NCBI GenBank assembly: GCA_964563755.1 | Contig: CAZLYC010000003.1 | Coordinates: forward strand, 73,831 to 137,830 | Source: an uncultured Methanosarcinales archaeon | GTDB lineage: Archaea > Nanobdellota > Nanobdellia > Woesearchaeales > UBA11576 | Length of the DNA stretch: 64,000 nt | Reading direction: 5' to 3' | Shown: piece by piece, positions 1-64,000 of the stretch | Numbering within the stretch: position 1 is the first letter of the stretch | Layout of the letters: each line of letters begins with the position of its first letter | Notes under the pieces: generated by a model | Seen by the model: only the letters and a program-made list of their open reading frames with translations | The model's database searches: none | Told to the model about the DNA's origin: nothing | Program-made: the position numbers and the translations under genes

Positions 1-2
1 AA

Positions 3-320
3 GGTTTTAACGTAGCAGGAGACCTAGCTGAAACACTCAGCGCCAAGGTTGCTGCCGCAGTAGATGATGCTGCAAAGAGAGCAGACTCAAACGGCAGAAA
101 GACAGTCATGGGCAAGGACGTACCTTTCTCATTCGGCTGCACAGCCAAACACGCAGAGAGCCTGATAGTCAAGGCAAAGATAAAGGAAGCAGCCAAAGGA
201 TGCAATGTCGCAGGCGACCTTGCAGACAGCTTGAACTGCTTTGCGCACCAGCTCTTAAAGAACGCGTGCGAAAGGGCAGAAGCCAACCAGAGAAAGACTG
301 TCATGGCAAAGGATCTCTAA
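3..320 (+). CDS. Histone-fold doublet protein (DUF1931-like), 5'-truncated at window edge
   Basis: Frame 3 is open from the window edge to TAA 318-320. The translation holds two tandem copies of NVAGDLA-x-L...N-x-RKTVM-x-KD, resembling the 'RKTV..(E/K)D' end of archaeal histone folds. Confidence 0.6.
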   Translation, partial: GFNVAGDLAETLSAKVAAAVDDAAKRADSNGRKTVMGKDVPFSFGCTAKHAESLIVKAKIKEAAKGCNVAGDLADSLNCFAHQLLKNACERAEANQRKTVMAKDL

Positions 321-370
321 GATCCTTAATCTTTAATTTTTTAACTTATTCTTTTTCTAAGATAAATAAC

Positions 371-567
371 AGCACCGCCACCGCACTAGCGAGCTAGCCA
401 ATAGTTTATCTAATCAACTGTGTACTCCGAGAAATATATTAATTTATTATCGAAGCGAGCTGCGTGGCGGTGCGCAATGCCAAGCTCGCAAAGCTTTTCA
501 AAAGCTTTGATGCAAAGTGTGTGGCATAAAGCCACACTAACTGATTATACTTCTCGCTAGGCGGCAT
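371..567 (+). repeat. Dispersed intergenic repeat, long form (copy A); inverted partner at 39967-40168
   Basis: Blocks shared with the reverse complement of 39967-40168: agcaccgccaccgcactagcgagctagc (371-398, identical), gtgtactc (420-427), gaagcgagctgcgtggcggtgcg (452-474, identical), ctcgctaggcggcat (553-567). The sequence between the blocks differs. Confidence 0.85.
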
Positions 568-597
568 CGTTATATCAGTCCTTTTTGACTCTAGAAA

Positions 598-1356
598 TCA
601 CTTTTTCTTCTTCTGCTTGGTCTTGTTCTTCTTGACAACCGGCTTTACTGCTTTTTTAGCCACCAGCACAGGAGCAGACTCTGGCTTGACATCTATACCA
701 AGCACCACCTTGTGCTTGTCTATCAGTCTCTTTACCCTGTCGAGGTCTGCCTTGCTGTGCTTGCCGGATTTCTTCAATTCTTCATGCCTCTGTTCCAATT
801 CAGCAAGCTGATTTGCCAAGTCATCCGCTGACTCAAAAACAGGCTCTAATCTAGACGGCCTTTCCTTGATCTTACGCTCAATATTCTCTATCTTCTTCTG
901 ACGTTCATCGCCAGACTCAGAAATCCTGATATGCGCTGACGCAAGGGCTTCCCTTAATTCAAGTATCTTCCTGTCCTTGTCTTCAAGTTCAGAAGCATAC
1001 TCGCGGCCTATGTCAATAAGCTTCCTCGAGAGTATCTCCACCATCGACTTGAGTTCGTTTATCTGCTTTGTCTCGCGTCTTTGCTCGTCGAGTATTTTCT
1101 CCTCATCATGGATTATCTCATGTATGGCCGACTCGAAAGAACCTATCTCTCCCTCTATCATCTCCTTTGTGCTGCGCTTGTTTAGAGAAACAGATTTAAT
1201 CTTCTCAAGCCTCTCCCTGACCTTGTGCTTCTTGACGCTGCGTTCTTCTGCTTTTATCGCAGCAGCAGAAAGGTGTCTTACGAACCTTCGCATCCTATCA
1301 GGGTGAAGATCTTCCTTCTTCACTCCTTCGTCAGGAGGAGAATGTATAACTGGCAT
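598..1356 (-). CDS. Hypothetical coiled-coil protein with Lys-rich C-terminus
   Basis: 252-aa ORF. Its ATG lies 1 nt after the stop of the upstream gene. Charged heptad-like sequence, KKNKTKQKKKK tail, no recognisable family. Confidence 0.65.
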   Translation of the reverse strand: MPVIHSPPDEGVKKEDLHPDRMRRFVRHLSAAAIKAEERSVKKHKVRERLEKIKSVSLNKRSTKEMIEGEIGSFESAIHEIIHDEEKILDEQRRETKQINELKSMVEILSRKLIDIGREYASELEDKDRKILELREALASAHIRISESGDERQKKIENIERKIKERPSRLEPVFESADDLANQLAELEQRHEELKKSGKHSKADLDRVKRLIDKHKVVLGIDVKPESAPVLVAKKAVKPVVKKNKTKQKKKK

Positions 1357-1357
1357 C

Positions 1358-1984
1358 TTACTTCATCAATCCGCCGAGTATAGTCGGCTTCCTTGACATG
1401 GACTGTGGCGGACCCATAGGCTGTCCCATAGGAGACATTCCTTGCGGAGGACCTTGTGGCATACCTGGCGGACTCAATGGAGGCAAACCACCCATCCCGC
1501 TGCCGAAGTCATCAAAACCTTCAGGCATAGAAGGACCACCAAAATTAGGTTGCTGTGGGACAGGCCCGAAAGAAGGCGGACCCATAGGCGCTGGCCTTGG
1601 CGCAGGACCTCCCTCAAGCGGAGGCAGCCTCTTTGAAGAAGCCCTCTCTATCTCTTCAAGCTTCTCTTTCACCATGTCTGCGATAGCAACTATGCCCTTT
1701 GCAATCTTCTGGTTCTGGTCTATAAGAGTATCAATCTTATCTGTTATCGGCCCTATCTGCTTGACAACAGTCTCAGAATCATGCTCCTCGAGCTTCATGT
1801 CATCAGCAGCCTGCTTGAAGACTTCCAGCATGACATTAAGGCTCTTGTTGAGATTATCGATGCTGGCCTGGAGATTCTCCCCTGACTCAGAACCTTCAAG
1901 AGGATTCTTCTTAAGATTATCCAGCTCTTTCTTCAGAGCCATGAATTCCTTCTTAGAAACAATCGCATACTCGTCCTCTTCCAT
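1358..1984 (-). CDS. Hypothetical coiled-coil protein with Pro/Gly/Met-rich low-complexity tail
   Basis: 208-aa ORF with an AGGGGTG Shine-Dalgarno-like box just upstream. The N-terminal half is coiled-coil-like and the C-terminal ~85 aa are P/G/M/Q-rich. Confidence 0.65.
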   Translation of the reverse strand: MEEDEYAIVSKKEFMALKKELDNLKKNPLEGSESGENLQASIDNLNKSLNVMLEVFKQAADDMKLEEHDSETVVKQIGPITDKIDTLIDQNQKIAKGIVAIADMVKEKLEEIERASSKRLPPLEGGPAPRPAPMGPPSFGPVPQQPNFGGPSMPEGFDDFGSGMGGLPPLSPPGMPQGPPQGMSPMGQPMGPPQSMSRKPTILGGLMK

Positions 1985-2150
1985 TTAAACACCCCTTTTT
2001 TCTCAGTGTCCGGCAAGCCGGCTGACTGCGAAATATAAACATCAATGGGGTAAAAACAGCTATTGAACTTTATAAACGTTTCTGTTTTTATAACAGGTTA
2101 TAGCCTCTTTTGACTTAAGATTTGCTTGACAGAGCTGTTATAAGAACAGT

Positions 2151-2738
2151 TCAGTTATCTATGAAATGTATATCACATTTTGACATCTTGTCATAGAATT
2201 CAATATTTAGCTTATTCTTCTTTGAATCGAAAACTACCTGGTTCAAACCTTCCCATATCAGGAACCATCCTGCGGGCTCAAGAAGAACTTTCATGAAAGT
2301 AAGCCAAAAATGATGATAATATGATTCTACTACAGATATAGAAACGGTAAGCATCATGCTGACTCCTGCAAAAATAAAAAGGAGACCCTTGTTTCTCACT
2401 ATCTTAGCTTCCCGGACAACTTCATGATGATGCTTCCTGAAATGCTCATGGAGCCTCTTCTTTATCATCTCTTCATTACCAAGGTTACGCTTGCGTTTCG
2501 GCATAATAAGCTTAAGCTCGAACTGTCCAGAGACCTTATCCCTGCTTGCACGTATCGCCTCATTGATAAAATCCTGTGAGAGCGCCCTTTCATCATAAGG
2601 CCGGGGATCAAAATCAGAGAATATATCATTATAATCGTCGAGTATCAGGCTTATATTCGACATCTTAATATTCGCGCTGCCTATAACAGCTTTCGCTTCT
2701 GATGAGCGTGCTGATTGCGAGTCCTCTTTTTTTATCAT
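2151..2738 (-). CDS. Hypothetical membrane protein
   Basis: 195-aa ORF with a soluble N-terminal half and two hydrophobic helices near the C-terminus. No family recognised. Confidence 0.55.
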   Translation of the reverse strand: MIKKEDSQSARSSEAKAVIGSANIKMSNISLILDDYNDIFSDFDPRPYDERALSQDFINEAIRASRDKVSGQFELKLIMPKRKRNLGNEEMIKKRLHEHFRKHHHEVVREAKIVRNKGLLFIFAGVSMMLTVSISVVESYYHHFWLTFMKVLLEPAGWFLIWEGLNQVVFDSKKNKLNIEFYDKMSKCDIHFIDN

Positions 2739-3151
2739 GAAATACCTAAAAGGACAATCTCTTTTTAAGCCTTTCCAACAGACATCATCAAGATAGAATA
2801 ACAGAAAATCCTAAAATCGAGTTAAAAAAATAGAGCCCCGCAACACATTGGCAGTGGAGCGGAGCAAGGGTTAGATGAATGAACTAACTAGTTATCTGAA
2901 TATCCATCTGAAAAGATTACGGTCTGGCAACAAAAAACAAAAAAAGCCTCAGCATAGCAGCATCTTAACCACCTCCTCAATATTTTGGCACATCTTGTTG
3001 TCACGCAATATTTGCCGATGCAGAATACAAGTATCGCGGCGTTTAAGATATACTTTGTGAAGGCATAATACAGACATAAAATTCATAACATTTAAAAAAG
3101 CCAAAAATCGGACTACCTTCCAGCTAAGAGTCAAGTCAAAGAGGGTGGAAG

Positions 3152-3832
3152 ATGGCAATATATATCAACAGTCCACAGTGGTTCCAAGGCATAGATTCTA
3201 TAATCGAACTTCTATCATTAATCGTAGCTTTCATGATATCCTTCATGGGATACAAGGTATACAAACTGATCAAACAAAAAAAGTACGCATATTTCTCAAC
3301 AGCATTCTTCCTCATAGGACTCTCATACATATTCAAGATAATCTCAGAGCTCGCAATATATGTAAAAGAAGTGCAGCACAAGATAATAGGGCCATTCCTG
3401 TTTTCACAAACAGTTCTTGAACCAGTCACATGGATCCATGTCTATTCGCACGCGACATTCAGGCTACTTTCGGCATTTGCAATACTGATACTTCTTGCTG
3501 TCGCACTCAACATAACAAACAAACAAACGCTCCTATTGTTCACATATTTCATCGCTGCAATCACACTGATAAGCAACTACGCGCAGTTCATATTCCACCT
3601 GACACAGGCAGTCATGCTCGGCATACTTGTGCTTCACTTCTATGACAACTACAATAAAAACAACACGAAACATGCGGCGCTTGTCGCAGTATCCTTCCTG
3701 GGCATGCTGATAAGCCACACCCTATTCATATTCATGATGTATGATCCTGCAATATATGCGATAGGCGAAGCATTCCATCTGGCAGCATTCGCGACGCTAT
3801 TATATGCATTCATACTGGTGAAAAGGAAATGA
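3152..3832 (+). CDS. Hypothetical polytopic membrane protein
   Basis: 226-aa ORF preceded by GAGGGTGG. About 7 hydrophobic helices. Confidence 0.65.
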   Translation: MAIYINSPQWFQGIDSIIELLSLIVAFMISFMGYKVYKLIKQKKYAYFSTAFFLIGLSYIFKIISELAIYVKEVQHKIIGPFLFSQTVLEPVTWIHVYSHATFRLLSAFAILILLAVALNITNKQTLLLFTYFIAAITLISNYAQFIFHLTQAVMLGILVLHFYDNYNKNNTKHAALVAVSFLGMLISHTLFIFMMYDPAIYAIGEAFHLAAFATLLYAFILVKRK

Positions 3833-4101
3833 GCTCAAAAAGGGGCAGGCTCGAAATAATACACGACCTGCTGCACGCGATAAATGAAAAAGGAGGAACT
3901 ATAAAGCCGACCCACCTACTGTACAAATCGAACCTGTCGCACCAGAAGATGAAAGAATACGTCGAAGAGCTCATGGAAAAAGGGTTCGTGAAAGAGAATA
4001 ACAACAAAGAAAAAAAATGCTACTCAATAACCGACAAAGGCATAGAATTCGTGAACGAGTTCAAGAGGATAAAACAATTCTCTGAATCGTTCGGATTGTG
4101 A
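3829..4101 (+). CDS. Winged-helix DNA-binding protein (HTH_45/PF14947-like)
   Basis: 90 aa. The start overlaps the upstream stop (ATGA). The pattern RLEII.DLL.A....G..KPT.LLYKSNLS....KEYV..L.EKGF...Y.IT.KG..F is typical of small archaeal wHTH proteins. Confidence 0.7.
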   Translation: MSSKRGRLEIIHDLLHAINEKGGTIKPTHLLYKSNLSHQKMKEYVEELMEKGFVKENNNKEKKCYSITDKGIEFVNEFKRIKQFSESFGL

Positions 4102-4110
4102 GGTGTAAAG

Positions 4111-5097
4111 ATGAACGCTGAAGTCAAGAAGCTCACTGCGCAGGCAGAAAAGTACTCAAAAGACATAGAGAAAGCGATTGAAGAGGTAAGCAAGATAATC
4201 GTAGGACAGGATGACACTATAAAAAAGCTCATGATAGCGCTAATCGCAGACGGACACATCCTTCTTGAGGGAGTCCCTGGACTTGCAAAGACCCTTATGG
4301 TAAGGACACTGTCAGACGCGATGCACGCAGACTTCTGCAGGATACAGTTCACACCAGACCTATTGCCTGCTGACATCATAGGAACGAAGATATATGACCA
4401 CAAGAAGACAGAATTTTATACCAAGAAAGGGCCAATATTCTCAAACTTCATACTTGCAGACGAGATAAACAGGGCACCGCCAAAAGTGCAGTCAGCGCTC
4501 CTCGAAGCGATGCAGGAAAGACAAGTAACAATACAGGGAGAGACACATCCATTGCAGAGGCCGTTCCTTGTCATGGCGACACAGAACCCCATAGAGACAG
4601 AAGGTACGTACAAGCTGCCTGAAGCGCAGGTCGACAGGTTCATGTTCAAGCTTCTAATAACCTATCCTGAGAAGGAAGATGAAAAAGAGATAATCAGGCG
4701 CATGACCAAAGGGGTAGACTACATAACAAAGAAGATCCTCACAAAAGAGAACATAAAAGACATACAGAAATTCAACCCGCAAGTATATGCCGACGAGAAG
4801 ATTGAAGAATATGTCGCAAGCCTAGTTGACTCTACAAGGCATCCTGAGAAATACAAGCTGGACATAGACGGACACATAGAATACGGAGCCTCGCCAAGAG
4901 CATCAATATGGCTGATACTCGCATCAAAAGCGAATGCGATGATAGAAGGCAGAGGATATGTAACACCAGAAGACGTCCAGGCAGTAGCGCACGACGTGCT
5001 GAGACACAGGATACTATTGACTTACGAAGCAGAGGCAGAAAACATAACACCTGATCAGATAATCGACAAGATACTCTCAAAAGTCAAAGTACCATAA
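4111..5097 (+). CDS. MoxR-family AAA+ ATPase
   Basis: 328 aa. Walker A variant GVPGLAKT, Walker B ILADEINRA, MoxR/AAA_3-type layout, GAGGTG RBS. Confidence 0.9.
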   Translation: MNAEVKKLTAQAEKYSKDIEKAIEEVSKIIVGQDDTIKKLMIALIADGHILLEGVPGLAKTLMVRTLSDAMHADFCRIQFTPDLLPADIIGTKIYDHKKTEFYTKKGPIFSNFILADEINRAPPKVQSALLEAMQERQVTIQGETHPLQRPFLVMATQNPIETEGTYKLPEAQVDRFMFKLLITYPEKEDEKEIIRRMTKGVDYITKKILTKENIKDIQKFNPQVYADEKIEEYVASLVDSTRHPEKYKLDIDGHIEYGASPRASIWLILASKANAMIEGRGYVTPEDVQAVAHDVLRHRILLTYEAEAENITPDQIIDKILSKVKVP

Positions 5098-5130
5098 TCA
5101 CAAATCAATAATCCAACAAACTGTTCTGAT

Positions 5131-6009
5131 ATGGAGACGCAGCAAGTCCTGAAAAAAGTGAAGAAAGTCGAGATAAAGACACGCGGACTAGTGGAAGGCC
5201 TGCTCTCTGGCGCATACCACTCCATATTCAAAGGAAGAGGCATAGAATTCTCAGAAGTACGCGAATACGTGCCTGGCGACGATGTAAGGACAATAGACTG
5301 GAACGTCACAGCAAGGATGAACAACCCTTATGTCAAGGAATTCATAGAAGAAAGAGACTTGACGGTCATGATACTTTTCGACATCTCAGGAAGCGGCGAG
5401 TTCGGAAGCGAGAAAGAGAAGAAAGAATCAGCGACAGAGCTTGCGGCATCACTCATGTTCGCAGCGATGAGAAACAATGACCATGTAGGACTTGCTATGT
5501 TCACAGACAGGGTCGAGAGATTCATACCTCCAAGAAAGGGAAGAAGACACGCGCTAAAGCTGATACGAGAGATGATAACATACCAGCCGCAGAGCAAGAC
5601 AACATGCATCAAGAGCAGCGTAGAATTCGTCTCAAAAGTCCTCAAGAAAAAGAGCATAATATTCATAATATCGGACTTCCTCGCAGAAGGATACGAAAAA
5701 CAGCTCAAGATGCTCAGGAACAGGCATGACGTAATCGCTGTAAACATAAACGACCTAAGAGAACACGAGATACCTGATATAGGATACCTCCAGCTTGAGG
5801 ATGATGAAACAGGAGAGCAGATACTCGTCGACACATCAGACCCTGAATTCAGGGAGAACTACTCGAGGCTAACAGGAGAGCACAACAAGTCTCTCAAGAA
5901 CAAGTTCAAAAAACTGAAGATAGACAGCATCGACCTCAAAAGCCACGAGCCATTCGAGATTCCACTAAAAAGATTCTTCGCTCTTAGAAGCAGGAAGACG
6001 GTGAGATGA
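5131..6009 (+). CDS. DUF58 domain protein (MoxR partner)
   Basis: 292 aa. The 'VREYVPGDDVRTIDWNVTAR' signature of DUF58, positioned directly after moxR. Confidence 0.85.
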   Translation: METQQVLKKVKKVEIKTRGLVEGLLSGAYHSIFKGRGIEFSEVREYVPGDDVRTIDWNVTARMNNPYVKEFIEERDLTVMILFDISGSGEFGSEKEKKESATELAASLMFAAMRNNDHVGLAMFTDRVERFIPPRKGRRHALKLIREMITYQPQSKTTCIKSSVEFVSKVLKKKSIIFIISDFLAEGYEKQLKMLRNRHDVIAVNINDLREHEIPDIGYLQLEDDETGEQILVDTSDPEFRENYSRLTGEHNKSLKNKFKKLKIDSIDLKSHEPFEIPLKRFFALRSRKTVR

Positions 6010-6956
6010 TGGCAGGTTTCAGCACACCGATAATACTAGTATTCCTTCTTGCGGTACCTATAATATATTACGCTTACCGAATTGCGATGGAGAAGAAGAA
6101 ACAGGCAGCGATGAAATTCAGCAGGGTAGGACTTGTCAAAGAGGCCGCGAAATACCAGAAGAACTGGAGAGTGCATGCGCACTTCTGGCTAAGCGTCGCC
6201 GCAATAACACTCATGATACTCGCATTCGCAGACCCGCATATTCCACTTAAGCAGACAAAAGAAGGAGTCAACGTCGTCCTTGTAATCGATAATTCCGGTT
6301 CAATGCAAGCACAAGACTACCAGCCTAACAGACTTGAAGCAGCAAAGTCATCAGCAGCAATACTCGTCGAAGACCTTAACGAAAAAGACCATGTAGGAGT
6401 CGTTCTTTTCGAGAACGGAGCGACAACAGCAGCATACCTCAGCCCATTCAAGGAAAGGGTCAAAGAAAAACTCATGGCAATAACTGCAAGAGAAGGAAGA
6501 ACAGCACTTGGAGATGGCCTAAGCCTCGCAGTAGACATGGCTGATTCAATCCCTAACAAGAAAAAAGTCATAATACTACTAAGCGACGGAGTATCAAATT
6601 CAGGAGTTATAACCCCACAAGAAGCAGCAGTATTCGCAAAGACAAGCAAGATACAGGTATACACTGTAGGCATGGGCTCGACTGACAAGACTGTTCTCGG
6701 TTACGACTTCTTCGGAAATCCACAGTACGCAGAACTCGATGAAGATACCCTAAAAAGCATAGCACAGCTCACAGGGGCAAAATATTACAGGTCAGTCGAT
6801 GATAAGACACTTGATGATGTATACAAGAACATAAGCAAGGACATAAAACGGGAGAAAGAGGAGACAAGCATAGCAAGATGGTTCTTCATAGCAGCGCTAC
6901 TTGTACTTCTCGCAGACATGTACATAAGATACGGCTCCAAGAGGATTGTACAATGA
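6006..6956 (+). CDS. vWA-domain membrane protein (BatA-like)
   Basis: 316 aa. N- and C-terminal TM helices, MIDAS motif VLVIDNSGSM, start overlaps the DUF58 stop. Confidence 0.85.
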   Translation: MMAGFSTPIILVFLLAVPIIYYAYRIAMEKKKQAAMKFSRVGLVKEAAKYQKNWRVHAHFWLSVAAITLMILAFADPHIPLKQTKEGVNVVLVIDNSGSMQAQDYQPNRLEAAKSSAAILVEDLNEKDHVGVVLFENGATTAAYLSPFKERVKEKLMAITAREGRTALGDGLSLAVDMADSIPNKKKVIILLSDGVSNSGVITPQEAAVFAKTSKIQVYTVGMGSTDKTVLGYDFFGNPQYAELDEDTLKSIAQLTGAKYYRSVDDKTLDDVYKNISKDIKREKEETSIARWFFIAALLVLLADMYIRYGSKRIVQ

Positions 6957-8539
6957 GCAAAAAAATCCTGTTCACAGCGTTAGCGCTCATACTGGTAATG
7001 ATAAGCTCTGCGCATGCAGAAGAGCTTACTGTAAAGAAGACAATAGCAGAGACCGAACTGCAAACAGGAGGCAGCGCTACAATACAGCTCAACTTCACGA
7101 ATCCTTTTGGCGAGGAACTCAAGATAAAAATCGTCGACAAGAACGTGATGGCAAACAATGGAGTAGATATCCAATGCATGGAGATGACGCTGCCGCCGAA
7201 CAAAGGCGCAGTCATACAGTACACTCCGATACAGCTTTTTCAAGAAGGAGAATTCACACTTTCTGCAGCAGAAGTCACATATACAAACCCTGATTCCGGC
7301 GATGAAGAAGAGATAAAATCAAACAAACTTGAAGTCACTGTCGAAGAAGGCAGCCAAGCAAGCAGCGGCGGGCAGGGGATAACGACAATATATCAGTGCG
7401 ACGGACAGAACATGCAGTCCACATCATTCTCATCAAGCGGAAGCAACATGCAGGTAAGCATGACGAGCAGCATGCAGCAACAGATGGACCAGATGCAACA
7501 GCAGATGAATGAACAGATGCAGCAACAGGCAAGCCAGATGCAACAGAAGAAGAACGCTGCGCAGAACAGCCAGATGGACCAGGACGCAGGAGCATTGAAG
7601 CAGGAGATGCAGAGGCAAAGAGAAGAATTCAAGCAGATGCAGCAGGAACTCGCAAAGAAGATGGGCGAGAATGAAGAGATAATGAAGGCTCACCAGGACA
7701 TGCTTGACCAGGGATACAACATGACCAACATGGAAATAGACCCTGAGACAAATGACACTGGAAACTTCAAGATGAACTACCAGAAAGCCAATGGCGAGAG
7801 CGGTTCGGTAAGCGGCAAGATGCAAGATGGACAGCTCAGCGAGATGCAGAAACAATCCCCAGAGGAAGAAAGACAGATGATGGAACAGCTGAAACAGAAT
7901 CCGCAGTTCCAGAACTACTCACAGCAGCTGCAAAAACAAGGATTCAACCAGACAGCGATGAAACTCATGATGCAGGGCAACACGACACAAGCAGTAGTCG
8001 AATACAAGAACCCTGAAGGACAGAACGCGAACATAAGCGCAGATTTCATCAACCAGACAATAAATAAAGTCGAGATGAACAAGGAAGAAGACAATAAAAA
8101 ATGGTGGAAATCATACGCTATCCCAATAATTCTGCTCTTGCTGGCGCTCTTGGGCTACTGGCTCTACAGGAAATACTTCAAGAAGAAAGAAGAGACTGAA
8201 GAAGAAAAGCAAAAACATGAGAAACCGATAGATTACCACAAAGAAGCAAGAAAGATGATAGAAGAAGCGAAAAGACTCTTTGCTGAGAAAAAAGAAAAGG
8301 ACGCATACGAAAGAGCAAGCCAGGCGATAAGGCTGTTCTACACACATAAGCTTGGCTACAAGAAAGAGCTCACAAACTCACAGACAATAAACGTGCTAAA
8401 GAAAAACAAGATACATCACAATGAAACCCAGAAATGCCTCAACATGTGCGGCATGGTGGAATTTGCCAAATACGAAGCCAACAGGAAAGACTTCTTGGAG
8501 ATAATAAAAACAGCCGAAAATATAGTCAACAAAAGCTGA
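6953..8539 (+). CDS. Secreted/membrane-anchored BatD-like protein with Gln/Met-rich low-complexity region
   Basis: The start was chosen at ATG 6953 (MSKKILFTALALILVMISSAHA signal peptide), which overlaps the vWA stop by ATGA. After the signal peptide come an N-terminal beta-rich domain, a long Q/M-rich stretch, a single TM (YAIPIILLLLALLGYWLY) and a cytoplasmic helical tail. Confidence 0.7.
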   Translation: MSKKILFTALALILVMISSAHAEELTVKKTIAETELQTGGSATIQLNFTNPFGEELKIKIVDKNVMANNGVDIQCMEMTLPPNKGAVIQYTPIQLFQEGEFTLSAAEVTYTNPDSGDEEEIKSNKLEVTVEEGSQASSGGQGITTIYQCDGQNMQSTSFSSSGSNMQVSMTSSMQQQMDQMQQQMNEQMQQQASQMQQKKNAAQNSQMDQDAGALKQEMQRQREEFKQMQQELAKKMGENEEIMKAHQDMLDQGYNMTNMEIDPETNDTGNFKMNYQKANGESGSVSGKMQDGQLSEMQKQSPEEERQMMEQLKQNPQFQNYSQQLQKQGFNQTAMKLMMQGNTTQAVVEYKNPEGQNANISADFINQTINKVEMNKEEDNKKWWKSYAIPIILLLLALLGYWLYRKYFKKKEETEEEKQKHEKPIDYHKEARKMIEEAKRLFAEKKEKDAYERASQAIRLFYTHKLGYKKELTNSQTINVLKKNKIHHNETQKCLNMCGMVEFAKYEANRKDFLEIIKTAENIVNKS

Positions 8540-8594
8540 AAAAAACAGTTTTCAGCACAAAATATTAAAATAGACCTATAAAGAAGAGTTCAAC

Positions 8595-11270
8595 ATGTCA
8601 ACCGAAAGCCTCAAGAGAATATTCAACCCGAAATCAATCGCAGTAATCGGAGCATCAAACGATGAGACAAGCGTAGGATACGCACTTTTCAAAAATATAA
8701 AAGAGAGCAAGTACAAAGGAAAATTATACGCAATAAACCCTAACCATGCGGCAGTACAAGGAGAGAAAACCTATCCTTCTGTAAGCAAGATAAATGACAA
8801 GATAGACCTCATCATAATAGCTACGCCAGCAAGCACAGTCGAAAGCATAGTCGAAGAGTGCGCGAAATCCGGAGCCGGCGGAGCAGTGATAGTATCAGCA
8901 GGATTCAACAAGACAGAAAAAGAAGGAAAGGAAAGAGCAGAGAGAGTGCTCGCGATATCCCAGAAATATGGATTCCGAGTGCTCGGACCAAACTGCCTCG
9001 GATTCTTACGCCCATCACTCGAGCTTAACGCGAGCTTCGCGATAAAAAATGCCAAACGCGGAAACATAGCACTGATATCTCAGAGTGGTGCGTTATGCAC
9101 AGTATTCCTCGACTGGGCAGAAGAGCACAATGTAGGCTTCAACTACTTTGTATCCGTCGGAGACATGCTTGACCTTGGTTTCCACGACCTAATAGACTAC
9201 TTCGGAAACGACCCTGAGACAAAAAGCATACTCATCTACATGGAATCGATAACAAACGCAAGGAAATTCATGAGCGCAGCAAGGGCTGTCGCAAGATCAA
9301 AACCGATAATAGTCCTCAAATCCGGAAGAAGTGATGCAGGAAGCAAGGCAGCAGCATCACACACAGGAAGCATAGCAGGAAACGACCTCATATTCGACGC
9401 GGCATTCAAACGCGCAGGGATAATAAGAGTCAACACAGTAGAACAGCTGTTCGACTGCGCAAAAGCACTCGCTATGCAGAGAAGGCCCGATGGAAACAGG
9501 CTCGCGATAATAACTAACGCAGGAGGACCGGGAGTCCTTGCGACAGACCTATTGATGAAAAGAGGAGGGGAAACAGCAAAACTCTCTGAAAAGACCTTTA
9601 AAAAAATGGACGCATTCCTCCCAAAGACCTGGAGCAGAGCGAATCCTATCGACATAATTGGAGACGCTGACCCTGAACGTTTCAGAAAAGCTGTCGAAGC
9701 ATGCGCAGATGATGAAAACGTAGACGCGCTACTCGTAATACTCACACCACAGTCAATGACAAAGCCAGCTCTAGTCGCAAAAGGCATGATAGTGATAGAC
9801 AAGAAGACGCAAAAGACAATACTTGCGGCATTCATGGGTTCAGAAGAAGTAGCAGAAGCAAAAGCGCTGCTGGAGAAGAACAATATTCCTGTGTATCCTA
9901 CCCCTGAAGCAGCAGTCAAATGCTTCACGAACATGCACAGCTACTCACGAAACCTCGAACTGCTATACGAGACTCCTGCTTCAATACCTCACGCATTCAC
10001 ACCAGACCAAAAAAAGGCAAGGGCAATCATAGATACTGCTGCAAAAGAGAAAAGAGAAAACCTCACAGAGATAGAAGCGAAACGGCTTCTTGAGACATAC
10101 CAGATACCTACCACCAGAACAACTATTGCAAAGACCGCTAAAGAAGCCGGAGCATCTGCTGAAAAGATAGGATTCCCGCTAGCAATGAAGATAGTGTCAA
10201 AGGACATACTCCACAAGACAGATATCGGAGGAGTGAAACTTGACATACAAAACAAGGCAGAAGCCGAGAAAGCATTCGACGAAATAATAACCGCTGCAAA
10301 AAAGAAAGTACCTTCTGCGAAGATAGAAGGAGTGCTTATCGAAAGAATGGAGAAAAAGAGATACGAACTCCTCTTGGGCTGCAAGAAAGACCCTCTATTC
10401 GGGCCAGCGATAGTATTCGGCATGGGAGGAGTCGCGGTAGAAGTATTCAAAGACACGAATGTCGGACTGCCGCCTCTCAACATGGCGTTATCCATGAGAC
10501 TCATCGAAGAGACAAAAATATTCAACCTGCTGAAAGGATACAGAGGAATGCCTGCAGTAGATATCAATTCAATACAGTTCCTGCTATACAAGTTCGCATA
10601 CCTGGTCATGGATTTCCCTGAGATAAAAGAGATTGACATAAACCCGTTCTCAGTCGACGAGAACGGAGGAGTTGTGCTGGACGCAAAAGTCGTGCTTGAC
10701 AAAGAGATTGTCATCAGTAAAACAAAAGTAGAGCCGCACTCTCATCTTGTCATATCACCCTACCCTAAAGAGTATATCAAGACAGCAAAGATGAACGATG
10801 GGAATTCTCTGATTCTCAGGCCCATAAGACCGGAAGACGAACCCATGGAAGAAGAGATGTTCAAAAGCATGTCAGAAGAGACGCAGAGATTCAGGTTCTT
10901 CACCCTAATAAAAGATGTGACTCATGAACTTCTCATAAAGTACACACAGATAGACTATGACCGAGAAATCGCCATAATAGCAGAAGTCGAGGAAAAAGGA
11001 AAGAAAAAGATGGCTGGAGTCGTAAGACTGATAGGTGACCCTTACAATGATAACGCAGAGTTCGCGATTGTAGTCGCAGATCCCTGGCATGGCAGGGGAG
11101 CAGGCAATCTTCTGACAGACTACATCATAGAGATAGCCAAACTGCGGAAGCTCAGGAAGATATACGCATATTTCCTCGGTGACAACAACAGGATGAAATA
11201 CATGTTCGAGAAAAGAGGATTTGCGATAAAGAAAGAAGGAGACACATACTACGCGGAGCTTAAACTATAA
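8595..11270 (+). CDS. ADP-forming acyl-CoA synthetase / GNAT acetyltransferase fusion (Pat-like)
   Basis: 891 aa. CoA-binding N-terminus (SIAVIGASND), succinyl-CoA-synthetase-like and ATP-grasp regions, C-terminal GNAT motif (ADPWHGRGAGNLL). Same architecture as bacterial Pat/Pka. Confidence 0.85.
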   Translation: MSTESLKRIFNPKSIAVIGASNDETSVGYALFKNIKESKYKGKLYAINPNHAAVQGEKTYPSVSKINDKIDLIIIATPASTVESIVEECAKSGAGGAVIVSAGFNKTEKEGKERAERVLAISQKYGFRVLGPNCLGFLRPSLELNASFAIKNAKRGNIALISQSGALCTVFLDWAEEHNVGFNYFVSVGDMLDLGFHDLIDYFGNDPETKSILIYMESITNARKFMSAARAVARSKPIIVLKSGRSDAGSKAAASHTGSIAGNDLIFDAAFKRAGIIRVNTVEQLFDCAKALAMQRRPDGNRLAIITNAGGPGVLATDLLMKRGGETAKLSEKTFKKMDAFLPKTWSRANPIDIIGDADPERFRKAVEACADDENVDALLVILTPQSMTKPALVAKGMIVIDKKTQKTILAAFMGSEEVAEAKALLEKNNIPVYPTPEAAVKCFTNMHSYSRNLELLYETPASIPHAFTPDQKKARAIIDTAAKEKRENLTEIEAKRLLETYQIPTTRTTIAKTAKEAGASAEKIGFPLAMKIVSKDILHKTDIGGVKLDIQNKAEAEKAFDEIITAAKKKVPSAKIEGVLIERMEKKRYELLLGCKKDPLFGPAIVFGMGGVAVEVFKDTNVGLPPLNMALSMRLIEETKIFNLLKGYRGMPAVDINSIQFLLYKFAYLVMDFPEIKEIDINPFSVDENGGVVLDAKVVLDKEIVISKTKVEPHSHLVISPYPKEYIKTAKMNDGNSLILRPIRPEDEPMEEEMFKSMSEETQRFRFFTLIKDVTHELLIKYTQIDYDREIAIIAEVEEKGKKKMAGVVRLIGDPYNDNAEFAIVVADPWHGRGAGNLLTDYIIEIAKLRKLRKIYAYFLGDNNRMKYMFEKRGFAIKKEGDTYYAELKL

Positions 11271-11346
11271 CAAATCACATTGAAGCCACCGAAAACTTTA
11301 AAACAAGAAATGTTGAATACCAAAAAATGTTAAAAAGGTGCTACAA

Positions 11347-12519
11347 ATGAAAAAAATCGCGATACTGCTCGGTTTGCTCGTATTATTATCATTACTCAAT
11401 ATATCTCTCTTATCTGCGCAGGAAGAGGCTTCTCCGATAACTGTTGAGATGGTATATTTCTATGGCCAAGGATGCCCACACTGCGCAAAGATGGAGGGTT
11501 TTGTCGAAGAGCTTGAAATCAAATATCCGACGCTTATCATACACAAATATGAAGTCTATGCTGATCAGGCAGGCAGGGAGATGTTCCAGAAACTGACAGA
11601 CGCACATGGCACCAAGATTTCAGGAGTTCCGACAACATACATAAACGGTAATATGATTGTCGGCTTCAGCGACGCGCTGGGAAAACAGATAGAACAGGAG
11701 ATAAGGCACTGCATAGAGTTCGGATGCGAATCTCCTCTTGACAGACTCGAGAAGAAAGATGACACCACCACGCTTACCTGCGAAGGAGACAAATCACCTA
11801 TAGAAGACCCGCATATCTCTGATACAAAGAGGACACTAACCCTCGGCGCAGTCATAACTGGCGCTCTTGTGGATTCAATAAATCCCTGTGAATTTGCGGT
11901 GCTGATACTGCTTCTGACAGCAATACTTGCAGCAGGCAACAGGAAAAGAGCCCTGTTTGCAGGATTTGCATTCACTGCAGCAATCTACATATCATATTAT
12001 CTCATGGGACTCGGGCTGTTCTCAGCAATACAAGCGTCAGGCTTTACGCACATGTTCTACGGGATAGTCGCAGGACTTGCCATCATAGTAGGACTGTTTA
12101 ACCTAAAGGACTATTTGTGGTATGGTAAATGGTTTGTCATGGAAGTCCCCTTGTCATGGAGGCCAAAGATGAAGATGCTCATAAAGAGCATAACATCAGT
12201 TCCAGGAGCATTCCTGATAGGATTTGTCGTCAGCCTTTTCCTCTTGCCGTGCACATCAGGTCCATACATAGTCATACTCGGACTTCTTGCAAAGACAGTG
12301 ACACATAATTATGCACTAATTTTGCTTCTGCTATACAACCTGATATTTGTCATGCCGATGATAATAATAACCCTCTTGGTCTACTTCGGATTCACGACAA
12401 CAGAACAGGCAGAGCACTGGAGAACTACGAAGCTCAGGACACTGCACCTCATAACAGGCATCGTCATGCTCATCATAGGATTCGTGATGATAGGAGCCAT
12501 ACTGCTAGGGTATGTGTAA
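11347..12519 (+). CDS. Thioredoxin-like domain fused to CcdA/DsbD-type thiol:disulfide transporter
   Basis: ATG 11347 lies 6 nt after AAAAGGTG. Signal peptide, CPHC thioredoxin motif, then a 6-TM region with conserved Cys in INPCEF and LPCTSGP. Confidence 0.8.
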   Translation: MKKIAILLGLLVLLSLLNISLLSAQEEASPITVEMVYFYGQGCPHCAKMEGFVEELEIKYPTLIIHKYEVYADQAGREMFQKLTDAHGTKISGVPTTYINGNMIVGFSDALGKQIEQEIRHCIEFGCESPLDRLEKKDDTTTLTCEGDKSPIEDPHISDTKRTLTLGAVITGALVDSINPCEFAVLILLLTAILAAGNRKRALFAGFAFTAAIYISYYLMGLGLFSAIQASGFTHMFYGIVAGLAIIVGLFNLKDYLWYGKWFVMEVPLSWRPKMKMLIKSITSVPGAFLIGFVVSLFLLPCTSGPYIVILGLLAKTVTHNYALILLLLYNLIFVMPMIIITLLVYFGFTTTEQAEHWRTTKLRTLHLITGIVMLIIGFVMIGAILLGYV

Positions 12520-12632
12520 AAACAGAATTCTTTTTTGATTTGTTTTAGTTATCTGTATTTGAAAGACTAGTTTCAACAATACAACCAACAATTCTGACTT
12601 GAAAAGCCCAACTGCGCTTAAATATAGAAACA

Positions 12633-12664
12633 TTTAAATAGTTATTATGAATATATATTCATAA
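12633..12664 (+). promoter_or_regulatory. TATA box (TTTAAATA) plus 20-bp perfect palindrome TTATGAATATATATTCATAA
   Basis: TATA at 12633-12640 and palindrome at 12645-12664, upstream of the DUF5320 gene. The same layout recurs at 12966-12994. Confidence 0.6.
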
Positions 12665-12691
12665 TGGCCTGATTGGCCGGAGGTAAATAAA

Positions 12692-12937
12692 ATGCCAGGA
12701 GGAGACGGAACAGGACCCGCAGGTATGGGTTCACTCACAGGAAAAGGATTTGGACCATGCGGCGGAGGAATGCGCAGAGGATTTGGAAGAGGCTATGGAA
12801 GGGGACTCGGTTTAAGACAGACAAGAGCAGTAACCCTGACAAAAGAAGAACAGAAGAAAATCCTTGAAGCTGAGCTTAAAGAACTAGATTTAGAAAAGCA
12901 AGAGATAGAGAAAAGACTGAAAGAAATGACGCAATAA
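12692..12937 (+). CDS. DUF5320 family protein
   Basis: 81 aa. MPGGDGTGPAGMG...GRG N-terminus plus a C-terminal coiled coil, typical of DUF5320. GGAGGT RBS. Confidence 0.75.
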   Translation: MPGGDGTGPAGMGSLTGKGFGPCGGGMRRGFGRGYGRGLGLRQTRAVTLTKEEQKKILEAELKELDLEKQEIEKRLKEMTQ

Positions 12938-12965
12938 TTTCTGTTGATTTTTTATTTTCGTAAGA

Positions 12966-12994
12966 TTTAAATAGAAATATGAATAAGTATTCAT
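12966..12994 (+). promoter_or_regulatory. TATA box (TTTAAATA) plus palindrome ATGAATAAGTATTCAT abutting a leaderless start
   Basis: TATA at 12966-12973 and palindrome at 12979-12994. ATG 12996 lies ~23 nt after the TATA box. Confidence 0.6.
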
Positions 12995-12995
12995 T

Positions 12996-13286
12996 ATGGC
13001 GCGTCCAAGACTTTGCAGGAGAGTCGGATTCAATCCAAACGTAACTTATTTTAAACCAAGAGGCGTTCCTTTAAGTGAATCCGAAGAGGTCATTTTGCAT
13101 GTTGATGAATATGAAGCAATCAGACTTAAGGATTTAGAAGGATTAGAACAGGAAAATTGTGCAAAAAAGATGAATATTTCTCAGCCAACATTTCACAGGC
13201 TAGTCATATCAGCAAGAAGAAAGATAGCTGACGCAATAATAAACGGCAAATCCATAAAGATAGAAGGAGGCAATTACAAGCTATGA
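12996..13286 (+). CDS. DUF134 (UPF0251) putative DNA-binding protein
   Basis: 96 aa. MARPRLCRRV...FKPRG...DE(Y)EA(I)RL.D.EGL.QE..A..M.ISQPTF.R....ARRKIADA...GK.I.I.GG matches the DUF134 pattern. Confidence 0.8.
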   Translation: MARPRLCRRVGFNPNVTYFKPRGVPLSESEEVILHVDEYEAIRLKDLEGLEQENCAKKMNISQPTFHRLVISARRKIADAIINGKSIKIEGGNYKL

Positions 13287-13335
13287 AAAATGTTCTATTC
13301 TATTTATAACTCATTTTCCATATGGATGGCCAAAA

Positions 13336-13683
13336 ATGAAAATAGCAATCGCAAGTGATGATAGAAAAACCATATCACACCACTTCGGAAGAGCTTTAGG
13401 CTTTGTGGTTTTTGATATACAAGACGGAAAAGTCGTCAATAGAGATTATAGGCAAAATATCGGTAAAAATACGGGCGAGTGCGGAAGCTGCGACCATTCT
13501 GCCATGATTAAAAATGTAAGAGACTGCGAAATAGTAATCAGCTACGGAATGGGACAGAGAATATATGCAGACTTATTAAATAGCCACATAACACCTATAG
13601 TGACTGAAGAAAATACTGTTGACAAAGCACTAGAACAATTCTTGAACAAACAGTTAAAGAACAGAACAGATAAGTTACATTAG
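13336..13683 (+). CDS. NifB/NifX-family (dinitrogenase FeMo-cofactor-binding-like) protein
   Basis: 115 aa. The MKIAIASDD..ISHHFGRA..F.VFD pattern is characteristic of PF02579 proteins that commonly accompany DUF134. Confidence 0.75.
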   Translation: MKIAIASDDRKTISHHFGRALGFVVFDIQDGKVVNRDYRQNIGKNTGECGSCDHSAMIKNVRDCEIVISYGMGQRIYADLLNSHITPIVTEENTVDKALEQFLNKQLKNRTDKLH

Positions 13684-13807
13684 TTCAAATTTAAGATAAT
13701 AAAATGGTGACTTAAAGTCTTGCTGGACTTAACTGCAAAATTTCACTAATCACATAAGTGGATTTTTATCAATCTGTATAAAATATAATAAAAATATTAG
13801 GAGATAA

Positions 13808-15451
13808 TTACATCTCCATTCCGCCACCACCCATTCCTGGAGGCATACCTCCGCCAGGCGGCATGCCGCCTTTCTCGCCGCCGCCTGCGATGACGTCGTC
13901 AATCCTCAATATCATTATAGCGACTTCAGATGCGCTGCTTATTGCCTGCGTCTTTATCTTCAAAGGCTCAATGACACCCTGCTGCCAGGCGTCCATGACT
14001 TTACCTGTGAATACATTGATGCCAGCCCACTTCCTGTTCTTGTCGTGAGCAGACTTCAGTTCAGTAATCACATCTATAGGGTCAAGGCCTGCGTTCTCTG
14101 CGAGTGTCCTTGGTATAATTTCAACAGCGTCAGCGAAAGAACGTACTGCAAGCTGCTCTCTACCAGAAAGAGAATCAGCGAACTTTCTTAGCTCTTTTGC
14201 AAGTTCAACCTCAACTGATGCGGCGCCTGCAACGACCTTGCCATATCTCAATGCAGCAGCGACGTCTCCAATCGCATCTTCCATCGCACGCTGGACTTCA
14301 TCAATCACGTGCTCTGTACCGCCCTTGACAAGAATAGTGACTGCTTTAGGATTCTTGCACTCGCTGACAATAGTCATCTCCTCATCTCCTATCTTGACCT
14401 CACGGACCATGCCTGCCTTGCCAATGTCAGACAGACTCAGGTCATCAAGATTAGTCGCTACTGAGGCACCTGTCGCCTTCGCGAGCCTGTCCATGTCAGA
14501 CTTCTTTATCCTTCGTGCAGCATAGATGCCTTTCTTCGCAAGATAATGCTGCGCAAGGTCGTCAATGCCTTTCTGACAGAACACCACATTCGCGCCAGAC
14601 GCTTCAATCTTCTCAACCATATCCCTAAGCATGCGCTCTTCCATGTTAAGGAAGTTCTGCAGCTGCTCAGGAGCAGTTATCTGTATCTTAGCGTCAATCT
14701 CTGTGTTCTTTATCTCTATCGCAGAATCTATGAGGATTATCTTCGCGTTCTTTATCTCACGAGGCATGCCAGAATGGACCTTCTCCTTGTCAAGCACTAT
14801 GCCTGCGATGAGCTCAGTATCATCGACGCTTCCGCCGACCTTCTTCTCAATCTTCACATCTTCCTTGTCGACATAAAAAACGCCGTTAATCTCTTCAGCG
14901 ACATTCTTTATAGCAGCGACAGTTATATCTGCGAGCTTATCCTTTGCAGTCTCAGCACCCTTGCCAGTCATGGCAGTAGTCGCTATCTTCTTAAGAAGCA
15001 CAATATCCTTTATGCTCACAGGCTCTGCTATCTGCTGAAGGATATCCTGCGCTTTCTCAGACGCAATCTGGTAACCTTTGGCAATCACAGTAGGATGTAT
15101 GTCCTGCTCCAGAAGATCCTCTGCCTTTTTCAGCAGCTCTCCTGCAAGAACGACAGCAGTAGTTGTGCCGTCTCCGACCTCAGCTTCCTGCGTCTTTGCC
15201 ACTTCAACAAGCATCTTTGCAGCAGGATGCTCGATCTGCATCTCCTCAAGTATAGTCACTCCATCATTGGTTATTATGACATCCCCGAGAGAATCGACAA
15301 TCATCTTGTCCATGCCTTTTGGGCCCAGTGTTGTCCTTACTGTCTCTGCGACAAGCTTCGCAGCCATTATGTTATTTCGCTGCGCATTCCTGCCAGTGCT
15401 CCTCTGAGTTCCTTCAGGCAGGATAAATATAGGCTGAACGTCTTTACTCAT
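13808..15451 (-). CDS. ths: Thermosome subunit (group II chaperonin)
   Basis: 547 aa. Motifs [25 protein letters not shown] and a [14 protein letters not shown] tail. GGAGGTG RBS. Confidence 0.95.
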
Positions 15452-15537
15452 TTGTCCAACACCTCCATGTCAGATGAAAATTTAATTTAATATACTTTAA
15501 TTCCCCCTAAAACAAGCTAGAAATTTACCAGCAGTGG

Positions 15538-15546
15538 TATATAAAG
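15538..15546 (-). promoter_or_regulatory. Putative thermosome TATA box (AACCTTTATATA on the minus strand)
   Basis: Shares AACCTTTATA(A/T)A with the candidate promoters at 41230-41237 and 48070-48077. Lies ~88 nt upstream of the ATG. Confidence 0.4.
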
Positions 15547-15581
15547 GTTGCGATATTGATTTTATGATACATAAATGAAAT

Positions 15582-15696
15582 TGCCGCGTTCGTGCTAATA
15601 TTGTCAATGCCACGCTCGCATTGCTTAGTTACTCAATGTTGTTTGCCGAACTGCATCAGGGTATGATGTTTTCATCCGACGCTCGCTAGGTGGCAT
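15582..15696 (+). repeat. Dispersed intergenic repeat, short form (copy E)
   Basis: tgccgcgttcg / gccacgctcgcattg ... tttgccgaactgca ... gctcgctaggtggcat. The same ordered boxes occur in the copies at 20317-20405 (inverted), 28554-28639 and the distal half of 39967-40168. Confidence 0.75.
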
Positions 15697-15760
15697 TGAC
15701 ATTGATCTGAAATATGATTGCCACGCAACATTTTTAAATAGACTCCTTATAAAGACCAGC

Positions 15761-16249
15761 ATGGACCTCCTTTCAAGGAAAAGACTGAGGGACAAAAAAA
15801 GAGAGGAAGAGATAATAAAGCAGCTTGCTGTAGATGAACTCTTCAAGAAACCGGAAAAGGCTTATGTGCCGACTTCCAAGAAACTTACAATCATATTCTT
15901 TGTCCTGTTTGTTATAGCTGTCCCATACATGTACCTAAAAACAGAGGTAGTCATACACAATGAATGCGGACTGATGCCCGGAATAGAATGCGGCAACATA
16001 AATATCGAAAAAGGCTCAGTAAGCTTTGACGTTAGCAACTTTCTCAAAGAGCAATTCAACATAACACTCCAGATGCAGGGCTGCAACGAGACAATATCAC
16101 AGGCAATAAAACCGAACAACATGGCGACTTATAATTTCAGCTGCAGGGCGATGGAAGCGCGTGTAAGCAAGGACATATTCATGACATATGTTGGATTCTC
16201 AGGGCTGCCCCACACAAAAACCGGCCACCTGACCGCGAGGATAGGCTAA
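15761..16249 (+). CDS. Hypothetical single-pass membrane protein
   Basis: 162 aa. TTTTTAAATAG lies ~22 nt upstream of the ATG (leaderless-type spacing). One TM, then a Cys-containing extracytoplasmic domain. Confidence 0.6.
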   Translation: MDLLSRKRLRDKKREEEIIKQLAVDELFKKPEKAYVPTSKKLTIIFFVLFVIAVPYMYLKTEVVIHNECGLMPGIECGNINIEKGSVSFDVSNFLKEQFNITLQMQGCNETISQAIKPNNMATYNFSCRAMEARVSKDIFMTYVGFSGLPHTKTGHLTARIG

Positions 16250-16256
16250 ACTGACC

Positions 16257-16733
16257 ATGGTGCTGAAGAACTTCTTCAAAATCGAGCACGAACTCATGAG
16301 GAAATATGTTGAGGAAGTAGGCAAAAAACGCATAGTCATAACTTCACTCATAGTACTTGCGCTGGTCTTCGGCATAGAAGTTTTCGCGTCCATAAATATA
16401 CACCTGCTTCACCAGGTCGAGCACGGCCCGATGGTCCTCAGAGACATATTCTCGATGATTGCAGTCTTTGTCGCAGCTTTCACAATAATAGCCAACCTGA
16501 TATTCCAAGGCGGGCTGAGTGAAGAAGACAGGAAGATACATTACTATTTCAGGACAAGGCCGCTTATAGTCATGTCAGTTGTTGCAGTCCTTGGTGATGT
16601 CATAGCGATATCTCTCGTACACAACACAGGCTACCTCTATGTCGTGTTCTTCACATCACTCATAGCGATAAACGTGCTTACCATATTCTTCGCAATACAT
16701 TCAATAGAAAAAGCGATAAGAAAAGACATATGA
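16257..16733 (+). CDS. Hypothetical membrane protein (4 TM)
   Basis: 158-aa ORF with four hydrophobic helices. Confidence 0.55.
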   Translation: MVLKNFFKIEHELMRKYVEEVGKKRIVITSLIVLALVFGIEVFASINIHLLHQVEHGPMVLRDIFSMIAVFVAAFTIIANLIFQGGLSEEDRKIHYYFRTRPLIVMSVVAVLGDVIAISLVHNTGYLYVVFFTSLIAINVLTIFFAIHSIEKAIRKDI

Positions 16734-16747
16734 TCTATTTTCTTGAT

Positions 16748-17035
16748 TCACTTAGATTCCTTTTCCTGCTTCAACACACGCAGCTCTTCCTCAAGCTTCC
16801 TTGACCTGAGGTTGAACTCATCCGCCCGTGAAGCATTCTTCAGCGAAGTCCTGATAAGAAGCTCGTTCTCCTCTTTCAGATGGTTTATCTCATCTATCCT
16901 TGACTTCAGTTCAGCAGTATAGTAATCTATCATATCATTGAAGCGCTGGACAGAAACAGCTTTTGCCTTTGATTCCTTCAGAGGCACGCCATGCACACGC
17001 TTCTTAGGCCTTATGTTGAACAGTTCTTTTAACAT
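16748..17035 (-). CDS. Hypothetical small coiled-coil protein
   Basis: 95-aa ORF with charged heptad-like sequence. No family recognised. Confidence 0.45.
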   Translation of the reverse strand: MLKELFNIRPKKRVHGVPLKESKAKAVSVQRFNDMIDYYTAELKSRIDEINHLKEENELLIRTSLKNASRADEFNLRSRKLEEELRVLKQEKESK

Positions 17036-17188
17036 GCAATGACAGTATTGCTGCTTTAATATAAGGTTTTCTGCTTATGACTCTTGCTTGTCACAAATCC
17101 GAGACGAAAATCGGTTTTATAAATTCTGTTCACTAAATAATCTACACTGAAGAAGAACAAGAAGAAAAAGAAGAAGCATGGCGAGAGA

Positions 17189-18727
17189 ATGAACCCAAGA
17201 AACATTAACAGACTAAAACGCAGACTGGATGCAGCAGGCGCAGCCATAAAACTGCATCTTAACTCACCCAAAAGCGTAAACTGCGAGAAAGAAATATCAC
17301 AGTACAGAGAAAAACTCGAGGTACTCAAAGACTGCCTTGATGAAAAGGTCATGCTTGCATTGTCGGGCCAGCTCGATATCTTAGAAGGAAACAGTTCTAC
17401 AGCGCTAGTGAAATTTGAAGAGGCAATAGCACTTACAAAACAGCATCCTCCCAATAACCGCATCATATCTTATCTGCTTCCAAAAACAATATCGAAAAGT
17501 ATGCTGATGGGAAAAGGCGCAGCACAATATTATCTTAGCAGGGCTGTAATGCACCTTGTCAACGGGCATGACCGTATGGCAATAAAAGATTTCGAAGAAG
17601 CCATAGACAACGAACGCAAGAACATGGACCTGTACACGCTATATGGACGTGCGCTTGAAGCGACCGGAAGAGAAAAAGAAGCTCTTGAGCAGTACGGCTA
17701 CCTGTCAAGGCTAATGGTCATGAGCTCAAAGCAGGGCAGAAGATTCCAGTTCGAAAAGATAGGCGAGAGCAACACATACAAGATAAGGGAATCCCAAAGC
17801 CTTGACAATGTGTTTGTCATGAAGATATCAGATACACCAGAAGACCTCGCGAAAGAATACAAGCTCATGCAGGAAGCAGAGAAGAAAGTCGGCGGGAAGA
17901 TAAGCGAGCTTGGCTTCAATGACCGGTTCGCAGTCGCAAAAAGCATGAAGATGCTCAAGTATGACAACTATGCCATATTATCCCTGCATGACAAAGGAAA
18001 GACCCTGAGCGACTACGTGAGATCGACCGGAAACATAAGCGCTCTGAAAAATGCCGCAGAGTTCCTTGCTATAATACACACAGCGATGCACGATGAAAAC
18101 CACAAGATAAGAAATGAGAAACAGCATTATTCAATACGGACGAGCCAAGCATACAGATCAATAAGCCGCATCGATAACTACAGAAAGAAGGATGCTATAG
18201 TCGAGCTTTACCGCGCCTGTGACACGCTCGTTGAAACGCTTGAGACGTCAACGCGCGTATTCAATAAAGATGCGCACGCAAGCAACTGGAACTTAAGCGA
18301 AGACGGCAAGGTCACAGCATTCGATTTCGCACCCGGAGATTATGTTCCTATGGAGAATGATATATCGAAGCTCCTTGAAAGAGGAAGGCATTTCTCAAAT
18401 GATGCACTGGGAGACATACAGAGGGAAGAATGCGTGACTGCTTACATAAACCTGCTCTTAAAACTTGGAAAGATAAAAGTCCATGAACCTGAAATGTTCA
18501 TGTTCAGGAAACTCAACGCAGACATAATCTGCGCAGTATCCTCATTCGGGTATACCTGCCAGGATATGAAAGACGAAAGGACAAGCAAGGACTATATGAG
18601 GAATGCAATACATTCGACACAGAGGATAATCGATGAATTCGGAGATGCCTGCGGGAAAAAAAGGGAGATATATTCAAGCATAAAGGACGGGCTTGAAGTC
18701 CTCATAGAACTTGATTTTAAGAGCTGA
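17189..18727 (+). CDS. TPR-repeat protein fused to kinase-like (APH/choline-kinase fold) domain
   Basis: 512 aa. N-terminal TPR-like helices. The C-terminal part carries NKDAHASNWNL....VTAFDF, resembling the HxDxxxxN...DF catalytic motifs of aminoglycoside-phosphotransferase-type kinases. Confidence 0.65.
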   Translation: MNPRNINRLKRRLDAAGAAIKLHLNSPKSVNCEKEISQYREKLEVLKDCLDEKVMLALSGQLDILEGNSSTALVKFEEAIALTKQHPPNNRIISYLLPKTISKSMLMGKGAAQYYLSRAVMHLVNGHDRMAIKDFEEAIDNERKNMDLYTLYGRALEATGREKEALEQYGYLSRLMVMSSKQGRRFQFEKIGESNTYKIRESQSLDNVFVMKISDTPEDLAKEYKLMQEAEKKVGGKISELGFNDRFAVAKSMKMLKYDNYAILSLHDKGKTLSDYVRSTGNISALKNAAEFLAIIHTAMHDENHKIRNEKQHYSIRTSQAYRSISRIDNYRKKDAIVELYRACDTLVETLETSTRVFNKDAHASNWNLSEDGKVTAFDFAPGDYVPMENDISKLLERGRHFSNDALGDIQREECVTAYINLLLKLGKIKVHEPEMFMFRKLNADIICAVSSFGYTCQDMKDERTSKDYMRNAIHSTQRIIDEFGDACGKKREIYSSIKDGLEVLIELDFKS

Positions 18728-18741
18728 CGACAAAAACAAAA

Positions 18742-19698
18742 TCACTGTCTCTTACTTATGCTGCTGAAGTTCAGGATGAAGAACGGCCCAGTCATCTCAT
18801 GAACAGTATCCAAGATGAAAAGCAGGTTGCCCAGGATAACCGAATCGAGACCTTTGCTCTTCTCAAGCGCAGAATTTGACGATGACAAGATATCCTTGTA
18901 TCCTGACTGGAACTTCTCGAAAAGAGACTGGTCAAACTTATAGAACAGCTTATAGAACATCTCAAGGAAAGAATTCACCTTAACAAGGACAGACAGAACA
19001 TCTTTTGAGACAGAGAAACTCTTGCCTGAAGAAGAAAGCACTGCCTCGCATATCCTCCTATAACCATCAGCAACCTTCTCGAGGTCACGTATCAGGACAT
19101 AAGCATATACTGTGTTCTCAGGATCCTTGTAAGCGCCCTTGCTTAATACTCTTTTACAGAAATCCGTGAACATATTTGTCGTCTTCTCAAGACTCTTGAT
19201 TTCCTCAAACCGCGCTTTTTCTCTTTCGACAAAGGCCTCGTGAATGTTATTCGCCATCTCAAGCGTTATAAGAAAAGTCCTCCTCAGTATAGCATCGAAC
19301 TCAGAATCTATCTCTTTTGAGACTGCCTTGACAAGACATCTCCTTTCGCTGCGGTCTATTATCTCAAAGCCCATGAGGTCAGACACACGTTCTTTGACCT
19401 CTGCGAAACTCTTCGAGTCAAGATTGACCAGCTCAATCTCATCATACCCTTTCTGGTAAAGATAAGACAGCATAGCCTTGCTGAAATGTATCCTCTCAAG
19501 ATCAAGCACAAACTTCTTCTGGCGCTCCTTTGATTCTGGAGAGATTGAAAGCACGTCGCCCATCTCTTCAATATTGACTTCAGAACCCTTTGCTATGCCT
19601 GACTTCTTCACCCACTGCGACGGCAGAGATACTACCATAGTATTTGTAGCGAGCTTTATGACTTTCCTTTTCATGAGATAAGGATAAGCCAGCATCAT
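18742..19698 (-). CDS. phoU: AbrB/SpoVT-PhoU fusion, phosphate-uptake-regulator-like
   Basis: 318 aa. N-terminal SpoVT/AbrB-like beta domain (VVSLPSQWVKKSGIAKGSEVNIE) followed by two PhoU-like helical repeats. The true start may be ATG 19674, which is leaderless after TTTTTTATAT. Confidence 0.75.
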   Translation of the reverse strand: MMLAYPYLMKRKVIKLATNTMVVSLPSQWVKKSGIAKGSEVNIEEMGDVLSISPESKERQKKFVLDLERIHFSKAMLSYLYQKGYDEIELVNLDSKSFAEVKERVSDLMGFEIIDRSERRCLVKAVSKEIDSEFDAILRRTFLITLEMANNIHEAFVEREKARFEEIKSLEKTTNMFTDFCKRVLSKGAYKDPENTVYAYVLIRDLEKVADGYRRICEAVLSSSGKSFSVSKDVLSVLVKVNSFLEMFYKLFYKFDQSLFEKFQSGYKDILSSSNSALEKSKGLDSVILGNLLFILDTVHEMTGPFFILNFSSISKRQ

Positions 19699-19806
19699 AT
19701 AAAAAACTTTTCTTTTATTATATGTTTAAGGTACTATATATATCTTATAGAAAAAGTATAAGGTGAATCCGGACATCATCCATATTGCTTGGAAAACAGG
19801 CGGAGG

Positions 19807-20301
19807 ATGAAAAAAATGGTGTGCGAAAAAAAGAAGGAGATAGGACTTCTGATGGAGCTACGGAAAGACGGACGTCAGACCCTTACCGACATAAGCAAGA
19901 AGATAGGGATGCCAGTATCGACAATCTTTGACAAGGTAAAGGCCAACCGAAACCAGATGATAAACCGGTTCACGTGCCTGCTGGATTTCAGGAAGATAGG
20001 ATTCAACTGCAGGGCGCAGATTGTGTTAAGGATAAGGAAGGACCAGAAAGACCAGAAGGCAGAGATGCAGGAATACCTTGTGAGGCACCCGAATGTGAAC
20101 TCTGTCTACAAGATAAACAATGGCTATGATTTCCTTGTCGAGACAGTGTTTCGGGAGCTTAAGGAGCTCGACGAGTTCCTCGAGAAGCTCGAAGAACAGT
20201 TCAGGGTGCAGGAGAAGAACGTGTATTACATCATAGACGATGTCGCAAGAGAGGTCTTCATGACAGACCAGCTGCACGCGGAGATAATCGGGATGATATA
20301 A
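19807..20301 (+). CDS. Lrp/AsnC-family transcriptional regulator
   Basis: HTH (QTLTDISKKIGMPVSTIFDKVK) plus a RAM-like domain. GGCGGAGG lies adjacent to ATG 19807 (alternative ATG at 19816). Paralog of 41697-42143. Confidence 0.8.
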   Translation: MKKMVCEKKKEIGLLMELRKDGRQTLTDISKKIGMPVSTIFDKVKANRNQMINRFTCLLDFRKIGFNCRAQIVLRIRKDQKDQKAEMQEYLVRHPNVNSVYKINNGYDFLVETVFRELKELDEFLEKLEEQFRVQEKNVYYIIDDVAREVFMTDQLHAEIIGMI

Positions 20302-20316
20302 CAGTAATTACATCGC

Positions 20317-20405
20317 TGCCGCCTAGCGAGCAACAGATAACAGGTCTAGAACAATTGCAGTTGGGCGAACAGAAGCAGATACATAATCAATGCGAACGCG
20401 GCAGC
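20317..20405 (-). repeat. Dispersed intergenic repeat, short form (copy C, inverted)
   Basis: The reverse complement reads ...ccgcgttcgcattgattatgtatctgcttctgttcgcccaactgcaatt...gctcgctaggcggca, with a ~45-nt core nearly identical to 28554-28639. Confidence 0.85.
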
Positions 20406-20468
20406 GGAAGTTATCTATTTCATCACTAAACCAAAAATAATAAAAACCCTCAGGGGTTCCTGACCTGC

Positions 20469-20720
20469 ATGGCAACCAAAAAACAAACAAAAACACAGAC
20501 TGAAACAAAACAGCTCATAACAAAGGACATGCCTATCGGGCAGATTGTCATGCAGCACCCTGAAACATTTGAGGTGTTCGCGAAGCACGGCCTGCACTGC
20601 ATAGGATGCGCGGCAGCGCATTTCGAGAACCTAGAACAGGGATGTATGGCGCATGGCATAGATGTCGAAAAAATAGTAAAAGACCTCAATGATGCTGCGA
20701 AGAAGCAGAAAAAAGGCTAA
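20469..20720 (+). CDS. DUF1858 / hybrid-cluster-protein-associated redox disulfide protein
   Basis: 83 aa. The pattern ITKDMPIGQIV..HPET..VF.KHGLHCIGC.AA..E.LEQG...HGID is typical of this family. Confidence 0.75.
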   Translation: MATKKQTKTQTETKQLITKDMPIGQIVMQHPETFEVFAKHGLHCIGCAAAHFENLEQGCMAHGIDVEKIVKDLNDAAKKQKKG

Positions 20721-20794
20721 AAAACAGAATAAGGACAATATTTTTATAAATAGCCGCTGCTTAAAGCAGCTATTACGATAAAAAGAGGTAACTG

Positions 20795-21271
20795 ATGGCA
20801 TCAGCCAAATATCTTAAAGTCACGCTGACCCTGATGGCATTATATGCCGGAATCATGGGTTCTTTGACTCTTTTCTTCCAAGATGTCGCAGCATTTCTCT
20901 TCGGATATAACATAACTGATCCTGTAGCTACTAGATACTGGGGGGCAGTACTGCTTACCATGTCCATATTCTATCTCTTCCTGTCGATGGACCCTGTGAA
21001 GCACAGGCTGTTCCTATGGATTGGTGTGTTCGACCTGGGTTTTGCATCAACACTGACAGTACTTAACGTCGCGACAAAACACATAAGCGTAGCACAGGGA
21101 ATTGTTGCAATAGTCCTGAATCCAATATTTATGGTCATACTGCTCTATGGACTTGCGAAACCTCCTGAAGGAGAAGTTGTCCTTATGGCAGGCCACTCGC
21201 AGAAACCAGAGATACCTGAGCATGAACTTCCGGCACACTTATCAGGCACGCATCCTCTAAAGGGAAAATGA
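20795..21271 (+). CDS. Hypothetical membrane protein (4 TM)
   Basis: 158-aa ORF with a GAGGTA RBS and four hydrophobic helices. Confidence 0.6.
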   Translation: MASAKYLKVTLTLMALYAGIMGSLTLFFQDVAAFLFGYNITDPVATRYWGAVLLTMSIFYLFLSMDPVKHRLFLWIGVFDLGFASTLTVLNVATKHISVAQGIVAIVLNPIFMVILLYGLAKPPEGEVVLMAGHSQKPEIPEHELPAHLSGTHPLKGK

Positions 21272-21487
21272 TTTCTTTATTTCATACTATTTTTCCATCA
21301 TCATCCAGTGATACATAGACAATAAATCGATTAACCTGTTCTTAGAGCTTTAAACTGCAATACCTTGAAACAGTAGCGATGATTTACTGAGTAATGGTAT
21401 CTCAATCCATCATAATGATTGCAAAAATAAACATTGAATAATATATTTCTCAGAAACAAAATGTTTAAATATCTGTTAATGAAGTGA

Positions 21488-21533
21488 CCACTACCTGTTG
21501 TGTATGCCGATGAAGGAAAGCACAATATCTTGT
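21488..21533 (+). promoter_or_regulatory. Tandem NrdR boxes
   Basis: cactacctgttgtg (21488-21501) and cacaatatcttgtg (21520-21533) both fit the CACwAnATnTwGTG palindrome. Their starts are 32 bp apart, ~90 bp upstream of nrdR. Confidence 0.65.
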
Positions 21534-21624
21534 GTTTTTTGGTTTTCCGCCAAAAGCAGATAAAAACACGGTTTAAACGGTTTTTTACCAAAAAAACCAA
21601 ACAAAAAAAGGAGAAAAGACAGCG

Positions 21625-22077
21625 ATGAAGTGTCCATTTTGCGGCAAACTAGACTCAAAGGTCGTTGACAAACGCGAGACAGAAAGTCACGAAGTCACGC
21701 GCAGAAGAAGAGAATGCCTCGGCTGCAACAAGAGGTACACAACATACGAGCGCCTCGAGACAGTCGCGCTGACAGTAGTCAAGAAAGACGGCACAAGACA
21801 GGAATACAACCGCGACAAGATCCTTTCAGGACTCCTTAAGGCCTGCGAGAAGCTGCCTGTCACAAGAGAAGCTATCGATAAGGTCGTTGATGAAATCGAA
21901 TCAGAGCTCAAGTCTGCAGAAGCTGCAGAGGTGGATGCAAAGAAAATAGGAGAGCTCGTGATGAAGGGATTGAAGAAGCTCAACAAGGTCGCATACATCA
22001 GATTCGCATCAGTCTACAAGGAATTCAAAGACATAGATGATTTCGAAAAAGAGCTACAAAGGCTCACCAAAAAGTAA
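21625..22077 (+). CDS. nrdR: Transcriptional repressor NrdR
   Basis: 150 aa. MKCPFCG...DSKVVD.R...RRRRECLGC.KRYTTYE zinc ribbon plus an ATP-cone. Confidence 0.9.
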   Translation: MKCPFCGKLDSKVVDKRETESHEVTRRRRECLGCNKRYTTYERLETVALTVVKKDGTRQEYNRDKILSGLLKACEKLPVTREAIDKVVDEIESELKSAEAAEVDAKKIGELVMKGLKKLNKVAYIRFASVYKEFKDIDDFEKELQRLTKK

Positions 22078-22140
22078 ATACCCACCCCGCGGCTAGTTCT
22101 GCGGATAAAAAAAAAGGTAAAAAAATAGAGGTATGTAAAA

Positions 22141-24159
22141 ATGGAGGAGATTACGAAAGTACGCAGAGTGCAGAAGAGAGACGGCCAGCTGGTTCTCTTT
22201 GATGACAACAGGATAACCGAATGCATATTCAAGGCAGTAAAGGCAGTCGGTCAGGATGATTATAACAAGGCAAAGAACCTCTCTGCAAAAGTAGTTTCGA
22301 TACTTGACATATTCTTCAAAGGCGGAGTTATACCCACAGTAGAGATGATGCAGGACCTGATAGAGAAGGTACTCATCGAATCCGCAGAAGTAGAAATAGC
22401 AAAAGCATACATCCTCTACAGAGACCAGAGACGAAGGCTCAGAGAAGAGAACCAGGCGATGATGGACGTCACCGCAACAATGGACGGCTATCTCATGCAG
22501 TCAGACTGGAGAGTCGCAGAGAACGCCAACATGAATTATTCATTATCAGGACTTCTGATGCACGCGGCAACTTCAGTATTCGCACACTACACGCTGAACA
22601 ACGTATATCCTAAAGAGATAGCTGATGCGCACAGGAACGGCGACATACACATCCACGACCTTGGAATGGGAATCGCAGGCTACTGCGCAGGATGGTCATT
22701 AAGACAGTTGCTGATTGAGGGATTCAACGGAGTGCCTGGCAAGATAGACTCAAAGCCGGCAAAGCACCTTGATTCAGCGCTATGGCAGATGATAAATTTC
22801 ATAGGCACGCTGCAGAATGAATGGGCAGGAGCACAGGCATTCAGCTCCTTCGACACTTATCTCGCGCCTTTCATCAAGTCAGACAACATGCCCTACATCA
22901 AGGTCAAGCAGTCCATACAGGGATTTGTGTTCAACATGAACGTACCATCAAGATGGGGCGGACAGACACCATTCTCAAACCTGACACTGGACTGGGTAGT
23001 ACCTGAGGACATGAAGAACAAACGCGCGATAGTCGGCGGAAAAGAGCAGGACTTCACATACGGCGAATGCCAGAAAGAGATGGACATGATAAACAGGGCA
23101 TTCATAGAAGTCATGACAGAAGGCGACTCGAGAGGAAGGATATTCACGTTCCCAATCCCGACATACAACGTAACAACAGACTTCGACTGGGACAGCGAGA
23201 ACTCAAACATGCTTTTTGACATGACAGCCAAATATGGAATACCATACTTCCAGAACTTCATCAACTCCGAACTTAAGCCCGGAGACGTAAGGAGCATGTG
23301 CTGCAGGCTGCAGATGGACATGCGCGAGCTCAGGCAGAAGGGAGGCGGTTTGTTCGGAGCAGTCGAGATGACAGGATCAGTCGGAGTAATCACGATAAAC
23401 CTACCAAGGATAGGATACCTTGCAAAGACAAAAGAAGAGTTCCTTGACAGGCTCGGAAAGCTGATGGACCTATCCAAGCAGTCTCTTGAGATAAAAAGGA
23501 AACTCGTCCAGAGAAACATGGACAATGGCCTCATGCCATTCACAAAGAGATACCTTGGAACATTGCAGAACCATTTCAACACAATAGGAATAAATGGAAT
23601 GAACGAGACACTGATGAACTTCCTAGGCCCTGATGTCAACATGAGCACCAAGAGAGGAATAGTCTTTGCTGAAGAAGTGCTTGATTTCATGAGAGAGAAG
23701 CTCAAGAAATACCAGGAAGAGACAGGGAACATATACAACCTTGAAGCTACGCCTGCAGAAGGCACAGCATACAGGTTCGCGAAGCATGACAAGCAGAGGT
23801 ACCCTGACATACTTACAGCAGGCAAAGAGGAACCATACTACACAAACAGCACCCAGCTGCCTGTAAGCCATACGACAGACATATTCGAGGCGCTCGAACT
23901 GCAGGATGGCATACAGATAAAATACACTGGCGGAACAGTGTTCCACGGATTCCTTGGAGAGAGGGTGAGCGACGTAGAGACCTGCAAGAAGCTTGTGAAA
24001 AGGATAGCCTACAACTTCAGGCTGCCATACTTTACAATAACACCGACTTTCAGCGTGTGCCCCAAACACGGATACATACCTGGAAGGCATGAGACATGCC
24101 CGTACGAAGACGGAGAAAAACAAGCATCAGCAGAGACGATGCCAAGAGTGACTAACTAA
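22141..24159 (+). CDS. nrdD: Anaerobic ribonucleoside-triphosphate reductase NrdD, large piece lacking the glycyl-radical loop
   Basis: 672 aa. N-terminal ATP-cone and class III RNR core. Ends at ...FSVCPKHGYIPGRHETCPYEDGE... with no (R/S)xxGY glycyl-radical motif. Confidence 0.9.
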   Translation: MEEITKVRRVQKRDGQLVLFDDNRITECIFKAVKAVGQDDYNKAKNLSAKVVSILDIFFKGGVIPTVEMMQDLIEKVLIESAEVEIAKAYILYRDQRRRLREENQAMMDVTATMDGYLMQSDWRVAENANMNYSLSGLLMHAATSVFAHYTLNNVYPKEIADAHRNGDIHIHDLGMGIAGYCAGWSLRQLLIEGFNGVPGKIDSKPAKHLDSALWQMINFIGTLQNEWAGAQAFSSFDTYLAPFIKSDNMPYIKVKQSIQGFVFNMNVPSRWGGQTPFSNLTLDWVVPEDMKNKRAIVGGKEQDFTYGECQKEMDMINRAFIEVMTEGDSRGRIFTFPIPTYNVTTDFDWDSENSNMLFDMTAKYGIPYFQNFINSELKPGDVRSMCCRLQMDMRELRQKGGGLFGAVEMTGSVGVITINLPRIGYLAKTKEEFLDRLGKLMDLSKQSLEIKRKLVQRNMDNGLMPFTKRYLGTLQNHFNTIGINGMNETLMNFLGPDVNMSTKRGIVFAEEVLDFMREKLKKYQEETGNIYNLEATPAEGTAYRFAKHDKQRYPDILTAGKEEPYYTNSTQLPVSHTTDIFEALELQDGIQIKYTGGTVFHGFLGERVSDVETCKKLVKRIAYNFRLPYFTITPTFSVCPKHGYIPGRHETCPYEDGEKQASAETMPRVTN

Positions 24160-24179
24160 AAAAAAGAGGTGCGTGAAAG

Positions 24180-24380
24180 ATGACTAAATGCGGAATGAGA
24201 TGCGAAGTATTTTCCAGGGTAGTAGGATACCACCGCCCAGTCCAGCAATGGAACAAGGGAAAGAAGGAAGAGTTCAGAGAGAGAGTCGAGTTCGACGAGA
24301 CAGTCTCGCTTGACAGCAACCACGCGATGCGCGGCTACCCAAAGACAGAGATGGAACTGAAGAACAAATTCAGCTTCTAA
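24180..24380 (+). CDS. Separate NrdD C-terminal piece carrying the glycyl-radical motif
   Basis: 66 aa with its own GAGGTG RBS, in a different frame from nrdD. KCGMRCEVFSRVVGYHRPVQQWNKGKKEEFRER matches the Zn-ribbon end plus the RxxGY...WN.GK..E...R glycyl-radical signature. Confidence 0.8.
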   Translation: MTKCGMRCEVFSRVVGYHRPVQQWNKGKKEEFRERVEFDETVSLDSNHAMRGYPKTEMELKNKFSF

Positions 24381-24407
24381 ATCTTTTTATTTTTTTAGGT
24401 GATTATA

Positions 24408-24650
24408 ATGAAGTATAAACTGTTCACGACACCGATGTGCCCGAAATGCCCTGCGATGAAGACACACATGGCAAATCAGACCAAGGTGCAAGGCGAACAT
24501 ATCAACTGCCACACGCCAGAAGGACTGGCTGAAGCAAGAAAGTACATAGTCGCATCAGTACCTATGGTCATATTCGTAGATGACGACGGGAAAGAAAGCA
24601 GGAGATGCGGAACGAAGGAAGAAGTGGATAGTTTTCTTTTAAACGTATAA
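24408..24650 (+). CDS. Glutaredoxin/NrdH-like small redoxin
   Basis: 80 aa from ATG 24408 (AGGTGA RBS). CPKC active site in a thioredoxin-fold-sized protein located between nrdD and nrdG. Confidence 0.7.
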   Translation: MKYKLFTTPMCPKCPAMKTHMANQTKVQGEHINCHTPEGLAEARKYIVASVPMVIFVDDDGKESRRCGTKEEVDSFLLNV

Positions 24651-24699
24651 AAACAAACCGATAATCTTTTATTCTAAAAAAGAGGCGATAGGAACAAAC

Positions 24700-25404
24700 A
24701 TGATAATCGCCGGCCTACAGAAAACCAGTCTTGTTGATTGGCCTGAAAACATATGTTCTACAGTATTCTTAGCAGGGTGCAACTTCAGATGCCCGTTCTG
24801 CCATAATCCAGAACTTGTCCTTCCGGATGAGATAGAGAAGATAGAAAGCATGACAGAGACAGAACTAATAACCGCATTAGTATCAAGAAAAAGATTCATT
24901 GATGGAGTATGCATAACAGGTGGGGAGCCCTTGATGTCGCCAGACATAATTCCTCTGATGATGAGACTCAGGGAAAAAGGCTTCAAGATAAAGATAGACA
25001 CAAATGGAAGCGTCCCGACAATGCTAAAGAAGATAATAGACGAAAAGCTTGCGGATTACATAGCAATGGACATAAAAGCACCGAAAAATAGATATAATGA
25101 AATAACCAATAGCAAGGTAAACACAGAGCTTATCGAGCAGAGCATAAAACTCATAAAGTCAAGCAACATAGATTACGAGTTCAGGACAACAGTCGTAAAA
25201 GGACTGTTGGACAAAAAAGACATACTAGAAATCGCGGACTGGATAAAAGGCGCAAAAGCGTACTACCTACAGCAGTTCGTAGGGACAGAAAAGACAATAG
25301 ACAAGGCCTACCTGAACAGGAAAGCGCATCCACCGGATGATATGCATGAGATGCTTGACGCTGTCAAGAACAATTTTAAAAAAAGTGGAATAAGAGGGAT
25401 ATGA
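24700..25404 (+). CDS. nrdG: Anaerobic RNR activating protein (radical SAM)
   Basis: 234 aa. CNFRCPFCHN (CxxxCxxC) and GGEPL motifs. Confidence 0.9.
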   Translation: MIIAGLQKTSLVDWPENICSTVFLAGCNFRCPFCHNPELVLPDEIEKIESMTETELITALVSRKRFIDGVCITGGEPLMSPDIIPLMMRLREKGFKIKIDTNGSVPTMLKKIIDEKLADYIAMDIKAPKNRYNEITNSKVNTELIEQSIKLIKSSNIDYEFRTTVVKGLLDKKDILEIADWIKGAKAYYLQQFVGTEKTIDKAYLNRKAHPPDDMHEMLDAVKNNFKKSGIRGI

Positions 25405-25565
25405 TGCAATACACTCTTGGAAAAGACATGATATTTGTCATACTTGCACTGATATCCTCGCTTGCTATGCTCAGCCAGCACGCGATGACCGCGACCATAT
25501 TCTTTGGACTTGCCATACTATTCATCGTATTCGAACACCAGATATTTGATTACCTAGGGAGCTAA
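25401..25565 (+). CDS. Small hypothetical 2-TM protein (54 aa; below the ORF-track cutoff)
   Basis: ATG 25401 overlaps the nrdG stop (ATGA), with GAGGG upstream. Translation MMQYTLGKDMIFVILALISSLAML...GLAILFIVFEHQIFDYLGS. Confidence 0.45.
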   Translation: MMQYTLGKDMIFVILALISSLAMLSQHAMTATIFFGLAILFIVFEHQIFDYLGS

Positions 25566-25567
25566 AG

Positions 25568-25861
25568 ATGAAAAAACACATAGAGAAGATAGACGACCTA
25601 TTCATACATTACTATGAGGGGATACTACTCTTCGGCGTAATCATGACTGCAATAGCCGTCTGGATATACGAATACCATTACACAGAAAGCGGAGACGGAC
25701 TTATCGGGATAATAGCAGCAGGACTATTGTTCTTCGGGACGCTAGTGATAGGCCAGGGAATAAGAGGCTGGAGAGATGGTGAAGAGTACAGGAACAAGTA
25801 CATAGAGCTCAGGAGCAAGACAGGAGCAGACCTCGTAATAGAGAAAAGAAGAAGGAGATAA
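25568..25861 (+). CDS. Hypothetical 2-TM protein
   Basis: 97-aa ORF beginning 2 nt after the previous small ORF. Two hydrophobic helices and a basic tail. Confidence 0.55.
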   Translation: MKKHIEKIDDLFIHYYEGILLFGVIMTAIAVWIYEYHYTESGDGLIGIIAAGLLFFGTLVIGQGIRGWRDGEEYRNKYIELRSKTGADLVIEKRRRR

Positions 25862-25868
25862 TTCTAAA

Positions 25869-26297
25869 ATGGTGGAAGTCAAGATACACAGGATAGACAA
25901 GAATGTAGAACTGCCAAAATACGCTAAACAGGGCGATGCGGCATTTGACCTTAGGAGTTCGGAAGACAAGATTCTCAAATCAGGCGATAAGCACATAGTC
26001 AAGACAGGCATAAGGCTCGCAATACCTGAAGGATATGTTGGACTGGTTTGGGACAGGAGCGGAGTTGCCGCAAAGCACGGTGTGCACTGCATGGCTGGCG
26101 TCATAGACTCAGGCTACAGGGGAGAAGTAGGCGTTGTCATGAAAAACTTGAGCAATGAAGACTTCACAATCGAAAAGAACATGAGAATAGCACAGATGCT
26201 CATACAGCCAGTGGCTGCTGCAAAAATAACCGAAGTGGAAGAATTAGAAGAGACAGAAAGGAATAGTGGCGGGTTTGGAAGCACTGGGCTGAAATAG
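25869..26297 (+). CDS. dut: dUTP diphosphatase (trimeric Dut)
   Basis: 142 aa. Motifs GDAAFDLRS, GVIDSGYRGEV, RIAQ and GGFGSTG. Confidence 0.9.
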   Translation: MVEVKIHRIDKNVELPKYAKQGDAAFDLRSSEDKILKSGDKHIVKTGIRLAIPEGYVGLVWDRSGVAAKHGVHCMAGVIDSGYRGEVGVVMKNLSNEDFTIEKNMRIAQMLIQPVAAAKITEVEELEETERNSGGFGSTGLK

Positions 26298-26340
26298 AAT
26301 CAATCAAATAAAAACAAAAAAAATAAAGAAAAAATAAAAT

Positions 26341-27117
26341 TTATTCTTCAGATTCACTCGCCAAAAAGGCCCACCAAGGTTTCTTAGACTGGATTACTTC
26401 TCCATTCTCAGCATCTACCTGTGCCTGCACCTGCATCCTTGTCTTGAAAAGACCTAACATCTTAGCCTGTTTCTGGACCTGAACCTCGTAAGCAGCTCGG
26501 ACTTTCTCTCCGCTACCCACCTCTTTAAGTTCAATCCTGCAGCTATTCTCCTCTGAACATACCTTCAGTCTCAATCTTTCAAGCGCTTTCTCTGATGCAG
26601 CATCTGGCATGACCTTTACTTCAGAATCTTTTCCATTGCTTAATTTGACCCTTAACCTGGTCCTTTCCTGAACCTGTTCCTGGACCAATTCCATGGAAGT
26701 ATCCGCAGAAGCACTGCCTGCCTCCAGGCGCATCCTGTTATTGCTCTGTTCTTGCACCCTGAGCTGTTTTCCGCTCTCAGAAGTGTACTCTCCTGCCCTG
26801 ACTCTGCTTTGAGTCTGAACCCTATTTTGTATTTGGGTCTCTTCACCTTGATTCTGCTGTTGAGTCATGGTCTGTGTCTCAGTGCTTGTCTGCACGCCTT
26901 GACCAACTGTCTCACCAGATTCAGTCATCATATCTTCCTGCAAACCCTGTCCTGTGCCTTGACCTGCTTCTGCAAGTTCAGGATTATCAATACCTGTTCC
27001 TGGCTCGTGTATTCCCTGTTGTCTTTGAGCAAAAACCAAAGAGCTCATAAGAACACAAACAATCAAAGTTAGTAATATTTTCTTGATGTTTATCACCTCA
27101 ACAGTATATCCACTCAC
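26341..27117 (-). CDS. Secreted Gln/Thr-rich protein with PepSY-like C-terminal domain
   Basis: Signal peptide IKKILLTLIVCVLMSSLVFA. The start is uncertain: GTG 27117 or GTG 27096. The C-terminus ...QAQVDAENGEVIQSKKPWWAFL recurs in uncultured archaeal secreted proteins. Confidence 0.6.
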   Translation of the reverse strand: MSGYTVEVINIKKILLTLIVCVLMSSLVFAQRQQGIHEPGTGIDNPELAEAGQGTGQGLQEDMMTESGETVGQGVQTSTETQTMTQQQNQGEETQIQNRVQTQSRVRAGEYTSESGKQLRVQEQSNNRMRLEAGSASADTSMELVQEQVQERTRLRVKLSNGKDSEVKVMPDAASEKALERLRLKVCSEENSCRIELKEVGSGEKVRAAYEVQVQKQAKMLGLFKTRMQVQAQVDAENGEVIQSKKPWWAFLASESEE

Positions 27118-27200
27118 GAGCTATTTAAATATTCCTGAGAATAAGACGGAAAATACTTGTCAGAACATAAAACAAAAACAATTTTATTGAACAGGTTCAC

Positions 27201-27857
27201 TCAGATAATACCTGCCGAGAACAAATTCTCAACTGCAACAAGCGAAAGAGCGACAGCAGCAAGAACACCATAAGCCAGCTTGCTCCAATCAAATATCTTC
27301 TTACCGTCGAACATCGCAAAAGGAATCAGGTTAAAGAGAGCCAGCCAGGCATTTATCATGAAGCCATACCTGCCGACAGCTTGCAGCAGGCCTGTGCTTG
27401 AAAGAGCAATCGCAAGGAAAAACAAAGAGACCAATAAGTTCATCGCAGGCCCTGCAGCAGACACCTTACCGTTCTGCGACCTGCTAAGACCTCCCTGAAT
27501 CATCACTGCGCCTGGTGCCGCAAAGACAAAGCCGAAAAAAGAGAATATCAAAGCAAGGAAAAGCATGTTGTCAAAGCTCCTGAATTCAGCAATGCAACCA
27601 TAACGCTGCGCAAGGAACTTATGTGCCAACTCGTGGAACAGGAAACCTATTCCTATCGTAAAAAGAGAGATGAAAAAAGCCACAAAGAAAGCAATGTTGA
27701 ACTTCAGGCCCTGCATAGCTATAGAAAAAGCAAGGCTGAGTATGATCCATGCTTTGAACAAATCCAATAATTCCTTCTTTGAAGTCCTTATGCCCTGATG
27801 ATAATGCGGATTTATGTGCCTGACATGCATATTAAACACCCTGAAAACAACAGGCAT
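27201..27857 (-). CDS. Site-2 protease family (M50) zinc metalloprotease
   Basis: 218 aa, polytopic. HELAHKF (HExxH) lies within a TM helix. Confidence 0.8.
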   Translation of the reverse strand: MPVVFRVFNMHVRHINPHYHQGIRTSKKELLDLFKAWIILSLAFSIAMQGLKFNIAFFVAFFISLFTIGIGFLFHELAHKFLAQRYGCIAEFRSFDNMLFLALIFSFFGFVFAAPGAVMIQGGLSRSQNGKVSAAGPAMNLLVSLFFLAIALSSTGLLQAVGRYGFMINAWLALFNLIPFAMFDGKKIFDWSKLAYGVLAAVALSLVAVENLFSAGII

Positions 27858-27901
27858 AAACTCAGCAATGCTTAAAAACCTTACTCATTTTCCTATTTGA
27901 C

Positions 27902-28537
27902 ATGACAACAAAACTGGCACAGGGCGCTGAAGCGATAATCTACACAGACCAGACTACAGTCACAAAGCACCGCTTCGAAAAGAAGTACAGGCATCCAAAG
28001 CTAGACAAGAACCTGCGCGGCTCAAGGACAAGACGAGAGGCGAAGATACTTGACAAGCTCCAAGCAGCAAATTTCCCTGCACCAAGGCTTGTCAAGATGG
28101 ATGACAAATCCATGAAGATAGATATGGAGCACATCCCTGGAGAACTGGTAAAGAAAGAGATAGACCTATTTGAAGAGAAAAAAGACGAGAAAGCATATGT
28201 TGCACTGTGCAAAGAGATTGGCAAGAAGGTCGCGATACTGCACAACAACGGAATAGTGCATCATGATTTAACAACAAGCAACATGATAATGCATGCCGAT
28301 AAAAAAGAGATATACTTCATAGACTTCGGGTTAAGTTTCTTCTCAGAGAGAATAGAGGACTTTGCAGTAGATCTGCACCTCTTAAGACACGGGCTTGAAT
28401 CAAGGCACCACAGGATATGGGAGAAATGCTTCCAGGCAGTTCTTGAAGCATACCAGAAAGAGTCGGAATACGGAGACAAAGTCGTCAAGAGGCTTGAAGT
28501 CGTAGAGAAAAGAGGAAGATACAAGACTAAACACTAA
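27902..28537 (+). CDS. bud32: Kae1-associated kinase Bud32
   Basis: 211 aa. GAEAIIY N-terminus, catalytic VHHDLTTSNMIM, IYFIDFGLS. Confidence 0.85.
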   Translation: MTTKLAQGAEAIIYTDQTTVTKHRFEKKYRHPKLDKNLRGSRTRREAKILDKLQAANFPAPRLVKMDDKSMKIDMEHIPGELVKKEIDLFEEKKDEKAYVALCKEIGKKVAILHNNGIVHHDLTTSNMIMHADKKEIYFIDFGLSFFSERIEDFAVDLHLLRHGLESRHHRIWEKCFQAVLEAYQKESEYGDKVVKRLEVVEKRGRYKTKH

Positions 28538-28553
28538 ATATCATTCTGCAATT

Positions 28554-28639
28554 CCGCGCTCGCATTGATTAGGTATCTGCTTCTGTTCGCCCAACTGCAA
28601 TTTTATCTGAGTGTTCTTTTGATGCTCGCTAGGCGGCAT
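28554..28639 (+). repeat. Dispersed intergenic repeat, short form (copy D)
   Basis: ccgcgctcgcattgattaggtatctgcttctgttcgcccaactgcaatt...gctcgctaggcggcat. Confidence 0.85.
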
Positions 28640-28646
28640 TGCTGCA

Positions 28647-29366
28647 TTATTCTTTGCTCTTCAACACATCATATTTATAGAAATCCTCGGGTTTCTTCTT
28701 GCGTAAGTAATTGTCAAAATGTTGGTAACCTTTCTCCTCAAGGGTTTTCATCACCTTCTCTCTCAGGGATTTCAGTTTCTTGCGCTTGAATACATCAGCG
28801 ACAAGAGTTATTATGCCGCCGAACATCATAGTGAATCCGCCCGCCATAGGACTCTCTGTGCAGCTCTTGTAGCCGCCGTAAACCATGAGACCCAGACCAA
28901 GCGCAGTCCAAGGATACTTTCCTATGCTAAGCTCTTTCTCTTTTACAGTCTCTACGATGTTAGAAGCATACATCTCCATCTCCATCTGCTGCAAATCTTC
29001 ATCTGTGAACTCAGGAAGCTCGTAATTCTTATCATTCAGACGCTTCTCAAGCTCATCATAGGTCATATCTTCAGTCTTTGCCTCAAGAGTCCCGACAATC
29101 GCCTTTGTCGCTGTCTTGTTCTTAACATAAGCCTGAATCATGTTGATTATGCCTGCGCCTGCAGGAGCCAAGAAAAGAGGATGCTCAAAGACAGAACCTA
29201 ACGCAGTGCCCGCTATACCGATGCCCATCCCTGTAAAAGCGAGAGCCTTGAAGTAAGGCTCCTTCCACAACTCCCTGCTGTAATACTCTTTTGCAGATTT
29301 AAGATACTTCTTCCGAAGCTCAGCATAATGCTGACCAGTCTTTTCCTCTAGCGAGATTGAAAACAC
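28647..29366 (-). CDS. Hypothetical membrane protein
   Basis: 239-aa ORF (GTG start in the track) with several hydrophobic segments. No family recognised. Confidence 0.55.
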   Translation of the reverse strand: MFSISLEEKTGQHYAELRKKYLKSAKEYYSRELWKEPYFKALAFTGMGIGIAGTALGSVFEHPLFLAPAGAGIINMIQAYVKNKTATKAIVGTLEAKTEDMTYDELEKRLNDKNYELPEFTDEDLQQMEMEMYASNIVETVKEKELSIGKYPWTALGLGLMVYGGYKSCTESPMAGGFTMMFGGIITLVADVFKRKKLKSLREKVMKTLEEKGYQHFDNYLRKKKPEDFYKYDVLKSKE

Positions 29367-29619
29367 CTCTCAACACCTGGAAAAATTAACCGCAGGCAAA
29401 GGCCGCCTCCGCTGTGCGTGTTGTGTTGTTCGGCTAAAGCTGCACTGATAGACGGCCCTAGCATGCCTGCCAAAGATTACGAAAAAAACAAACTAACGAA
29501 AAGCGAATAATTAACAGGCTAAGACGCTATAAGAAACTATCTTGCAAAAAAATAAGAAAGACGAAAGAAACACGTAAAAAAAAGAATATTTTTAAATTCG
29601 GAGCTATTAGTGAAGAACC

Positions 29620-30483
29620 GTGACAATCTGCGAAAGAACTCTTTCAAAACTGAAATATCTTGACAGGAAAAATATCCTGTACCTGAAAAGCCCTAAGAAA
29701 GGAAAAAATGTCTGCATACTTGCAGGAGTACACGGCAACGAGATAGCAGGAATAAACGCGATAAGACGCATAATGTCTTACAAGAATTTCAAGATAGACA
29801 ACGGGACAGTCTGCATGCTCCTCTGCAACAAGAAAGCAATGAAACTCAACAGAAGATTTGTCGATGAGAACCTCAACAGATGCTTCATGAAAAGAAAAAA
29901 GACAGGCACATACGAAGAAAGAATCGCAGAAGAGATGAAAAAGATAATGCGTGAGGCGGACATACTGCTCGATATTCACAACTCTACCAGCCCGAAATCA
30001 GAACAGTTCTCGATATCTGAAAGGAACGCAAGACACCTGCTTGACGCAATCGACGTTAAGAAACACATATTCGGATTTGATGCGCTTGAACCTGGAGGCA
30101 CTGACTACTACGTCAACAAGCTCGGCAAAATAGGGCTCACAGTAGAATCAGGCTACCTTAAAGATAAGACATCTATAGATTTCGCATACCGCCTCATAAT
30201 AAAGTTTCTAATAAAGACAGGCAACATAACAGGAAAATACAAGAGATCGAATAAAAAAGAGCTCTACCAGCTCACGAAAGTGTATATACCTAAGAATGAT
30301 TTTAGGATATCAAAAAAATTCGCAGACTTCGAAAGGGTAAAAAAAGGACAGACAATAGGATTTGACGGCACAAACAGAATCAAAGCGGAATATGACTGCC
30401 ATGTCCTATTTGCATGGAACATAGACAAGAAGAAAAACAGGAACGGCGAAGCATTCCTGCTGATAAAGAGAATAAAAAATTAA
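29620..30483 (+). CDS. Succinylglutamate desuccinylase/aspartoacylase (AstE/AspA) family zinc hydrolase
   Basis: 287 aa. ILAGVHGNEIAG and DIHN motifs. GTG start. Confidence 0.75.
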   Translation: MTICERTLSKLKYLDRKNILYLKSPKKGKNVCILAGVHGNEIAGINAIRRIMSYKNFKIDNGTVCMLLCNKKAMKLNRRFVDENLNRCFMKRKKTGTYEERIAEEMKKIMREADILLDIHNSTSPKSEQFSISERNARHLLDAIDVKKHIFGFDALEPGGTDYYVNKLGKIGLTVESGYLKDKTSIDFAYRLIIKFLIKTGNITGKYKRSNKKELYQLTKVYIPKNDFRISKKFADFERVKKGQTIGFDGTNRIKAEYDCHVLFAWNIDKKKNRNGEAFLLIKRIKN

Positions 30484-31445
30484 ACTACTTCCTTAGGCTC
30501 GACTTTCAGTCTCTTGCTCTCAATCGTGCGTTCTTCCTTAAGTTCCTGTATCCTGTTGTAGACGCTCTGGAGCGAGACATATAGCTTCTTCTCTCCCAAA
30601 GGCTCACGATACATCAGCTTGTATGTGGGCATCTGTCTCTCCTTCTCTGCCTTGCTGACTTCATCGTCTGAAAGAATATTCAGCTCACCTTTCTCTTTAG
30701 GGTTTGTCGGGACAGTAATTAATTTCGTCACAACATACATCCAGTCCACGCCAGTAGCTTTAGATTTCGTAGTCTCATAAGCTGCTTCATCAGTTACCTG
30801 AGTCAGTTTCTCTTTCTTACGCTGGCCCTTGGAAAGCTCTGCCTCGTAAGCCTTTACGTAATCAGTAAGATTTGATATTATCCTGTCCATCCTCACATAA
30901 TTCGCAAAGTTCTCTTCAGTAATCGATGACGGGTTCCTGCCATCTTTTAGTACGATCTCATCAAGAGGAATCTCATCTGCTAGAGCACCAGTCACATCAT
31001 ACTTTATTGTATGCTTGACATCAGGCAGCATAACTCCTGCGACAATGATATCGAACTCCTCAAGAAGTCTGTCAACAGAAACATACGTCTGCTTACCTTC
31101 CTTCACAACTCCAGTTATCGTCCTGCCTCCTGAAATCAACGAGAATATGCCATCAAGATAATTCTCCATGCCCTCAACAGCAGTCTTGTACTGCGGTTTC
31201 TTGATCTTCTTTATGGAAGTTATGTTGAAAGTGACATCGCCGCGCCTAACATCCTTGGTCGTCTTTTCTTCAGGCGGCTCTAGCTGAGAATATCCTGTGT
31301 CAGCCTTAAGACGCTCCTCAAGCGCTGACATCTCCTTCTTCACAAGATCAGCGCCCTGCTTGGCCCGCTCATAATCCTGCTTACCTTCTGTGAGGTCGCC
31401 CTTGAATTCTCCAACATTGTAAATCTTATTGTCTATTGTGACCAT
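30480..31445 (-). CDS. Hypothetical protein
   Basis: 321-aa ORF with a GGGGTG RBS. No family recognised. Confidence 0.6.
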   Translation of the reverse strand: MVTIDNKIYNVGEFKGDLTEGKQDYERAKQGADLVKKEMSALEERLKADTGYSQLEPPEEKTTKDVRRGDVTFNITSIKKIKKPQYKTAVEGMENYLDGIFSLISGGRTITGVVKEGKQTYVSVDRLLEEFDIIVAGVMLPDVKHTIKYDVTGALADEIPLDEIVLKDGRNPSSITEENFANYVRMDRIISNLTDYVKAYEAELSKGQRKKEKLTQVTDEAAYETTKSKATGVDWMYVVTKLITVPTNPKEKGELNILSDDEVSKAEKERQMPTYKLMYREPLGEKKLYVSLQSVYNRIQELKEERTIESKRLKVEPKEVV

Positions 31446-31529
31446 ATTAACACCCCGATGCAGATTTTTAGTGTTGGCGGATTTATAATATTTGCTGTTG
31501 TTTAAATATGCGCAAGTATATTTAGAAAA

Positions 31530-32528
31530 TCAAATCAGATATCTCGGCGTAACCTGCTTAAGTATTATTATAGAATCATAATTGACCATAATATCGCTGA
31601 ACTTCAATCTCATATCATCCATTATGTTTCTCATCTGCTCAAAATCCTCAACCTCGAACTCTAATTCCAAGTCCCATGCTCCGCAAGTAGTAGTGAGCGC
31701 AAATATGTTCTGCTGGTTTGCGCAATAGCTCTTCAGCTCCTCGAGCCTATCGCGAGTTATGTTCTCCATAAAGATAAATGCCTTGCAGAAGATATAGCCT
31801 ATCTTCTGGTAGTTTATGTTCAACGAATATTTTGTTATAATCTTATCTTGCTCGAGCTTCCTCATCCGATTTATTATGTTCTGCGAACTCTGGCCGAGCT
31901 TGTTCGCAAGTTCCACAACAGGCATCCTTCCATTTGTCGCCATCAGCTTAAGCATGTCAAAATCCAACTTATCCAGCGCGCATTTCCTTGGCTCACCACC
32001 ATACGTGATGGCTATCGGCGCAGCATACTGTTTAAGCAACCATTTCCTGTTGTAATAGTGCCAGTTGATGTTGTGTATTATCTCTTTCTCGTGTATGTAC
32101 TTTCCGAACTTGTTAAGGATGTCTATCAGGGTGGTGTGGAACGCGAACGTCGATGTCGCCCAGAAACCGAAAAGGATGTCCCATCTTCCAGAGGCCTGCA
32201 CAATCCAGCACACTTCTTTTATCGAAGCAAGGTAATCCACGAATCCTTTCTCTATCTCATTGCTGAAATTCTTGAACTTGAGATATACCTTGATATTGCT
32301 GTATCCTAAAGCAGCATTGTCCACCTCTGTCATGAAAGAAGTTACTATCTTATCCTTAACGAGCTTGTTCATCCTGAAGTTGACTGTCTCCTTACTTGAC
32401 TTGACAAGCTTCGCAATCTCGCTTGCAGAACGCCTGGCATCCAAATCCCAGAAATAGAGTATCCTACGGTCTAAATCGTCAAGGACTAAATCTATCGTGT
32501 GCTCTTTACCAGACAACTTTCTTAACAT
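31530..32528 (-). CDS. Tandem (double) Lrp/AsnC-type regulator
   Basis: 332 aa with two HTH+RAM units (LDRRILYFWDLDARRSASEIAKLV... and LDFDMLKLMATNGRMPVVELANKL...). ATTTATATAC lies ~25 nt upstream (leaderless spacing). Paralog of 42413-43408. Confidence 0.8.
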   Translation of the reverse strand: MLRKLSGKEHTIDLVLDDLDRRILYFWDLDARRSASEIAKLVKSSKETVNFRMNKLVKDKIVTSFMTEVDNAALGYSNIKVYLKFKNFSNEIEKGFVDYLASIKEVCWIVQASGRWDILFGFWATSTFAFHTTLIDILNKFGKYIHEKEIIHNINWHYYNRKWLLKQYAAPIAITYGGEPRKCALDKLDFDMLKLMATNGRMPVVELANKLGQSSQNIINRMRKLEQDKIITKYSLNINYQKIGYIFCKAFIFMENITRDRLEELKSYCANQQNIFALTTTCGAWDLELEFEVEDFEQMRNIMDDMRLKFSDIMVNYDSIIILKQVTPRYLI

Positions 32529-32677
32529 AAAGTAATCAAAATACTATTTTTGTATATAAATATTTTGATTTTGAGCAATAACTAAGTAAAAAAGTTGATA
32601 TAATTGTTTTGTAACTACCATAAGATAACAAAAAAAAGCGGTTCTCCTACCGCAACAAAAAGGAGGGGGTTGAGAGA

Positions 32678-33340
32678 ATGGACGAAAAGAAAAGCCTGAG
32701 AATACTTGTTGTGGATGACAATCCAAAAAACTTGGAATCTGCACTCCTACTTGCAGAAGAAGGTCACACTGTTGATGTAGCATCAACACTAAAAGAAGCA
32801 CTTGAAGAGCTTACAGGTTATGATTATTGCAGTACCCAAATGTTTCGAGAACCTAAAACTGAAAGAAAATATGATGTTGTGCTGACAGACATGAATTTTC
32901 CAATGGGTGGAAATGAGTATTGTTCAGGCAAAATCAAAGCACACGATGTTCAGCCTTTAGGATACGCAATGATGCTTGCGGCTGCCCGACAAAAAGTCCC
33001 TTACATTGCAATACTTACCGACTGCAACCACCACGAGGGACCAATAGCGTCAACTTTTGACATGCTTTATGGCTCAGAAGGAGTAGAACCAATGCGACAC
33101 CCTTTCAAGGTCGATGAATCGAAAGTCATGTTTTTTGACGTGAGAGATGTCAACCCGTCATTTATTACACCTGCGGGGAAATTCCGTGAAGGAGATTCTC
33201 CTACCATCGAGTGGGAATCCACAAAAGAAGAAGTTGAGCACTATAACTCATTATCCCGAGAAGAGCAAGAGAAACAGTACCCTCCTTGCAAGAACTGGAA
33301 ACACGCGCTCGAACGAATCATTAACGAGGATTACAAATAG
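32678..33340 (+). CDS. Orphan receiver (REC)-like domain protein with C-terminal extension
   Basis: 220 aa. LRILVVDDN (beta1 acidic pair), YDVVLTDMNFP (phospho-acceptor-like Asp), IAILTD (beta4 Thr). GGAGGGGG RBS. Confidence 0.6.
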   Translation: MDEKKSLRILVVDDNPKNLESALLLAEEGHTVDVASTLKEALEELTGYDYCSTQMFREPKTERKYDVVLTDMNFPMGGNEYCSGKIKAHDVQPLGYAMMLAAARQKVPYIAILTDCNHHEGPIASTFDMLYGSEGVEPMRHPFKVDESKVMFFDVRDVNPSFITPAGKFREGDSPTIEWESTKEEVEHYNSLSREEQEKQYPPCKNWKHALERIINEDYK

Positions 33341-33363
33341 AATCATAAATGGAGGTTGAGAGA

Positions 33364-33942
33364 ATGAGAACAATAGAACAACAGTTAGTCGGTCTGGTTA
33401 GACTAGTGAGAGAAATAGAGTCCAGGTCTGAATGTCCTGCAGAGCAAAAGTCAGCAACCGTTGGCGAGCTGCCAAGAGCAGAAGTCCTCTGGCGAGTACC
33501 CTCTTTGACATATGGAGGCGATGATCATAAAAGAATCAAGTCCATCATGCATAAGTGTTCTCCATCAGAGAGAGTTGATTTAACAAGCAGACTCATCGGA
33601 TTATATAAAACAACTGGCTTGCCTCCTGAAGAAAGAGAACTAAGACAGGAACTTTTCGAGAGCTGCCAATTCTCGGGATTGACAGGAACAGTGACTCAGT
33701 CTCGCAAGCAGTTAAGAATCTGGTATAACACACCACATTGGCCTAGTCCAGATCATGTAGACAGCGGCGGAACAGGATTACTGGTTGGAGTATATGGCTC
33801 TCCATTTGCAGTTGAGCAGTATGTAAAAAGAATATTCGAAAAAGACATAGGACTAGAAGGACCTCTTTCATATTTGAAAGAGTTTGAGGACCAGATTGGA
33901 ACCAGGATCTTCATGCCGTTTGATTACTTGAGACGCGTGTAG
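33364..33942 (+). CDS. Hypothetical protein
   Basis: The start was set at ATG 33364 because GGAGGTTGAGAGAATG repeats the RBS-to-start string of the preceding gene (GGAGGGGGTTGAGAGAATG). No family recognised. Confidence 0.55.
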   Translation: MRTIEQQLVGLVRLVREIESRSECPAEQKSATVGELPRAEVLWRVPSLTYGGDDHKRIKSIMHKCSPSERVDLTSRLIGLYKTTGLPPEERELRQELFESCQFSGLTGTVTQSRKQLRIWYNTPHWPSPDHVDSGGTGLLVGVYGSPFAVEQYVKRIFEKDIGLEGPLSYLKEFEDQIGTRIFMPFDYLRRV

Positions 33943-34007
33943 AACAACACAAAAATCTTTTTTATTTTTTAATTCTGTAAAAAAAACAATAACAAGGAGG
34001 AATAAAA

Positions 34008-34298
34008 ATGCCAATCTTTGAAAAACCAAGATATGAACGAAAACCTCTTGCGAGAAGAACTCAGTTTCGTGAAATGTTTGTTGATCGTGAAAGATACTTT
34101 GTCGGAAAAGGAATACGGCCATATTCAACTGAAGCAATAGATGACTTAGTAAAAGTTTACCCTCTTTTCATCAGCACAAAACGAGAAGATGAAACGAGAA
34201 TGAAGCAATACCTTCACAGGCCAGGTAAACCCGAATACCAACTAAGCAAACTAGAAGGAATGCTTGCAGCGTATAAGAGAAAAAGACCAGGATACTAA
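34008..34298 (+). CDS. Hypothetical small basic protein
   Basis: 96-aa ORF with AAGGAGGA 8 nt upstream, followed by a T-rich tract. Confidence 0.5.
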   Translation: MPIFEKPRYERKPLARRTQFREMFVDRERYFVGKGIRPYSTEAIDDLVKVYPLFISTKREDETRMKQYLHRPGKPEYQLSKLEGMLAAYKRKRPGY

Positions 34299-34381
34299 TA
34301 GATGACACTAAAAAAACAAGTAAAATCTTTTTATTTATTTTTTCTAAATAATCCCTTCTAAACCTGAAACACACAAAAAGG

Positions 34382-34391
34382 TATATAAATA
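34382..34391 (+). promoter_or_regulatory. Putative hisS TATA box (TATATAAATA)
   Basis: Lies ~30 nt upstream of ATG 34420. The spacing fits a leaderless or near-leaderless archaeal transcript. Confidence 0.45.
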
Positions 34392-34419
34392 AAGCACGAA
34401 ACAGTACTTGTGTGATATC

Positions 34420-35709
34420 ATGGAACTCATGAATGCTCGCGGAACACGCGATTACGCACCAGAAGAGAAGATAGCAAGACAGAAGATAGTTGACATGCTA
34501 AGGCAGGTCTTTGAACTGTACGGCTTCTCACCATTAGAGACACCAATACTTGAAAGGCTAGAAGTCCTATCAGCAAAATACGCAGGCGGCGCAGAGATAC
34601 TAAAAGAGACATTCAAGCTAAAAGACCAGGGAGACAGGGATTTAGGACTAAGATATGACCTGACTGTTCCGTTCTCAAGATTTGTTGGAACAAACCCAAC
34701 GCTAAAGATGCCTTTCAAGCGCTATGCAATAGATAAAGTGTTCAGGGACGGACCGATAAAAGCAGGAAGAGTAAGAGAATTCTGGCAGTGCGACGTGGAC
34801 ATAGTGGGTTCAGCTTCAATGCTTGCTGATGCGCAGTGCATACAGATAGCGCAAAGAGTGTTTGAAAACCTCAATCTCGATGTCAACATAACAATCAACA
34901 GCAGGAAGATACTTGACGGAATACTAAGACAATCAGGAGTGCCTGAAGACAAACTAGGGGACGCAATACTCGAAGTCGACAAGCTCAAGAAAATCGGAGT
35001 CGATGAAGTCAAGAAAAACCTCGAGAAACTCGGAATAGATGATGACGCGATAACAAAATCACTAGGACTTTTCTCGGTCAGAGGCAGCAATGATGAGAAA
35101 ATAAAGAATCTCAAAGTATTCCTAAGAGACAATGAAGCGCTTGTAGGCCTTGCAGAAGTAGAAGAGATATTATCTTATGTTGACAACAAGAACGTCGTGT
35201 TTGACGTCGCGCTTGCAAGAGGACTGAGCTATTATACTGGCCCTGTCTTTGAAGTGTTCCTCAAAAACACCTCACTCATGAGCAGCGCGCTCTCCGCAGG
35301 AGGAAGATACGACAAGATGATAGGCAATTTCCTCGGCGGGACAAAAGAATATCCTGCAGTCGGAATAAGCTTCGGGCTTGAACCGATAACAACCGTGCTT
35401 GGCCTCCTCAACAAGGAGCAGAAAAGCCCAAAGACAGTCACGAAACTCTACGTAATCCCGATAAAGACAACAAAAGAATGCATAAAGATTGCCGAAGAGT
35501 TCAGGCAAGAAGGAATCAATACAGATATTGACCTAGTCGGAAAAGGAATATCAAAAAACCTTGACTACGCAAACGCACTTGAGATACCACATGTCATATT
35601 CGCAGGAGAAGACGAACTTAAACAGAAGAAAGTCAAGCTCAAGGATATGAAGACAGGGAAGGAAGACCTGCTGACAGTAAAAGACGCAATAAAAATTCTC
35701 AAAACTTAA
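34420..35709 (+). CDS. hisS: Histidine--tRNA ligase
   Basis: Class II aaRS motifs (ARGTRDY, FRDGPIKAGRVREFWQCD, GGRYD) and an anticodon-binding C-terminus. The ORF track begins at TTG 34408; ATG 34420 is preferred. Confidence 0.9.
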   Translation: MELMNARGTRDYAPEEKIARQKIVDMLRQVFELYGFSPLETPILERLEVLSAKYAGGAEILKETFKLKDQGDRDLGLRYDLTVPFSRFVGTNPTLKMPFKRYAIDKVFRDGPIKAGRVREFWQCDVDIVGSASMLADAQCIQIAQRVFENLNLDVNITINSRKILDGILRQSGVPEDKLGDAILEVDKLKKIGVDEVKKNLEKLGIDDDAITKSLGLFSVRGSNDEKIKNLKVFLRDNEALVGLAEVEEILSYVDNKNVVFDVALARGLSYYTGPVFEVFLKNTSLMSSALSAGGRYDKMIGNFLGGTKEYPAVGISFGLEPITTVLGLLNKEQKSPKTVTKLYVIPIKTTKECIKIAEEFRQEGINTDIDLVGKGISKNLDYANALEIPHVIFAGEDELKQKKVKLKDMKTGKEDLLTVKDAIKILKT

Positions 35710-35715
35710 TAACAA

Positions 35716-36615
35716 CTAATCATTTTTTCTTTTCGTCAGAACTATTGTCTTATCCCCGACATAGACGCTGTGCTCTGCCTGAGAGATTATTCCTTTGTTG
35801 ACTTCTACCAGAGGAGGATAGGAACGCATTATCTCAAGCTGCTCAAGCTCCTTCAACGCGAAATTAACCTTAAAGAGAGGAATATCCTTCGCAAGCCACC
35901 TTGTCGCAAAAGGAAGCCCATTGTAACTTGATATCTTCTGAAGCACCTGTCTTGTCACCATGTTCCTAACAGGCTTCTTGCCCACCATAGAATATATGTG
36001 AGGTATTCCTTTGTCTTGAATCAGGCCGACGCCAGTCGATGCGAACGGCTCTATTGCAATAGTCATGCCTTCCTCAAGCTCAAAATTCTCTTTAGTATCA
36101 TAATTAGGTATCGAAGGATGCTCATGCACGCTCCACCTGCCAAGGCCGTGGCCTGAAAGATTCCTTACAGGCTGGAAACCCGCAGAAGTTATTGTTGATT
36201 CTATCTCTTTTCCAATCTCACCAAGAGTCGTGCCTACTTGCACAACCTTCAACGCAGCATTGAGAGCTTCCCTTGACGCTTTTACCAGGTCAGAATACTT
36301 GCCTGAAAGGTCAATCGTCATTGCTGTATCACCGCCCACATAACCGTCTGAGTGGACACCTACATCCAACTTGACGACCTGATCTTCAAAAACTGTCTTG
36401 TCTCCAGGATAAGGAGTTGCGTGAGCAGCAGTCTCATTGAAAGAAATATTGACAGGAAACGCAGGCTGGCCTCCAAGCTCAACTATCTTTGCCTCTATCT
36501 TATCAGCAACCTCAAGAACGCTGTTGCCTGGCTTGACAAGAGCTTTGCCGAACTCCAGCGCTTCAGCAGCAATCCTTCCTGCTTCAATATATTTCTTCAG
36601 AATCTCTTCTTCCAT
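35716..36615 (-). CDS. map: Methionine aminopeptidase, type 2 (archaeal)
   Basis: About 299 aa from ATG 36615. Pita-bread metal ligands (DVGVH.DGY.GD, SGHG, IEPF, AEHS) and the type-2 helical insert. Confidence 0.9.
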   Translation of the reverse strand: MEEEILKKYIEAGRIAAEALEFGKALVKPGNSVLEVADKIEAKIVELGGQPAFPVNISFNETAAHATPYPGDKTVFEDQVVKLDVGVHSDGYVGGDTAMTIDLSGKYSDLVKASREALNAALKVVQVGTTLGEIGKEIESTITSAGFQPVRNLSGHGLGRWSVHEHPSIPNYDTKENFELEEGMTIAIEPFASTGVGLIQDKGIPHIYSMVGKKPVRNMVTRQVLQKISSYNGLPFATRWLAKDIPLFKVNFALKELEQLEIMRSYPPLVEVNKGIISQAEHSVYVGDKTIVLTKRKND

Positions 36616-38102
36616 AACACAGAAGGCAGCCATTTAGTATAAAAACGTTTCCTTGATGCCTCATCCTTCCGCATAGATCTCCTTTTCATCTCATCCATGA
36701 AGAACTTGCCAAGTATCAACAGAGGAAATATCTCAAGCCTACCGAATAACATAGCTATCATAAGCACAATCTTAGCTACATGGTTAAACCCATCAACATT
36801 TGTCGTCTGAAGACCCACTCCGCCTAAAGCAGAAGTAACCTGAAATGAAGAGTCCAGAAATTCAAGACCTGTAAACATCAATATGCTTGTACCGACCACC
36901 AAAACCAGCAAGTAACAGAATATAAACGCCTGGCTCACGACAAGGCTGTCCTTCTCAACGACCTGGTCATCGACTTTCATAGGGATTATCGCTTCAGATG
37001 GGCTTACACCTTTCTTTACAAGCCAAGGTATCGAGTATAACATCAGCTTAAAACGGTTTATCTTTATGCCTCCAGCAGTGCTACCAATCATACCTCCGAC
37101 AATCATACAGAGCATGATTACCATTATCGCCATCGAAGGCATAGTGCTGATATCACTTATGGAAAAACCAGTCGTAGTAAATGCGGAGATTGTCTCAAAG
37201 AAGGCCACCTTGAAGTCGCCTACAAAAATGTACACGACCAATACTGCTGCAGTGATTGACCACATGAAGAACTTGAATGCCTGGTTACGCCAAATCTCGT
37301 AAACATGGCCTTTGAAAAGCCTATTATGGAAAACAAAAGACACCGCTCCTGCAAGCATCAAAAAAGTGACAATAAGAAGGACAGGCCAAGATGTATAAAA
37401 TGCATTCGTCACTGAGAACCCTGCAGTCGATATCGCAGTGAAGGATATCGCGACCGCTTCAAAAACACTAAGACCTGCAAATGTGAGAAGGAATATACCT
37501 ATTATCGTATAAGTCAAATAGATTATCACCATGTGGTCAACTGACTTCTTCATATTAGACTCAAGTTTCTCTGAAGCTCCCTGAGCCTGATACAAACTAG
37601 CTATCGCCTTGGCCTTTGTTGTCGTCTCCTTAAGCGACTCCTGACGCCTCATTGCAGAAATTATGAGAAGAAACACCAAGACGATGCCAAGACCTCCAAT
37701 CCACTGGGTCTCTGCACGCCAAAGCAAGAGACTCCTTGGCAATACTTCAACATCTGTGAATATCGTAAGACCTGTCGTAGAGAATCCTGAGACAGATTCA
37801 AACAAAGAATCGATGAATGATGTCTTGACTGACATGATATAAGGTATCATGCCTAAAAAAGACATTGATATAAAAGACATGGCACATAATGCGACGCCTT
37901 TCGGCAGATCAAAAGCAGTTATGGAAATCTCTTTCTCTCTGTACCTCTTCATCAGAAAAAGGCCCGCACCTATTGAAAGCAGGACAGGCACGAAGAAGGG
38001 GATGACCTCTTCATAATTAACTAAAGCATAAATAACAGGAACTAACGGAAAAGCGCCAAAAAGTACCAGAAGATAACCAAGATGCTTTAGGACTAGATCC
38101 AT
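36597..38102 (-). CDS. trkH: TrkH/KtrB-family potassium transporter
   Basis: 501 aa, polytopic. Repeated TGFS/TAGFS/TTGFS selectivity-filter-like motifs. Confidence 0.9.
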   Translation of the reverse strand: MDLVLKHLGYLLVLFGAFPLVPVIYALVNYEEVIPFFVPVLLSIGAGLFLMKRYREKEISITAFDLPKGVALCAMSFISMSFLGMIPYIMSVKTSFIDSLFESVSGFSTTGLTIFTDVEVLPRSLLLWRAETQWIGGLGIVLVFLLIISAMRRQESLKETTTKAKAIASLYQAQGASEKLESNMKKSVDHMVIIYLTYTIIGIFLLTFAGLSVFEAVAISFTAISTAGFSVTNAFYTSWPVLLIVTFLMLAGAVSFVFHNRLFKGHVYEIWRNQAFKFFMWSITAAVLVVYIFVGDFKVAFFETISAFTTTGFSISDISTMPSMAIMVIMLCMIVGGMIGSTAGGIKINRFKLMLYSIPWLVKKGVSPSEAIIPMKVDDQVVEKDSLVVSQAFIFCYLLVLVVGTSILMFTGLEFLDSSFQVTSALGGVGLQTTNVDGFNHVAKIVLMIAMLFGRLEIFPLLILGKFFMDEMKRRSMRKDEASRKRFYTKWLPSVLWKKRF

Positions 38103-38752
38103 TTCCTTTTTCCATATATCTGTTTTCTCACGCTTTTCATGTTCTTCGTCTCTGCTGTCAGGACAAGGACATCCTGAGCGCTTATCTTTGTGTTCTCCCT
38201 CGGAAGAATGAGTTTTCCATCGCGGTATATCGCGCCTATTATCGCGTGATTTATGTCAGCAGGCTTTCCTATCAACTTGCTGTCCTCAGGTATATTGATA
38301 GCAAGGACCTGGACCTCTCCTCGTCCAAGCTCGTATATCACTCGCTCAGCCATCGCCTCGCTTATCAGGTTCTTTATCTCAGAGACTGCTATGCCCACTA
38401 TAGGAACAACTCCTGTTATTCCAAGCTTAGTGAAAAGCTCCTCATTCTCTGACTTATTAACACGAGCGATAATCTTCTTTATGCCAAAGCTTTTCGCAAT
38501 CTCACATATCATCAGGTTAGTCCTGTCATCATTAGTGGAAGCAACAATGGCATCAGCATCCTGCGCTCCAGCATCCTTAAGGATAGCAATATCTGTGCCG
38601 TCACCCTTTATGACTAATGCATCAATAGAATTAGCCGCTTCTTTAGCAGTCTTATCATCAGAATCGATAAGCGTTATGTCATGCTCCTTACTTGAAAGGA
38701 CATTTGCTGCAGTGAGGCCTACGCTCCCTCCTCCAACAATGATTATCTTCAA
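38093..38752 (-). CDS. trkA: TrkA/KtrA potassium uptake regulatory subunit
   Basis: 219 aa. MKIIIVGGGSVG Rossmann motif, RCK N and C domains, overlaps the trkH start. Confidence 0.9.
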   Translation of the reverse strand: MKIIIVGGGSVGLTAANVLSSKEHDITLIDSDDKTAKEAANSIDALVIKGDGTDIAILKDAGAQDADAIVASTNDDRTNLMICEIAKSFGIKKIIARVNKSENEELFTKLGITGVVPIVGIAVSEIKNLISEAMAERVIYELGRGEVQVLAINIPEDSKLIGKPADINHAIIGAIYRDGKLILPRENTKISAQDVLVLTAETKNMKSVRKQIYGKRKWI

Positions 38753-38863
38753 CTATTTCACCCCTCTTTTCCAAGGCACAATTGCTTCCATACTATTTAA
38801 ATCTTTTTAAACAAAAAATCAGTTACAGCAAAATTTATTAACAATCACAGACACAGGTATAAC

Positions 38864-39946
38864 ATGGATAAAAGCGGCATAAAACCAATTCTTGTTTTCA
38901 TAGCTATCTCATTACTGCTTATTTCGATATTATCTGGCTGCGAAAAAGAACAAAAGCCAGAACCAACAATAATAGAAGTGGAAGTCCCTGCAGAAGATGA
39001 AACAGCACAAGAATCTCCTGAAGAACAAACAGAAGCAGCAGAAGAAAAGACAGAAGCGCCTGAACAGACATCAGTCACTCCTGTACCTGAACGTTCAAGA
39101 TACAAACTTGCTGAACCTGCGCCATCAAAGACGCCAAGAGACTATTGCGGCTGCTCATTCACATGGGACCCTGTATGCGGAAACGACAAGAAGACATACA
39201 TCAATGACTGCATCTTCAAATGCTTCGGGCACACAATGGATGAGCTCGGCAGCAACAGCCAGTGCCCTATGAGAAAATCAGAGCCTAACATATACACTGA
39301 CGACCTGGAGATGAAATACGACTCATACAAGTGGAACGGAGGATACTGCTGGAGAGAGATGCTCTTCGACGCAGGCATAAGAGAGTGCAAGAACATCATA
39401 GTCAATGGACGGGTCAATAAATTACCAGCACCTGCAAGAGGGAACTGGCTGGAAGCAGAACATCTAACGCTCGACAAGGAAGGCGAGAGCGAGTCATACG
39501 CGATAAAGCTAGTACCAGGATTTCAGGCATCAAATGAAGAATATAACACATCATTCCAGCCGCTTTTTGAAAAAGGAAAATACTCATTCACATTCTGGGC
39601 AAGACAGGACAGTGTCGCGAACAATGACTGGAGAGTCAAACTCACACTAAAAGACTGGTGGGAATCAAAGCCAATGGCAAATGGAGTCAAAGGATGCTAC
39701 ATCCTTTCAACCACAGTACGAGCAGAAGAAGTCTACATCGACACTTTGCCTAACAGGTGGAGAAGATACAATTATGAATTCGATGTCCCTCTCAACCTCT
39801 CTCAATGGGAGACGAGTTCAAGAGAATCAGCAGACTGCGAATACAACTGGGACATGATTCCTCACGGATACAGGATAGATGCCACAGGACCGACCATAGG
39901 CAGCGCATATTTCGATGATTTCTCTATTGTCAGGCAGGAAAGATAA
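38864..39946 (+). CDS. Secreted lipoprotein with Kazal-like domain and C-terminal CBM4/9-like beta-sandwich
   Basis: Lipobox ILSGC, acidic linker, CGCSFTWDPVCGNDKKTYINDCIFKC (Kazal PVCG..(x)TY.N.C signature). The C-terminal region ends AYFDDFSIV, like carbohydrate-binding modules. Confidence 0.65.
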   Translation: MDKSGIKPILVFIAISLLLISILSGCEKEQKPEPTIIEVEVPAEDETAQESPEEQTEAAEEKTEAPEQTSVTPVPERSRYKLAEPAPSKTPRDYCGCSFTWDPVCGNDKKTYINDCIFKCFGHTMDELGSNSQCPMRKSEPNIYTDDLEMKYDSYKWNGGYCWREMLFDAGIRECKNIIVNGRVNKLPAPARGNWLEAEHLTLDKEGESESYAIKLVPGFQASNEEYNTSFQPLFEKGKYSFTFWARQDSVANNDWRVKLTLKDWWESKPMANGVKGCYILSTTVRAEEVYIDTLPNRWRRYNYEFDVPLNLSQWETSSRESADCEYNWDMIPHGYRIDATGPTIGSAYFDDFSIVRQER

Positions 39947-39966
39947 GTCAAATCTATAATATCGAA

Positions 39967-40168
39967 ATGTCGCCTAGCGAGCAGCGTAGAATATCTCTAT
40001 TTGAATTGCAGTTCGGCAACCGAAAAAATGTAAACATATCTATGCGAGCGCGGCAGTTTCACTCCGCACCGCCACGCAGCTCGCTTCTACAGCTGATTAG
40101 AATATTTGTCTGAGTACACCGTTACTTTGACAATAAATCCGCTAGCTCGCTAGTGCGGTGGCGGTGCT
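39967..40168 (-). repeat. Dispersed intergenic repeat, long form (copy B; inverted relative to 371-567)
   Basis: atgtcgcctagcgagc (39967-39982), gccgaactgca box (inverted), cgcaccgccacgcagctcgcttc (40065-40087), gagtacac, gctagctcgctagtgcggtggcggtgct (40141-40168). Confidence 0.85.
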
Positions 40169-40206
40169 TGAAATTTATAATAAAGAAATAGAATTCTAAA
40201 AAACAA

Positions 40207-40413
40207 TTAATCCTGCACCTTGATTGCCCCGGCAGGACACTGGACTTCGCAAGCCCTGCATCCTATGCAATCTTCAGGCTTCTTGACAACAGACTTCTTC
40301 TTGTCCTTGTCAAGCTCAAAAACCTGCATAGGGCATATCTCGACACATGTGCCGCAGCCAGTGCATTTCTTCGTGTCAACTATCGGCTTAGGCATATTAT
40401 AATCACCATTCAC
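40207..40413 (-). CDS. 2x[4Fe-4S] ferredoxin
   Basis: 68 aa. CTGCGTCVEICP and CIGCRACEVQCP. The start overlaps the S3Ae stop. Confidence 0.85.
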   Translation of the reverse strand: MNGDYNMPKPIVDTKKCTGCGTCVEICPMQVFELDKDKKKSVVKKPEDCIGCRACEVQCPAGAIKVQD

Positions 40414-41156
40414 TCTTTCTCTGAATCATCAGATTCCGGCTCTGCTGACCCTGACTTATCTTCAGCATCCCCTTCGGGCGCTTCTTCGTCATCAGAATCT
40501 TCCTCGTCGGCAGTCTCCTCAGGCTCTTCTTTTACAAGAGCATCCTCGACTATCACTGGAGCAGGCCCTTTGTTCTCGCCCATGTACTTCATGATCCTGA
40601 AAGCCACGAACCTGACAGGCGATATCTTATTTATCAAAGTGCCGACCTCTCTTTGGAGCTTGTCGTTAACGACATCTATCACGAGAGAATCGTAATCTGT
40701 CTTCCTTGCGTAGGCGAGTATGATCTGTATCATCTTGTCGCGCATCGCAATCCTTGTAGAACGGGATATCTTGGTCGCTGTGACGACAAGCGGCTTCATC
40801 CTGACAAGCTGGTTGTCCTTGGTCACGCAGTTGAATGACTCGTCGAGCCTGTCCTTCTGCCTTCTTACCTTCCTCTTTATGGAAGCGGGAACAATCTCAT
40901 ACCTTTCGAAGACAGTGTAAGCAGTGTCGCCCAAGACCTTGTTTATCTTGAACGTGACGTTTATGTCCTGCTTCTTTATGTTGCCTGTGATCATCATCAG
41001 GTTCGATGTAATGCACCTGCCGTTCAGTTCACTTGGCTCGTATGCCAGAGTCTGTCCGAGCTCGCGCTCCTGGAAATTCTTAGGAGCCAGAATAGAGAAA
41101 TACTTCTTTCTCTTCCACTTGTCTATTGTCTTTATTTTCTTTGGTTTTGCAGCCAT
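40410..41156 (-). CDS. rps3ae: 30S ribosomal protein S3Ae (eS1) with acidic C-terminal extension
   Basis: IDKWKRKKYFSILAP N-terminus and S3Ae core, with an extra ~45-aa D/E-rich tail. GAGGAAGGG RBS. Confidence 0.9.
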   Translation of the reverse strand: MAAKPKKIKTIDKWKRKKYFSILAPKNFQERELGQTLAYEPSELNGRCITSNLMMITGNIKKQDINVTFKINKVLGDTAYTVFERYEIVPASIKRKVRRQKDRLDESFNCVTKDNQLVRMKPLVVTATKISRSTRIAMRDKMIQIILAYARKTDYDSLVIDVVNDKLQREVGTLINKISPVRFVAFRIMKYMGENKGPAPVIVEDALVKEEPEETADEEDSDDEEAPEGDAEDKSGSAEPESDDSEKE

Positions 41157-41229
41157 TCTTATAACCCTTCCTCAAACTAATGGTTAATCTAAATCGAGCG
41201 GTAAAATGGCTTGAGGAAAAAGCCAACTC

Positions 41230-41237
41230 TTTATAAA
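41230..41237 (-). promoter_or_regulatory. Putative S3Ae TATA box (ACCTTTATAAAG on the minus strand)
   Basis: Lies ~70 nt upstream of ATG 41156. Same AACCTTTATA(A/T)A string as at 15538 and 48070. Confidence 0.45.
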
Positions 41238-41359
41238 GGTATTGGTGACCGTATAAAAAACACCCTGCTCAAAAACCGATATAATCACGTAATGCTATGG
41301 AATAAAGGCATATCTGAGAGAAATATTTATATATCACTTCGAAGAGATTATAATCTACC

Positions 41360-41403
41360 TTTAGCGAGGTTTGGTTGGGGTGGAGACTCTACGTCTCCAT
41401 TCC
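41360..41403 (-). promoter_or_regulatory. Leader-motif copy: GGAGACGTAGAGTCTCC hairpin + CAACCAAACCTCGCTAAA
   Basis: The 18 nt tttagcgaggtttggttg (41360-41377) are identical to 55279-55296. A 6-bp-stem hairpin ggagac/gtctcc is adjacent. Confidence 0.5.
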
Positions 41404-41642
41404 TAGCCTTTATTAAAAGACTTCTTGTTCATTTCAGCGATGTATTCATTGTGCCTGCAGCATTTCATCCTGCCGTCAGAAGAATCTGACTGAAGCGAGC
41501 AGTACACGTCAGAATCAGGATGGCTAAGAAGGCAGTATTCCTTACTATAGATATGAAGGCGATTCCTTCCAGAATCAAGACACTCACGAGCACGATAATC
41601 CAAAGAACCGAGCTCTGACTCCAGCTTATCATCTAGGCCCAT
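41403..41642 (-). CDS. Hypothetical small Cys-containing protein
   Basis: 79-aa ORF with a GAGGGTG RBS. Confidence 0.5.
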   Translation of the reverse strand: MGLDDKLESELGSLDYRARECLDSGRNRLHIYSKEYCLLSHPDSDVYCSLQSDSSDGRMKCCRHNEYIAEMNKKSFNKG

Positions 41643-41696
41643 AACACCCTCTTTTTTTTTCCGCCAAATAGAGAAGACTATCGGGAAGATATCTCT

Positions 41697-42143
41697 CTAA
41701 AAAACGGATTTGCTCATAAACTCCTCTCTTTTTATGTCCTCAGTCACGTTAAGGACAATACTCTTCTCAACCTGAAACTTAGTCTTCAGGGACTCGACAA
41801 ACTCGTCGACATCGCTAAGCTGCTTAAACACGAGCTCAGCCATCACATCATAGTCCGAATCTGTCCTGTATAGAGAGTTCACATTCGGATGCTCCTGAAG
41901 ATAACCCAGAAGCTCAGCCTTAGACCCGTTGATCTTTATGGCAATATTGGTCTTCGCGTTGAAGCCAAGCTTCCGGAAATCAACAAGGCTCGCGTGCTTC
42001 GTTATGAAGCGCTTCTCGTATCTCCTAACGTTGTCGTATATTGTCGTCACAGGTATGTGCGTCCTTCTCGATATGCTTGTCAGCCTCTGACGCGCATTCG
42101 TCCTGAGATGCGACAATATCATCAGATCTTTTCTTTTCAGCAT
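41697..42143 (-). CDS. Lrp/AsnC-family transcriptional regulator
   Basis: The start was set at ATG 42143 (GGGGTG RBS). Aligns along its whole length with 19807-20301 (e.g. EHPNVNSLYRTDSDYD vs RHPNVNSVYKINNGYD). Confidence 0.8.
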   Translation of the reverse strand: MLKRKDLMILSHLRTNARQRLTSISRRTHIPVTTIYDNVRRYEKRFITKHASLVDFRKLGFNAKTNIAIKINGSKAELLGYLQEHPNVNSLYRTDSDYDVMAELVFKQLSDVDEFVESLKTKFQVEKSIVLNVTEDIKREEFMSKSVF

Positions 42144-42412
42144 CTTTACACCCCAACACATTTGTCCAGCCAGCAACTGGATCACTCAAAGGGAAGAAGG
42201 CTGGCTTCTTGTGGCCGAAATGTCTTTGTAGTGTGGAGACCCTCCTTCCCCTTCATGACACTGTAGTCAAAAAAGTCACTGCATACATTCCACTGCTCCC
42301 CTCAACACAAGTATACGCTTAGAACGTGTATAAAACTTCTTGACCCTTTTTTTCCCCCATAGCAAAATTTATATACTTATATTGCGTATTATTAAAATGG
42401 GGTGGTTCGAAT

Positions 42413-43408
42413 ATGAATATCCTGAAACTAGATACGAAAGATAAACGTATACTTCTTGAGCTAGACAGGAATTCAAGACAACCCATCTCCACAATAGCGA
42501 AAAAAGTAGGTCTTTCTAAAGAGGTAGTCAACTACAGGATAAAGAGACTAATCGAGAAAGGGATAATAAAAGGATTCCACGCAGTCATCGACACCTCGAA
42601 GATAGGCTACATAATCTACAGGCTATACATAAAATTCCAGAACGTCACGCCGGAAAAAGAGAAAGAGATAACAGAATACTTCAAGAACCACGACCGCGTA
42701 GGCTGGGTGGCGTCATACGAAGGATTCTACGACCTCGCAATATTATTCTGGGCCAAAGACATCTACGAATTCCGCGAGATATACGACAAAGTCCTAAGCG
42801 ACCACGGAAAATTCTTCCAGGAGCACCTGATGAGCGTAGTCATATCGATATATCACTTCAAGCACAACTACCTCTTCGACTCAAAAGACTATTCTGAAGC
42901 AGTCATCGGCGGAAGGAAAGACATCGCAGACCTCGACTCGCTTGACATAGACATACTCAAGATACTCGCAGAAGACGGACGCAAGACCACTCTTGAGATA
43001 AGCAAGAAGGTAGGGGCTTCACCCAACACGATAAAGTACAGGATAAAGAAACTGCTCGACACGAAAGTCATCGTCGCGTTCAACACGATGATAGACACGT
43101 CTGTCCTCGGTTACCAGCACTACAAAGTATTCCTGGAACTGCAGAACATGGACAAGCAGATAAGGACAAAGATCATAGAATTCCTAAGGCTCAACAAGAA
43201 CACCATCTATGTCACGGACGCGATAGGAATAGCCGACCTCGAATTCGAGATGCAAGTCAGGAGCAGCATAGAGCTCCACAACACCCTGCGCGAGCTCCGC
43301 GCCATGTTCCCTGAACTGATACGCGACTGCAAGCCAAGCCTAGTCTTCAAGGAGCACAGGATAAATTACTTGCCTTTCCCTAACGGAGAGAAGAGCTCAT
43401 CAAAGTAA
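42413..43408 (+). CDS. Tandem (double) Lrp/AsnC-type regulator
   Basis: 331 aa with two HTH+RAM units. GGGGTGG RBS. Paralog of 31530-32528. Confidence 0.8.
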   Translation: MNILKLDTKDKRILLELDRNSRQPISTIAKKVGLSKEVVNYRIKRLIEKGIIKGFHAVIDTSKIGYIIYRLYIKFQNVTPEKEKEITEYFKNHDRVGWVASYEGFYDLAILFWAKDIYEFREIYDKVLSDHGKFFQEHLMSVVISIYHFKHNYLFDSKDYSEAVIGGRKDIADLDSLDIDILKILAEDGRKTTLEISKKVGASPNTIKYRIKKLLDTKVIVAFNTMIDTSVLGYQHYKVFLELQNMDKQIRTKIIEFLRLNKNTIYVTDAIGIADLEFEMQVRSSIELHNTLRELRAMFPELIRDCKPSLVFKEHRINYLPFPNGEKSSSK

Positions 43409-44955
43409 TCCTTGTTCCTGCAACCGACGCTTATGCGCATAGCATGACGTATCTCTTTCTGAGTAGGAGTGAGATTCCTCAACAACAAGTCTAACCTTTC
43501 AGTATTTCCGAACATGCTCCTGTATGAAGATGATAGTTCATCGAAACCTAACCCAATAGACGCCAATCTTGCCTCACGCATCTTATCCTCGTACTCCGGG
43601 CCATAGCTCTCTATGAAATTATACTTGACCTTACTCTCGACAAGAGGCTGCACACCTTTGTTCTCTATCGTGCCTATCAGGAAATCCTTTATAGGGCTGA
43701 ATCCCCTGTTTGTACTCGCAAGTTCGTCGAAAAGCATCAAGTAATACCGCCAGATAGGGATGGTATCTACCCTGCTCTGCATAATCTCACCGCTCTCACG
43801 GTCATTATGTATGAAACCCCAATATCCCAGCCAGGCATACATGTTAGAATGGTGCGCGTAAACATCAGCGTGACTCATCTCGTACACGCTTCTCCACTTA
43901 GAATCTTTCAGCTGGATGTGCAGGTCTCTTGGCAAGTTCGAAGTATCATCTACCATGAGACGCTCCATCTTCGAAAAACCTTTAGGAATAAACTCGAAGA
44001 TGAATTTCTCGCCATCCCTGCTAAGAGTAGGGAACCTAAGGTAATTCGCGGCGAAAGTCTTCGCCAGCCAGTCCCAAATGAACACTGCACCTCTGTCCGA
44101 AGATAAGTAGTTCAGGAAATGAAAAAGAGGCTGAGTATCTGTCACGTGGCAGAGCGAAGCGCCTGCAAGAATTGTATCAACAGACCCTTCGTACTCCCTC
44201 AGTATCGTGTTCCTGTCAAGGTCTGCGAAGTTCAGGTTGACTGTCCTCACAAGCTTAGGAGGCTTGAACTTATTCCCGTGAAGGTGAGGCTCGGTCAGCA
44301 TCTGCTGGGCCCTGTAAGTCGCCTTGTTGTCCACGTCGATAAGAACCACGTTAAGATGATTATTATAATTCTTAGGTATAAGGCCGCGTTCAGATAGATC
44401 GTGCAGTTTAGACAGATGGCTGACAACTGTCGTCGCGAATGCGCCGCATCCAAGGTCCATTATCGTGTAATGATCATTCTTGACAGGGTCAGTCTTCCTC
44501 CTGATAACATCATAAAATGCCTTGACTATGTGCTTCTCCGAGAACTCTGCGAGGATCCTGTTCATAAGCACAGTTATCTCAGTGGATTCCTCTATCTTGT
44601 CCTTTATCTGCTGCTGACTCTCCTCGCTTTTCCACTCCGAGGAATAAGAGCCGGTTCCTATAAGCGCGACAACCTTCTTGAGAAGCCGTATGTTGTCCAT
44701 GTATGATTCGTTCGGCATCATGGGAACATCTTTTGATACCATCTCCTCGAGCTTATTGAAGTCTATCCAGCAATCATGATAGTCTGCGGATATCCTCGCA
44801 AGAAGACCTGTCTGGGATGCTGGCCATGACCTCTCGCTGAAGCTATATGGATCAAGACATCCCCTGTAGCGACGCCTGACATTGAAATTGCTATCTACAA
44901 TAGTGTCCAATATCTGGCGTTCCAGCCCTTCAAGTCCCTTAAGTTCTACTACCAT
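43366..44955 (-). CDS. Class I SAM-dependent methyltransferase-fold protein with large N- and C-terminal extensions
   Basis: Motif I IMDLGCGAF, acidic beta2 end VVLIDVD, DTILAGASLCHV. No (D/N/S)PP(Y/F) motif. ATG 44955 follows GGTGGGGAGGG. Confidence 0.65.
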   Translation of the reverse strand: MVVELKGLEGLERQILDTIVDSNFNVRRRYRGCLDPYSFSERSWPASQTGLLARISADYHDCWIDFNKLEEMVSKDVPMMPNESYMDNIRLLKKVVALIGTGSYSSEWKSEESQQQIKDKIEESTEITVLMNRILAEFSEKHIVKAFYDVIRRKTDPVKNDHYTIMDLGCGAFATTVVSHLSKLHDLSERGLIPKNYNNHLNVVLIDVDNKATYRAQQMLTEPHLHGNKFKPPKLVRTVNLNFADLDRNTILREYEGSVDTILAGASLCHVTDTQPLFHFLNYLSSDRGAVFIWDWLAKTFAANYLRFPTLSRDGEKFIFEFIPKGFSKMERLMVDDTSNLPRDLHIQLKDSKWRSVYEMSHADVYAHHSNMYAWLGYWGFIHNDRESGEIMQSRVDTIPIWRYYLMLFDELASTNRGFSPIKDFLIGTIENKGVQPLVESKVKYNFIESYGPEYEDKMREARLASIGLGFDELSSSYRSMFGNTERLDLLLRNLTPTQKEIRHAMRISVGCRNKDYFDELFSPLGKGK

Positions 44956-44971
44956 CCATTCCCTCCCCACC

Positions 44972-44981
44972 TTAAGCGAGG
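44972..44981 (-). promoter_or_regulatory. Leader-motif variant CCTCGCTTAA directly after TTTAAATA
   Basis: The minus strand reads tttttttttaaataagCCTCGCTTAAggtggggagggaatggATG. Confidence 0.4.
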
Positions 44982-44997
44982 CTTATTTAAAAAAAAA

Positions 44998-47418
44998 TCA
45001 ACCCTTTTTCAGACGCTCGTAATCCGGGGTAAGCAACACCATCAAAGTGTTGTCATCCTTGCCTTTCTGTATCAGATCAAAATTCAACCCCTTGTTCCTG
45101 AAAGAGCGGAGCAATGCCTTCGACAAGATCCTGCTCTCTCCGCACCTGACTATCTGATGCCTCTTCAATTCCATCTTGCCTCCTAGTATGGGAGCGGGCC
45201 TAAGAGCCACAAAATAGAACTCGACCTTATCCTTTGTCTCAGGACGTAACGCAGCATACGTCGAGTAAGCGTCATTGCCGAACGGTGTCCTCGGTATACG
45301 CTGCGTGCTTGTCCTGTCATAGCATATGACATCTTTGTCTATCTCAAGACGCCTAAGCATATAATTGACATGCATATCCTCTGCCTTCCTGTCCCAGTAA
45401 TACTTCATGTTGTTCTGCTTCACGCCCTCTATCAATATCATGGCGTCCCTCTTCTCTTTATCATGATGCTGGACGCAGATATCTACGAGCGAGTCTATCA
45501 ATGAATCAGAACCGGTCTCAAGATTGAAGTATGTCCTTCCGAACATAGTAATGATAAGCTGCCTCTGAATCGCAGCGAAGTCATCATAGTTCAGTTTCCT
45601 GATATCCTTCCTCTTCAATGAAGCAAGCAGCATGTTGCTGTTGCAGTTCCTTGCCGCCCTGTGAAGCATAGTATCATTTATGTCATACAGACAAAGCCAG
45701 ACGTCCAAAGGAGTCCCGTTCGAAACTGAATATTTCTTCTTTATCTCCTCGGAAAGCACAAGTTCCGGAAGAGCGTCGCCGCAAGCGAGACCTGCAAGGG
45801 CCACCTTCCTGTCATGAAGAAGGTTTCTATCCATAAGGCGATTGGATATCGCTTTCATAAGTTCCTTGTCTATACGCTGTTCGGCATCAGCTTCGTCGTT
45901 AAGGTTCATATAGCTGTCTGCAGATTCGCTCCATCTGTACCACGCGTCATTGTCCTCACCTATATCTATCATGTAAGGGTAAACCTTGATATCATACATA
46001 TCCTGATAGAATTTTACCACGTGAAGAGGCACACGCAGCTCATGCATCCTGCTCGTCTTTATCCTCTTTATGAGCTTATTCCTGTCATCCCTTATCTTAG
46101 TGTTCTGCTTGTATGAATAAGTGACCATGTCCTCGTAAAGCCTCTCTTCGAAAGGAGTCAGCTTATCCCCTTTCCTCTTCTTGAGATGCGCATCAGCAAA
46201 GACTATCAGGTCGAGAGAACTGTATCTTCCAGGCAAGTCCCTCAATGGGTTTATCAAAATCTCAAAATATTTTGCCTCCCTATCGCTTATCTCCTTCAGC
46301 TTCTCTGAGCAGTCCAATATGCAAAGATTCGCGTCGAATACAGCGTCCTGGAACTTAGGAAGAAGCTTCTTTACGTCGTCTATCCTGACCTGTATAGCGC
46401 CCCTGCTTTCGCTGTCCATCAGGACCTTCAGCAGCTCATTGTAGCCGTTTATGTAACGCTCTGCATGGTCCTCTGTGAATCTCGCAGCGAATATGCCTGA
46501 AAGGTCTGCAGAAGAGTATTTCTTCCCGCCATCCCCTTTCAGAAGTATCGAAATCCTATAAACTAGCTTGCTCAGCTCTTCAGCATAGCTCTTGTTATTT
46601 ATGCCTGAAACACCCTGCTTTATGAATCCCATCGCGTAGTCCAGGAAAGAGAAAATCTTCGGAGGTGTTGTCGACGGAAGCTTCATGATGTAACCATACA
46701 TCTTAGGAATCTCGTCAAGAGTATCCTTGCTGCTGAACTTATGGCACAGGCTAAATGCAGCAGGAGGTGTCTTCGCATCCGCATGGTAAAGGCCGTTGCA
46801 GATGTCCCTGACTTTCTCACCATACACCCGGCAGTTCGACTTCGCAAGATCATCCACCTTATGGAGGAAGAAAGAACGTGCCTTCTTAGTGAGCCTGTCA
46901 ATATGCTCAAGCGCAGGCAGTGAAATATCCATATCCTCTGCGAACTTCAAGCTTCCAGTGTAACCATCTCCCGGAAGCCATTTAGACCAGACATCAGTGT
47001 AAACAGAGACAGGAGCGTTCAAAGCTATCGCCTTGCCTAGCGTCTCGACAGCAAGCTCAAGCCTGCTCTTCCTTGTTGTCTGCGTAGGCGGCACATTCGG
47101 GTCGAAGGCATCTTTCTCTATTGCCTCATGAAGCAGGTCGAGCGCCTCAGACGGCACTTCAAGCCCGTCCACTTTGGGAAAAAGAGTCTTCTCGAAAACA
47201 AACGAGAGGTAAAGCGCATCCACCGCCTTCCAGCCTTTGTCATGCATGTGCATCAAAAGCTCTGAGTATTTAGGATTGGATACAGCGTGCTCAGCTATCA
47301 GCTCCTCGAGCTTCCTCTGCTGGGTGGTCATGTCCTCGAAACTTGCCAGACGTTTACTCTCACGTCTCTTGTAGAACTCTTTCTTTTTCCACCTGAACCA
47401 ATCAGTCAGCCAAGTCAT
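44998..47418 (-). CDS. Large hypothetical protein with C-terminal EgtD-like (Methyltransf_33) domain
   Basis: 806 aa. The C-terminal ~270 aa (VALAGLACGD..., IITMFGRTYFNLE, MILIEGVK, YYWDRKAEDMHVNYMLRRLE, VEFYFVALRP...RCGESRILSK) follow the order of EgtD-family motifs. The N-terminal ~530 aa are unassigned. Confidence 0.55.
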   Translation of the reverse strand: MTWLTDWFRWKKKEFYKRRESKRLASFEDMTTQQRKLEELIAEHAVSNPKYSELLMHMHDKGWKAVDALYLSFVFEKTLFPKVDGLEVPSEALDLLHEAIEKDAFDPNVPPTQTTRKSRLELAVETLGKAIALNAPVSVYTDVWSKWLPGDGYTGSLKFAEDMDISLPALEHIDRLTKKARSFFLHKVDDLAKSNCRVYGEKVRDICNGLYHADAKTPPAAFSLCHKFSSKDTLDEIPKMYGYIMKLPSTTPPKIFSFLDYAMGFIKQGVSGINNKSYAEELSKLVYRISILLKGDGGKKYSSADLSGIFAARFTEDHAERYINGYNELLKVLMDSESRGAIQVRIDDVKKLLPKFQDAVFDANLCILDCSEKLKEISDREAKYFEILINPLRDLPGRYSSLDLIVFADAHLKKRKGDKLTPFEERLYEDMVTYSYKQNTKIRDDRNKLIKRIKTSRMHELRVPLHVVKFYQDMYDIKVYPYMIDIGEDNDAWYRWSESADSYMNLNDEADAEQRIDKELMKAISNRLMDRNLLHDRKVALAGLACGDALPELVLSEEIKKKYSVSNGTPLDVWLCLYDINDTMLHRAARNCNSNMLLASLKRKDIRKLNYDDFAAIQRQLIITMFGRTYFNLETGSDSLIDSLVDICVQHHDKEKRDAMILIEGVKQNNMKYYWDRKAEDMHVNYMLRRLEIDKDVICYDRTSTQRIPRTPFGNDAYSTYAALRPETKDKVEFYFVALRPAPILGGKMELKRHQIVRCGESRILSKALLRSFRNKGLNFDLIQKGKDDNTLMVLLTPDYERLKKG

Positions 47419-47550
47419 ATTTGCACGCCCGGAAACTTCAAAATCACCCTGAAATCTTGGTAATATTTTGATTGAATGGACTGCAGGCTATCTGCCGCAA
47501 TCAAAAACCTCTTTTTCAAGGAAAGATTTCAATAAACAAACTAAGCTGCC

Positions 47551-48036
47551 TCAAAAGGCGACATCACTCACTCTCAACAGTCTCGTCGAATTATCAAGCG
47601 GGATCATGTCTATCTGCTCGTGGGCAAGCCATGCTGTCCCATGCTTCTTGTAGAACTCTGCATGCGCCTTCTTGAACTCCTCCGCATTGCGCCAGATAGA
47701 ACGTATGATGACCTTGCCGTCGTATGTCTCGTGGCAGTCAGTGCAGTTCTTCCAGTCACCCATCATGTTCTTTATTATGTTCCGTATCTCTATCACGTAT
47801 GGGCTCGATATATCTATCCTCTGCACCATCATTATGTTATAGCCTAGTGAAGAGAAATTCGGTATGTTAAGAGTATAGAATACATTGTCCTGCTTAAGCT
47901 TGTTATGCAGGCGCCTGACTGATACCTCATTAAGGTTGACCAGCTTCGCTATCTCCCTGAAACTATAATCCTTATTCTCCATCAGAAGCTGCAGAACCTT
48001 CCTCTCGTTGACCTTGAGTGAATTTTGATTCTCCAT
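47551..48036 (-). CDS. Lrp/AsnC-like regulator with conserved CxxCH motif
   Basis: 161 aa. HTH (YSFREIAKLVNLNEVSVRRLHNKL) and a RAM-like domain containing CTDCHETYDGK. Paralog of 49907-50437. Confidence 0.7.
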   Translation of the reverse strand: MENQNSLKVNERKVLQLLMENKDYSFREIAKLVNLNEVSVRRLHNKLKQDNVFYTLNIPNFSSLGYNIMMVQRIDISSPYVIEIRNIIKNMMGDWKNCTDCHETYDGKVIIRSIWRNAEEFKKAHAEFYKKHGTAWLAHEQIDMIPLDNSTRLLRVSDVAF

Positions 48037-48069
48037 GTCCCAACCCCGTAAATAATTATGGTTTTTAGA

Positions 48070-48077
48070 TTTATAAA
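48070..48077 (-). promoter_or_regulatory. Putative TATA box (AACCTTTATAAA on the minus strand) for 47551-48036
   Basis: Lies ~35 nt upstream of ATG 48036, within a T-rich (minus-strand) spacer that also follows the GGDEF-like gene. Confidence 0.45.
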
Positions 48078-48336
48078 GGTTTGTAATAAAAAGTACATTT
48101 TAACGCAAAAAATGCAACAAAACGTACATGCTGATAAAAAAACAGAACATTTCACGCCCTTCAACCGAAAAAAACAGCAGAAAAATCTTGCAGATAGATA
48201 AAAAAAATAAAAAAAAACCAAAACAGAACAAAATAAAACCAAAAAACGATGAAAGACGACAAACAGAACTCAGGGCACTATCGGAAACAACTACCCGAAA
48301 GGCAAATCAGAAAGGCAAATCAATTTCATTCAAAGT

Positions 48337-49041
48337 TCATTTCACCGACGGTGCTGCCTGCCTTGATGATTGTACATACCTCTCCTGCATACGCTTCCTG
48401 TTAAGTTCAAGCTGCGCAAGATACATTGCTTCAACATATCTCTTTGCTACGAGCTCCGCGTGCGCATGGTCACAGCTTATGTCAATTATGAACTCGTCAC
48501 CACCGCTGTCATTCTTCCTGTTAAGAAGAATATCTGTATTACGCACATTGTTGAACGGAGTCTCTATGCTCCTTATCTGCCTCTTAAGAGCCCTGCCCAT
48601 CACCTCAAGATACTCATCAGTCACCTCATAGCCAAGAAGAGTGTTTGCCTGTTTCATGTTATCCCCGTCGATGAGTATTATAAGACGATTATCATACTTG
48701 GACTCTTTCCTCAACTTAGCGACTTCCACCATATAACCCACTTTGTTGAGAAGACCCGTCTTAGGGTCCTGCTTAAGATTCTCAAGATCATCACGACCTT
48801 CCTTGTCATCCATCTGCGAAAGCTTATCCTCAAGACGGAGATAGCTCTGAACCGTCTTATTGGATGTCTCGACTTCATGCGCAAGAGGTTTCCCTGAATA
48901 ATGCTCGATATTGTATAGCCTGCCTTCGTGCTTGCGCTGCTTTGCCATCGCAAGACCTGCTTCAGCCTCCTCGATGTTACGGCCTATGCCTATGCTCACC
49001 TTTATCACTACCTGCTCAAGCGCAGAAGGAGAGAAGCTCAT
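48337..49041 (-). CDS. GGDEF-like (palm-fold nucleotide cyclase) protein, apparently circularly permuted
   Basis: 234 aa. DPKTGLLNK..., LIILIDGDNMKQAN, GYEVTDEYL and SGGDEFIIDI follow canonical GGDEF order. The usually C-terminal strand and helix (VIKVSIGIG...AEAGLAMAKQRKHEG) sit at the N-terminus. Confidence 0.7.
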   Translation of the reverse strand: MSFSPSALEQVVIKVSIGIGRNIEEAEAGLAMAKQRKHEGRLYNIEHYSGKPLAHEVETSNKTVQSYLRLEDKLSQMDDKEGRDDLENLKQDPKTGLLNKVGYMVEVAKLRKESKYDNRLIILIDGDNMKQANTLLGYEVTDEYLEVMGRALKRQIRSIETPFNNVRNTDILLNRKNDSGGDEFIIDISCDHAHAELVAKRYVEAMYLAQLELNRKRMQERYVQSSRQAAPSVK

Positions 49042-49562
49042 CTTCGCGCCTCCATATCTTCTCCAATATCATCGCCGAACTCGTATGAAGAAAGCAATCT
49101 TCGGTTAATCTCTCCTAGCTTCTTAAGTGAAGGATACATCCTCTTGACTATAGTATCATCGCTCCTTCCAAAATAGAAATCCATGCTTTTTGTTACCTTG
49201 TCAACTTCTTCGACAGACAACGCGTCCTCTATCGACCTGCAATAAGCAAACCCTCTTGTGACAGGATTCAATGCCTTGAACGGATCGTAATTGAAAAGAA
49301 GATTTGAGAATATTGCATCCGCTTCTGCGTGCCTTCCACAAGAATCCATAAGATAAGCCATGACCCAAGCGTCGTCTAGAAAACATAACCTATCATACGT
49401 GTTCGCAAGCCCGGGAGTTATGGTGTAAGACTTATTTTCAAGCACATCCAGTGCGCATTCTACCCTATAATCCTCACCAAAATTAACCTTGCTCCCGTCT
49501 ATCTTCCTTTCAAGAGCAGATATTATGTCTGTCTTAGGATCCTCTATTATTTCCAAAAGCAT
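49038..49562 (-). CDS. Hypothetical protein translationally coupled to the GGDEF-like gene
   Basis: 174-aa ORF. Its stop overlaps the downstream ATG (ATGA). GAGGGG RBS. No family recognised. Confidence 0.6.
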   Translation of the reverse strand: MLLEIIEDPKTDIISALERKIDGSKVNFGEDYRVECALDVLENKSYTITPGLANTYDRLCFLDDAWVMAYLMDSCGRHAEADAIFSNLLFNYDPFKALNPVTRGFAYCRSIEDALSVEEVDKVTKSMDFYFGRSDDTIVKRMYPSLKKLGEINRRLLSSYEFGDDIGEDMEARR

Positions 49563-49596
49563 GTCTGTCGCCCCTCATTTGAACCGAGAATCCCCC

Positions 49597-49625
49597 TTTA
49601 GCGAGGTAGAGGAACTCACGTCCTG
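49597..49625 (-). promoter_or_regulatory. Leader-motif copy: GGACGTGAG...ACCTCGCTAAAGG
   Basis: The minus strand reads ttttaatttttttatcaataacaGGACGTGAGttcctctaCCTCGCTAAAggggg, 35-44 nt upstream of ATG 49562. Confidence 0.5.
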
Positions 49626-49906
49626 TTATTGATAAAAAAATTAAAAGATTTGAAATCCGAAAACAAAAATCAAATCAAAAAAGCTCTCAACACCTTGATG
49701 CATAGCATAATCATGTTCAAACATCCCACCCCTCATGAAAATCTGCGGATTAGCTCATGTCGACGGCACACTTACCTTTAACGCGCACTATCCTCACATT
49801 GATGCTCTTCTCAGGCGTGCCTGAAAACCATATCTTCAGGTCGCCTAGCAAGTAGACCAGCCTCGCGTAAAGTATCAAGAGACCGATTCTTGCTCTCCGT
49901 TCCATC

Positions 49907-50437
49907 CTATTCTTCCACATCCTTGTTTTCCACATCATGTTCCCACAGGCTCCTTGGTTTTATCACGCTTCGCTGCGCGTTGAGAGGCACCATATCTACC
50001 TCCTCGCCTGCGAGCCACTCCTGGCCGTATTTCTGATGCAGCCTCGTCCGTGCGTTCTTGAAATCCTCAGCGCTTTTCCAGACGCTGCGCACGTATACCT
50101 TTCCGTCGAATGTTTCGTGACAATCAATACATGTACTCCACTCTGACTCTATCTTCGATATTACAGACGGCATCTCTGCCAAAGACTTGTTCTTTATCGT
50201 CAATTTCTGGACAATCATGACCTTGAACCCGAGCAAAGAGTAGTTCGGTACAATCATCTGCGAGCACAGGTTCTCTGAGAACAGCCTGTTGTACAGCCTC
50301 TTCGCAGTATTCTCGTCGGTGCCGACAGCCCTCGCTATCTCTCTTGGCGTGGCATTGACATTAGTCATTATGTAGCCCAATATCTTCTTCTCGATCACAT
50401 CGAGGTCATACGCAATTTCTGATTTCTCTCCATACAT
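49907..50437 (-). CDS. Lrp/AsnC-like regulator with conserved CxxCH motif
   Basis: 176 aa. HTH (ATPREIARAVGTDENTAKRLYNRL) and a RAM-like domain with CIDCHETFDGK. The start lies 1 nt after the upstream stop. Confidence 0.7.
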   Translation of the reverse strand: MYGEKSEIAYDLDVIEKKILGYIMTNVNATPREIARAVGTDENTAKRLYNRLFSENLCSQMIVPNYSLLGFKVMIVQKLTIKNKSLAEMPSVISKIESEWSTCIDCHETFDGKVYVRSVWKSAEDFKNARTRLHQKYGQEWLAGEEVDMVPLNAQRSVIKPRSLWEHDVENKDVEE

Positions 50438-50438
50438 A

Positions 50439-50747
50439 CTAACGCACCTTGGTTATGTTTCCGCTATTTCCGCAGTAATAGTAAAGGTTCAGCACTCCGC
50501 AATATCCGAGATAATTCCTCAGCCTCTCCAGCTGCTTTACCGCCTTCTCGTAATTTTCTGAGCTCTTGACCTCGTAGAGGTCCCATCCGTTCTCAGTGAT
50601 GCCGACAAGATCTATCTCGCCTATTGTCTGGCCTGTAGCAGTATCCCTCACTTCAACTTCTTTCATGGTCATGACATACTGCCTCTTCACCATATCCTCA
50701 AGCCTCTCGACGAATTCATGATGTTTGTCTTGCGGTCTTTTTGTCAT
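50439..50747 (-). CDS. Small PD-(D/E)xK-like (restriction-endonuclease-fold) protein
   Basis: 102 aa. GEIDLVGI...WDLYEVKSS fits the D...(D/E)xK pattern of Hjc/NucS-type minimal nucleases. Confidence 0.5.
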   Translation of the reverse strand: MTKRPQDKHHEFVERLEDMVKRQYVMTMKEVEVRDTATGQTIGEIDLVGITENGWDLYEVKSSENYEKAVKQLERLRNYLGYCGVLNLYYYCGNSGNITKVR

Positions 50748-50755
50748 ACTCCACC

Positions 50756-50764
50756 TTTAGCGAG
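50756..50764 (-). promoter_or_regulatory. Leader-motif copy ACTCGCTAAAGGTGGAGT immediately before the ATG
   Basis: The minus strand reads gatcaCTCGCTAAAggtggagtATG. Confidence 0.4.
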
Positions 50765-50786
50765 TGATCTGAACAATGGTTTCTTT

Positions 50787-51878
50787 TCAGGCGAAACCTA
50801 TCCTCTTCACCTTCTCCTCTCTTCCCTTGCAGCAATATCCCCTGATAGTGTCCTCTATCTGCGATTGGTAAATCAAGACCTCCTCTGCCTTGATATTCTC
50901 CTCGGCAGGCATATCGATGAATCTCCTTATCTGCCGTTCAGATGTTATCCTCAGCACCTCAGCTATGTCCGCTCCATTGACATCAGCAGCCTTCATCATC
51001 GACGCGAGCTTATTGTAATCCTCAATCTTGTAGATGGTGCGGCCTGCTCTCCTCTCAATATAGCCTGTCTGCTTCCTCAGTATATCCTCGACGCCATTAA
51101 GGTCAGGCTTCGGTATCTCTATCAGGTGATCGAACCTTCCTGCGCGCTTCACTGCCTCATCCATAAGCTCTATCTTGTTCGTCGCAGCTATGTATATCAG
51201 TCCTGACCCATCAGCCATGCCGTCCATGTACCTAAGCCATACATTCAGGCAGCGGTCCATGACACCCGTATCTCCTGAAGTGCCGCGCTTCTTGAACATC
51301 TGCTCTGCTTCGTCGACAAAAACGACAACTTTTTTCTCTGTCTCTTTATGTATCTGGTTGCATCTCTTCAGTATCTCTTCAAGAGTCCTCTCTGCCTCTC
51401 CGACCCATTTGCTAATTATCCTAGTCACAGGAACCTCAAGAAAGAAACTGTCGAGCTCATTTGAGATGGCTTTCGCCATCATGGTCTTGCCGCAACCGGG
51501 CGGACCATACAGAAGCAGTCCTCGCGGAGGACGTATCGCATACGCCTCATACATCTTCGGATACATTATCCCATAGTTGAAGAACTTTATCTTGTCGAGA
51601 ACAGGCTCGAGACCGCCGACATCAGAGAAACGTATATCCTCCTTGCACACAGTGAACTCCTTATCGAGATCCTCGACAGGCCTTGCATATTCCTTGATCT
51701 GTTTTTGAAGATGGTCTACTACATTATTTAGCTCCGCATTCTTCTGCTTAAGAGAGCTTATCAGTTCCATCTGCTTTATTATCGCGGAAAGCATAGCCTT
51801 CTTCTGCTCTTCCCACGCATGCTCCTTCCCAGGTTCTCCCTTATCAGGGTTTTCCGTCGGACCGCTCAATCCAGTCAT
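50787..51878 (-). CDS. Classic-clade AAA+ ATPase with N-terminal coiled coil
   Basis: 363 aa. Walker A GPPGCGKT, Walker B VVVFVDEAE, SRH ATNKIELMDEAVKRAGRFD. The start overlaps the upstream stop (ATGA). Confidence 0.85.
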   Translation of the reverse strand: MTGLSGPTENPDKGEPGKEHAWEEQKKAMLSAIIKQMELISSLKQKNAELNNVVDHLQKQIKEYARPVEDLDKEFTVCKEDIRFSDVGGLEPVLDKIKFFNYGIMYPKMYEAYAIRPPRGLLLYGPPGCGKTMMAKAISNELDSFFLEVPVTRIISKWVGEAERTLEEILKRCNQIHKETEKKVVVFVDEAEQMFKKRGTSGDTGVMDRCLNVWLRYMDGMADGSGLIYIAATNKIELMDEAVKRAGRFDHLIEIPKPDLNGVEDILRKQTGYIERRAGRTIYKIEDYNKLASMMKAADVNGADIAEVLRITSERQIRRFIDMPAEENIKAEEVLIYQSQIEDTIRGYCCKGREEKVKRIGFA

Positions 51879-54241
51879 TTCTTTTTCATCTCCTGTTCTG
51901 CCTTCTCATAAAGAGCGTTCCTGCCGATATCGTTCAAGCGACCTGAAGGGATTGCCTTCTCAGCAAAGTCCCCTTTCATAGGGATTATCAGGCAATGCGC
52001 TGCCTGAGTCCTAGGGACGGAACTGGCGTAATATTTCTCAGTGGGAGATACTGTCTGCAGGGTTGCAAGCTTGTACGCGACACTGAAACTGTTGTCGCCT
52101 GTCTTGTATATCTTCATCCAGTTATCATGAGTGTGACCGCCGAGAGCGAGGTCCGCATTCGAATTCTTGCCTGCGCCGACAAGACCTGTGAATCCAGAAC
52201 CCTTAGGGTCGTGCTGCACTACGAGATTTATAGGACCGAACATCTCCTTGCCTTCGGTATCGAGACCGTAATCAGGTATGTTCAATACTCTCGCATTGCT
52301 GTATCCGCCGAGAAACACCCTTGCGCCTTCGTTGTCCCTGACATAATCCGGCTTGCCCACTTCGTAGATACCTATGCCTTTGGATTTCATGCGCTGCGCG
52401 AAGAAGTCGCTCTCCCTGAATCCTGTATCCTTCAACACCTCATCAGCATGATTTCCTGTCGTAGATACATGAGCCCACTTGAGTCTGCTGTGCTCGAGAG
52501 TGCCCTTGAGGAAAGACTCATAATAATCAGCGACCCTCTCGAGTATGACTGCCATGCTCTCGACGCTTCCGCCTCTTGCGTCATTCGTCATCTTCATAGC
52601 GAGCTTTATCACATCTTCAACGCTCTCTGGCTTGAACTTCGAGAGGAGCTCTATGTTCTCCCTCATGACTTCCTGCGGGTCCCTCTTGTAGTGATACCTG
52701 TGGTCCCATTTCTTTGAGTTCGCTTCTGCAGCGTCGCCAGCGTCAATGAATCCTTTTGCAGCAGCGTTCCTTCCCCTGAAAGATTCCCCTCCGAGAAGCA
52801 GCTTGCTGTAAAGATGCATCCAGCCTTCTCTTGCAATCACATTCTCTTCAGGAGAACCTATATGCTCGTCAGAAGATGCACAGATTATCGAATATTCCTT
52901 AGGCTGGTTAAGAACAGATCCATCTGAGAAATTCTTGTATTGCACCCACTCTGTCCCGACTATCCCATCTGAATCCTTGGTTATAACAGTCAGCCCCGTC
53001 ACACCATCATGAGTATACCTGTCGACAGCCGCGTGCTTTCTTGTGTTGATAGGCTTTCCAGCGCTTATCCTCTCAGGCTCTTTTCCTGTGACAAACCTGC
53101 CTATCTTCTCCTGGTCCTCGAAAGGAAGCACCATGACGAGAGTTATTCCATCTCTTCCAATCTCAGGGTCATATACTGACTGATTCTTGAAGTTGGTCTC
53201 AGCAGGAGTATCACTCGTCTTCTGGAACTGCTTGTATCCTATTCCTGCGTGGCCGCTCTCGACTATAACATCAATCCCTTTTGAACATGAATCTTTCATC
53301 TGGTCGAAAAGCCTGCTCTGGTAGCGGTCCATCTTGCCGTGAGTCGATGATAGAAGAGCCCTGTCACGTCTCTTCATTACCGCCCATGTAGAGTGCCTGC
53401 TGTGCGCATAATCCACATTCAGGCTCTTGAAATTAAGTATTGACGGAGAAGTCACCAATTCTACACCTATCCTGTCGCACATATCCTTGTATCCCTTGTA
53501 CATCTCCGCGACAAACTCCTTTGTCAGGTATTGATGTGCAGGCCTCACTTTCTTCTCACGGTAAAGCTTGCCCTCATCTGTCTTCTCGCTTATCCTCTTA
53601 CCGAGCTGCTTGAGCTTTGACTTGCAAGAAGACATCCTCCTCTTCATCCCGCTCCTTATGCTCGCGGACTTCTTTGAATTTCCGAGCGCAGAATATTCCT
53701 TAGACAGGTGCTTATACTCTGTATTCAGCGTCTTCTGCTCGGTCTTGAGGCCCTTAAGTTCATCGATGATTTCCGTCTGCTTCCTTATGAGCATCTCATT
53801 GACCATCGCAGATATAGTATACTGCGTGTCATCAGAATCAAGAGAGAAGACAATCTTCGCATTCGGCATCCGCTGCTTGAGCTCCCTTAACCTCGTCTCA
53901 AGAATACTCATCTGTATCTGCATCATCGACATGTACTGGTTGCTGTTAGGTATGCTTTCAGTCGCTTCCCTGCACTGCTCTTCTGTCTTGTTCCAGTAAG
54001 TCAATTCGTCATTCAGGTACTCTGGCCTGTCAAGACGCGTGACAGCGCCATCCACTATTATCCCTGTGATATCCTTATCCTGAGACATGAACTTAAGCAA
54101 GTTCTCGTATGCCCCTTGGTTGAAGTATGCTGTATCATATCCTACCTCACTTAAGACGTAGACGCGAGAGCGCTCATGCTTCTGCACGATGCCCTCGAGC
54201 GTTGCTTCCTTGGTTTTAGCGAGTTTGGTTGCCTTGTTCAT
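51875..54241 (-). CDS. Tandem calcineurin-like metallophosphoesterase (degenerate N-module with coiled-coil insert + intact C-module)
   Basis: C-terminal half: SSDEHIG (DxH), DAGDAAE (GDxx), TGNHAD (GNH[DE]), VVQHDP, GGHTHD (GHxH). The N-terminal half has the same spacing but substituted ligands (VLSEVGYDT, VDGAVT, ESGHAG). ATG 54241 is preferred for its GAGGAT RBS; the ORF track extends to 54349. Confidence 0.7.
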   Translation of the reverse strand: MNKATKLAKTKEATLEGIVQKHERSRVYVLSEVGYDTAYFNQGAYENLLKFMSQDKDITGIIVDGAVTRLDRPEYLNDELTYWNKTEEQCREATESIPNSNQYMSMMQIQMSILETRLRELKQRMPNAKIVFSLDSDDTQYTISAMVNEMLIRKQTEIIDELKGLKTEQKTLNTEYKHLSKEYSALGNSKKSASIRSGMKRRMSSCKSKLKQLGKRISEKTDEGKLYREKKVRPAHQYLTKEFVAEMYKGYKDMCDRIGVELVTSPSILNFKSLNVDYAHSRHSTWAVMKRRDRALLSSTHGKMDRYQSRLFDQMKDSCSKGIDVIVESGHAGIGYKQFQKTSDTPAETNFKNQSVYDPEIGRDGITLVMVLPFEDQEKIGRFVTGKEPERISAGKPINTRKHAAVDRYTHDGVTGLTVITKDSDGIVGTEWVQYKNFSDGSVLNQPKEYSIICASSDEHIGSPEENVIAREGWMHLYSKLLLGGESFRGRNAAAKGFIDAGDAAEANSKKWDHRYHYKRDPQEVMRENIELLSKFKPESVEDVIKLAMKMTNDARGGSVESMAVILERVADYYESFLKGTLEHSRLKWAHVSTTGNHADEVLKDTGFRESDFFAQRMKSKGIGIYEVGKPDYVRDNEGARVFLGGYSNARVLNIPDYGLDTEGKEMFGPINLVVQHDPKGSGFTGLVGAGKNSNADLALGGHTHDNWMKIYKTGDNSFSVAYKLATLQTVSPTEKYYASSVPRTQAAHCLIIPMKGDFAEKAIPSGRLNDIGRNALYEKAEQEMKKK
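54215..54231 (-). promoter_or_regulatory. Leader-motif copy CAACCAAACTCGCTAAA inside the first codons of the phosphoesterase gene
   Basis: The minus strand reads ATGaacaaggCAACCAAACTCGCTAAAacc. Confidence 0.4.
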
Positions 54242-54364
54242 TTTAATCCTCAGCTCTTTTTTGTGAATATGGTGCAGGGACGGGAGATGTTTTCCGGGCG
54301 ATACTGTGGAGAATGTTTTGTTGAGTGCTCTCCCGTTCCCCGCGAACATGAAATTTTTGATCTA

Positions 54365-55246
54365 TCACCTCTTTGGCTTCTCCTTCTGAACATGATTTTC
54401 CAGCAGGCCATCAAAACTCTTTATCGGAGTCCCAAGCCCTAGAAGCGTGACATTGCTATCCTTGTAAGGCACTGTCTTTCCCAGGATGCCTGCCCAGTAA
54501 AGCTCTCCGCCACGCCTGACGAAATATGGACTGCCAGAATTCCCGAACGTTGAATTGATATCCAGCACGTCGATAGGTTCAGGAAGAAGAGCGACATAAT
54601 CAGGATGTGCTACACTGCCCTTGGTCACTACAGGCAGAAGCGACCTTGGATATCCGAAAAGAAATACCTCATCACCAGGCTGCAACGATATTTTCGTATC
54701 CCTGATGTAACTTTCTGAAGCGTAAAGCTGTTTATGTGCCTTGACTACAGCGACATCCTTATCTTCATCCTTCGCGACCTCATAGATAGGTATGTCATCG
54801 CTCTCATCCTCATCAAGCACGCAGCCAGATAATGATGTCTTCTCGCTGACCTTGATATACAGCTTGACATCCAAATCAGGAAGGCCGAACTCATCCTCAC
54901 CAAAATCCGCAGAACTTACAAACTCTTCATTCGACAACACGTGGACATTTGTGACTAGGTATGTGTCCCCTCCCTTGTATGCGTAAGCGAATGCTGTTCC
55001 GAACCCCGTGACTGTCCTCGTCGGTGAATCTGCAGCAGCTCCTATCTCCCTATATTCGCTCTTTGTCTTGACACAGTATACAGAATGAAGTATCTCGTCG
55101 AGAGTGCGTCTCACGTTCGCATCCCTTGTCTCGACCGCAGTTGTTATACCTGCATCATGCTTTTGCAGGTATGCACAGCCCGGTTGCGCGAATCCGACAG
55201 TCGCAGCCAACACCGCTGTGGCGATGGCTGATAAAGTCTTCTTCAT
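54365..55246 (-). CDS. Secreted trypsin-like (S1/DegP-type) serine protease, possible lipoprotein
   Basis: ATG 55246 with a GAGGT RBS. Signal peptide ending FAQPGC. Catalytic triad contexts TNVHV (His), DVAVVKA (Asp), GNSGSP (Ser). Confidence 0.75.
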   Translation of the reverse strand: MKKTLSAIATAVLAATVGFAQPGCAYLQKHDAGITTAVETRDANVRRTLDEILHSVYCVKTKSEYREIGAAADSPTRTVTGFGTAFAYAYKGGDTYLVTNVHVLSNEEFVSSADFGEDEFGLPDLDVKLYIKVSEKTSLSGCVLDEDESDDIPIYEVAKDEDKDVAVVKAHKQLYASESYIRDTKISLQPGDEVFLFGYPRSLLPVVTKGSVAHPDYVALLPEPIDVLDINSTFGNSGSPYFVRRGGELYWAGILGKTVPYKDSNVTLLGLGTPIKSFDGLLENHVQKEKPKR

Positions 55247-55278
55247 TTTTTTACCTCTAGAACGCAAGAACTGAACCG

Positions 55279-55313
55279 TTTAGCGAGGTTTGGTTGTCCT
55301 TACGTCCATTTCC
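55279..55313 (-). promoter_or_regulatory. Leader-motif copy: GGACGTAAGGACAACCAAACCTCGCTAAA
   Basis: The 18-nt core is identical to 41360-41377. Lies 33-50 nt upstream of ATG 55246 and ~95 nt downstream of GTTTAAATATT. Confidence 0.5.
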
Positions 55314-55824
55314 TCTTTGTTTTCGGATAGGGTATGTAGTCTCTACCTTATGTTTTCTGACCCCATTATTGCTATGTTTTTTTAATATTTAAACATTATC
55401 TATTTGAAAAACAACTTTTTGATAAAAAATATACTAAAAAAACAAAAATAAGTGCAATCCGAATAAATAACGGAAAAATGTGTGAGAATTACTATGTAAA
55501 TATCACGGAAAAACTGCTTTTGATTAAAAAATCAAACAGTATCTTGAATTTTTACGCAAATAAAGTTAATATTATTATAACTTTAATAAATAAATGGTAT
55601 TACGTATTTCTTACGGAATTGCCCATTTTATCAGTTCTATATGGATGAAGTCAGCAACAGTCAGCAACATTTAAATAGCCAGACAGACATATAGTATACC
55701 TGCACAACAGAAAATCTGTTGCATTGCCGGGCGACATCTAATAACTCTTGACGACGGGCAAATGCCCTCAAGACACCAGTTGTACAACGACATTCTAGGC
55801 AAATCTGTTACAGGAGGTGTCAGA

Positions 55825-55980
55825 ATGCATGCCAAAGGCACGATAGGCCCAGACATAGAATGGGAAAGATACAGGTATACTCTGCCTGAATCCAAGGCAC
55901 AGGTCGAGATTATCCGAGAGATCGTGATGAACGACGAGGACTTGGAGTATATGGAAATTTCCAGGCAAGACAATAACTGA
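55825..55980 (+). CDS. Small hypothetical acidic protein (51 aa)
   Basis: An internal ATG of the 55762-55980 track ORF, preceded by CAGGAGGTG at optimal spacing. Isolated within a long AT-rich spacer. Confidence 0.4.
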   Translation: MHAKGTIGPDIEWERYRYTLPESKAQVEIIREIVMNDEDLEYMEISRQDNN

Positions 55981-56151
55981 AACGCACTAAAAAAAGGCAG
56001 AAAGCAGATTTCTGTATGCTGCCGATAGGCTAGTGTTCAACATAATCTTTTGTTCTATATTATCAGGCAGCCATAGCAACATTTATATTAAATAAAAATC
56101 TGTAATGATGAACGAAAGAAGATTTTCATAAACTAAAAAAACTGGTGACTG

Positions 56152-56988
56152 ATGGTATTAGAAGCGTTGCTCGACCCCAGAAAAGCTGAAGAGAAACCAT
56201 GGAAGCTGTTCTTCCTCGGCGCGATATACGCTTCATTCGCTTTACTTCTTAGCCTATGGGTATTCAAGAGTTATGCGAGCATAGTCATGGTGACAATGAC
56301 AGCAATATGCTCTGTCCCGCTATTCTACAGCCTCATAAAAGTAGAAGCAGACAAAGACACACTTCAGAAGAAAGAATCGTGGCTGTTGAAGGAGCATGGA
56401 AGAGCGGTCAGCGCTATGTCATTCCTGTTCTTCGGATTCGTGTTTGCATTCCTGCTCTGGTTCACGCTTCTGCCTAGCTCAACAGTGCAGACAATGTTTA
56501 ACGCGCAGATAAACACAATCGCCCACGTAACAACAACACCCACAGGAAATTTCGCATCGACATCAGGAGTCGTGTCTGTGCTTATGAACAACATGAAGGT
56601 ATTGATATTCTGCGTGCTGTTCTCATTCTTCTTCGGCGCGGGCGCAATATTCATACTGACCTGGAACGCGGCAGTCATCGCTACAGCGATAGGCACTTTT
56701 GTCAGGAATGAATTGCTTACACACATAAGCCCGTCTGTCGCAGCATATTCACAGATAATATCTGTAGGACTCCTGAAATACATGACACACGGCATGTTCG
56801 AGATAGTCGCGTATTTCATAGGCGCATTGGCAGGAGGAATATTCTCAGTCGCGGTCGTAAGACACGATTTCAGGACAAATGAATTCAAGAAGACAGTGCT
56901 GGATTCAATAGACATCTTTGCTATAGCTATACTTCTGTTAGTGTTCGCTTCACTGGTAGAGGTATTCATCACTCCCTGGATTATATGA
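56152..56988 (+). CDS. SpoIIM/DUF95-family membrane protein
   Basis: 278 aa, polytopic. The HGMFEIVAYFIGALAGG motif is typical of the family. Confidence 0.7.
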   Translation: MVLEALLDPRKAEEKPWKLFFLGAIYASFALLLSLWVFKSYASIVMVTMTAICSVPLFYSLIKVEADKDTLQKKESWLLKEHGRAVSAMSFLFFGFVFAFLLWFTLLPSSTVQTMFNAQINTIAHVTTTPTGNFASTSGVVSVLMNNMKVLIFCVLFSFFFGAGAIFILTWNAAVIATAIGTFVRNELLTHISPSVAAYSQIISVGLLKYMTHGMFEIVAYFIGALAGGIFSVAVVRHDFRTNEFKKTVLDSIDIFAIAILLLVFASLVEVFITPWII

Positions 56989-57002
56989 TTCTCTCATATT
57001 TC

Positions 57003-57357
57003 TACACACATAGTAAGAAATAGCATTACGAAAAATTCTCAAAAAATAATTGAATAGTCTATAGAAATAACACACAGCGTAAGATAAACATCAATAAAAT
57101 TGCGATTAATACATACAGGGTAAGAAATATATTTGTACACACATAGTAGGATATATATGACGCATTTCTCAACCAAGTTCTAAAATTTAACACCCACATA
57201 GTAAGATTATAAGACAAATGACGAATCACCACAATCATAGCTAAATAAACCTTGAAACGAAAAGTTTTTATATAATAAACACACATAGTAGGAATAACTG
57301 CGTAAAAAAACAAAAGCATAATACCTTAAACTCAATACACACCCAGTAAGAAAAGGA
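57003..57357 (+). repeat. Array of seven direct ~17-nt boxes (consensus ACACACATAGTAAGAaA) upstream of the HTH/giant-protein genes
   Basis: Copies start near 57003, 57069, 57109, 57136, 57189, 57278 and 57336, all in the same orientation. Start-to-start spacing is irregular (27-89 nt). Confidence 0.8.
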
Positions 57358-57365
57358 GCTGATTG

Positions 57366-57827
57366 ATGATAATCACTGCAGACAGAGCAGAAGGGAACGA
57401 ACCCAATAATCGTGCAGAGACACAATTTTCTGAGATACTCATACCCAGCACAATATTCTGCGACAGGTCAATAAGCTTTCTTGAGTCCCTAGTTGAATAC
57501 CTAAAAGAGCAGCTGAACCTATCTTACCATGAAATAGCCATGCTGACCAACAGGGATGAGAGGAACATCTGGACATTATACAGCAGGGTCGCAAAGAAAA
57601 GGAAGACCAAGAAACCCCTATCAGCCAAGGCACCGCTCTTCCAGATACCGCTCGCAGTAGTGCGCGACAGGTCAATATCAATACTAGAAGTCGTTGTCGA
57701 ATACATGCGCGACAAGGCGAATCTCCAGAACAACCAGATAGCTGCTATACTTAACAGGTCAGAGAAGACAACATCCACAGCATACATCCGTACAAAGAAG
57801 AAGAGGAGCAAGCAGACAGATGCGTAA
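57366..57827 (+). CDS. Tandem HTH (sigma-70 region-4/LuxR-like) protein
   Basis: ATG 57366 lies 7 nt after AAGGAG. Two internal repeats: IP..(I/V)F.DRSIS.LE..VEY(L/M)....L...(E/Q)IA..(T/L)NR.E....T.Y.R..KKR. Confidence 0.65.
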   Translation: MIITADRAEGNEPNNRAETQFSEILIPSTIFCDRSISFLESLVEYLKEQLNLSYHEIAMLTNRDERNIWTLYSRVAKKRKTKKPLSAKAPLFQIPLAVVRDRSISILEVVVEYMRDKANLQNNQIAAILNRSEKTTSTAYIRTKKKRSKQTDA

Positions 57828-60800
57828 GAGCAAAACCATGAAGAAACAGGGAAAATTCAGCGAAAAAATGGACGAGGCAGATACGAGAATCGCTGAGATA
57901 AATCTCGCGCTGAAATCCAGGAGAATGCCTGAATCAATCGACCAAAAAACACAGCCCATTTTATCTGAACGAAGATATCCTGCCATTGCAAAACCAAACA
58001 TCGGAGTCATAATCACAGTAATATTACTCTTATCTATCGCCACACTATTCCTAGAAGAAGGAATAACAGGCAATATGATCGCAGGAGACACATACCAATC
58101 ATATTCACAGCAGATAGATGCAGAGATAACACAGTACAGCAACATCACACTTAAGCTGCAAGAACTCCAGCAGAATTCTGAGCTGAGGTCAATCAGGATA
58201 AACGGACGCATCACAGGAGACGGGAACGCAGAAGCGTATCTCAATACAGACGGCAGGCAATACCTGATAATGAAGACAGGAGAAAGCGATGGAAGAGACT
58301 TCCTGCAAATCACAGGAGACGCTGTCTTGGTACCTCAAGCGCCAGTCATCGAAGAGACTGATGGAGACAAAAAGATCCTGACAGTAATTGAGTATGCAAC
58401 AAGCACCATCTGGGACACAGATAATGATGGAGTAGAATACATAGATGACGGAGTCATAGACTTCAGCGTCGAGAAGACCATATTCAGCTGGCCTGTGGAT
58501 GAGACCAATCTCTGCACAAGATGGACAATACTACCTCTTGAATCAGAAAATGCCACAGTGTTCTGCAACGGAGCAGCAGACTGCTGCGCATTATCAGGAC
58601 TCGCTCCAGAAGAAGATTCCTGGAACGCACCATTATATTTATTCCATGGAAGGTACGGCGCGGAAAATGCGAATACCGTATCTGCGCAGGTAGTATTCAT
58701 AGAACAGGAGATAGCTGAAAGAGCAAGCTTCGAAGGCATAGTAGGCACGACAGAGCAATTGAATGCTGAATTCATAGAGAAACCAACATTCGAACTTGAT
58801 AGAGAATGCTTCGAGACATGCATACTGCCTGATGGAATAACTGATGAGGAATACACCATCGAATTCCGCATCGACAGAGGCACAACACTTCACATCGACA
58901 GTATAGAATACTCCTTGGAAAACAAGACAACAGATGACAACAACACAGACGTTACTGTTGATGAAGGCATCACATTAACTGCAGAGATACAGGACAGCAA
59001 GAGCACAATCGTCCCTGCAATGATGACAATCACGGAGGATGGATACGAAGAGCTGCAACCTAACGCAACTGAAGGAACAGACACTTTCGTGAACCAGATT
59101 GCCCCGAACCAGAACTATGGAAGCCAGACATTCCTCGTAGGAGCAGAGAGCGGCGGAAGATACTCTGCGACACTGATAAAGTTCACTGACTCCTCACTCG
59201 CAGGAGTGAACCTCACATCTGCGAAACTAAAACTGTATTTCTATGACTCACCTACGAACGCTACAAATGCAATAAACCTGTCATCGCATCTAATAACCTC
59301 AGCATGGGACGAGGACACTGTCACATGGAACACAAGACCAAACTATTATGCTACACCCACTGACACAAAGACATTGACAAACAGCTATGGATGGATAGAA
59401 TGGGACATCACAGACATGGTACGTGCATGGACCAATGGGACAGCGACCAACAGAGGCATAGCTATAGTTCCTGCAATAACAACTGCCAATACGCAGAAGA
59501 GGTTCTACAGCAGCGACAGCCTGAACCAGACATTAAGGCCTATGGTCATAGTCAACTATACTGCCGAAGAGACAAACATAACACTCATCTGGCCTGAGAA
59601 CGACACGCAGCACGGCGATGGAGACCTGTATGCAGGATATGAAGTCAACAGCGAAGGCGCAATAGCTGCGTGCTCACTCGTGTACAACAACACAGTGCAT
59701 GACACGGACAGCACAGTGACTGAAGGGCAGCTTCAGCGTTTCAAACTTACGGTGAACACTGAGAAAGACTTCCTCTGGAAAATTAACTGCACTGCACAGA
59801 ACGGAAGGGCATCATCAAGCGAAGAGAGGATACTCCACATAAACGCGTCAAAATCCGACTTCTACGGATGGGTTGAGGACGCCCAGGGAGACAGGGTAAA
59901 CGTCACAGTGGAATTCAAACAAGACGTAACGACGAGATTCAGCAGCACAGGAAAAGTGCATGCGCTTACAGTCGATGACGGAGTATACAACATATCGGTA
60001 AGCCCTGTCAACAGCAGCAGGATACAGAACGTCATGTTCAGGAACATAACTATCACCAAGGGATTCACCAAGATAGTCGACCTTGACAATCCACCAACCG
60101 GAATCTGGAACAAGATATATGCTGTCAATCCAATGATGGGCAACATATCCGATAATGACACGTTCACTGTGAGTTCCGTAGCATCAACAGGGTCCGGAGC
60201 AGTATACAAATGCGCTGACTGGAACTTCTCCACACAGACCTGCTATGGCGAATGGAAATTCTTCAGGGGAATAACCTCAGGGGAAGACTATACAATGATG
60301 CTCACGCTCAACGACCCCGGATTCGGCGAGATAGGAGAAGCAGGCAACCTGGAAATATACAGGATCCAGCCCATGACCGTCGAGAATGACCGTAATATGA
60401 ATACGGGCGTTGTCGTTTATAACCCTAATACAATAAACGTAACAATATCGAACGTGACAGACTACTGGAGCATAGACAGGATAATAAGCGACCAGGCACA
60501 TATAACCTCATGCAGCCCAAGCTGCACTGCTAATGGTGCCGCAGAAAGCCTAACCTGGAACGGAAACCATGTAATACCTGCAAATGAATACAAGATATTC
60601 AAATACACCGTAGACCTTAACAACCCGCCAACAGGCTCGTTTACTAACGTCACATTCTCCAACAATGATACATCCTACCAAGTGAAGAACATATCAATAA
60701 GGGATCATGCAGCAACAGCATACCTGACAATATCAACTGATGCATTGAATTTCTCTGAAGCAGCAGGGCCGTTGCAAGGCATAACTAACCAGACCTTCAC

Positions 60801-63800
60801 AGTAAAAATCCAAGAGGTAGCTGGTGACGGCACCATAACCTCATCCCAGTATGCAAAGTTAAAACTACCTGCTGAATGGACTGCCCTTGGGACTTCAAAC
60901 AGCAGCGTCAGCATAAACGGTAACGAAGTAGTATATGATATACCTTCGACTATAGATTTAGGATTCCAGACATTCACATTCTACGCGACCGTGCCAAATT
61001 ATGATGGAAGCTGGCTCTTCAATGGGACGCTAAACGGCACAGACAGCAATGGGTTCTACCACAACGACCTGTTTGAGATACTTGTCACGACCAACAGGTC
61101 TGATTCTGAGGGGCCTACGTGGAACAACAGCAGGACAAACCCGCAGACACCGACAACTTACGTAGCAGGCCAGCAGTACCAGTTCAATGTCACATGGAAC
61201 GACAACACAGCAGTCAGCACAGTCATTATAGAGCACAATTTCACCGGCACGATGCAGAACTACTCAACGCAGAACAGCAGCTCAGAGTATTACTATAACT
61301 ATACAAATCTTGCTGCGGGAACGTATGCCTGGATGATGCATGCCAATGACACATATGGAAACAGAAACATGACTGAACTGTTTTCATACACAGTATCTAA
61401 GGCAACTCCACAGATTGAACTGTTGCTCAACGGAAACGCGGCAAACATCACTATAGAAAGGACATCTAACGCAAACATAACTGCAGCAATAACTGCTGGC
61501 GATAACAACCAAGTCTCAATATATATGAACGGCACACTCATCGCGTCAGGAAACTCTCCTGTCACAAATATATCACAATACACAGAGCAGGCAGACTACA
61601 ATATAACAGCAGCATATGCTCTAAGTCAGAATTATACTGCTGGATCAAAGACATACTGGCTCTTTGTCAGAGACACAATACCGTCAGGAAGCGTCTCTGG
61701 ACTTTCTGAAACAGCTACAGGCAGCTCATGGATAGTATGGAGCTGGACAAACCCCTCTGACAGTGATTTCGGACATGCTATATTGTATCTAAACGGGACG
61801 AATATCGCAAACACGAGCAGCAACACCTATAACTTCACTAGCCTCAACGGATTCACCAGCTATAGATTAACAATCCACACAAAAGATGTATACGGAAATG
61901 TCAACAATACAGATGTCTGGGACAATGCGATGACACAAGACAACATCGCACCGCAATACTCTGACATAAACGACCAGAACGGAGCAGAATATGCTCCTGG
62001 AAAGAACTACATGTTCAACATAACATGGATAGACAACGTCGGAGTGAATCAAGTCGTATTTGAGATGAACGGCACGAACTACACCTCAATAAACAACAAC
62101 GGAAATGATTATTACATAACACTCAACGACCTTGCTGCAGGAACCTATTCATACAGATGGCATGCGGATGATTTCCTCGGAAATGCCAATTCTACATCGC
62201 AGATATCATTCATAATAAACAAGGCACCAGTCACGCTTACACTTGTATCCGCTCCAAGCTGGACAGAGATATACAGTACATCTACAACAGTAAGCTGCAG
62301 CGCGAACAACTCAATAAGCACAATACTTTCAAGGAACGGGACACAAGTCGTAAATCCTGACACGAACACATTCGCAGCAGGAAGCTACGGCTACTCATGC
62401 GATGTCCAGGATACAAGAAATTACACTGCGACAATACAGACAAACACGCTTACAATCAACAAAGCCAGCTCTGCTCTCGCTCTATTGATAGACGGAGCTG
62501 CTTCAAACAAGACAATAGAACGCATGGCCTATGCAAACATAACTGCTTACAGGACAGCAGGAGAAGGAATAATACAAGCATACAGGAACGCAACTCTGCT
62601 TGGAACAGGCAATTACGTAGAAGACAACTCACAGTACAACAATGAAGCAACATATCAGGTAACCGCAAACTATCCTGAGACACAGAACTACAGCGCAAGC
62701 AGCCAAACGCTCTGGCTGACTGTCAATGATACAATACCTCCGGACGCTGTCACAAACATACTCCTGCTGAACAAAGGCCTCAACTATCTATACTGGGTAT
62801 GGACGAACCCGACAACTCCTGATTTCGCATATTCTGAAGTATGGATAAACGGAAGCTACAAAGCCAGCACTGCAAATGAGTATTATTATGCGACTGGCCT
62901 GAACGACTCGACGACTTACATGATATCCGTAAGGACTGTCGACACATATGGAAACATAGATGGCTGGTTGAACAACACCCAGACAACAATGTACAACTGC
63001 ACAGAGAACTGGGTGCCTTACTACACACAGTGCACAATAGGAGATACCAGGACGAAGCTATATAATGACACCACAGAATGCGGCACAACAACATTCCTGC
63101 CCGCAGATAACAATACGACAGAAGCATGCGACTGCATCATAAGCACAAAATTCAACGGCACGACAACTGACTTCTCAGGAAGCAACTTGACGGACATGCA
63201 GGGAGTATTGCTTGAATCATCTCCGTATGGAACAGTCATATTCCAAGAACCAATAACAATAACAAGATGCCTTAATCTAGACTCTGGCGCTGGAATCGGA
63301 GAAAGATACGCAAGCATAGACTCAAGCCAGCTGCCAGAATTCAACAAGTCAGCAAACATAACTATCTACAACCTCAACTTCACGCTGCCAAGAATCATGA
63401 AAGACGGAAGCCAGTGCCAGAATGATACTTGCATGATAATAGATTATTCTTTAGGCGTGCTTACATTCAACGTGACGCACTTCACCAATTACTCTGTCGA
63501 AGAAAGCCCTTACTGCGGAGACTCATCTTGCAATGGAGCAGAGACATGCGGAAGCTGCGCGCTTGACTGCGGAAATTGCCCATCTGGAGGAGGCGGAGGA
63601 GGTGGCGGTGGTGGAGGAGGAGCAGCTGGACCTAACAAGCAGAGAGAATGCGTACAGGACTGGCAATGTTACTCATGGGGACCATGCGTCGAAAACACGC
63701 AAGACAGGAAGTGCTTCGACATAAATGCCTGCAACAACAACTCTGAAAGACCTCCGCTGCAGAGACTGTGCGTCTCTGGCTGCGCAGAAAGATGGGTCTG

Positions 63801-64000
63801 CGGAGACTGGAGCAAGTGCAGCGAAGCAGGCATAATGACTAGGCAATGCAACGACCTGGCAAGATGCGGAACAGAGACAAGAAGACCTATCACAGTAGAG
63901 ACTTGCGATTACGAACACTGCTCAGACAACAGGAAGAACTTTGACGAGACAGGATTAGACTGCGGAGGAGAATGCAGGGAATGCACAGAACAAGAGAAGA
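57820..64000 (+). CDS. Giant secreted/surface protein (>2,060 aa, 3'-truncated by window edge): signal anchor, DNRLRE-like domain, Ig/FN3-like repeats, Cys-rich modules
   Basis: The frame of ATG 57820 (alternative ATG 57838) stays open to the window end, and every track ORF here is antisense or off-frame. TM NIGVIITVILLLSIATLFL. A very high density of N-x-S/T sequons. Confidence 0.85.
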   Translation, partial: MRKSKTMKKQGKFSEKMDEADTRIAEINLALKSRRMPESIDQKTQPILSERRYPAIAKPNIGVIITVILLLSIATLFLEEGITGNMIAGDTYQSYSQQIDAEITQYSNITLKLQELQQNSELRSIRINGRITGDGNAEAYLNTDGRQYLIMKTGESDGRDFLQITGDAVLVPQAPVIEETDGDKKILTVIEYATSTIWDTDNDGVEYIDDGVIDFSVEKTIFSWPVDETNLCTRWTILPLESENATVFCNGAADCCALSGLAPEEDSWNAPLYLFHGRYGAENANTVSAQVVFIEQEIAERASFEGIVGTTEQLNAEFIEKPTFELDRECFETCILPDGITDEEYTIEFRIDRGTTLHIDSIEYSLENKTTDDNNTDVTVDEGITLTAEIQDSKSTIVPAMMTITEDGYEELQPNATEGTDTFVNQIAPNQNYGSQTFLVGAESGGRYSATLIKFTDSSLAGVNLTSAKLKLYFYDSPTNATNAINLSSHLITSAWDEDTVTWNTRPNYYATPTDTKTLTNSYGWIEWDITDMVRAWTNGTATNRGIAIVPAITTANTQKRFYSSDSLNQTLRPMVIVNYTAEETNITLIWPENDTQHGDGDLYAGYEVNSEGAIAACSLVYNNTVHDTDSTVTEGQLQRFKLTVNTEKDFLWKINCTAQNGRASSSEERILHINASKSDFYGWVEDAQGDRVNVTVEFKQDVTTRFSSTGKVHALTVDDGVYNISVSPVNSSRIQNVMFRNITITKGFTKIVDLDNPPTGIWNKIYAVNPMMGNISDNDTFTVSSVASTGSGAVYKCADWNFSTQTCYGEWKFFRGITSGEDYTMMLTLNDPGFGEIGEAGNLEIYRIQPMTVENDRNMNTGVVVYNPNTINVTISNVTDYWSIDRIISDQAHITSCSPSCTANGAAESLTWNGNHVIPANEYKIFKYTVDLNNPPTGSFTNVTFSNNDTSYQVKNISIRDHAATAYLTISTDALNFSEAAGPLQGITNQTFTVKIQEVAGDGTITSSQYAKLKLPAEWTALGTSNSSVSINGNEVVYDIPSTIDLGFQTFTFYATVPNYDGSWLFNGTLNGTDSNGFYHNDLFEILVTTNRSDSEGPTWNNSRTNPQTPTTYVAGQQYQFNVTWNDNTAVSTVIIEHNFTGTMQNYSTQNSSSEYYYNYTNLAAGTYAWMMHANDTYGNRNMTELFSYTVSKATPQIELLLNGNAANITIERTSNANITAAITAGDNNQVSIYMNGTLIASGNSPVTNISQYTEQADYNITAAYALSQNYTAGSKTYWLFVRDTIPSGSVSGLSETATGSSWIVWSWTNPSDSDFGHAILYLNGTNIANTSSNTYNFTSLNGFTSYRLTIHTKDVYGNVNNTDVWDNAMTQDNIAPQYSDINDQNGAEYAPGKNYMFNITWIDNVGVNQVVFEMNGTNYTSINNNGNDYYITLNDLAAGTYSYRWHADDFLGNANSTSQISFIINKAPVTLTLVSAPSWTEIYSTSTTVSCSANNSISTILSRNGTQVVNPDTNTFAAGSYGYSCDVQDTRNYTATIQTNTLTINKASSALALLIDGAASNKTIERMAYANITAYRTAGEGIIQAYRNATLLGTGNYVEDNSQYNNEATYQVTANYPETQNYSASSQTLWLTVNDTIPPDAVTNILLLNKGLNYLYWVWTNPTTPDFAYSEVWINGSYKASTANEYYYATGLNDSTTYMISVRTVDTYGNIDGWLNNTQTTMYNCTENWVPYYTQCTIGDTRTKLYNDTTECGTTTFLPADNNTTEACDCIISTKFNGTTTDFSGSNLTDMQGVLLESSPYGTVIFQEPITITRCLNLDSGAGIGERYASIDSSQLPEFNKSANITIYNLNFTLPRIMKDGSQCQNDTCMIIDYSLGVLTFNVTHFTNYSVEESPYCGDSSCNGAETCGSCALDCGNCPSGGGGGGGGGGGGAAGPNKQRECVQDWQCYSWGPCVENTQDRKCFDINACNNNSERPPLQRLCVSGCAERWVCGDWSKCSEAGIMTRQCNDLARCGTETRRPITVETCDYEHCSDNRKNFDETGLDCGGECRECTEQEK
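61111..62970 (+). repeat. Two-copy ~300-aa super-repeat inside the giant ORF
   Basis: Copy 1 (~61111-61940) and copy 2 (~61945-62970) share the same ordered blocks: NVTW(N/I)DN..V..V..E.N.T, L(A/N)..AAGTY...(M/W)HA.D..GN.N.T, ..NG.A.N.TIER...ANITA, D.T.P..V..L........W.WTNP...DF, T.D.YGN. Confidence 0.7.

What the first reader, a model, noticed from the sequence alone, without database searches (positions are those of the whole stretch)
43366..55246. Candidate undescribed system: co-directional cluster of a GGDEF-like cyclase, tandem phosphoesterase-AAA+ pair, mini-nuclease, two methyltransferase-fold giants, paired regulators and a protease
Ten minus-strand genes run without interruption, in this order:
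- secreted trypsin-like protease, 54365-55246
- 788-aa tandem metallophosphoesterase, 51875-54241
- classic AAA+ ATPase, 50787-51878 (ATGA overlap with the phosphoesterase gene)
- PD-(D/E)xK-like protein, 50439-50747
- Lrp-like regulator, 49907-50437 (1-nt gap)
- unknown protein, 49038-49562
- GGDEF-like protein, 48337-49041 (ATGA overlap with the unknown)
- second Lrp-like regulator, 47551-48036
- 806-aa EgtD-like methyltransferase-fold protein, 44998-47418
- 529-aa class I methyltransferase-fold protein, 43366-44955

Several of these genes carry the shared CTCGCTAAA leader motif. I do not recognise this combination as any described pathway or defence system.

GGDEF-type cyclases are generally regarded as rare or absent in Archaea. 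The metallophosphoesterase superfamily includes class III cyclic-nucleotide phosphodiesterases (CpdA/Rv0805), so a synthase/hydrolase pair for a nucleotide second messenger is plausible. The ATPase, nuclease-fold protein and methyltransferases could then act as effectors or modifiers.

The part list (methyltransferase + phosphoesterase + ATPase + protease) is only loosely analogous to BREX-like defence. No DNA-methyltransferase (D/N)PP(Y/F) motif is present, and the protease is exported.

Codon usage follows the local strand bias, which argues for long residence rather than recent transfer.
Basis: inference. Interest (0 to 1): 0.75.

Follow-up and report, generated by a model that had tools for sequence, protein, structure and literature searches.

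The report
Three gene modules, one odd cyclase
The ten genes are real and conserved side by side in related DPANN (Woesearchaeota-type) archaea, but they look like three separate modules rather than one system; the most unusual part is a small, apparently functional GGDEF cyclase whose domain is circularly permuted.

Summary
All ten minus-strand ORFs exist as described, and most domain calls hold. Trypsin-like protease, AAA+ and GGDEF pass Pfam. The ~790-aa protein has no Pfam hit, but it has all five metallophosphoesterase (MPE) motifs and a confident MPE-fold model. The mini-nuclease and the two methyltransferase calls rest on weak hits and motifs.

Gene order is conserved in about ten related MAGs, but so are flanking housekeeping genes such as ribosomal protein S3Ae. 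Comparison across about 45 loci splits the run into three modules:
- **A:** lipoprotein protease, MPE, Cdc48-D2-like AAA+, mini PD-(D/E)xK and a wHTH regulator. MPE, protease and AAA stay linked through rearrangements down to ~45% identity.
- **B:** an operon (unknown protein, transglutaminase, TldD/PmbA or others) that ends optionally in GGDEF. The window has lost its middle genes.
- **C:** a wHTH paralogue and two large methyltransferase-like proteins.

GGDEF is absent from three syntenic loci. In one of those MAGs it lies on another contig. More distant family members never sit near MPE. A dedicated GGDEF/MPE synthase–hydrolase pair is therefore not supported.

The GGDEF family (at least 40 clusters at 50% identity) is circularly permuted and keeps its catalytic residues. 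The shared leader motif is real but also precedes S3Ae.

The parts
54365..55246 (-). Module A: exported lipoprotein-type trypsin-like serine protease (293 aa)
   Evidence: Pfam Trypsin_2, E=1e-8. Signal peptide plus lipobox Cys in all 22 family members examined. Found next to the MPE gene in about 16 of 20 informative loci, sometimes in 2-3 copies.
51875..54241 (-). Module A: two-domain metallophosphoesterase (788 aa). Canonical C-terminal MPE domain; N-terminal MPE-like domain with a ~120-aa coiled-coil insertion.
   Evidence: No Pfam hit. Invariant D458xH460, G502D503, G596N597H598, H677 and H703xH705. AF2 pLDDT 87, pTM 0.86. Foldseek hits: PolD DP1, YydB, Mre11, LpxH and phage DP1-like proteins. 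81 homologue clusters, all annotated as hypothetical.
50787..51878 (-). Module A: single-domain classic AAA+ ATPase (Cdc48/VAT D2-like) with an N-terminal coiled coil. ATGA-coupled to the MPE gene.
   Evidence: PF00004, E=3e-32. NCBIfam CDC48/PAN/CdvC subfamily-level hits. PDB VAT/Cdc48 D2, E~1e-82. Adjacent to MPE in about 14 of 18 informative loci, including rearranged ones.
50439..50747 (-). Module A: 102-aa PD-(D/E)xK-like mini-nuclease
   Evidence: Weak Cas4/NucS and CARF_PDDEXK hits. Invariant E44, D46, E59-x-K61 and Q72 in 6 orthologues. No PDB sequence match.
49907..50437 (-). Module A: Lrp-like wHTH regulator (paralogue 1)
   Evidence: HTH_24 and HTH_AsnC-type. 39% identical to the paralogue at 47551-48036. 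Follows the mini-nuclease in relatives.
49586..49617 (-). Leader hairpin with CTCGCTAAA in its loop, between a TATA-like box and the start of the 'unknown' gene
   Evidence: Predicted hairpin of -12 kcal/mol. Equivalent hairpins precede the first gene of the same operon in 7 relatives, with modest z-scores.
49038..49562 (-). Module B, first gene: conserved unknown protein (174 aa, a short form)
   Evidence: No family hits. Orthologues precede the transglutaminase-like gene in L001, L002, L005, L007 and L010, and sit next to MPE in L018 and L023.
48337..49041 (-). Module B, last gene: stand-alone, circularly permuted GGDEF-domain nucleotide cyclase (234 aa)
   Evidence: PF00990 above its cut-off. 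AF2 pLDDT 87; the top 41 PDB fold hits are all diguanylate cyclases. Permutation. Catalytic residues invariant.
47551..48036 (-). Module C: Lrp-like wHTH regulator (paralogue 2)
   Evidence: HTH_24; NCBIfam LrpA, E=5e-6. Always immediately upstream of the 806-aa homologue.
44998..47418 (-). Module C: 806-aa protein with a helical N-terminal region and a diverged class I methyltransferase-like C-terminal domain
   Evidence: Only weak Methyltransf_25/31 hits, best 3e-4 among 11 homologues. Conserved GLACGDA, LDLYD and FN motifs. PDB profile hit to a SAM methyltransferase at E=0.3.
43366..44955 (-). Module C: 529-aa protein with a central class I methyltransferase-like domain
   Evidence: Invariant D167xGxG171 and D207. 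Weak Methyltransf_23/31 hits and PDB methyltransferase hits at E~0.01-0.07.
42413..43408 (+). Divergently oriented double AsnC/Lrp-type regulator, conserved next to module C
   Evidence: 42-74% identical orthologues in the same position.
50756..50764 (-). CTCGCTAAA immediately followed by GGTGG and the mini-nuclease start (Shine-Dalgarno-like context)
55279..55287 (-). CTCGCTAAA in the protease leader, preceded by CAACCAAAC
   Evidence: Same arrangement in L010.
54215..54223 (-). CTCGCTAAA at codons 7-9 of the MPE ORF (just upstream of the MPE start in L005)

Best explanation
The 12-kb run is a vertically inherited, lineage-specific block of a Woesearchaeota-type (DPANN) chromosome. It strings together three gene modules that evolve separately, so it is not one system.

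Module A (54.4-55.2 kb down to 49.9 kb):
- An exported lipoprotein trypsin-like protease.
- A cytoplasmic two-domain metallophosphoesterase. Its C-terminal domain has a complete catalytic motif set and a DP1/Mre11-like fold.
- A translationally coupled single-ring Cdc48-D2-like AAA+ ATPase, then a mini PD-(D/E)xK nuclease and a wHTH regulator.
- Inferred role: an ATP-driven phosphodiester-cleaving machine, most likely acting on nucleic acids, that is a stable part of this lineage's gene set.

Module B:
- This is the remnant of an operon that in relatives reads unknown protein, transglutaminase-like protein, then TldD/PmbA x2 or other genes, then GGDEF.
- The window has lost the middle genes, which leaves the unknown gene ATGA-coupled to GGDEF.
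- The GGDEF protein is a stand-alone, circularly permuted but catalytically intact cyclase. It is predicted to dimerise through its stalk helices and to make c-di-GMP or a close relative from GTP.
- It is an optional last gene of that operon and occurs in unrelated contexts elsewhere.

Module C: a wHTH paralogue plus two large proteins with diverged class I methyltransferase domains, substrate unknown.

Shown here: gene content, folds, motif conservation, the permutation, and the co-occurrence pattern. Inferred: every biochemical activity.
For: Synteny extends beyond the cluster. It includes a giant surface protein, SpoIIM, AsnC and ribosomal protein S3Ae, which points to general colinearity in this lineage.

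Module A is linked across rearrangements:
- L019 reads MPE, protease x3, AAA. L021 reads MPE ... protease, AAA. L022 reads protease, AAA, MPE.
- L014, L015 and L017 have trypsin-like proteases next to MPE.

GGDEF behaves as a separable gene:
- It is absent from L010, L016 and L026 although the region is covered.
- In the MAG of L010 it sits on another contig.
- More distant permuted GGDEFs lie in unrelated contexts.
- Module B is variable: TldD x2, a 126-195-aa protein or an SPFH protein comes before GGDEF.
- The window has no transglutaminase or TldD gene anywhere.
- Unrelated genes are inserted between modules B and C in L002 and L008.

Other points:
- MPE fold and motifs.
- GGDEF fold, permutation and catalytic residues.
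- No viral relatives of MPE or GGDEF were found.
- No defence-system model matches beyond generic AAA and protease hits.
Against: - In the close clade, modules A, B and C are adjacent in at least five genomes. When GGDEF is present it always lies between the two wHTH paralogues.
- In L023 (47% MPE identity), A-type genes and C-type genes (an 888-aa protein plus a 529-aa-protein homologue, and the double Lrp) are still within about 20 kb despite rearrangement.
- Homologues of the 'unknown' gene sit beside MPE in L018 and L023. The A/B boundary is therefore not clean.
- Many contigs are short, so some absences are uninformative.
- Metallophosphoesterases can hydrolyse cyclic nucleotides, so fold alone cannot exclude a phosphodiesterase role.
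- No biochemical activity has been tested.
Confidence: 0.6

Rival explanations
1. All ten genes form one nucleotide second-messenger system: GGDEF synthesises the signal, the MPE degrades it, and the AAA+, nuclease, methyltransferases and protease act as effectors or modifiers.
For: The genes are contiguous and co-directional. The same order recurs in L005, L007 and L029, and partly in L002. GGDEF appears catalytically intact. The MPE superfamily does include cyclic-nucleotide phosphodiesterases (established knowledge).
Against: - MPE and AAA occur without GGDEF in most loci.
- GGDEF occurs without MPE.
- Family sizes are 81 against 18 clusters.
- MPE fold neighbours are nucleases and LpxH, not CpdA/Rv0805.
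- The protease is exported.
- There are at least three or four transcription units, with gaps of 300-345 nt.
- No recognised sensor domain (CARF, SAVED, PilZ) turned up in the ten proteins.
Confidence: 0.08
2. Modules A and C together form one undescribed nucleic-acid-directed system for defence or repair. It would comprise an MPE nuclease, an AAA+ motor, a PD-(D/E)xK nuclease and two methyltransferase-like modifiers under paired wHTH regulators. Module B, including GGDEF, would be a passenger inserted between them.
For: - A and C are adjacent wherever both are covered in the close clade, including loci that lack GGDEF (L016, L026).
- They remain near each other in the rearranged L023.
- One wHTH paralogue sits in each module.
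- Nuclease plus ATPase plus methyltransferase is a typical defence or repair parts list (established knowledge).
Against: - More distant MPE loci (L019, L021, L022, L024, L025, L027) have no homologues of the 806-aa or 529-aa proteins within 10 kb.
- L001 has module C without module A immediately upstream of module B.
- There is no DNA-methyltransferase motif.
- The block occupies a fixed chromosomal position flanked by housekeeping genes and has no viral or mobile signatures, unlike typical defence islands.
- PADLOC has no match for the MPE or the methyltransferase-like proteins.
Confidence: 0.2
3. The run is pure inherited gene order. The ten genes are functionally unrelated lineage-specific genes, and even the protease-MPE-AAA adjacency has no functional meaning.
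For: Colinearity extends more than 30 kb and includes S3Ae, SpoIIM and a giant surface protein. The protease is extracellular while MPE and AAA are cytoplasmic.
Against: - MPE, AAA and the protease stay within about 5 kb of each other through several independent rearrangements and copy-number changes, down to ~45% identity.
- The ATGA coupling of MPE and AAA is seen in the window and in L007.
Confidence: 0.1

Closest known systems
Bacterial diguanylate cyclases (GGDEF domain, PF00990; e.g. PleD, WspR, SiaD, SadC)
   Same: - Pfam hit above the curated cut-off.
- All 41 best PDB fold matches are GGDEF cyclase domains, with rmsd 2.6-3 A over about 120 residues.
- GGDEF signature; the metal-binding Asp D125; K130, N133 and D142, which correspond to the GTP-contacting residues; and the Lys of the 'AK' helix are conserved.
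- An RxxD motif lies upstream of GGDEF in the close clade.
   Different: - The domain is circularly permuted. The canonical last strand-helix-strand (SxGxA ... AxxAK) is at the N-terminus, followed by stalk helices and then the rest of the domain.
- There is no sensor domain.
- Four extra residues (KNDS) lie between the conserved Arg and GGDEF.
- The host is archaeal (DPANN).
- No EAL, HD-GYP or PilZ partner was seen among the cluster genes; the rest of the window was not scanned.
- The product has not been tested.
Calcineurin-like metallophosphoesterase nucleases (PolD small subunit DP1, Mre11/SbcD; also YydB, LpxH)
   Same: The five MPE motifs are invariant in the C-terminal domain. The best fold matches are DP1 (6hms_A, E=5.7e-4; phage DP1-like proteins, E=1.9e-6), YydB, Mre11 and LpxH. 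The gene partners with an ATPase.
   Different: - No Pfam Metallophos or DNA_pol_E_B hit.
- Two-domain architecture with a ~120-aa coiled-coil hairpin inserted in the N-terminal domain.
- The partner is a classic AAA+ ATPase, not an SMC/Rad50-type ABC ATPase.
- TM-scores are low (0.2-0.5), so the resemblance is only at fold level.
Class III cyclic-nucleotide phosphodiesterases (CpdA, Rv0805)
   Same: Same superfamily and the same metal-binding motif set (established knowledge).
   Different: None appears among the top 50 fold matches. The protein is about three times larger. Its distribution does not track the cyclase.
AAA+ ATPase plus protease defence pairs (IetAS), and Cdc48/VAT unfoldases
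   Same: The AAA+ matches IetA models (E=3e-31) and Cdc48/VAT D2. A serine protease gene lies nearby.
   Different: The IetA hit reflects shared classic-AAA ancestry. The protease here is trypsin-like rather than subtilisin-like and is an exported lipoprotein. The block is chromosomal and vertically inherited.
BREX-like systems
   Same: A loosely similar parts list: methyltransferase-like protein, phosphoesterase, ATPase, protease.
   Different: No PADLOC BREX component is matched. There is no NPPY/DPPY motif. The phosphoesterase is MPE-type, not PglZ alkaline-phosphatase-type. The protease is exported.

Membership tests
GGDEF diguanylate cyclase domain (PF00990) | Significant match to the family profile | tested here: met
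   33.7 bits against a gathering score of 23.8. TIGR00254, E=1.6e-8. hhalign against a canonical GGDEF profile, E=3e-31.
GGDEF diguanylate cyclase domain (PF00990) | GG(D/E)EF active-site hairpin plus metal- and GTP-binding residues | tested here: met
   G181-D-E-F184, D125, N133 and K34 are invariant even at 28% identity. D142 is invariant in the close clade and variable further out.
GGDEF diguanylate cyclase domain (PF00990) | Canonical order of secondary-structure elements (alpha0-beta1-alpha1-alpha2-beta2-beta3-alpha3-beta4-alpha4-beta5) | tested here: not met
   The beta4-alpha4-beta5 equivalents are at residues 15-47, ahead of alpha0. A re-permuted profile aligns over 150 columns (score 181) against 110 columns (score 162) in the native order. 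The Pfam score rises from 33.7 to 39.7 bits after re-permutation. One test, HMMER best-domain scores, showed no gain.
GGDEF diguanylate cyclase domain (PF00990) | Synthesis of c-di-GMP from GTP | not testable with these tools
   Needs an enzyme assay.
Calcineurin-like metallophosphoesterase superfamily | Motifs DxH / GD / GNH(D/E) / H / GHxH | tested here: met
   D458, H460, G502, D503, G596, N597, H598, H677, H703 and H705 are invariant in 40 sequences. This applies to the C-terminal domain only.
Calcineurin-like metallophosphoesterase superfamily | MPE beta-sandwich fold | tested here: met
   AF2 pLDDT 87. Foldseek probabilities of 0.9-1.0 to DP1, Mre11, LpxH and phage DP1-like proteins.
Calcineurin-like metallophosphoesterase superfamily | Second (N-terminal) MPE domain, i.e. 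the 'tandem' architecture | tested here: inconclusive
   hhalign of the N-half against the C-half shows no similarity. Invariant D36, D64, D137/138, H280 and H331 follow beta-strands in the order of motifs I-V.
Class III cNMP phosphodiesterase (CpdA/Rv0805) | Closest structural or sequence neighbours are class III phosphodiesterases | tested here: not met
   None in the top 50 PDB fold hits. No sequence hit in PDB or in Pfam/NCBIfam.
Class III cNMP phosphodiesterase (CpdA/Rv0805) | Hydrolysis of cyclic (di)nucleotides | not testable with these tools
   Needs an enzyme assay.
Classic-clade AAA+ ATPase | PF00004 match with the Walker A GPPGCGKT motif | tested here: met
   E=3e-32. VAT/Cdc48 D2, E~1e-82. 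The sequence shows GPPGCGKT.
PD-(D/E)xK nuclease fold | D ... (D/E)xK catalytic motif conserved across the family | tested here: met
   D46 and E59-V-K61 are invariant in 6 orthologues.
PD-(D/E)xK nuclease fold | Significant profile or structure match | tested here: inconclusive
   Cas4 E=0.044, NucS_C E=0.048, PADLOC CARF_PDDEXK E=1.3e-4. No PDB hit. No structure was predicted.
Class I SAM-dependent methyltransferases (806-aa and 529-aa proteins) | Motif I (D/E-x-G-x-G) and a significant profile match | tested here: inconclusive
   529-aa protein: invariant DxGxG, but Pfam E=0.04 and PDB E~0.01-0.07. 806-aa protein: GLACGDA motif, best member E=3e-4, all below the cut-offs. The suggested EgtD-like subfamily was not tested.
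Known anti-phage defence systems (PADLOC: BREX, Iet, CBASS and others) | Matches to the system-specific components | tested here: not met
   Only generic AAA (IetA, TRIP13) and trypsin-fold hits. Nothing for the MPE, GGDEF or the 806/529-aa proteins.

The most novel reading that the evidence does not exclude
The circularly permuted GGDEF protein is an active cyclase that gives Woesearchaeota a c-di-GMP-type (or other dinucleotide) second messenger. In this clade its operon has been wired to the neighbouring MPE-AAA+-mini-nuclease module. The MPE would then act either as the messenger's phosphodiesterase or as a messenger-controlled nuclease. That would make this an archaeal signalling or defence circuit with no described counterpart.
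Probability: 0.1. Interest if true: 0.8.

Novelty: new variant of a known kind. Interest (0 to 1): 0.5.

Why it matters
**Archaeal GGDEF.** Whether Archaea use GGDEF-type second messengers at all is unsettled.
- Reviews describe GGDEF as almost absent from Archaea, or as needing confirmation on archaeal contigs (PMC5847659, PMC10086821). One study noted unverified BLAST hits in DPANN and Asgard archaea (PMC8646023).
- Here a GGDEF gene is anchored in archaeal synteny, about 7 kb from ribosomal protein S3Ae. It is conserved in about ten independent MAGs and keeps its catalytic residues.
- It also belongs to a family of at least 40 clusters at 50% identity with a circularly permuted domain. I found no description of that architecture in the searchable literature.
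- At 234 aa and soluble, the protein offers a direct test for c-di-GMP synthesis in Archaea.

**MPE module.** The protease-MPE-AAA+ module is a widespread and wholly unannotated Woesearchaeota gene set, with 81 MPE clusters all labelled hypothetical. A high-confidence structural model now suggests a nuclease-like machine.

**Method.** A tidy co-directional gene run in a streamlined genome can be inherited gene order rather than a system.

Tried and rejected
1. PDB sequence and profile searches gave no usable hits for the MPE, the 806-aa protein, the 529-aa protein or the mini-nuclease. Single-sequence phmmer of native and re-permuted GGDEF against PDB was too weak to be informative.
2. A HMMER best-domain comparison of native-order and re-permuted GGDEF profiles on 108 canonical GGDEFs showed no gain. 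HMMER's local alignments stop at the family-specific insertion. The more sensitive hhalign comparison did show the expected gain.
3. hhalign of the N-half against the C-half of the MPE found no similarity, so a tandem duplication cannot be claimed from sequence.
4. hhalign of the 806-aa family against the 529-aa family gave only E=0.08 over motifs I-II.
5. Viral-contig scans for MPE and GGDEF relatives found nothing, so a viral or mobile origin was set aside.
6. Rfam searches of the whole window and of the S3Ae upstream element found nothing.
7. The homologue search for the 806-aa protein returned only 3 proteins because of the candidate cap.
8. BREX, Iet and CBASS-like readings were rejected on the PADLOC results and the absence of the relevant motifs.

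Full report
**1. Observation**

The ten minus-strand ORFs are present at the stated coordinates. The 4-nt ATGA overlaps MPE/AAA and unknown/GGDEF are confirmed, as is the 1-nt gap between the mini-nuclease and the first regulator. Gaps of 345 nt (49563-49906), 300 nt (48037-48336) and 132 nt (47419-47550) break the run into at least three or four transcription units. G+C content (0.43-0.49) matches the rest of the window.

**2. What each gene is**

- **Protease.** It matches Trypsin_2 (E=1e-8). Every member of its family starts with a signal peptide ending in a lipobox-like Cys, so it is an exported lipoprotein.
- **788/824-aa protein.** It has no Pfam, NCBIfam, PHROG or PADLOC hit.
  - 81 full-length homologue clusters exist, nearly all in Woesearchaeota/Nanoarchaeota-labelled MAGs, and all are annotated as hypothetical.
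  - In 40 of them, DxH, GD, GNH, H and GHxH are invariant in the C-terminal half.
  - An AlphaFold2 model built from this alignment is confident (pLDDT 87, pTM 0.86).
  - Its fold neighbours are PolD small subunit DP1, YydB, Mre11, LpxH and polymerase B-subunits in the PDB, and phage 'DNA polymerase II small subunit' proteins in BFVD (E=1.9e-6). Class III cNMP phosphodiesterases are not among the top hits.
  - The N-terminal half carries a ~120-residue coiled-coil hairpin (H137-258).
  - It also has invariant Asp/His residues directly after beta-strands in the order of motifs I-V. Even so, it has no detectable profile similarity to the C-half, so 'tandem MPE' remains plausible but unproven.
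- **AAA+.** It is a single-domain classic AAA ATPase, closest to VAT/Cdc48 D2.
- **102-aa protein.** It has only weak nuclease-family hits, but an invariant E..D..ExK..Q pattern.
- **Two regulators.** They are 39% identical wHTH paralogues.
- **806-aa and 529-aa proteins.** Both show recurrent but sub-threshold class I methyltransferase signals, with motif I conserved. Neither has a DNA-methyltransferase (D/N)PP(Y/F) motif.
- **174-aa protein.** It matches nothing.

**3. The GGDEF protein**

- **It is a real GGDEF domain.** It passes Pfam's GGDEF cut-off and contains a literal GGDEF.
- **Sequence order.** The most conserved stretch of its family is N-terminal: VVIKVSIGIGRN-AEAE--L--AK-RK. This corresponds to the canonical C-terminal strand and helix of GGDEF domains (SxGxA ... 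ADxAxYxAK).
- **Evidence for a circular permutation:**
  - A PDB profile search aligns family positions 96-179 to residues 2-88 of 3icl, and positions 13-40 to residues 115-152 of the same chain.
  - Moving residues 8-52 behind residue 218 raises the Pfam score from 33.7 to 39.7 bits. It also extends profile coverage from positions 3-74 to 3-133.
  - hhalign of the re-permuted family profile against a canonical GGDEF profile gives one colinear alignment of 150 columns (score 181, E=3e-31). The native order gives 110 columns (score 162).
  - The AF2 model (pLDDT 87, pTM 0.82) has strand-helix-strand at residues 15-47, then stalk helices, then alpha0-beta1-alpha1-alpha2-beta2-beta3-alpha3.
  - All 41 best PDB fold matches are diguanylate cyclase domains. 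They align over only the ~120 sequential residues, at 2.6-3 A rmsd.
  - One cruder HMMER test showed no gain.
- **Catalytic residues.** The metal-binding Asp (D125), K130, N133, GDEF and the 'AK' lysine are invariant down to 28% identity. D142 and an upstream RxxD are conserved in the close clade.
- **Family size.**
  - An exhaustive HMMER search of 1.84 billion cluster representatives found 81 hits at E<=1e-10.
  - 40 of the best 149 representatives are colinear, full-length proteins of 200-280 aa, that is, members of the permuted family.
  - Short relatives in the canonical order also exist (P0146, P0175, P0234).
- **Literature.** I found no paper describing a permuted GGDEF.

**4. Comparative genomics**

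I fetched neighbourhoods of GGDEF homologues. I also fetched 21 genome loci holding MPE homologues and 46 metagenome loci holding GGDEF homologues. I mapped the window's proteins and de novo ORF clusters onto them.

In a clade with 53-64% MPE identity the conserved order is:
- giant CBM96/Ig surface protein, small protein, SpoIIM
- protease, MPE, AAA, (small protein), mini-nuclease, wHTH
- (unknown protein), transglutaminase-like protein, [TldD/PmbA x2, or a 126-195-aa protein, or an SPFH protein], (GGDEF)
- variable inserts
- wHTH, 806-aa homologue, 529-aa homologue
- double Lrp (opposite strand), AsnC, small ORF, ribosomal protein S3Ae

The colinearity therefore reaches well beyond the ten genes and includes housekeeping genes.

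Four observations split the run:
- **(a) MPE, AAA and protease stay together.** This holds through rearrangements and copy-number changes in loci with 45-57% MPE identity (L019, L021, L022, L023, and L014/15/17/18 for the protease).
- **(b) GGDEF is optional.**
  - It is absent from the covered syntenic slot in L010, L016 and L026.
  - The MAG of L010 carries its permuted GGDEF on another contig, beside unrelated genes.
  - L001 has modules B and C without module A immediately upstream.
- **(c) Distant permuted GGDEFs are never near the cluster genes.** No permuted GGDEF at 47% identity or less lies near MPE, AAA, the protease or the 806/529-aa homologues. Each subgroup has its own context.
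- **(d) Unrelated genes separate GGDEF from the methyltransferase module.** In L002 and L008 these include a sulfotransferase, TrmB, a deaminase, CSD and Imm5-like genes.

The window itself lacks the transglutaminase and TldD genes altogether. The ATGA coupling of the 174-aa gene to GGDEF therefore looks like the product of a deletion inside the ancestral operon.

**5. Interpretation**

The data fit a composite block of three modules. The GGDEF/MPE synthase-hydrolase pairing is not supported.

The best-supported functional unit is MPE plus AAA+, with the mini-nuclease, a wHTH regulator and the neighbouring exported protease(s). From its fold neighbours and its partners I infer an ATP-dependent phosphodiesterase or nuclease machine that is a stable part of the lineage's gene set. 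This step is inference only.

GGDEF is best read as a general stand-alone cyclase of these archaea. In this clade it rides at the end of a peptidase-type operon.

Residual evidence for wider coupling keeps a combined A+C system alive as a rival at about 0.2:
- A, B and C are adjacent in at least five genomes.
- A-type and C-type genes remain near each other in L023.
- Homologues of the unknown gene sit beside MPE in L018 and L023.

**6. The shared leader motif**

CTCGCTAAA is enriched: 5 occurrences against 0.6 expected, all on the minus strand. It recurs at homologous places in relatives.

It is not specific to this cluster. It appears in three forms:
- As CTCGCTAAAGGTG, 1-10 nt before start codons, in a Shine-Dalgarno-like context.
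- As the loop of a conserved hairpin (GGAUUCCUC / GGGGAAUUC) in the leader of the unknown/transglutaminase operon. Predicted stabilities are -7 to -12 kcal/mol with modest z-scores.
- As the 3' part of a ~50-nt element conserved upstream of the S3Ae promoter.

Rfam has no match. The motif looks like a lineage-wide expression signal rather than a mark of one regulon.

**7. Novelty and significance**

No described system matches the cluster. The components are diverged variants of known enzyme families.

The literature treats archaeal GGDEF as nearly absent or unconfirmed (PMC5847659, PMC10086821), with unverified BLAST hits noted in DPANN and Asgard archaea (PMC8646023). A GGDEF gene firmly embedded in archaeal synteny, catalytically intact and circularly permuted, is the most interesting element here, and it can be tested directly by an enzyme assay.

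As proposed, the ten-gene 'system' is not supported.

Noticed in passing
window 41350-41410 (-); L001 17745-17800, L005 18410-18470, L007 17975-18030: A ~50-nt element, GGAGAC-N4-GTCTCC-ACCCCAACCAAACCTCGCTAAAGGTAGAT, is almost invariant in four genomes whose proteins are only ~55-60% identical. It lies between the stop codon of a small conserved ORF and the TATA-like box of ribosomal protein S3Ae. It has no Rfam match. It could be a terminator/operator or a small RNA end.
   Followed up: partly
window 50756-50768 (-) and many sites in L001, L002, L005, L007: CTCGCTAAAGGTG often sits 1-10 nt before start codons. This suggests an unusually long Shine-Dalgarno-like signal, possibly complementary to a lineage-specific 16S rRNA 3' tail. 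No 16S rRNA gene was found in the window to check this.
   Followed up: no
window 57820-64000 (+), runs off the window end: A giant ORF of more than 2060 aa with CBM96 and bacterial Ig-like domains, probably a surface protein. It is conserved at the same position in L009, L010, L012, L016 and L026. It is preceded by a SpoIIM-like membrane protein gene (56152-56988, +).
   Followed up: partly
L003 10001-11450 / L036 (Ga0172381_10000253); L031, L032, L037, L038: In another lineage, permuted GGDEF genes occur as tandem paralogue pairs with SAGDEF/ATGDEF variants. They lie beside an F420-ligase-like gene, an FAD protein and a weakly DHH-like protein. DHH phosphoesterases degrade cyclic dinucleotides and pGpG in bacteria, so this may be a more relevant turnover partner than the MPE.
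   Followed up: no
P0146, P0175, P0234: These are short stand-alone GGDEF proteins (~210-260 aa) in the canonical order that score highly against the permuted-family profile. They may be relatives of the form that existed before the permutation.
   Followed up: no
window 49038-49562 versus L001/L005/L010 orthologues: The window's 174-aa unknown protein lacks the ~80-aa C-terminal region of the 250-268-aa orthologues (L007 has a similar short form). The transglutaminase-like and TldD/PmbA genes that follow it in relatives are absent from the whole 64-kb window. This is consistent with a deletion that joined it to GGDEF.
   Followed up: yes
L014 3847-4800, L015, L021 8762-9724, L022 5973-6875; L030 8961-9863; window 18742-19698 (-): A ~300-aa protein with an AbrB/MazE-like N-terminus lies next to MPE in four distant loci, and next to the relocated GGDEF in L030. 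The window has a homologue ~30 kb away.
   Followed up: no
L015, L016, L020, L024, L026 (labelled 'uncultured Methanosarcinales'); L025, L027, L028 (labelled Patescibacteria/Magasanikiibacteriota): Several contigs carrying the Woesearchaeota-type MPE gene are filed under unrelated taxa in public MAG records. This is probably mis-binning or mislabelling.
   Followed up: no
window 31530-32528 (-) and 41697-42185 (-): A second double-Lrp paralogue (29% identical to the one at 42413-43408) and a classic AsnC-type regulator lie in the same window. Lrp/AsnC-type regulators are strikingly dense in this part of the window.
   Followed up: no
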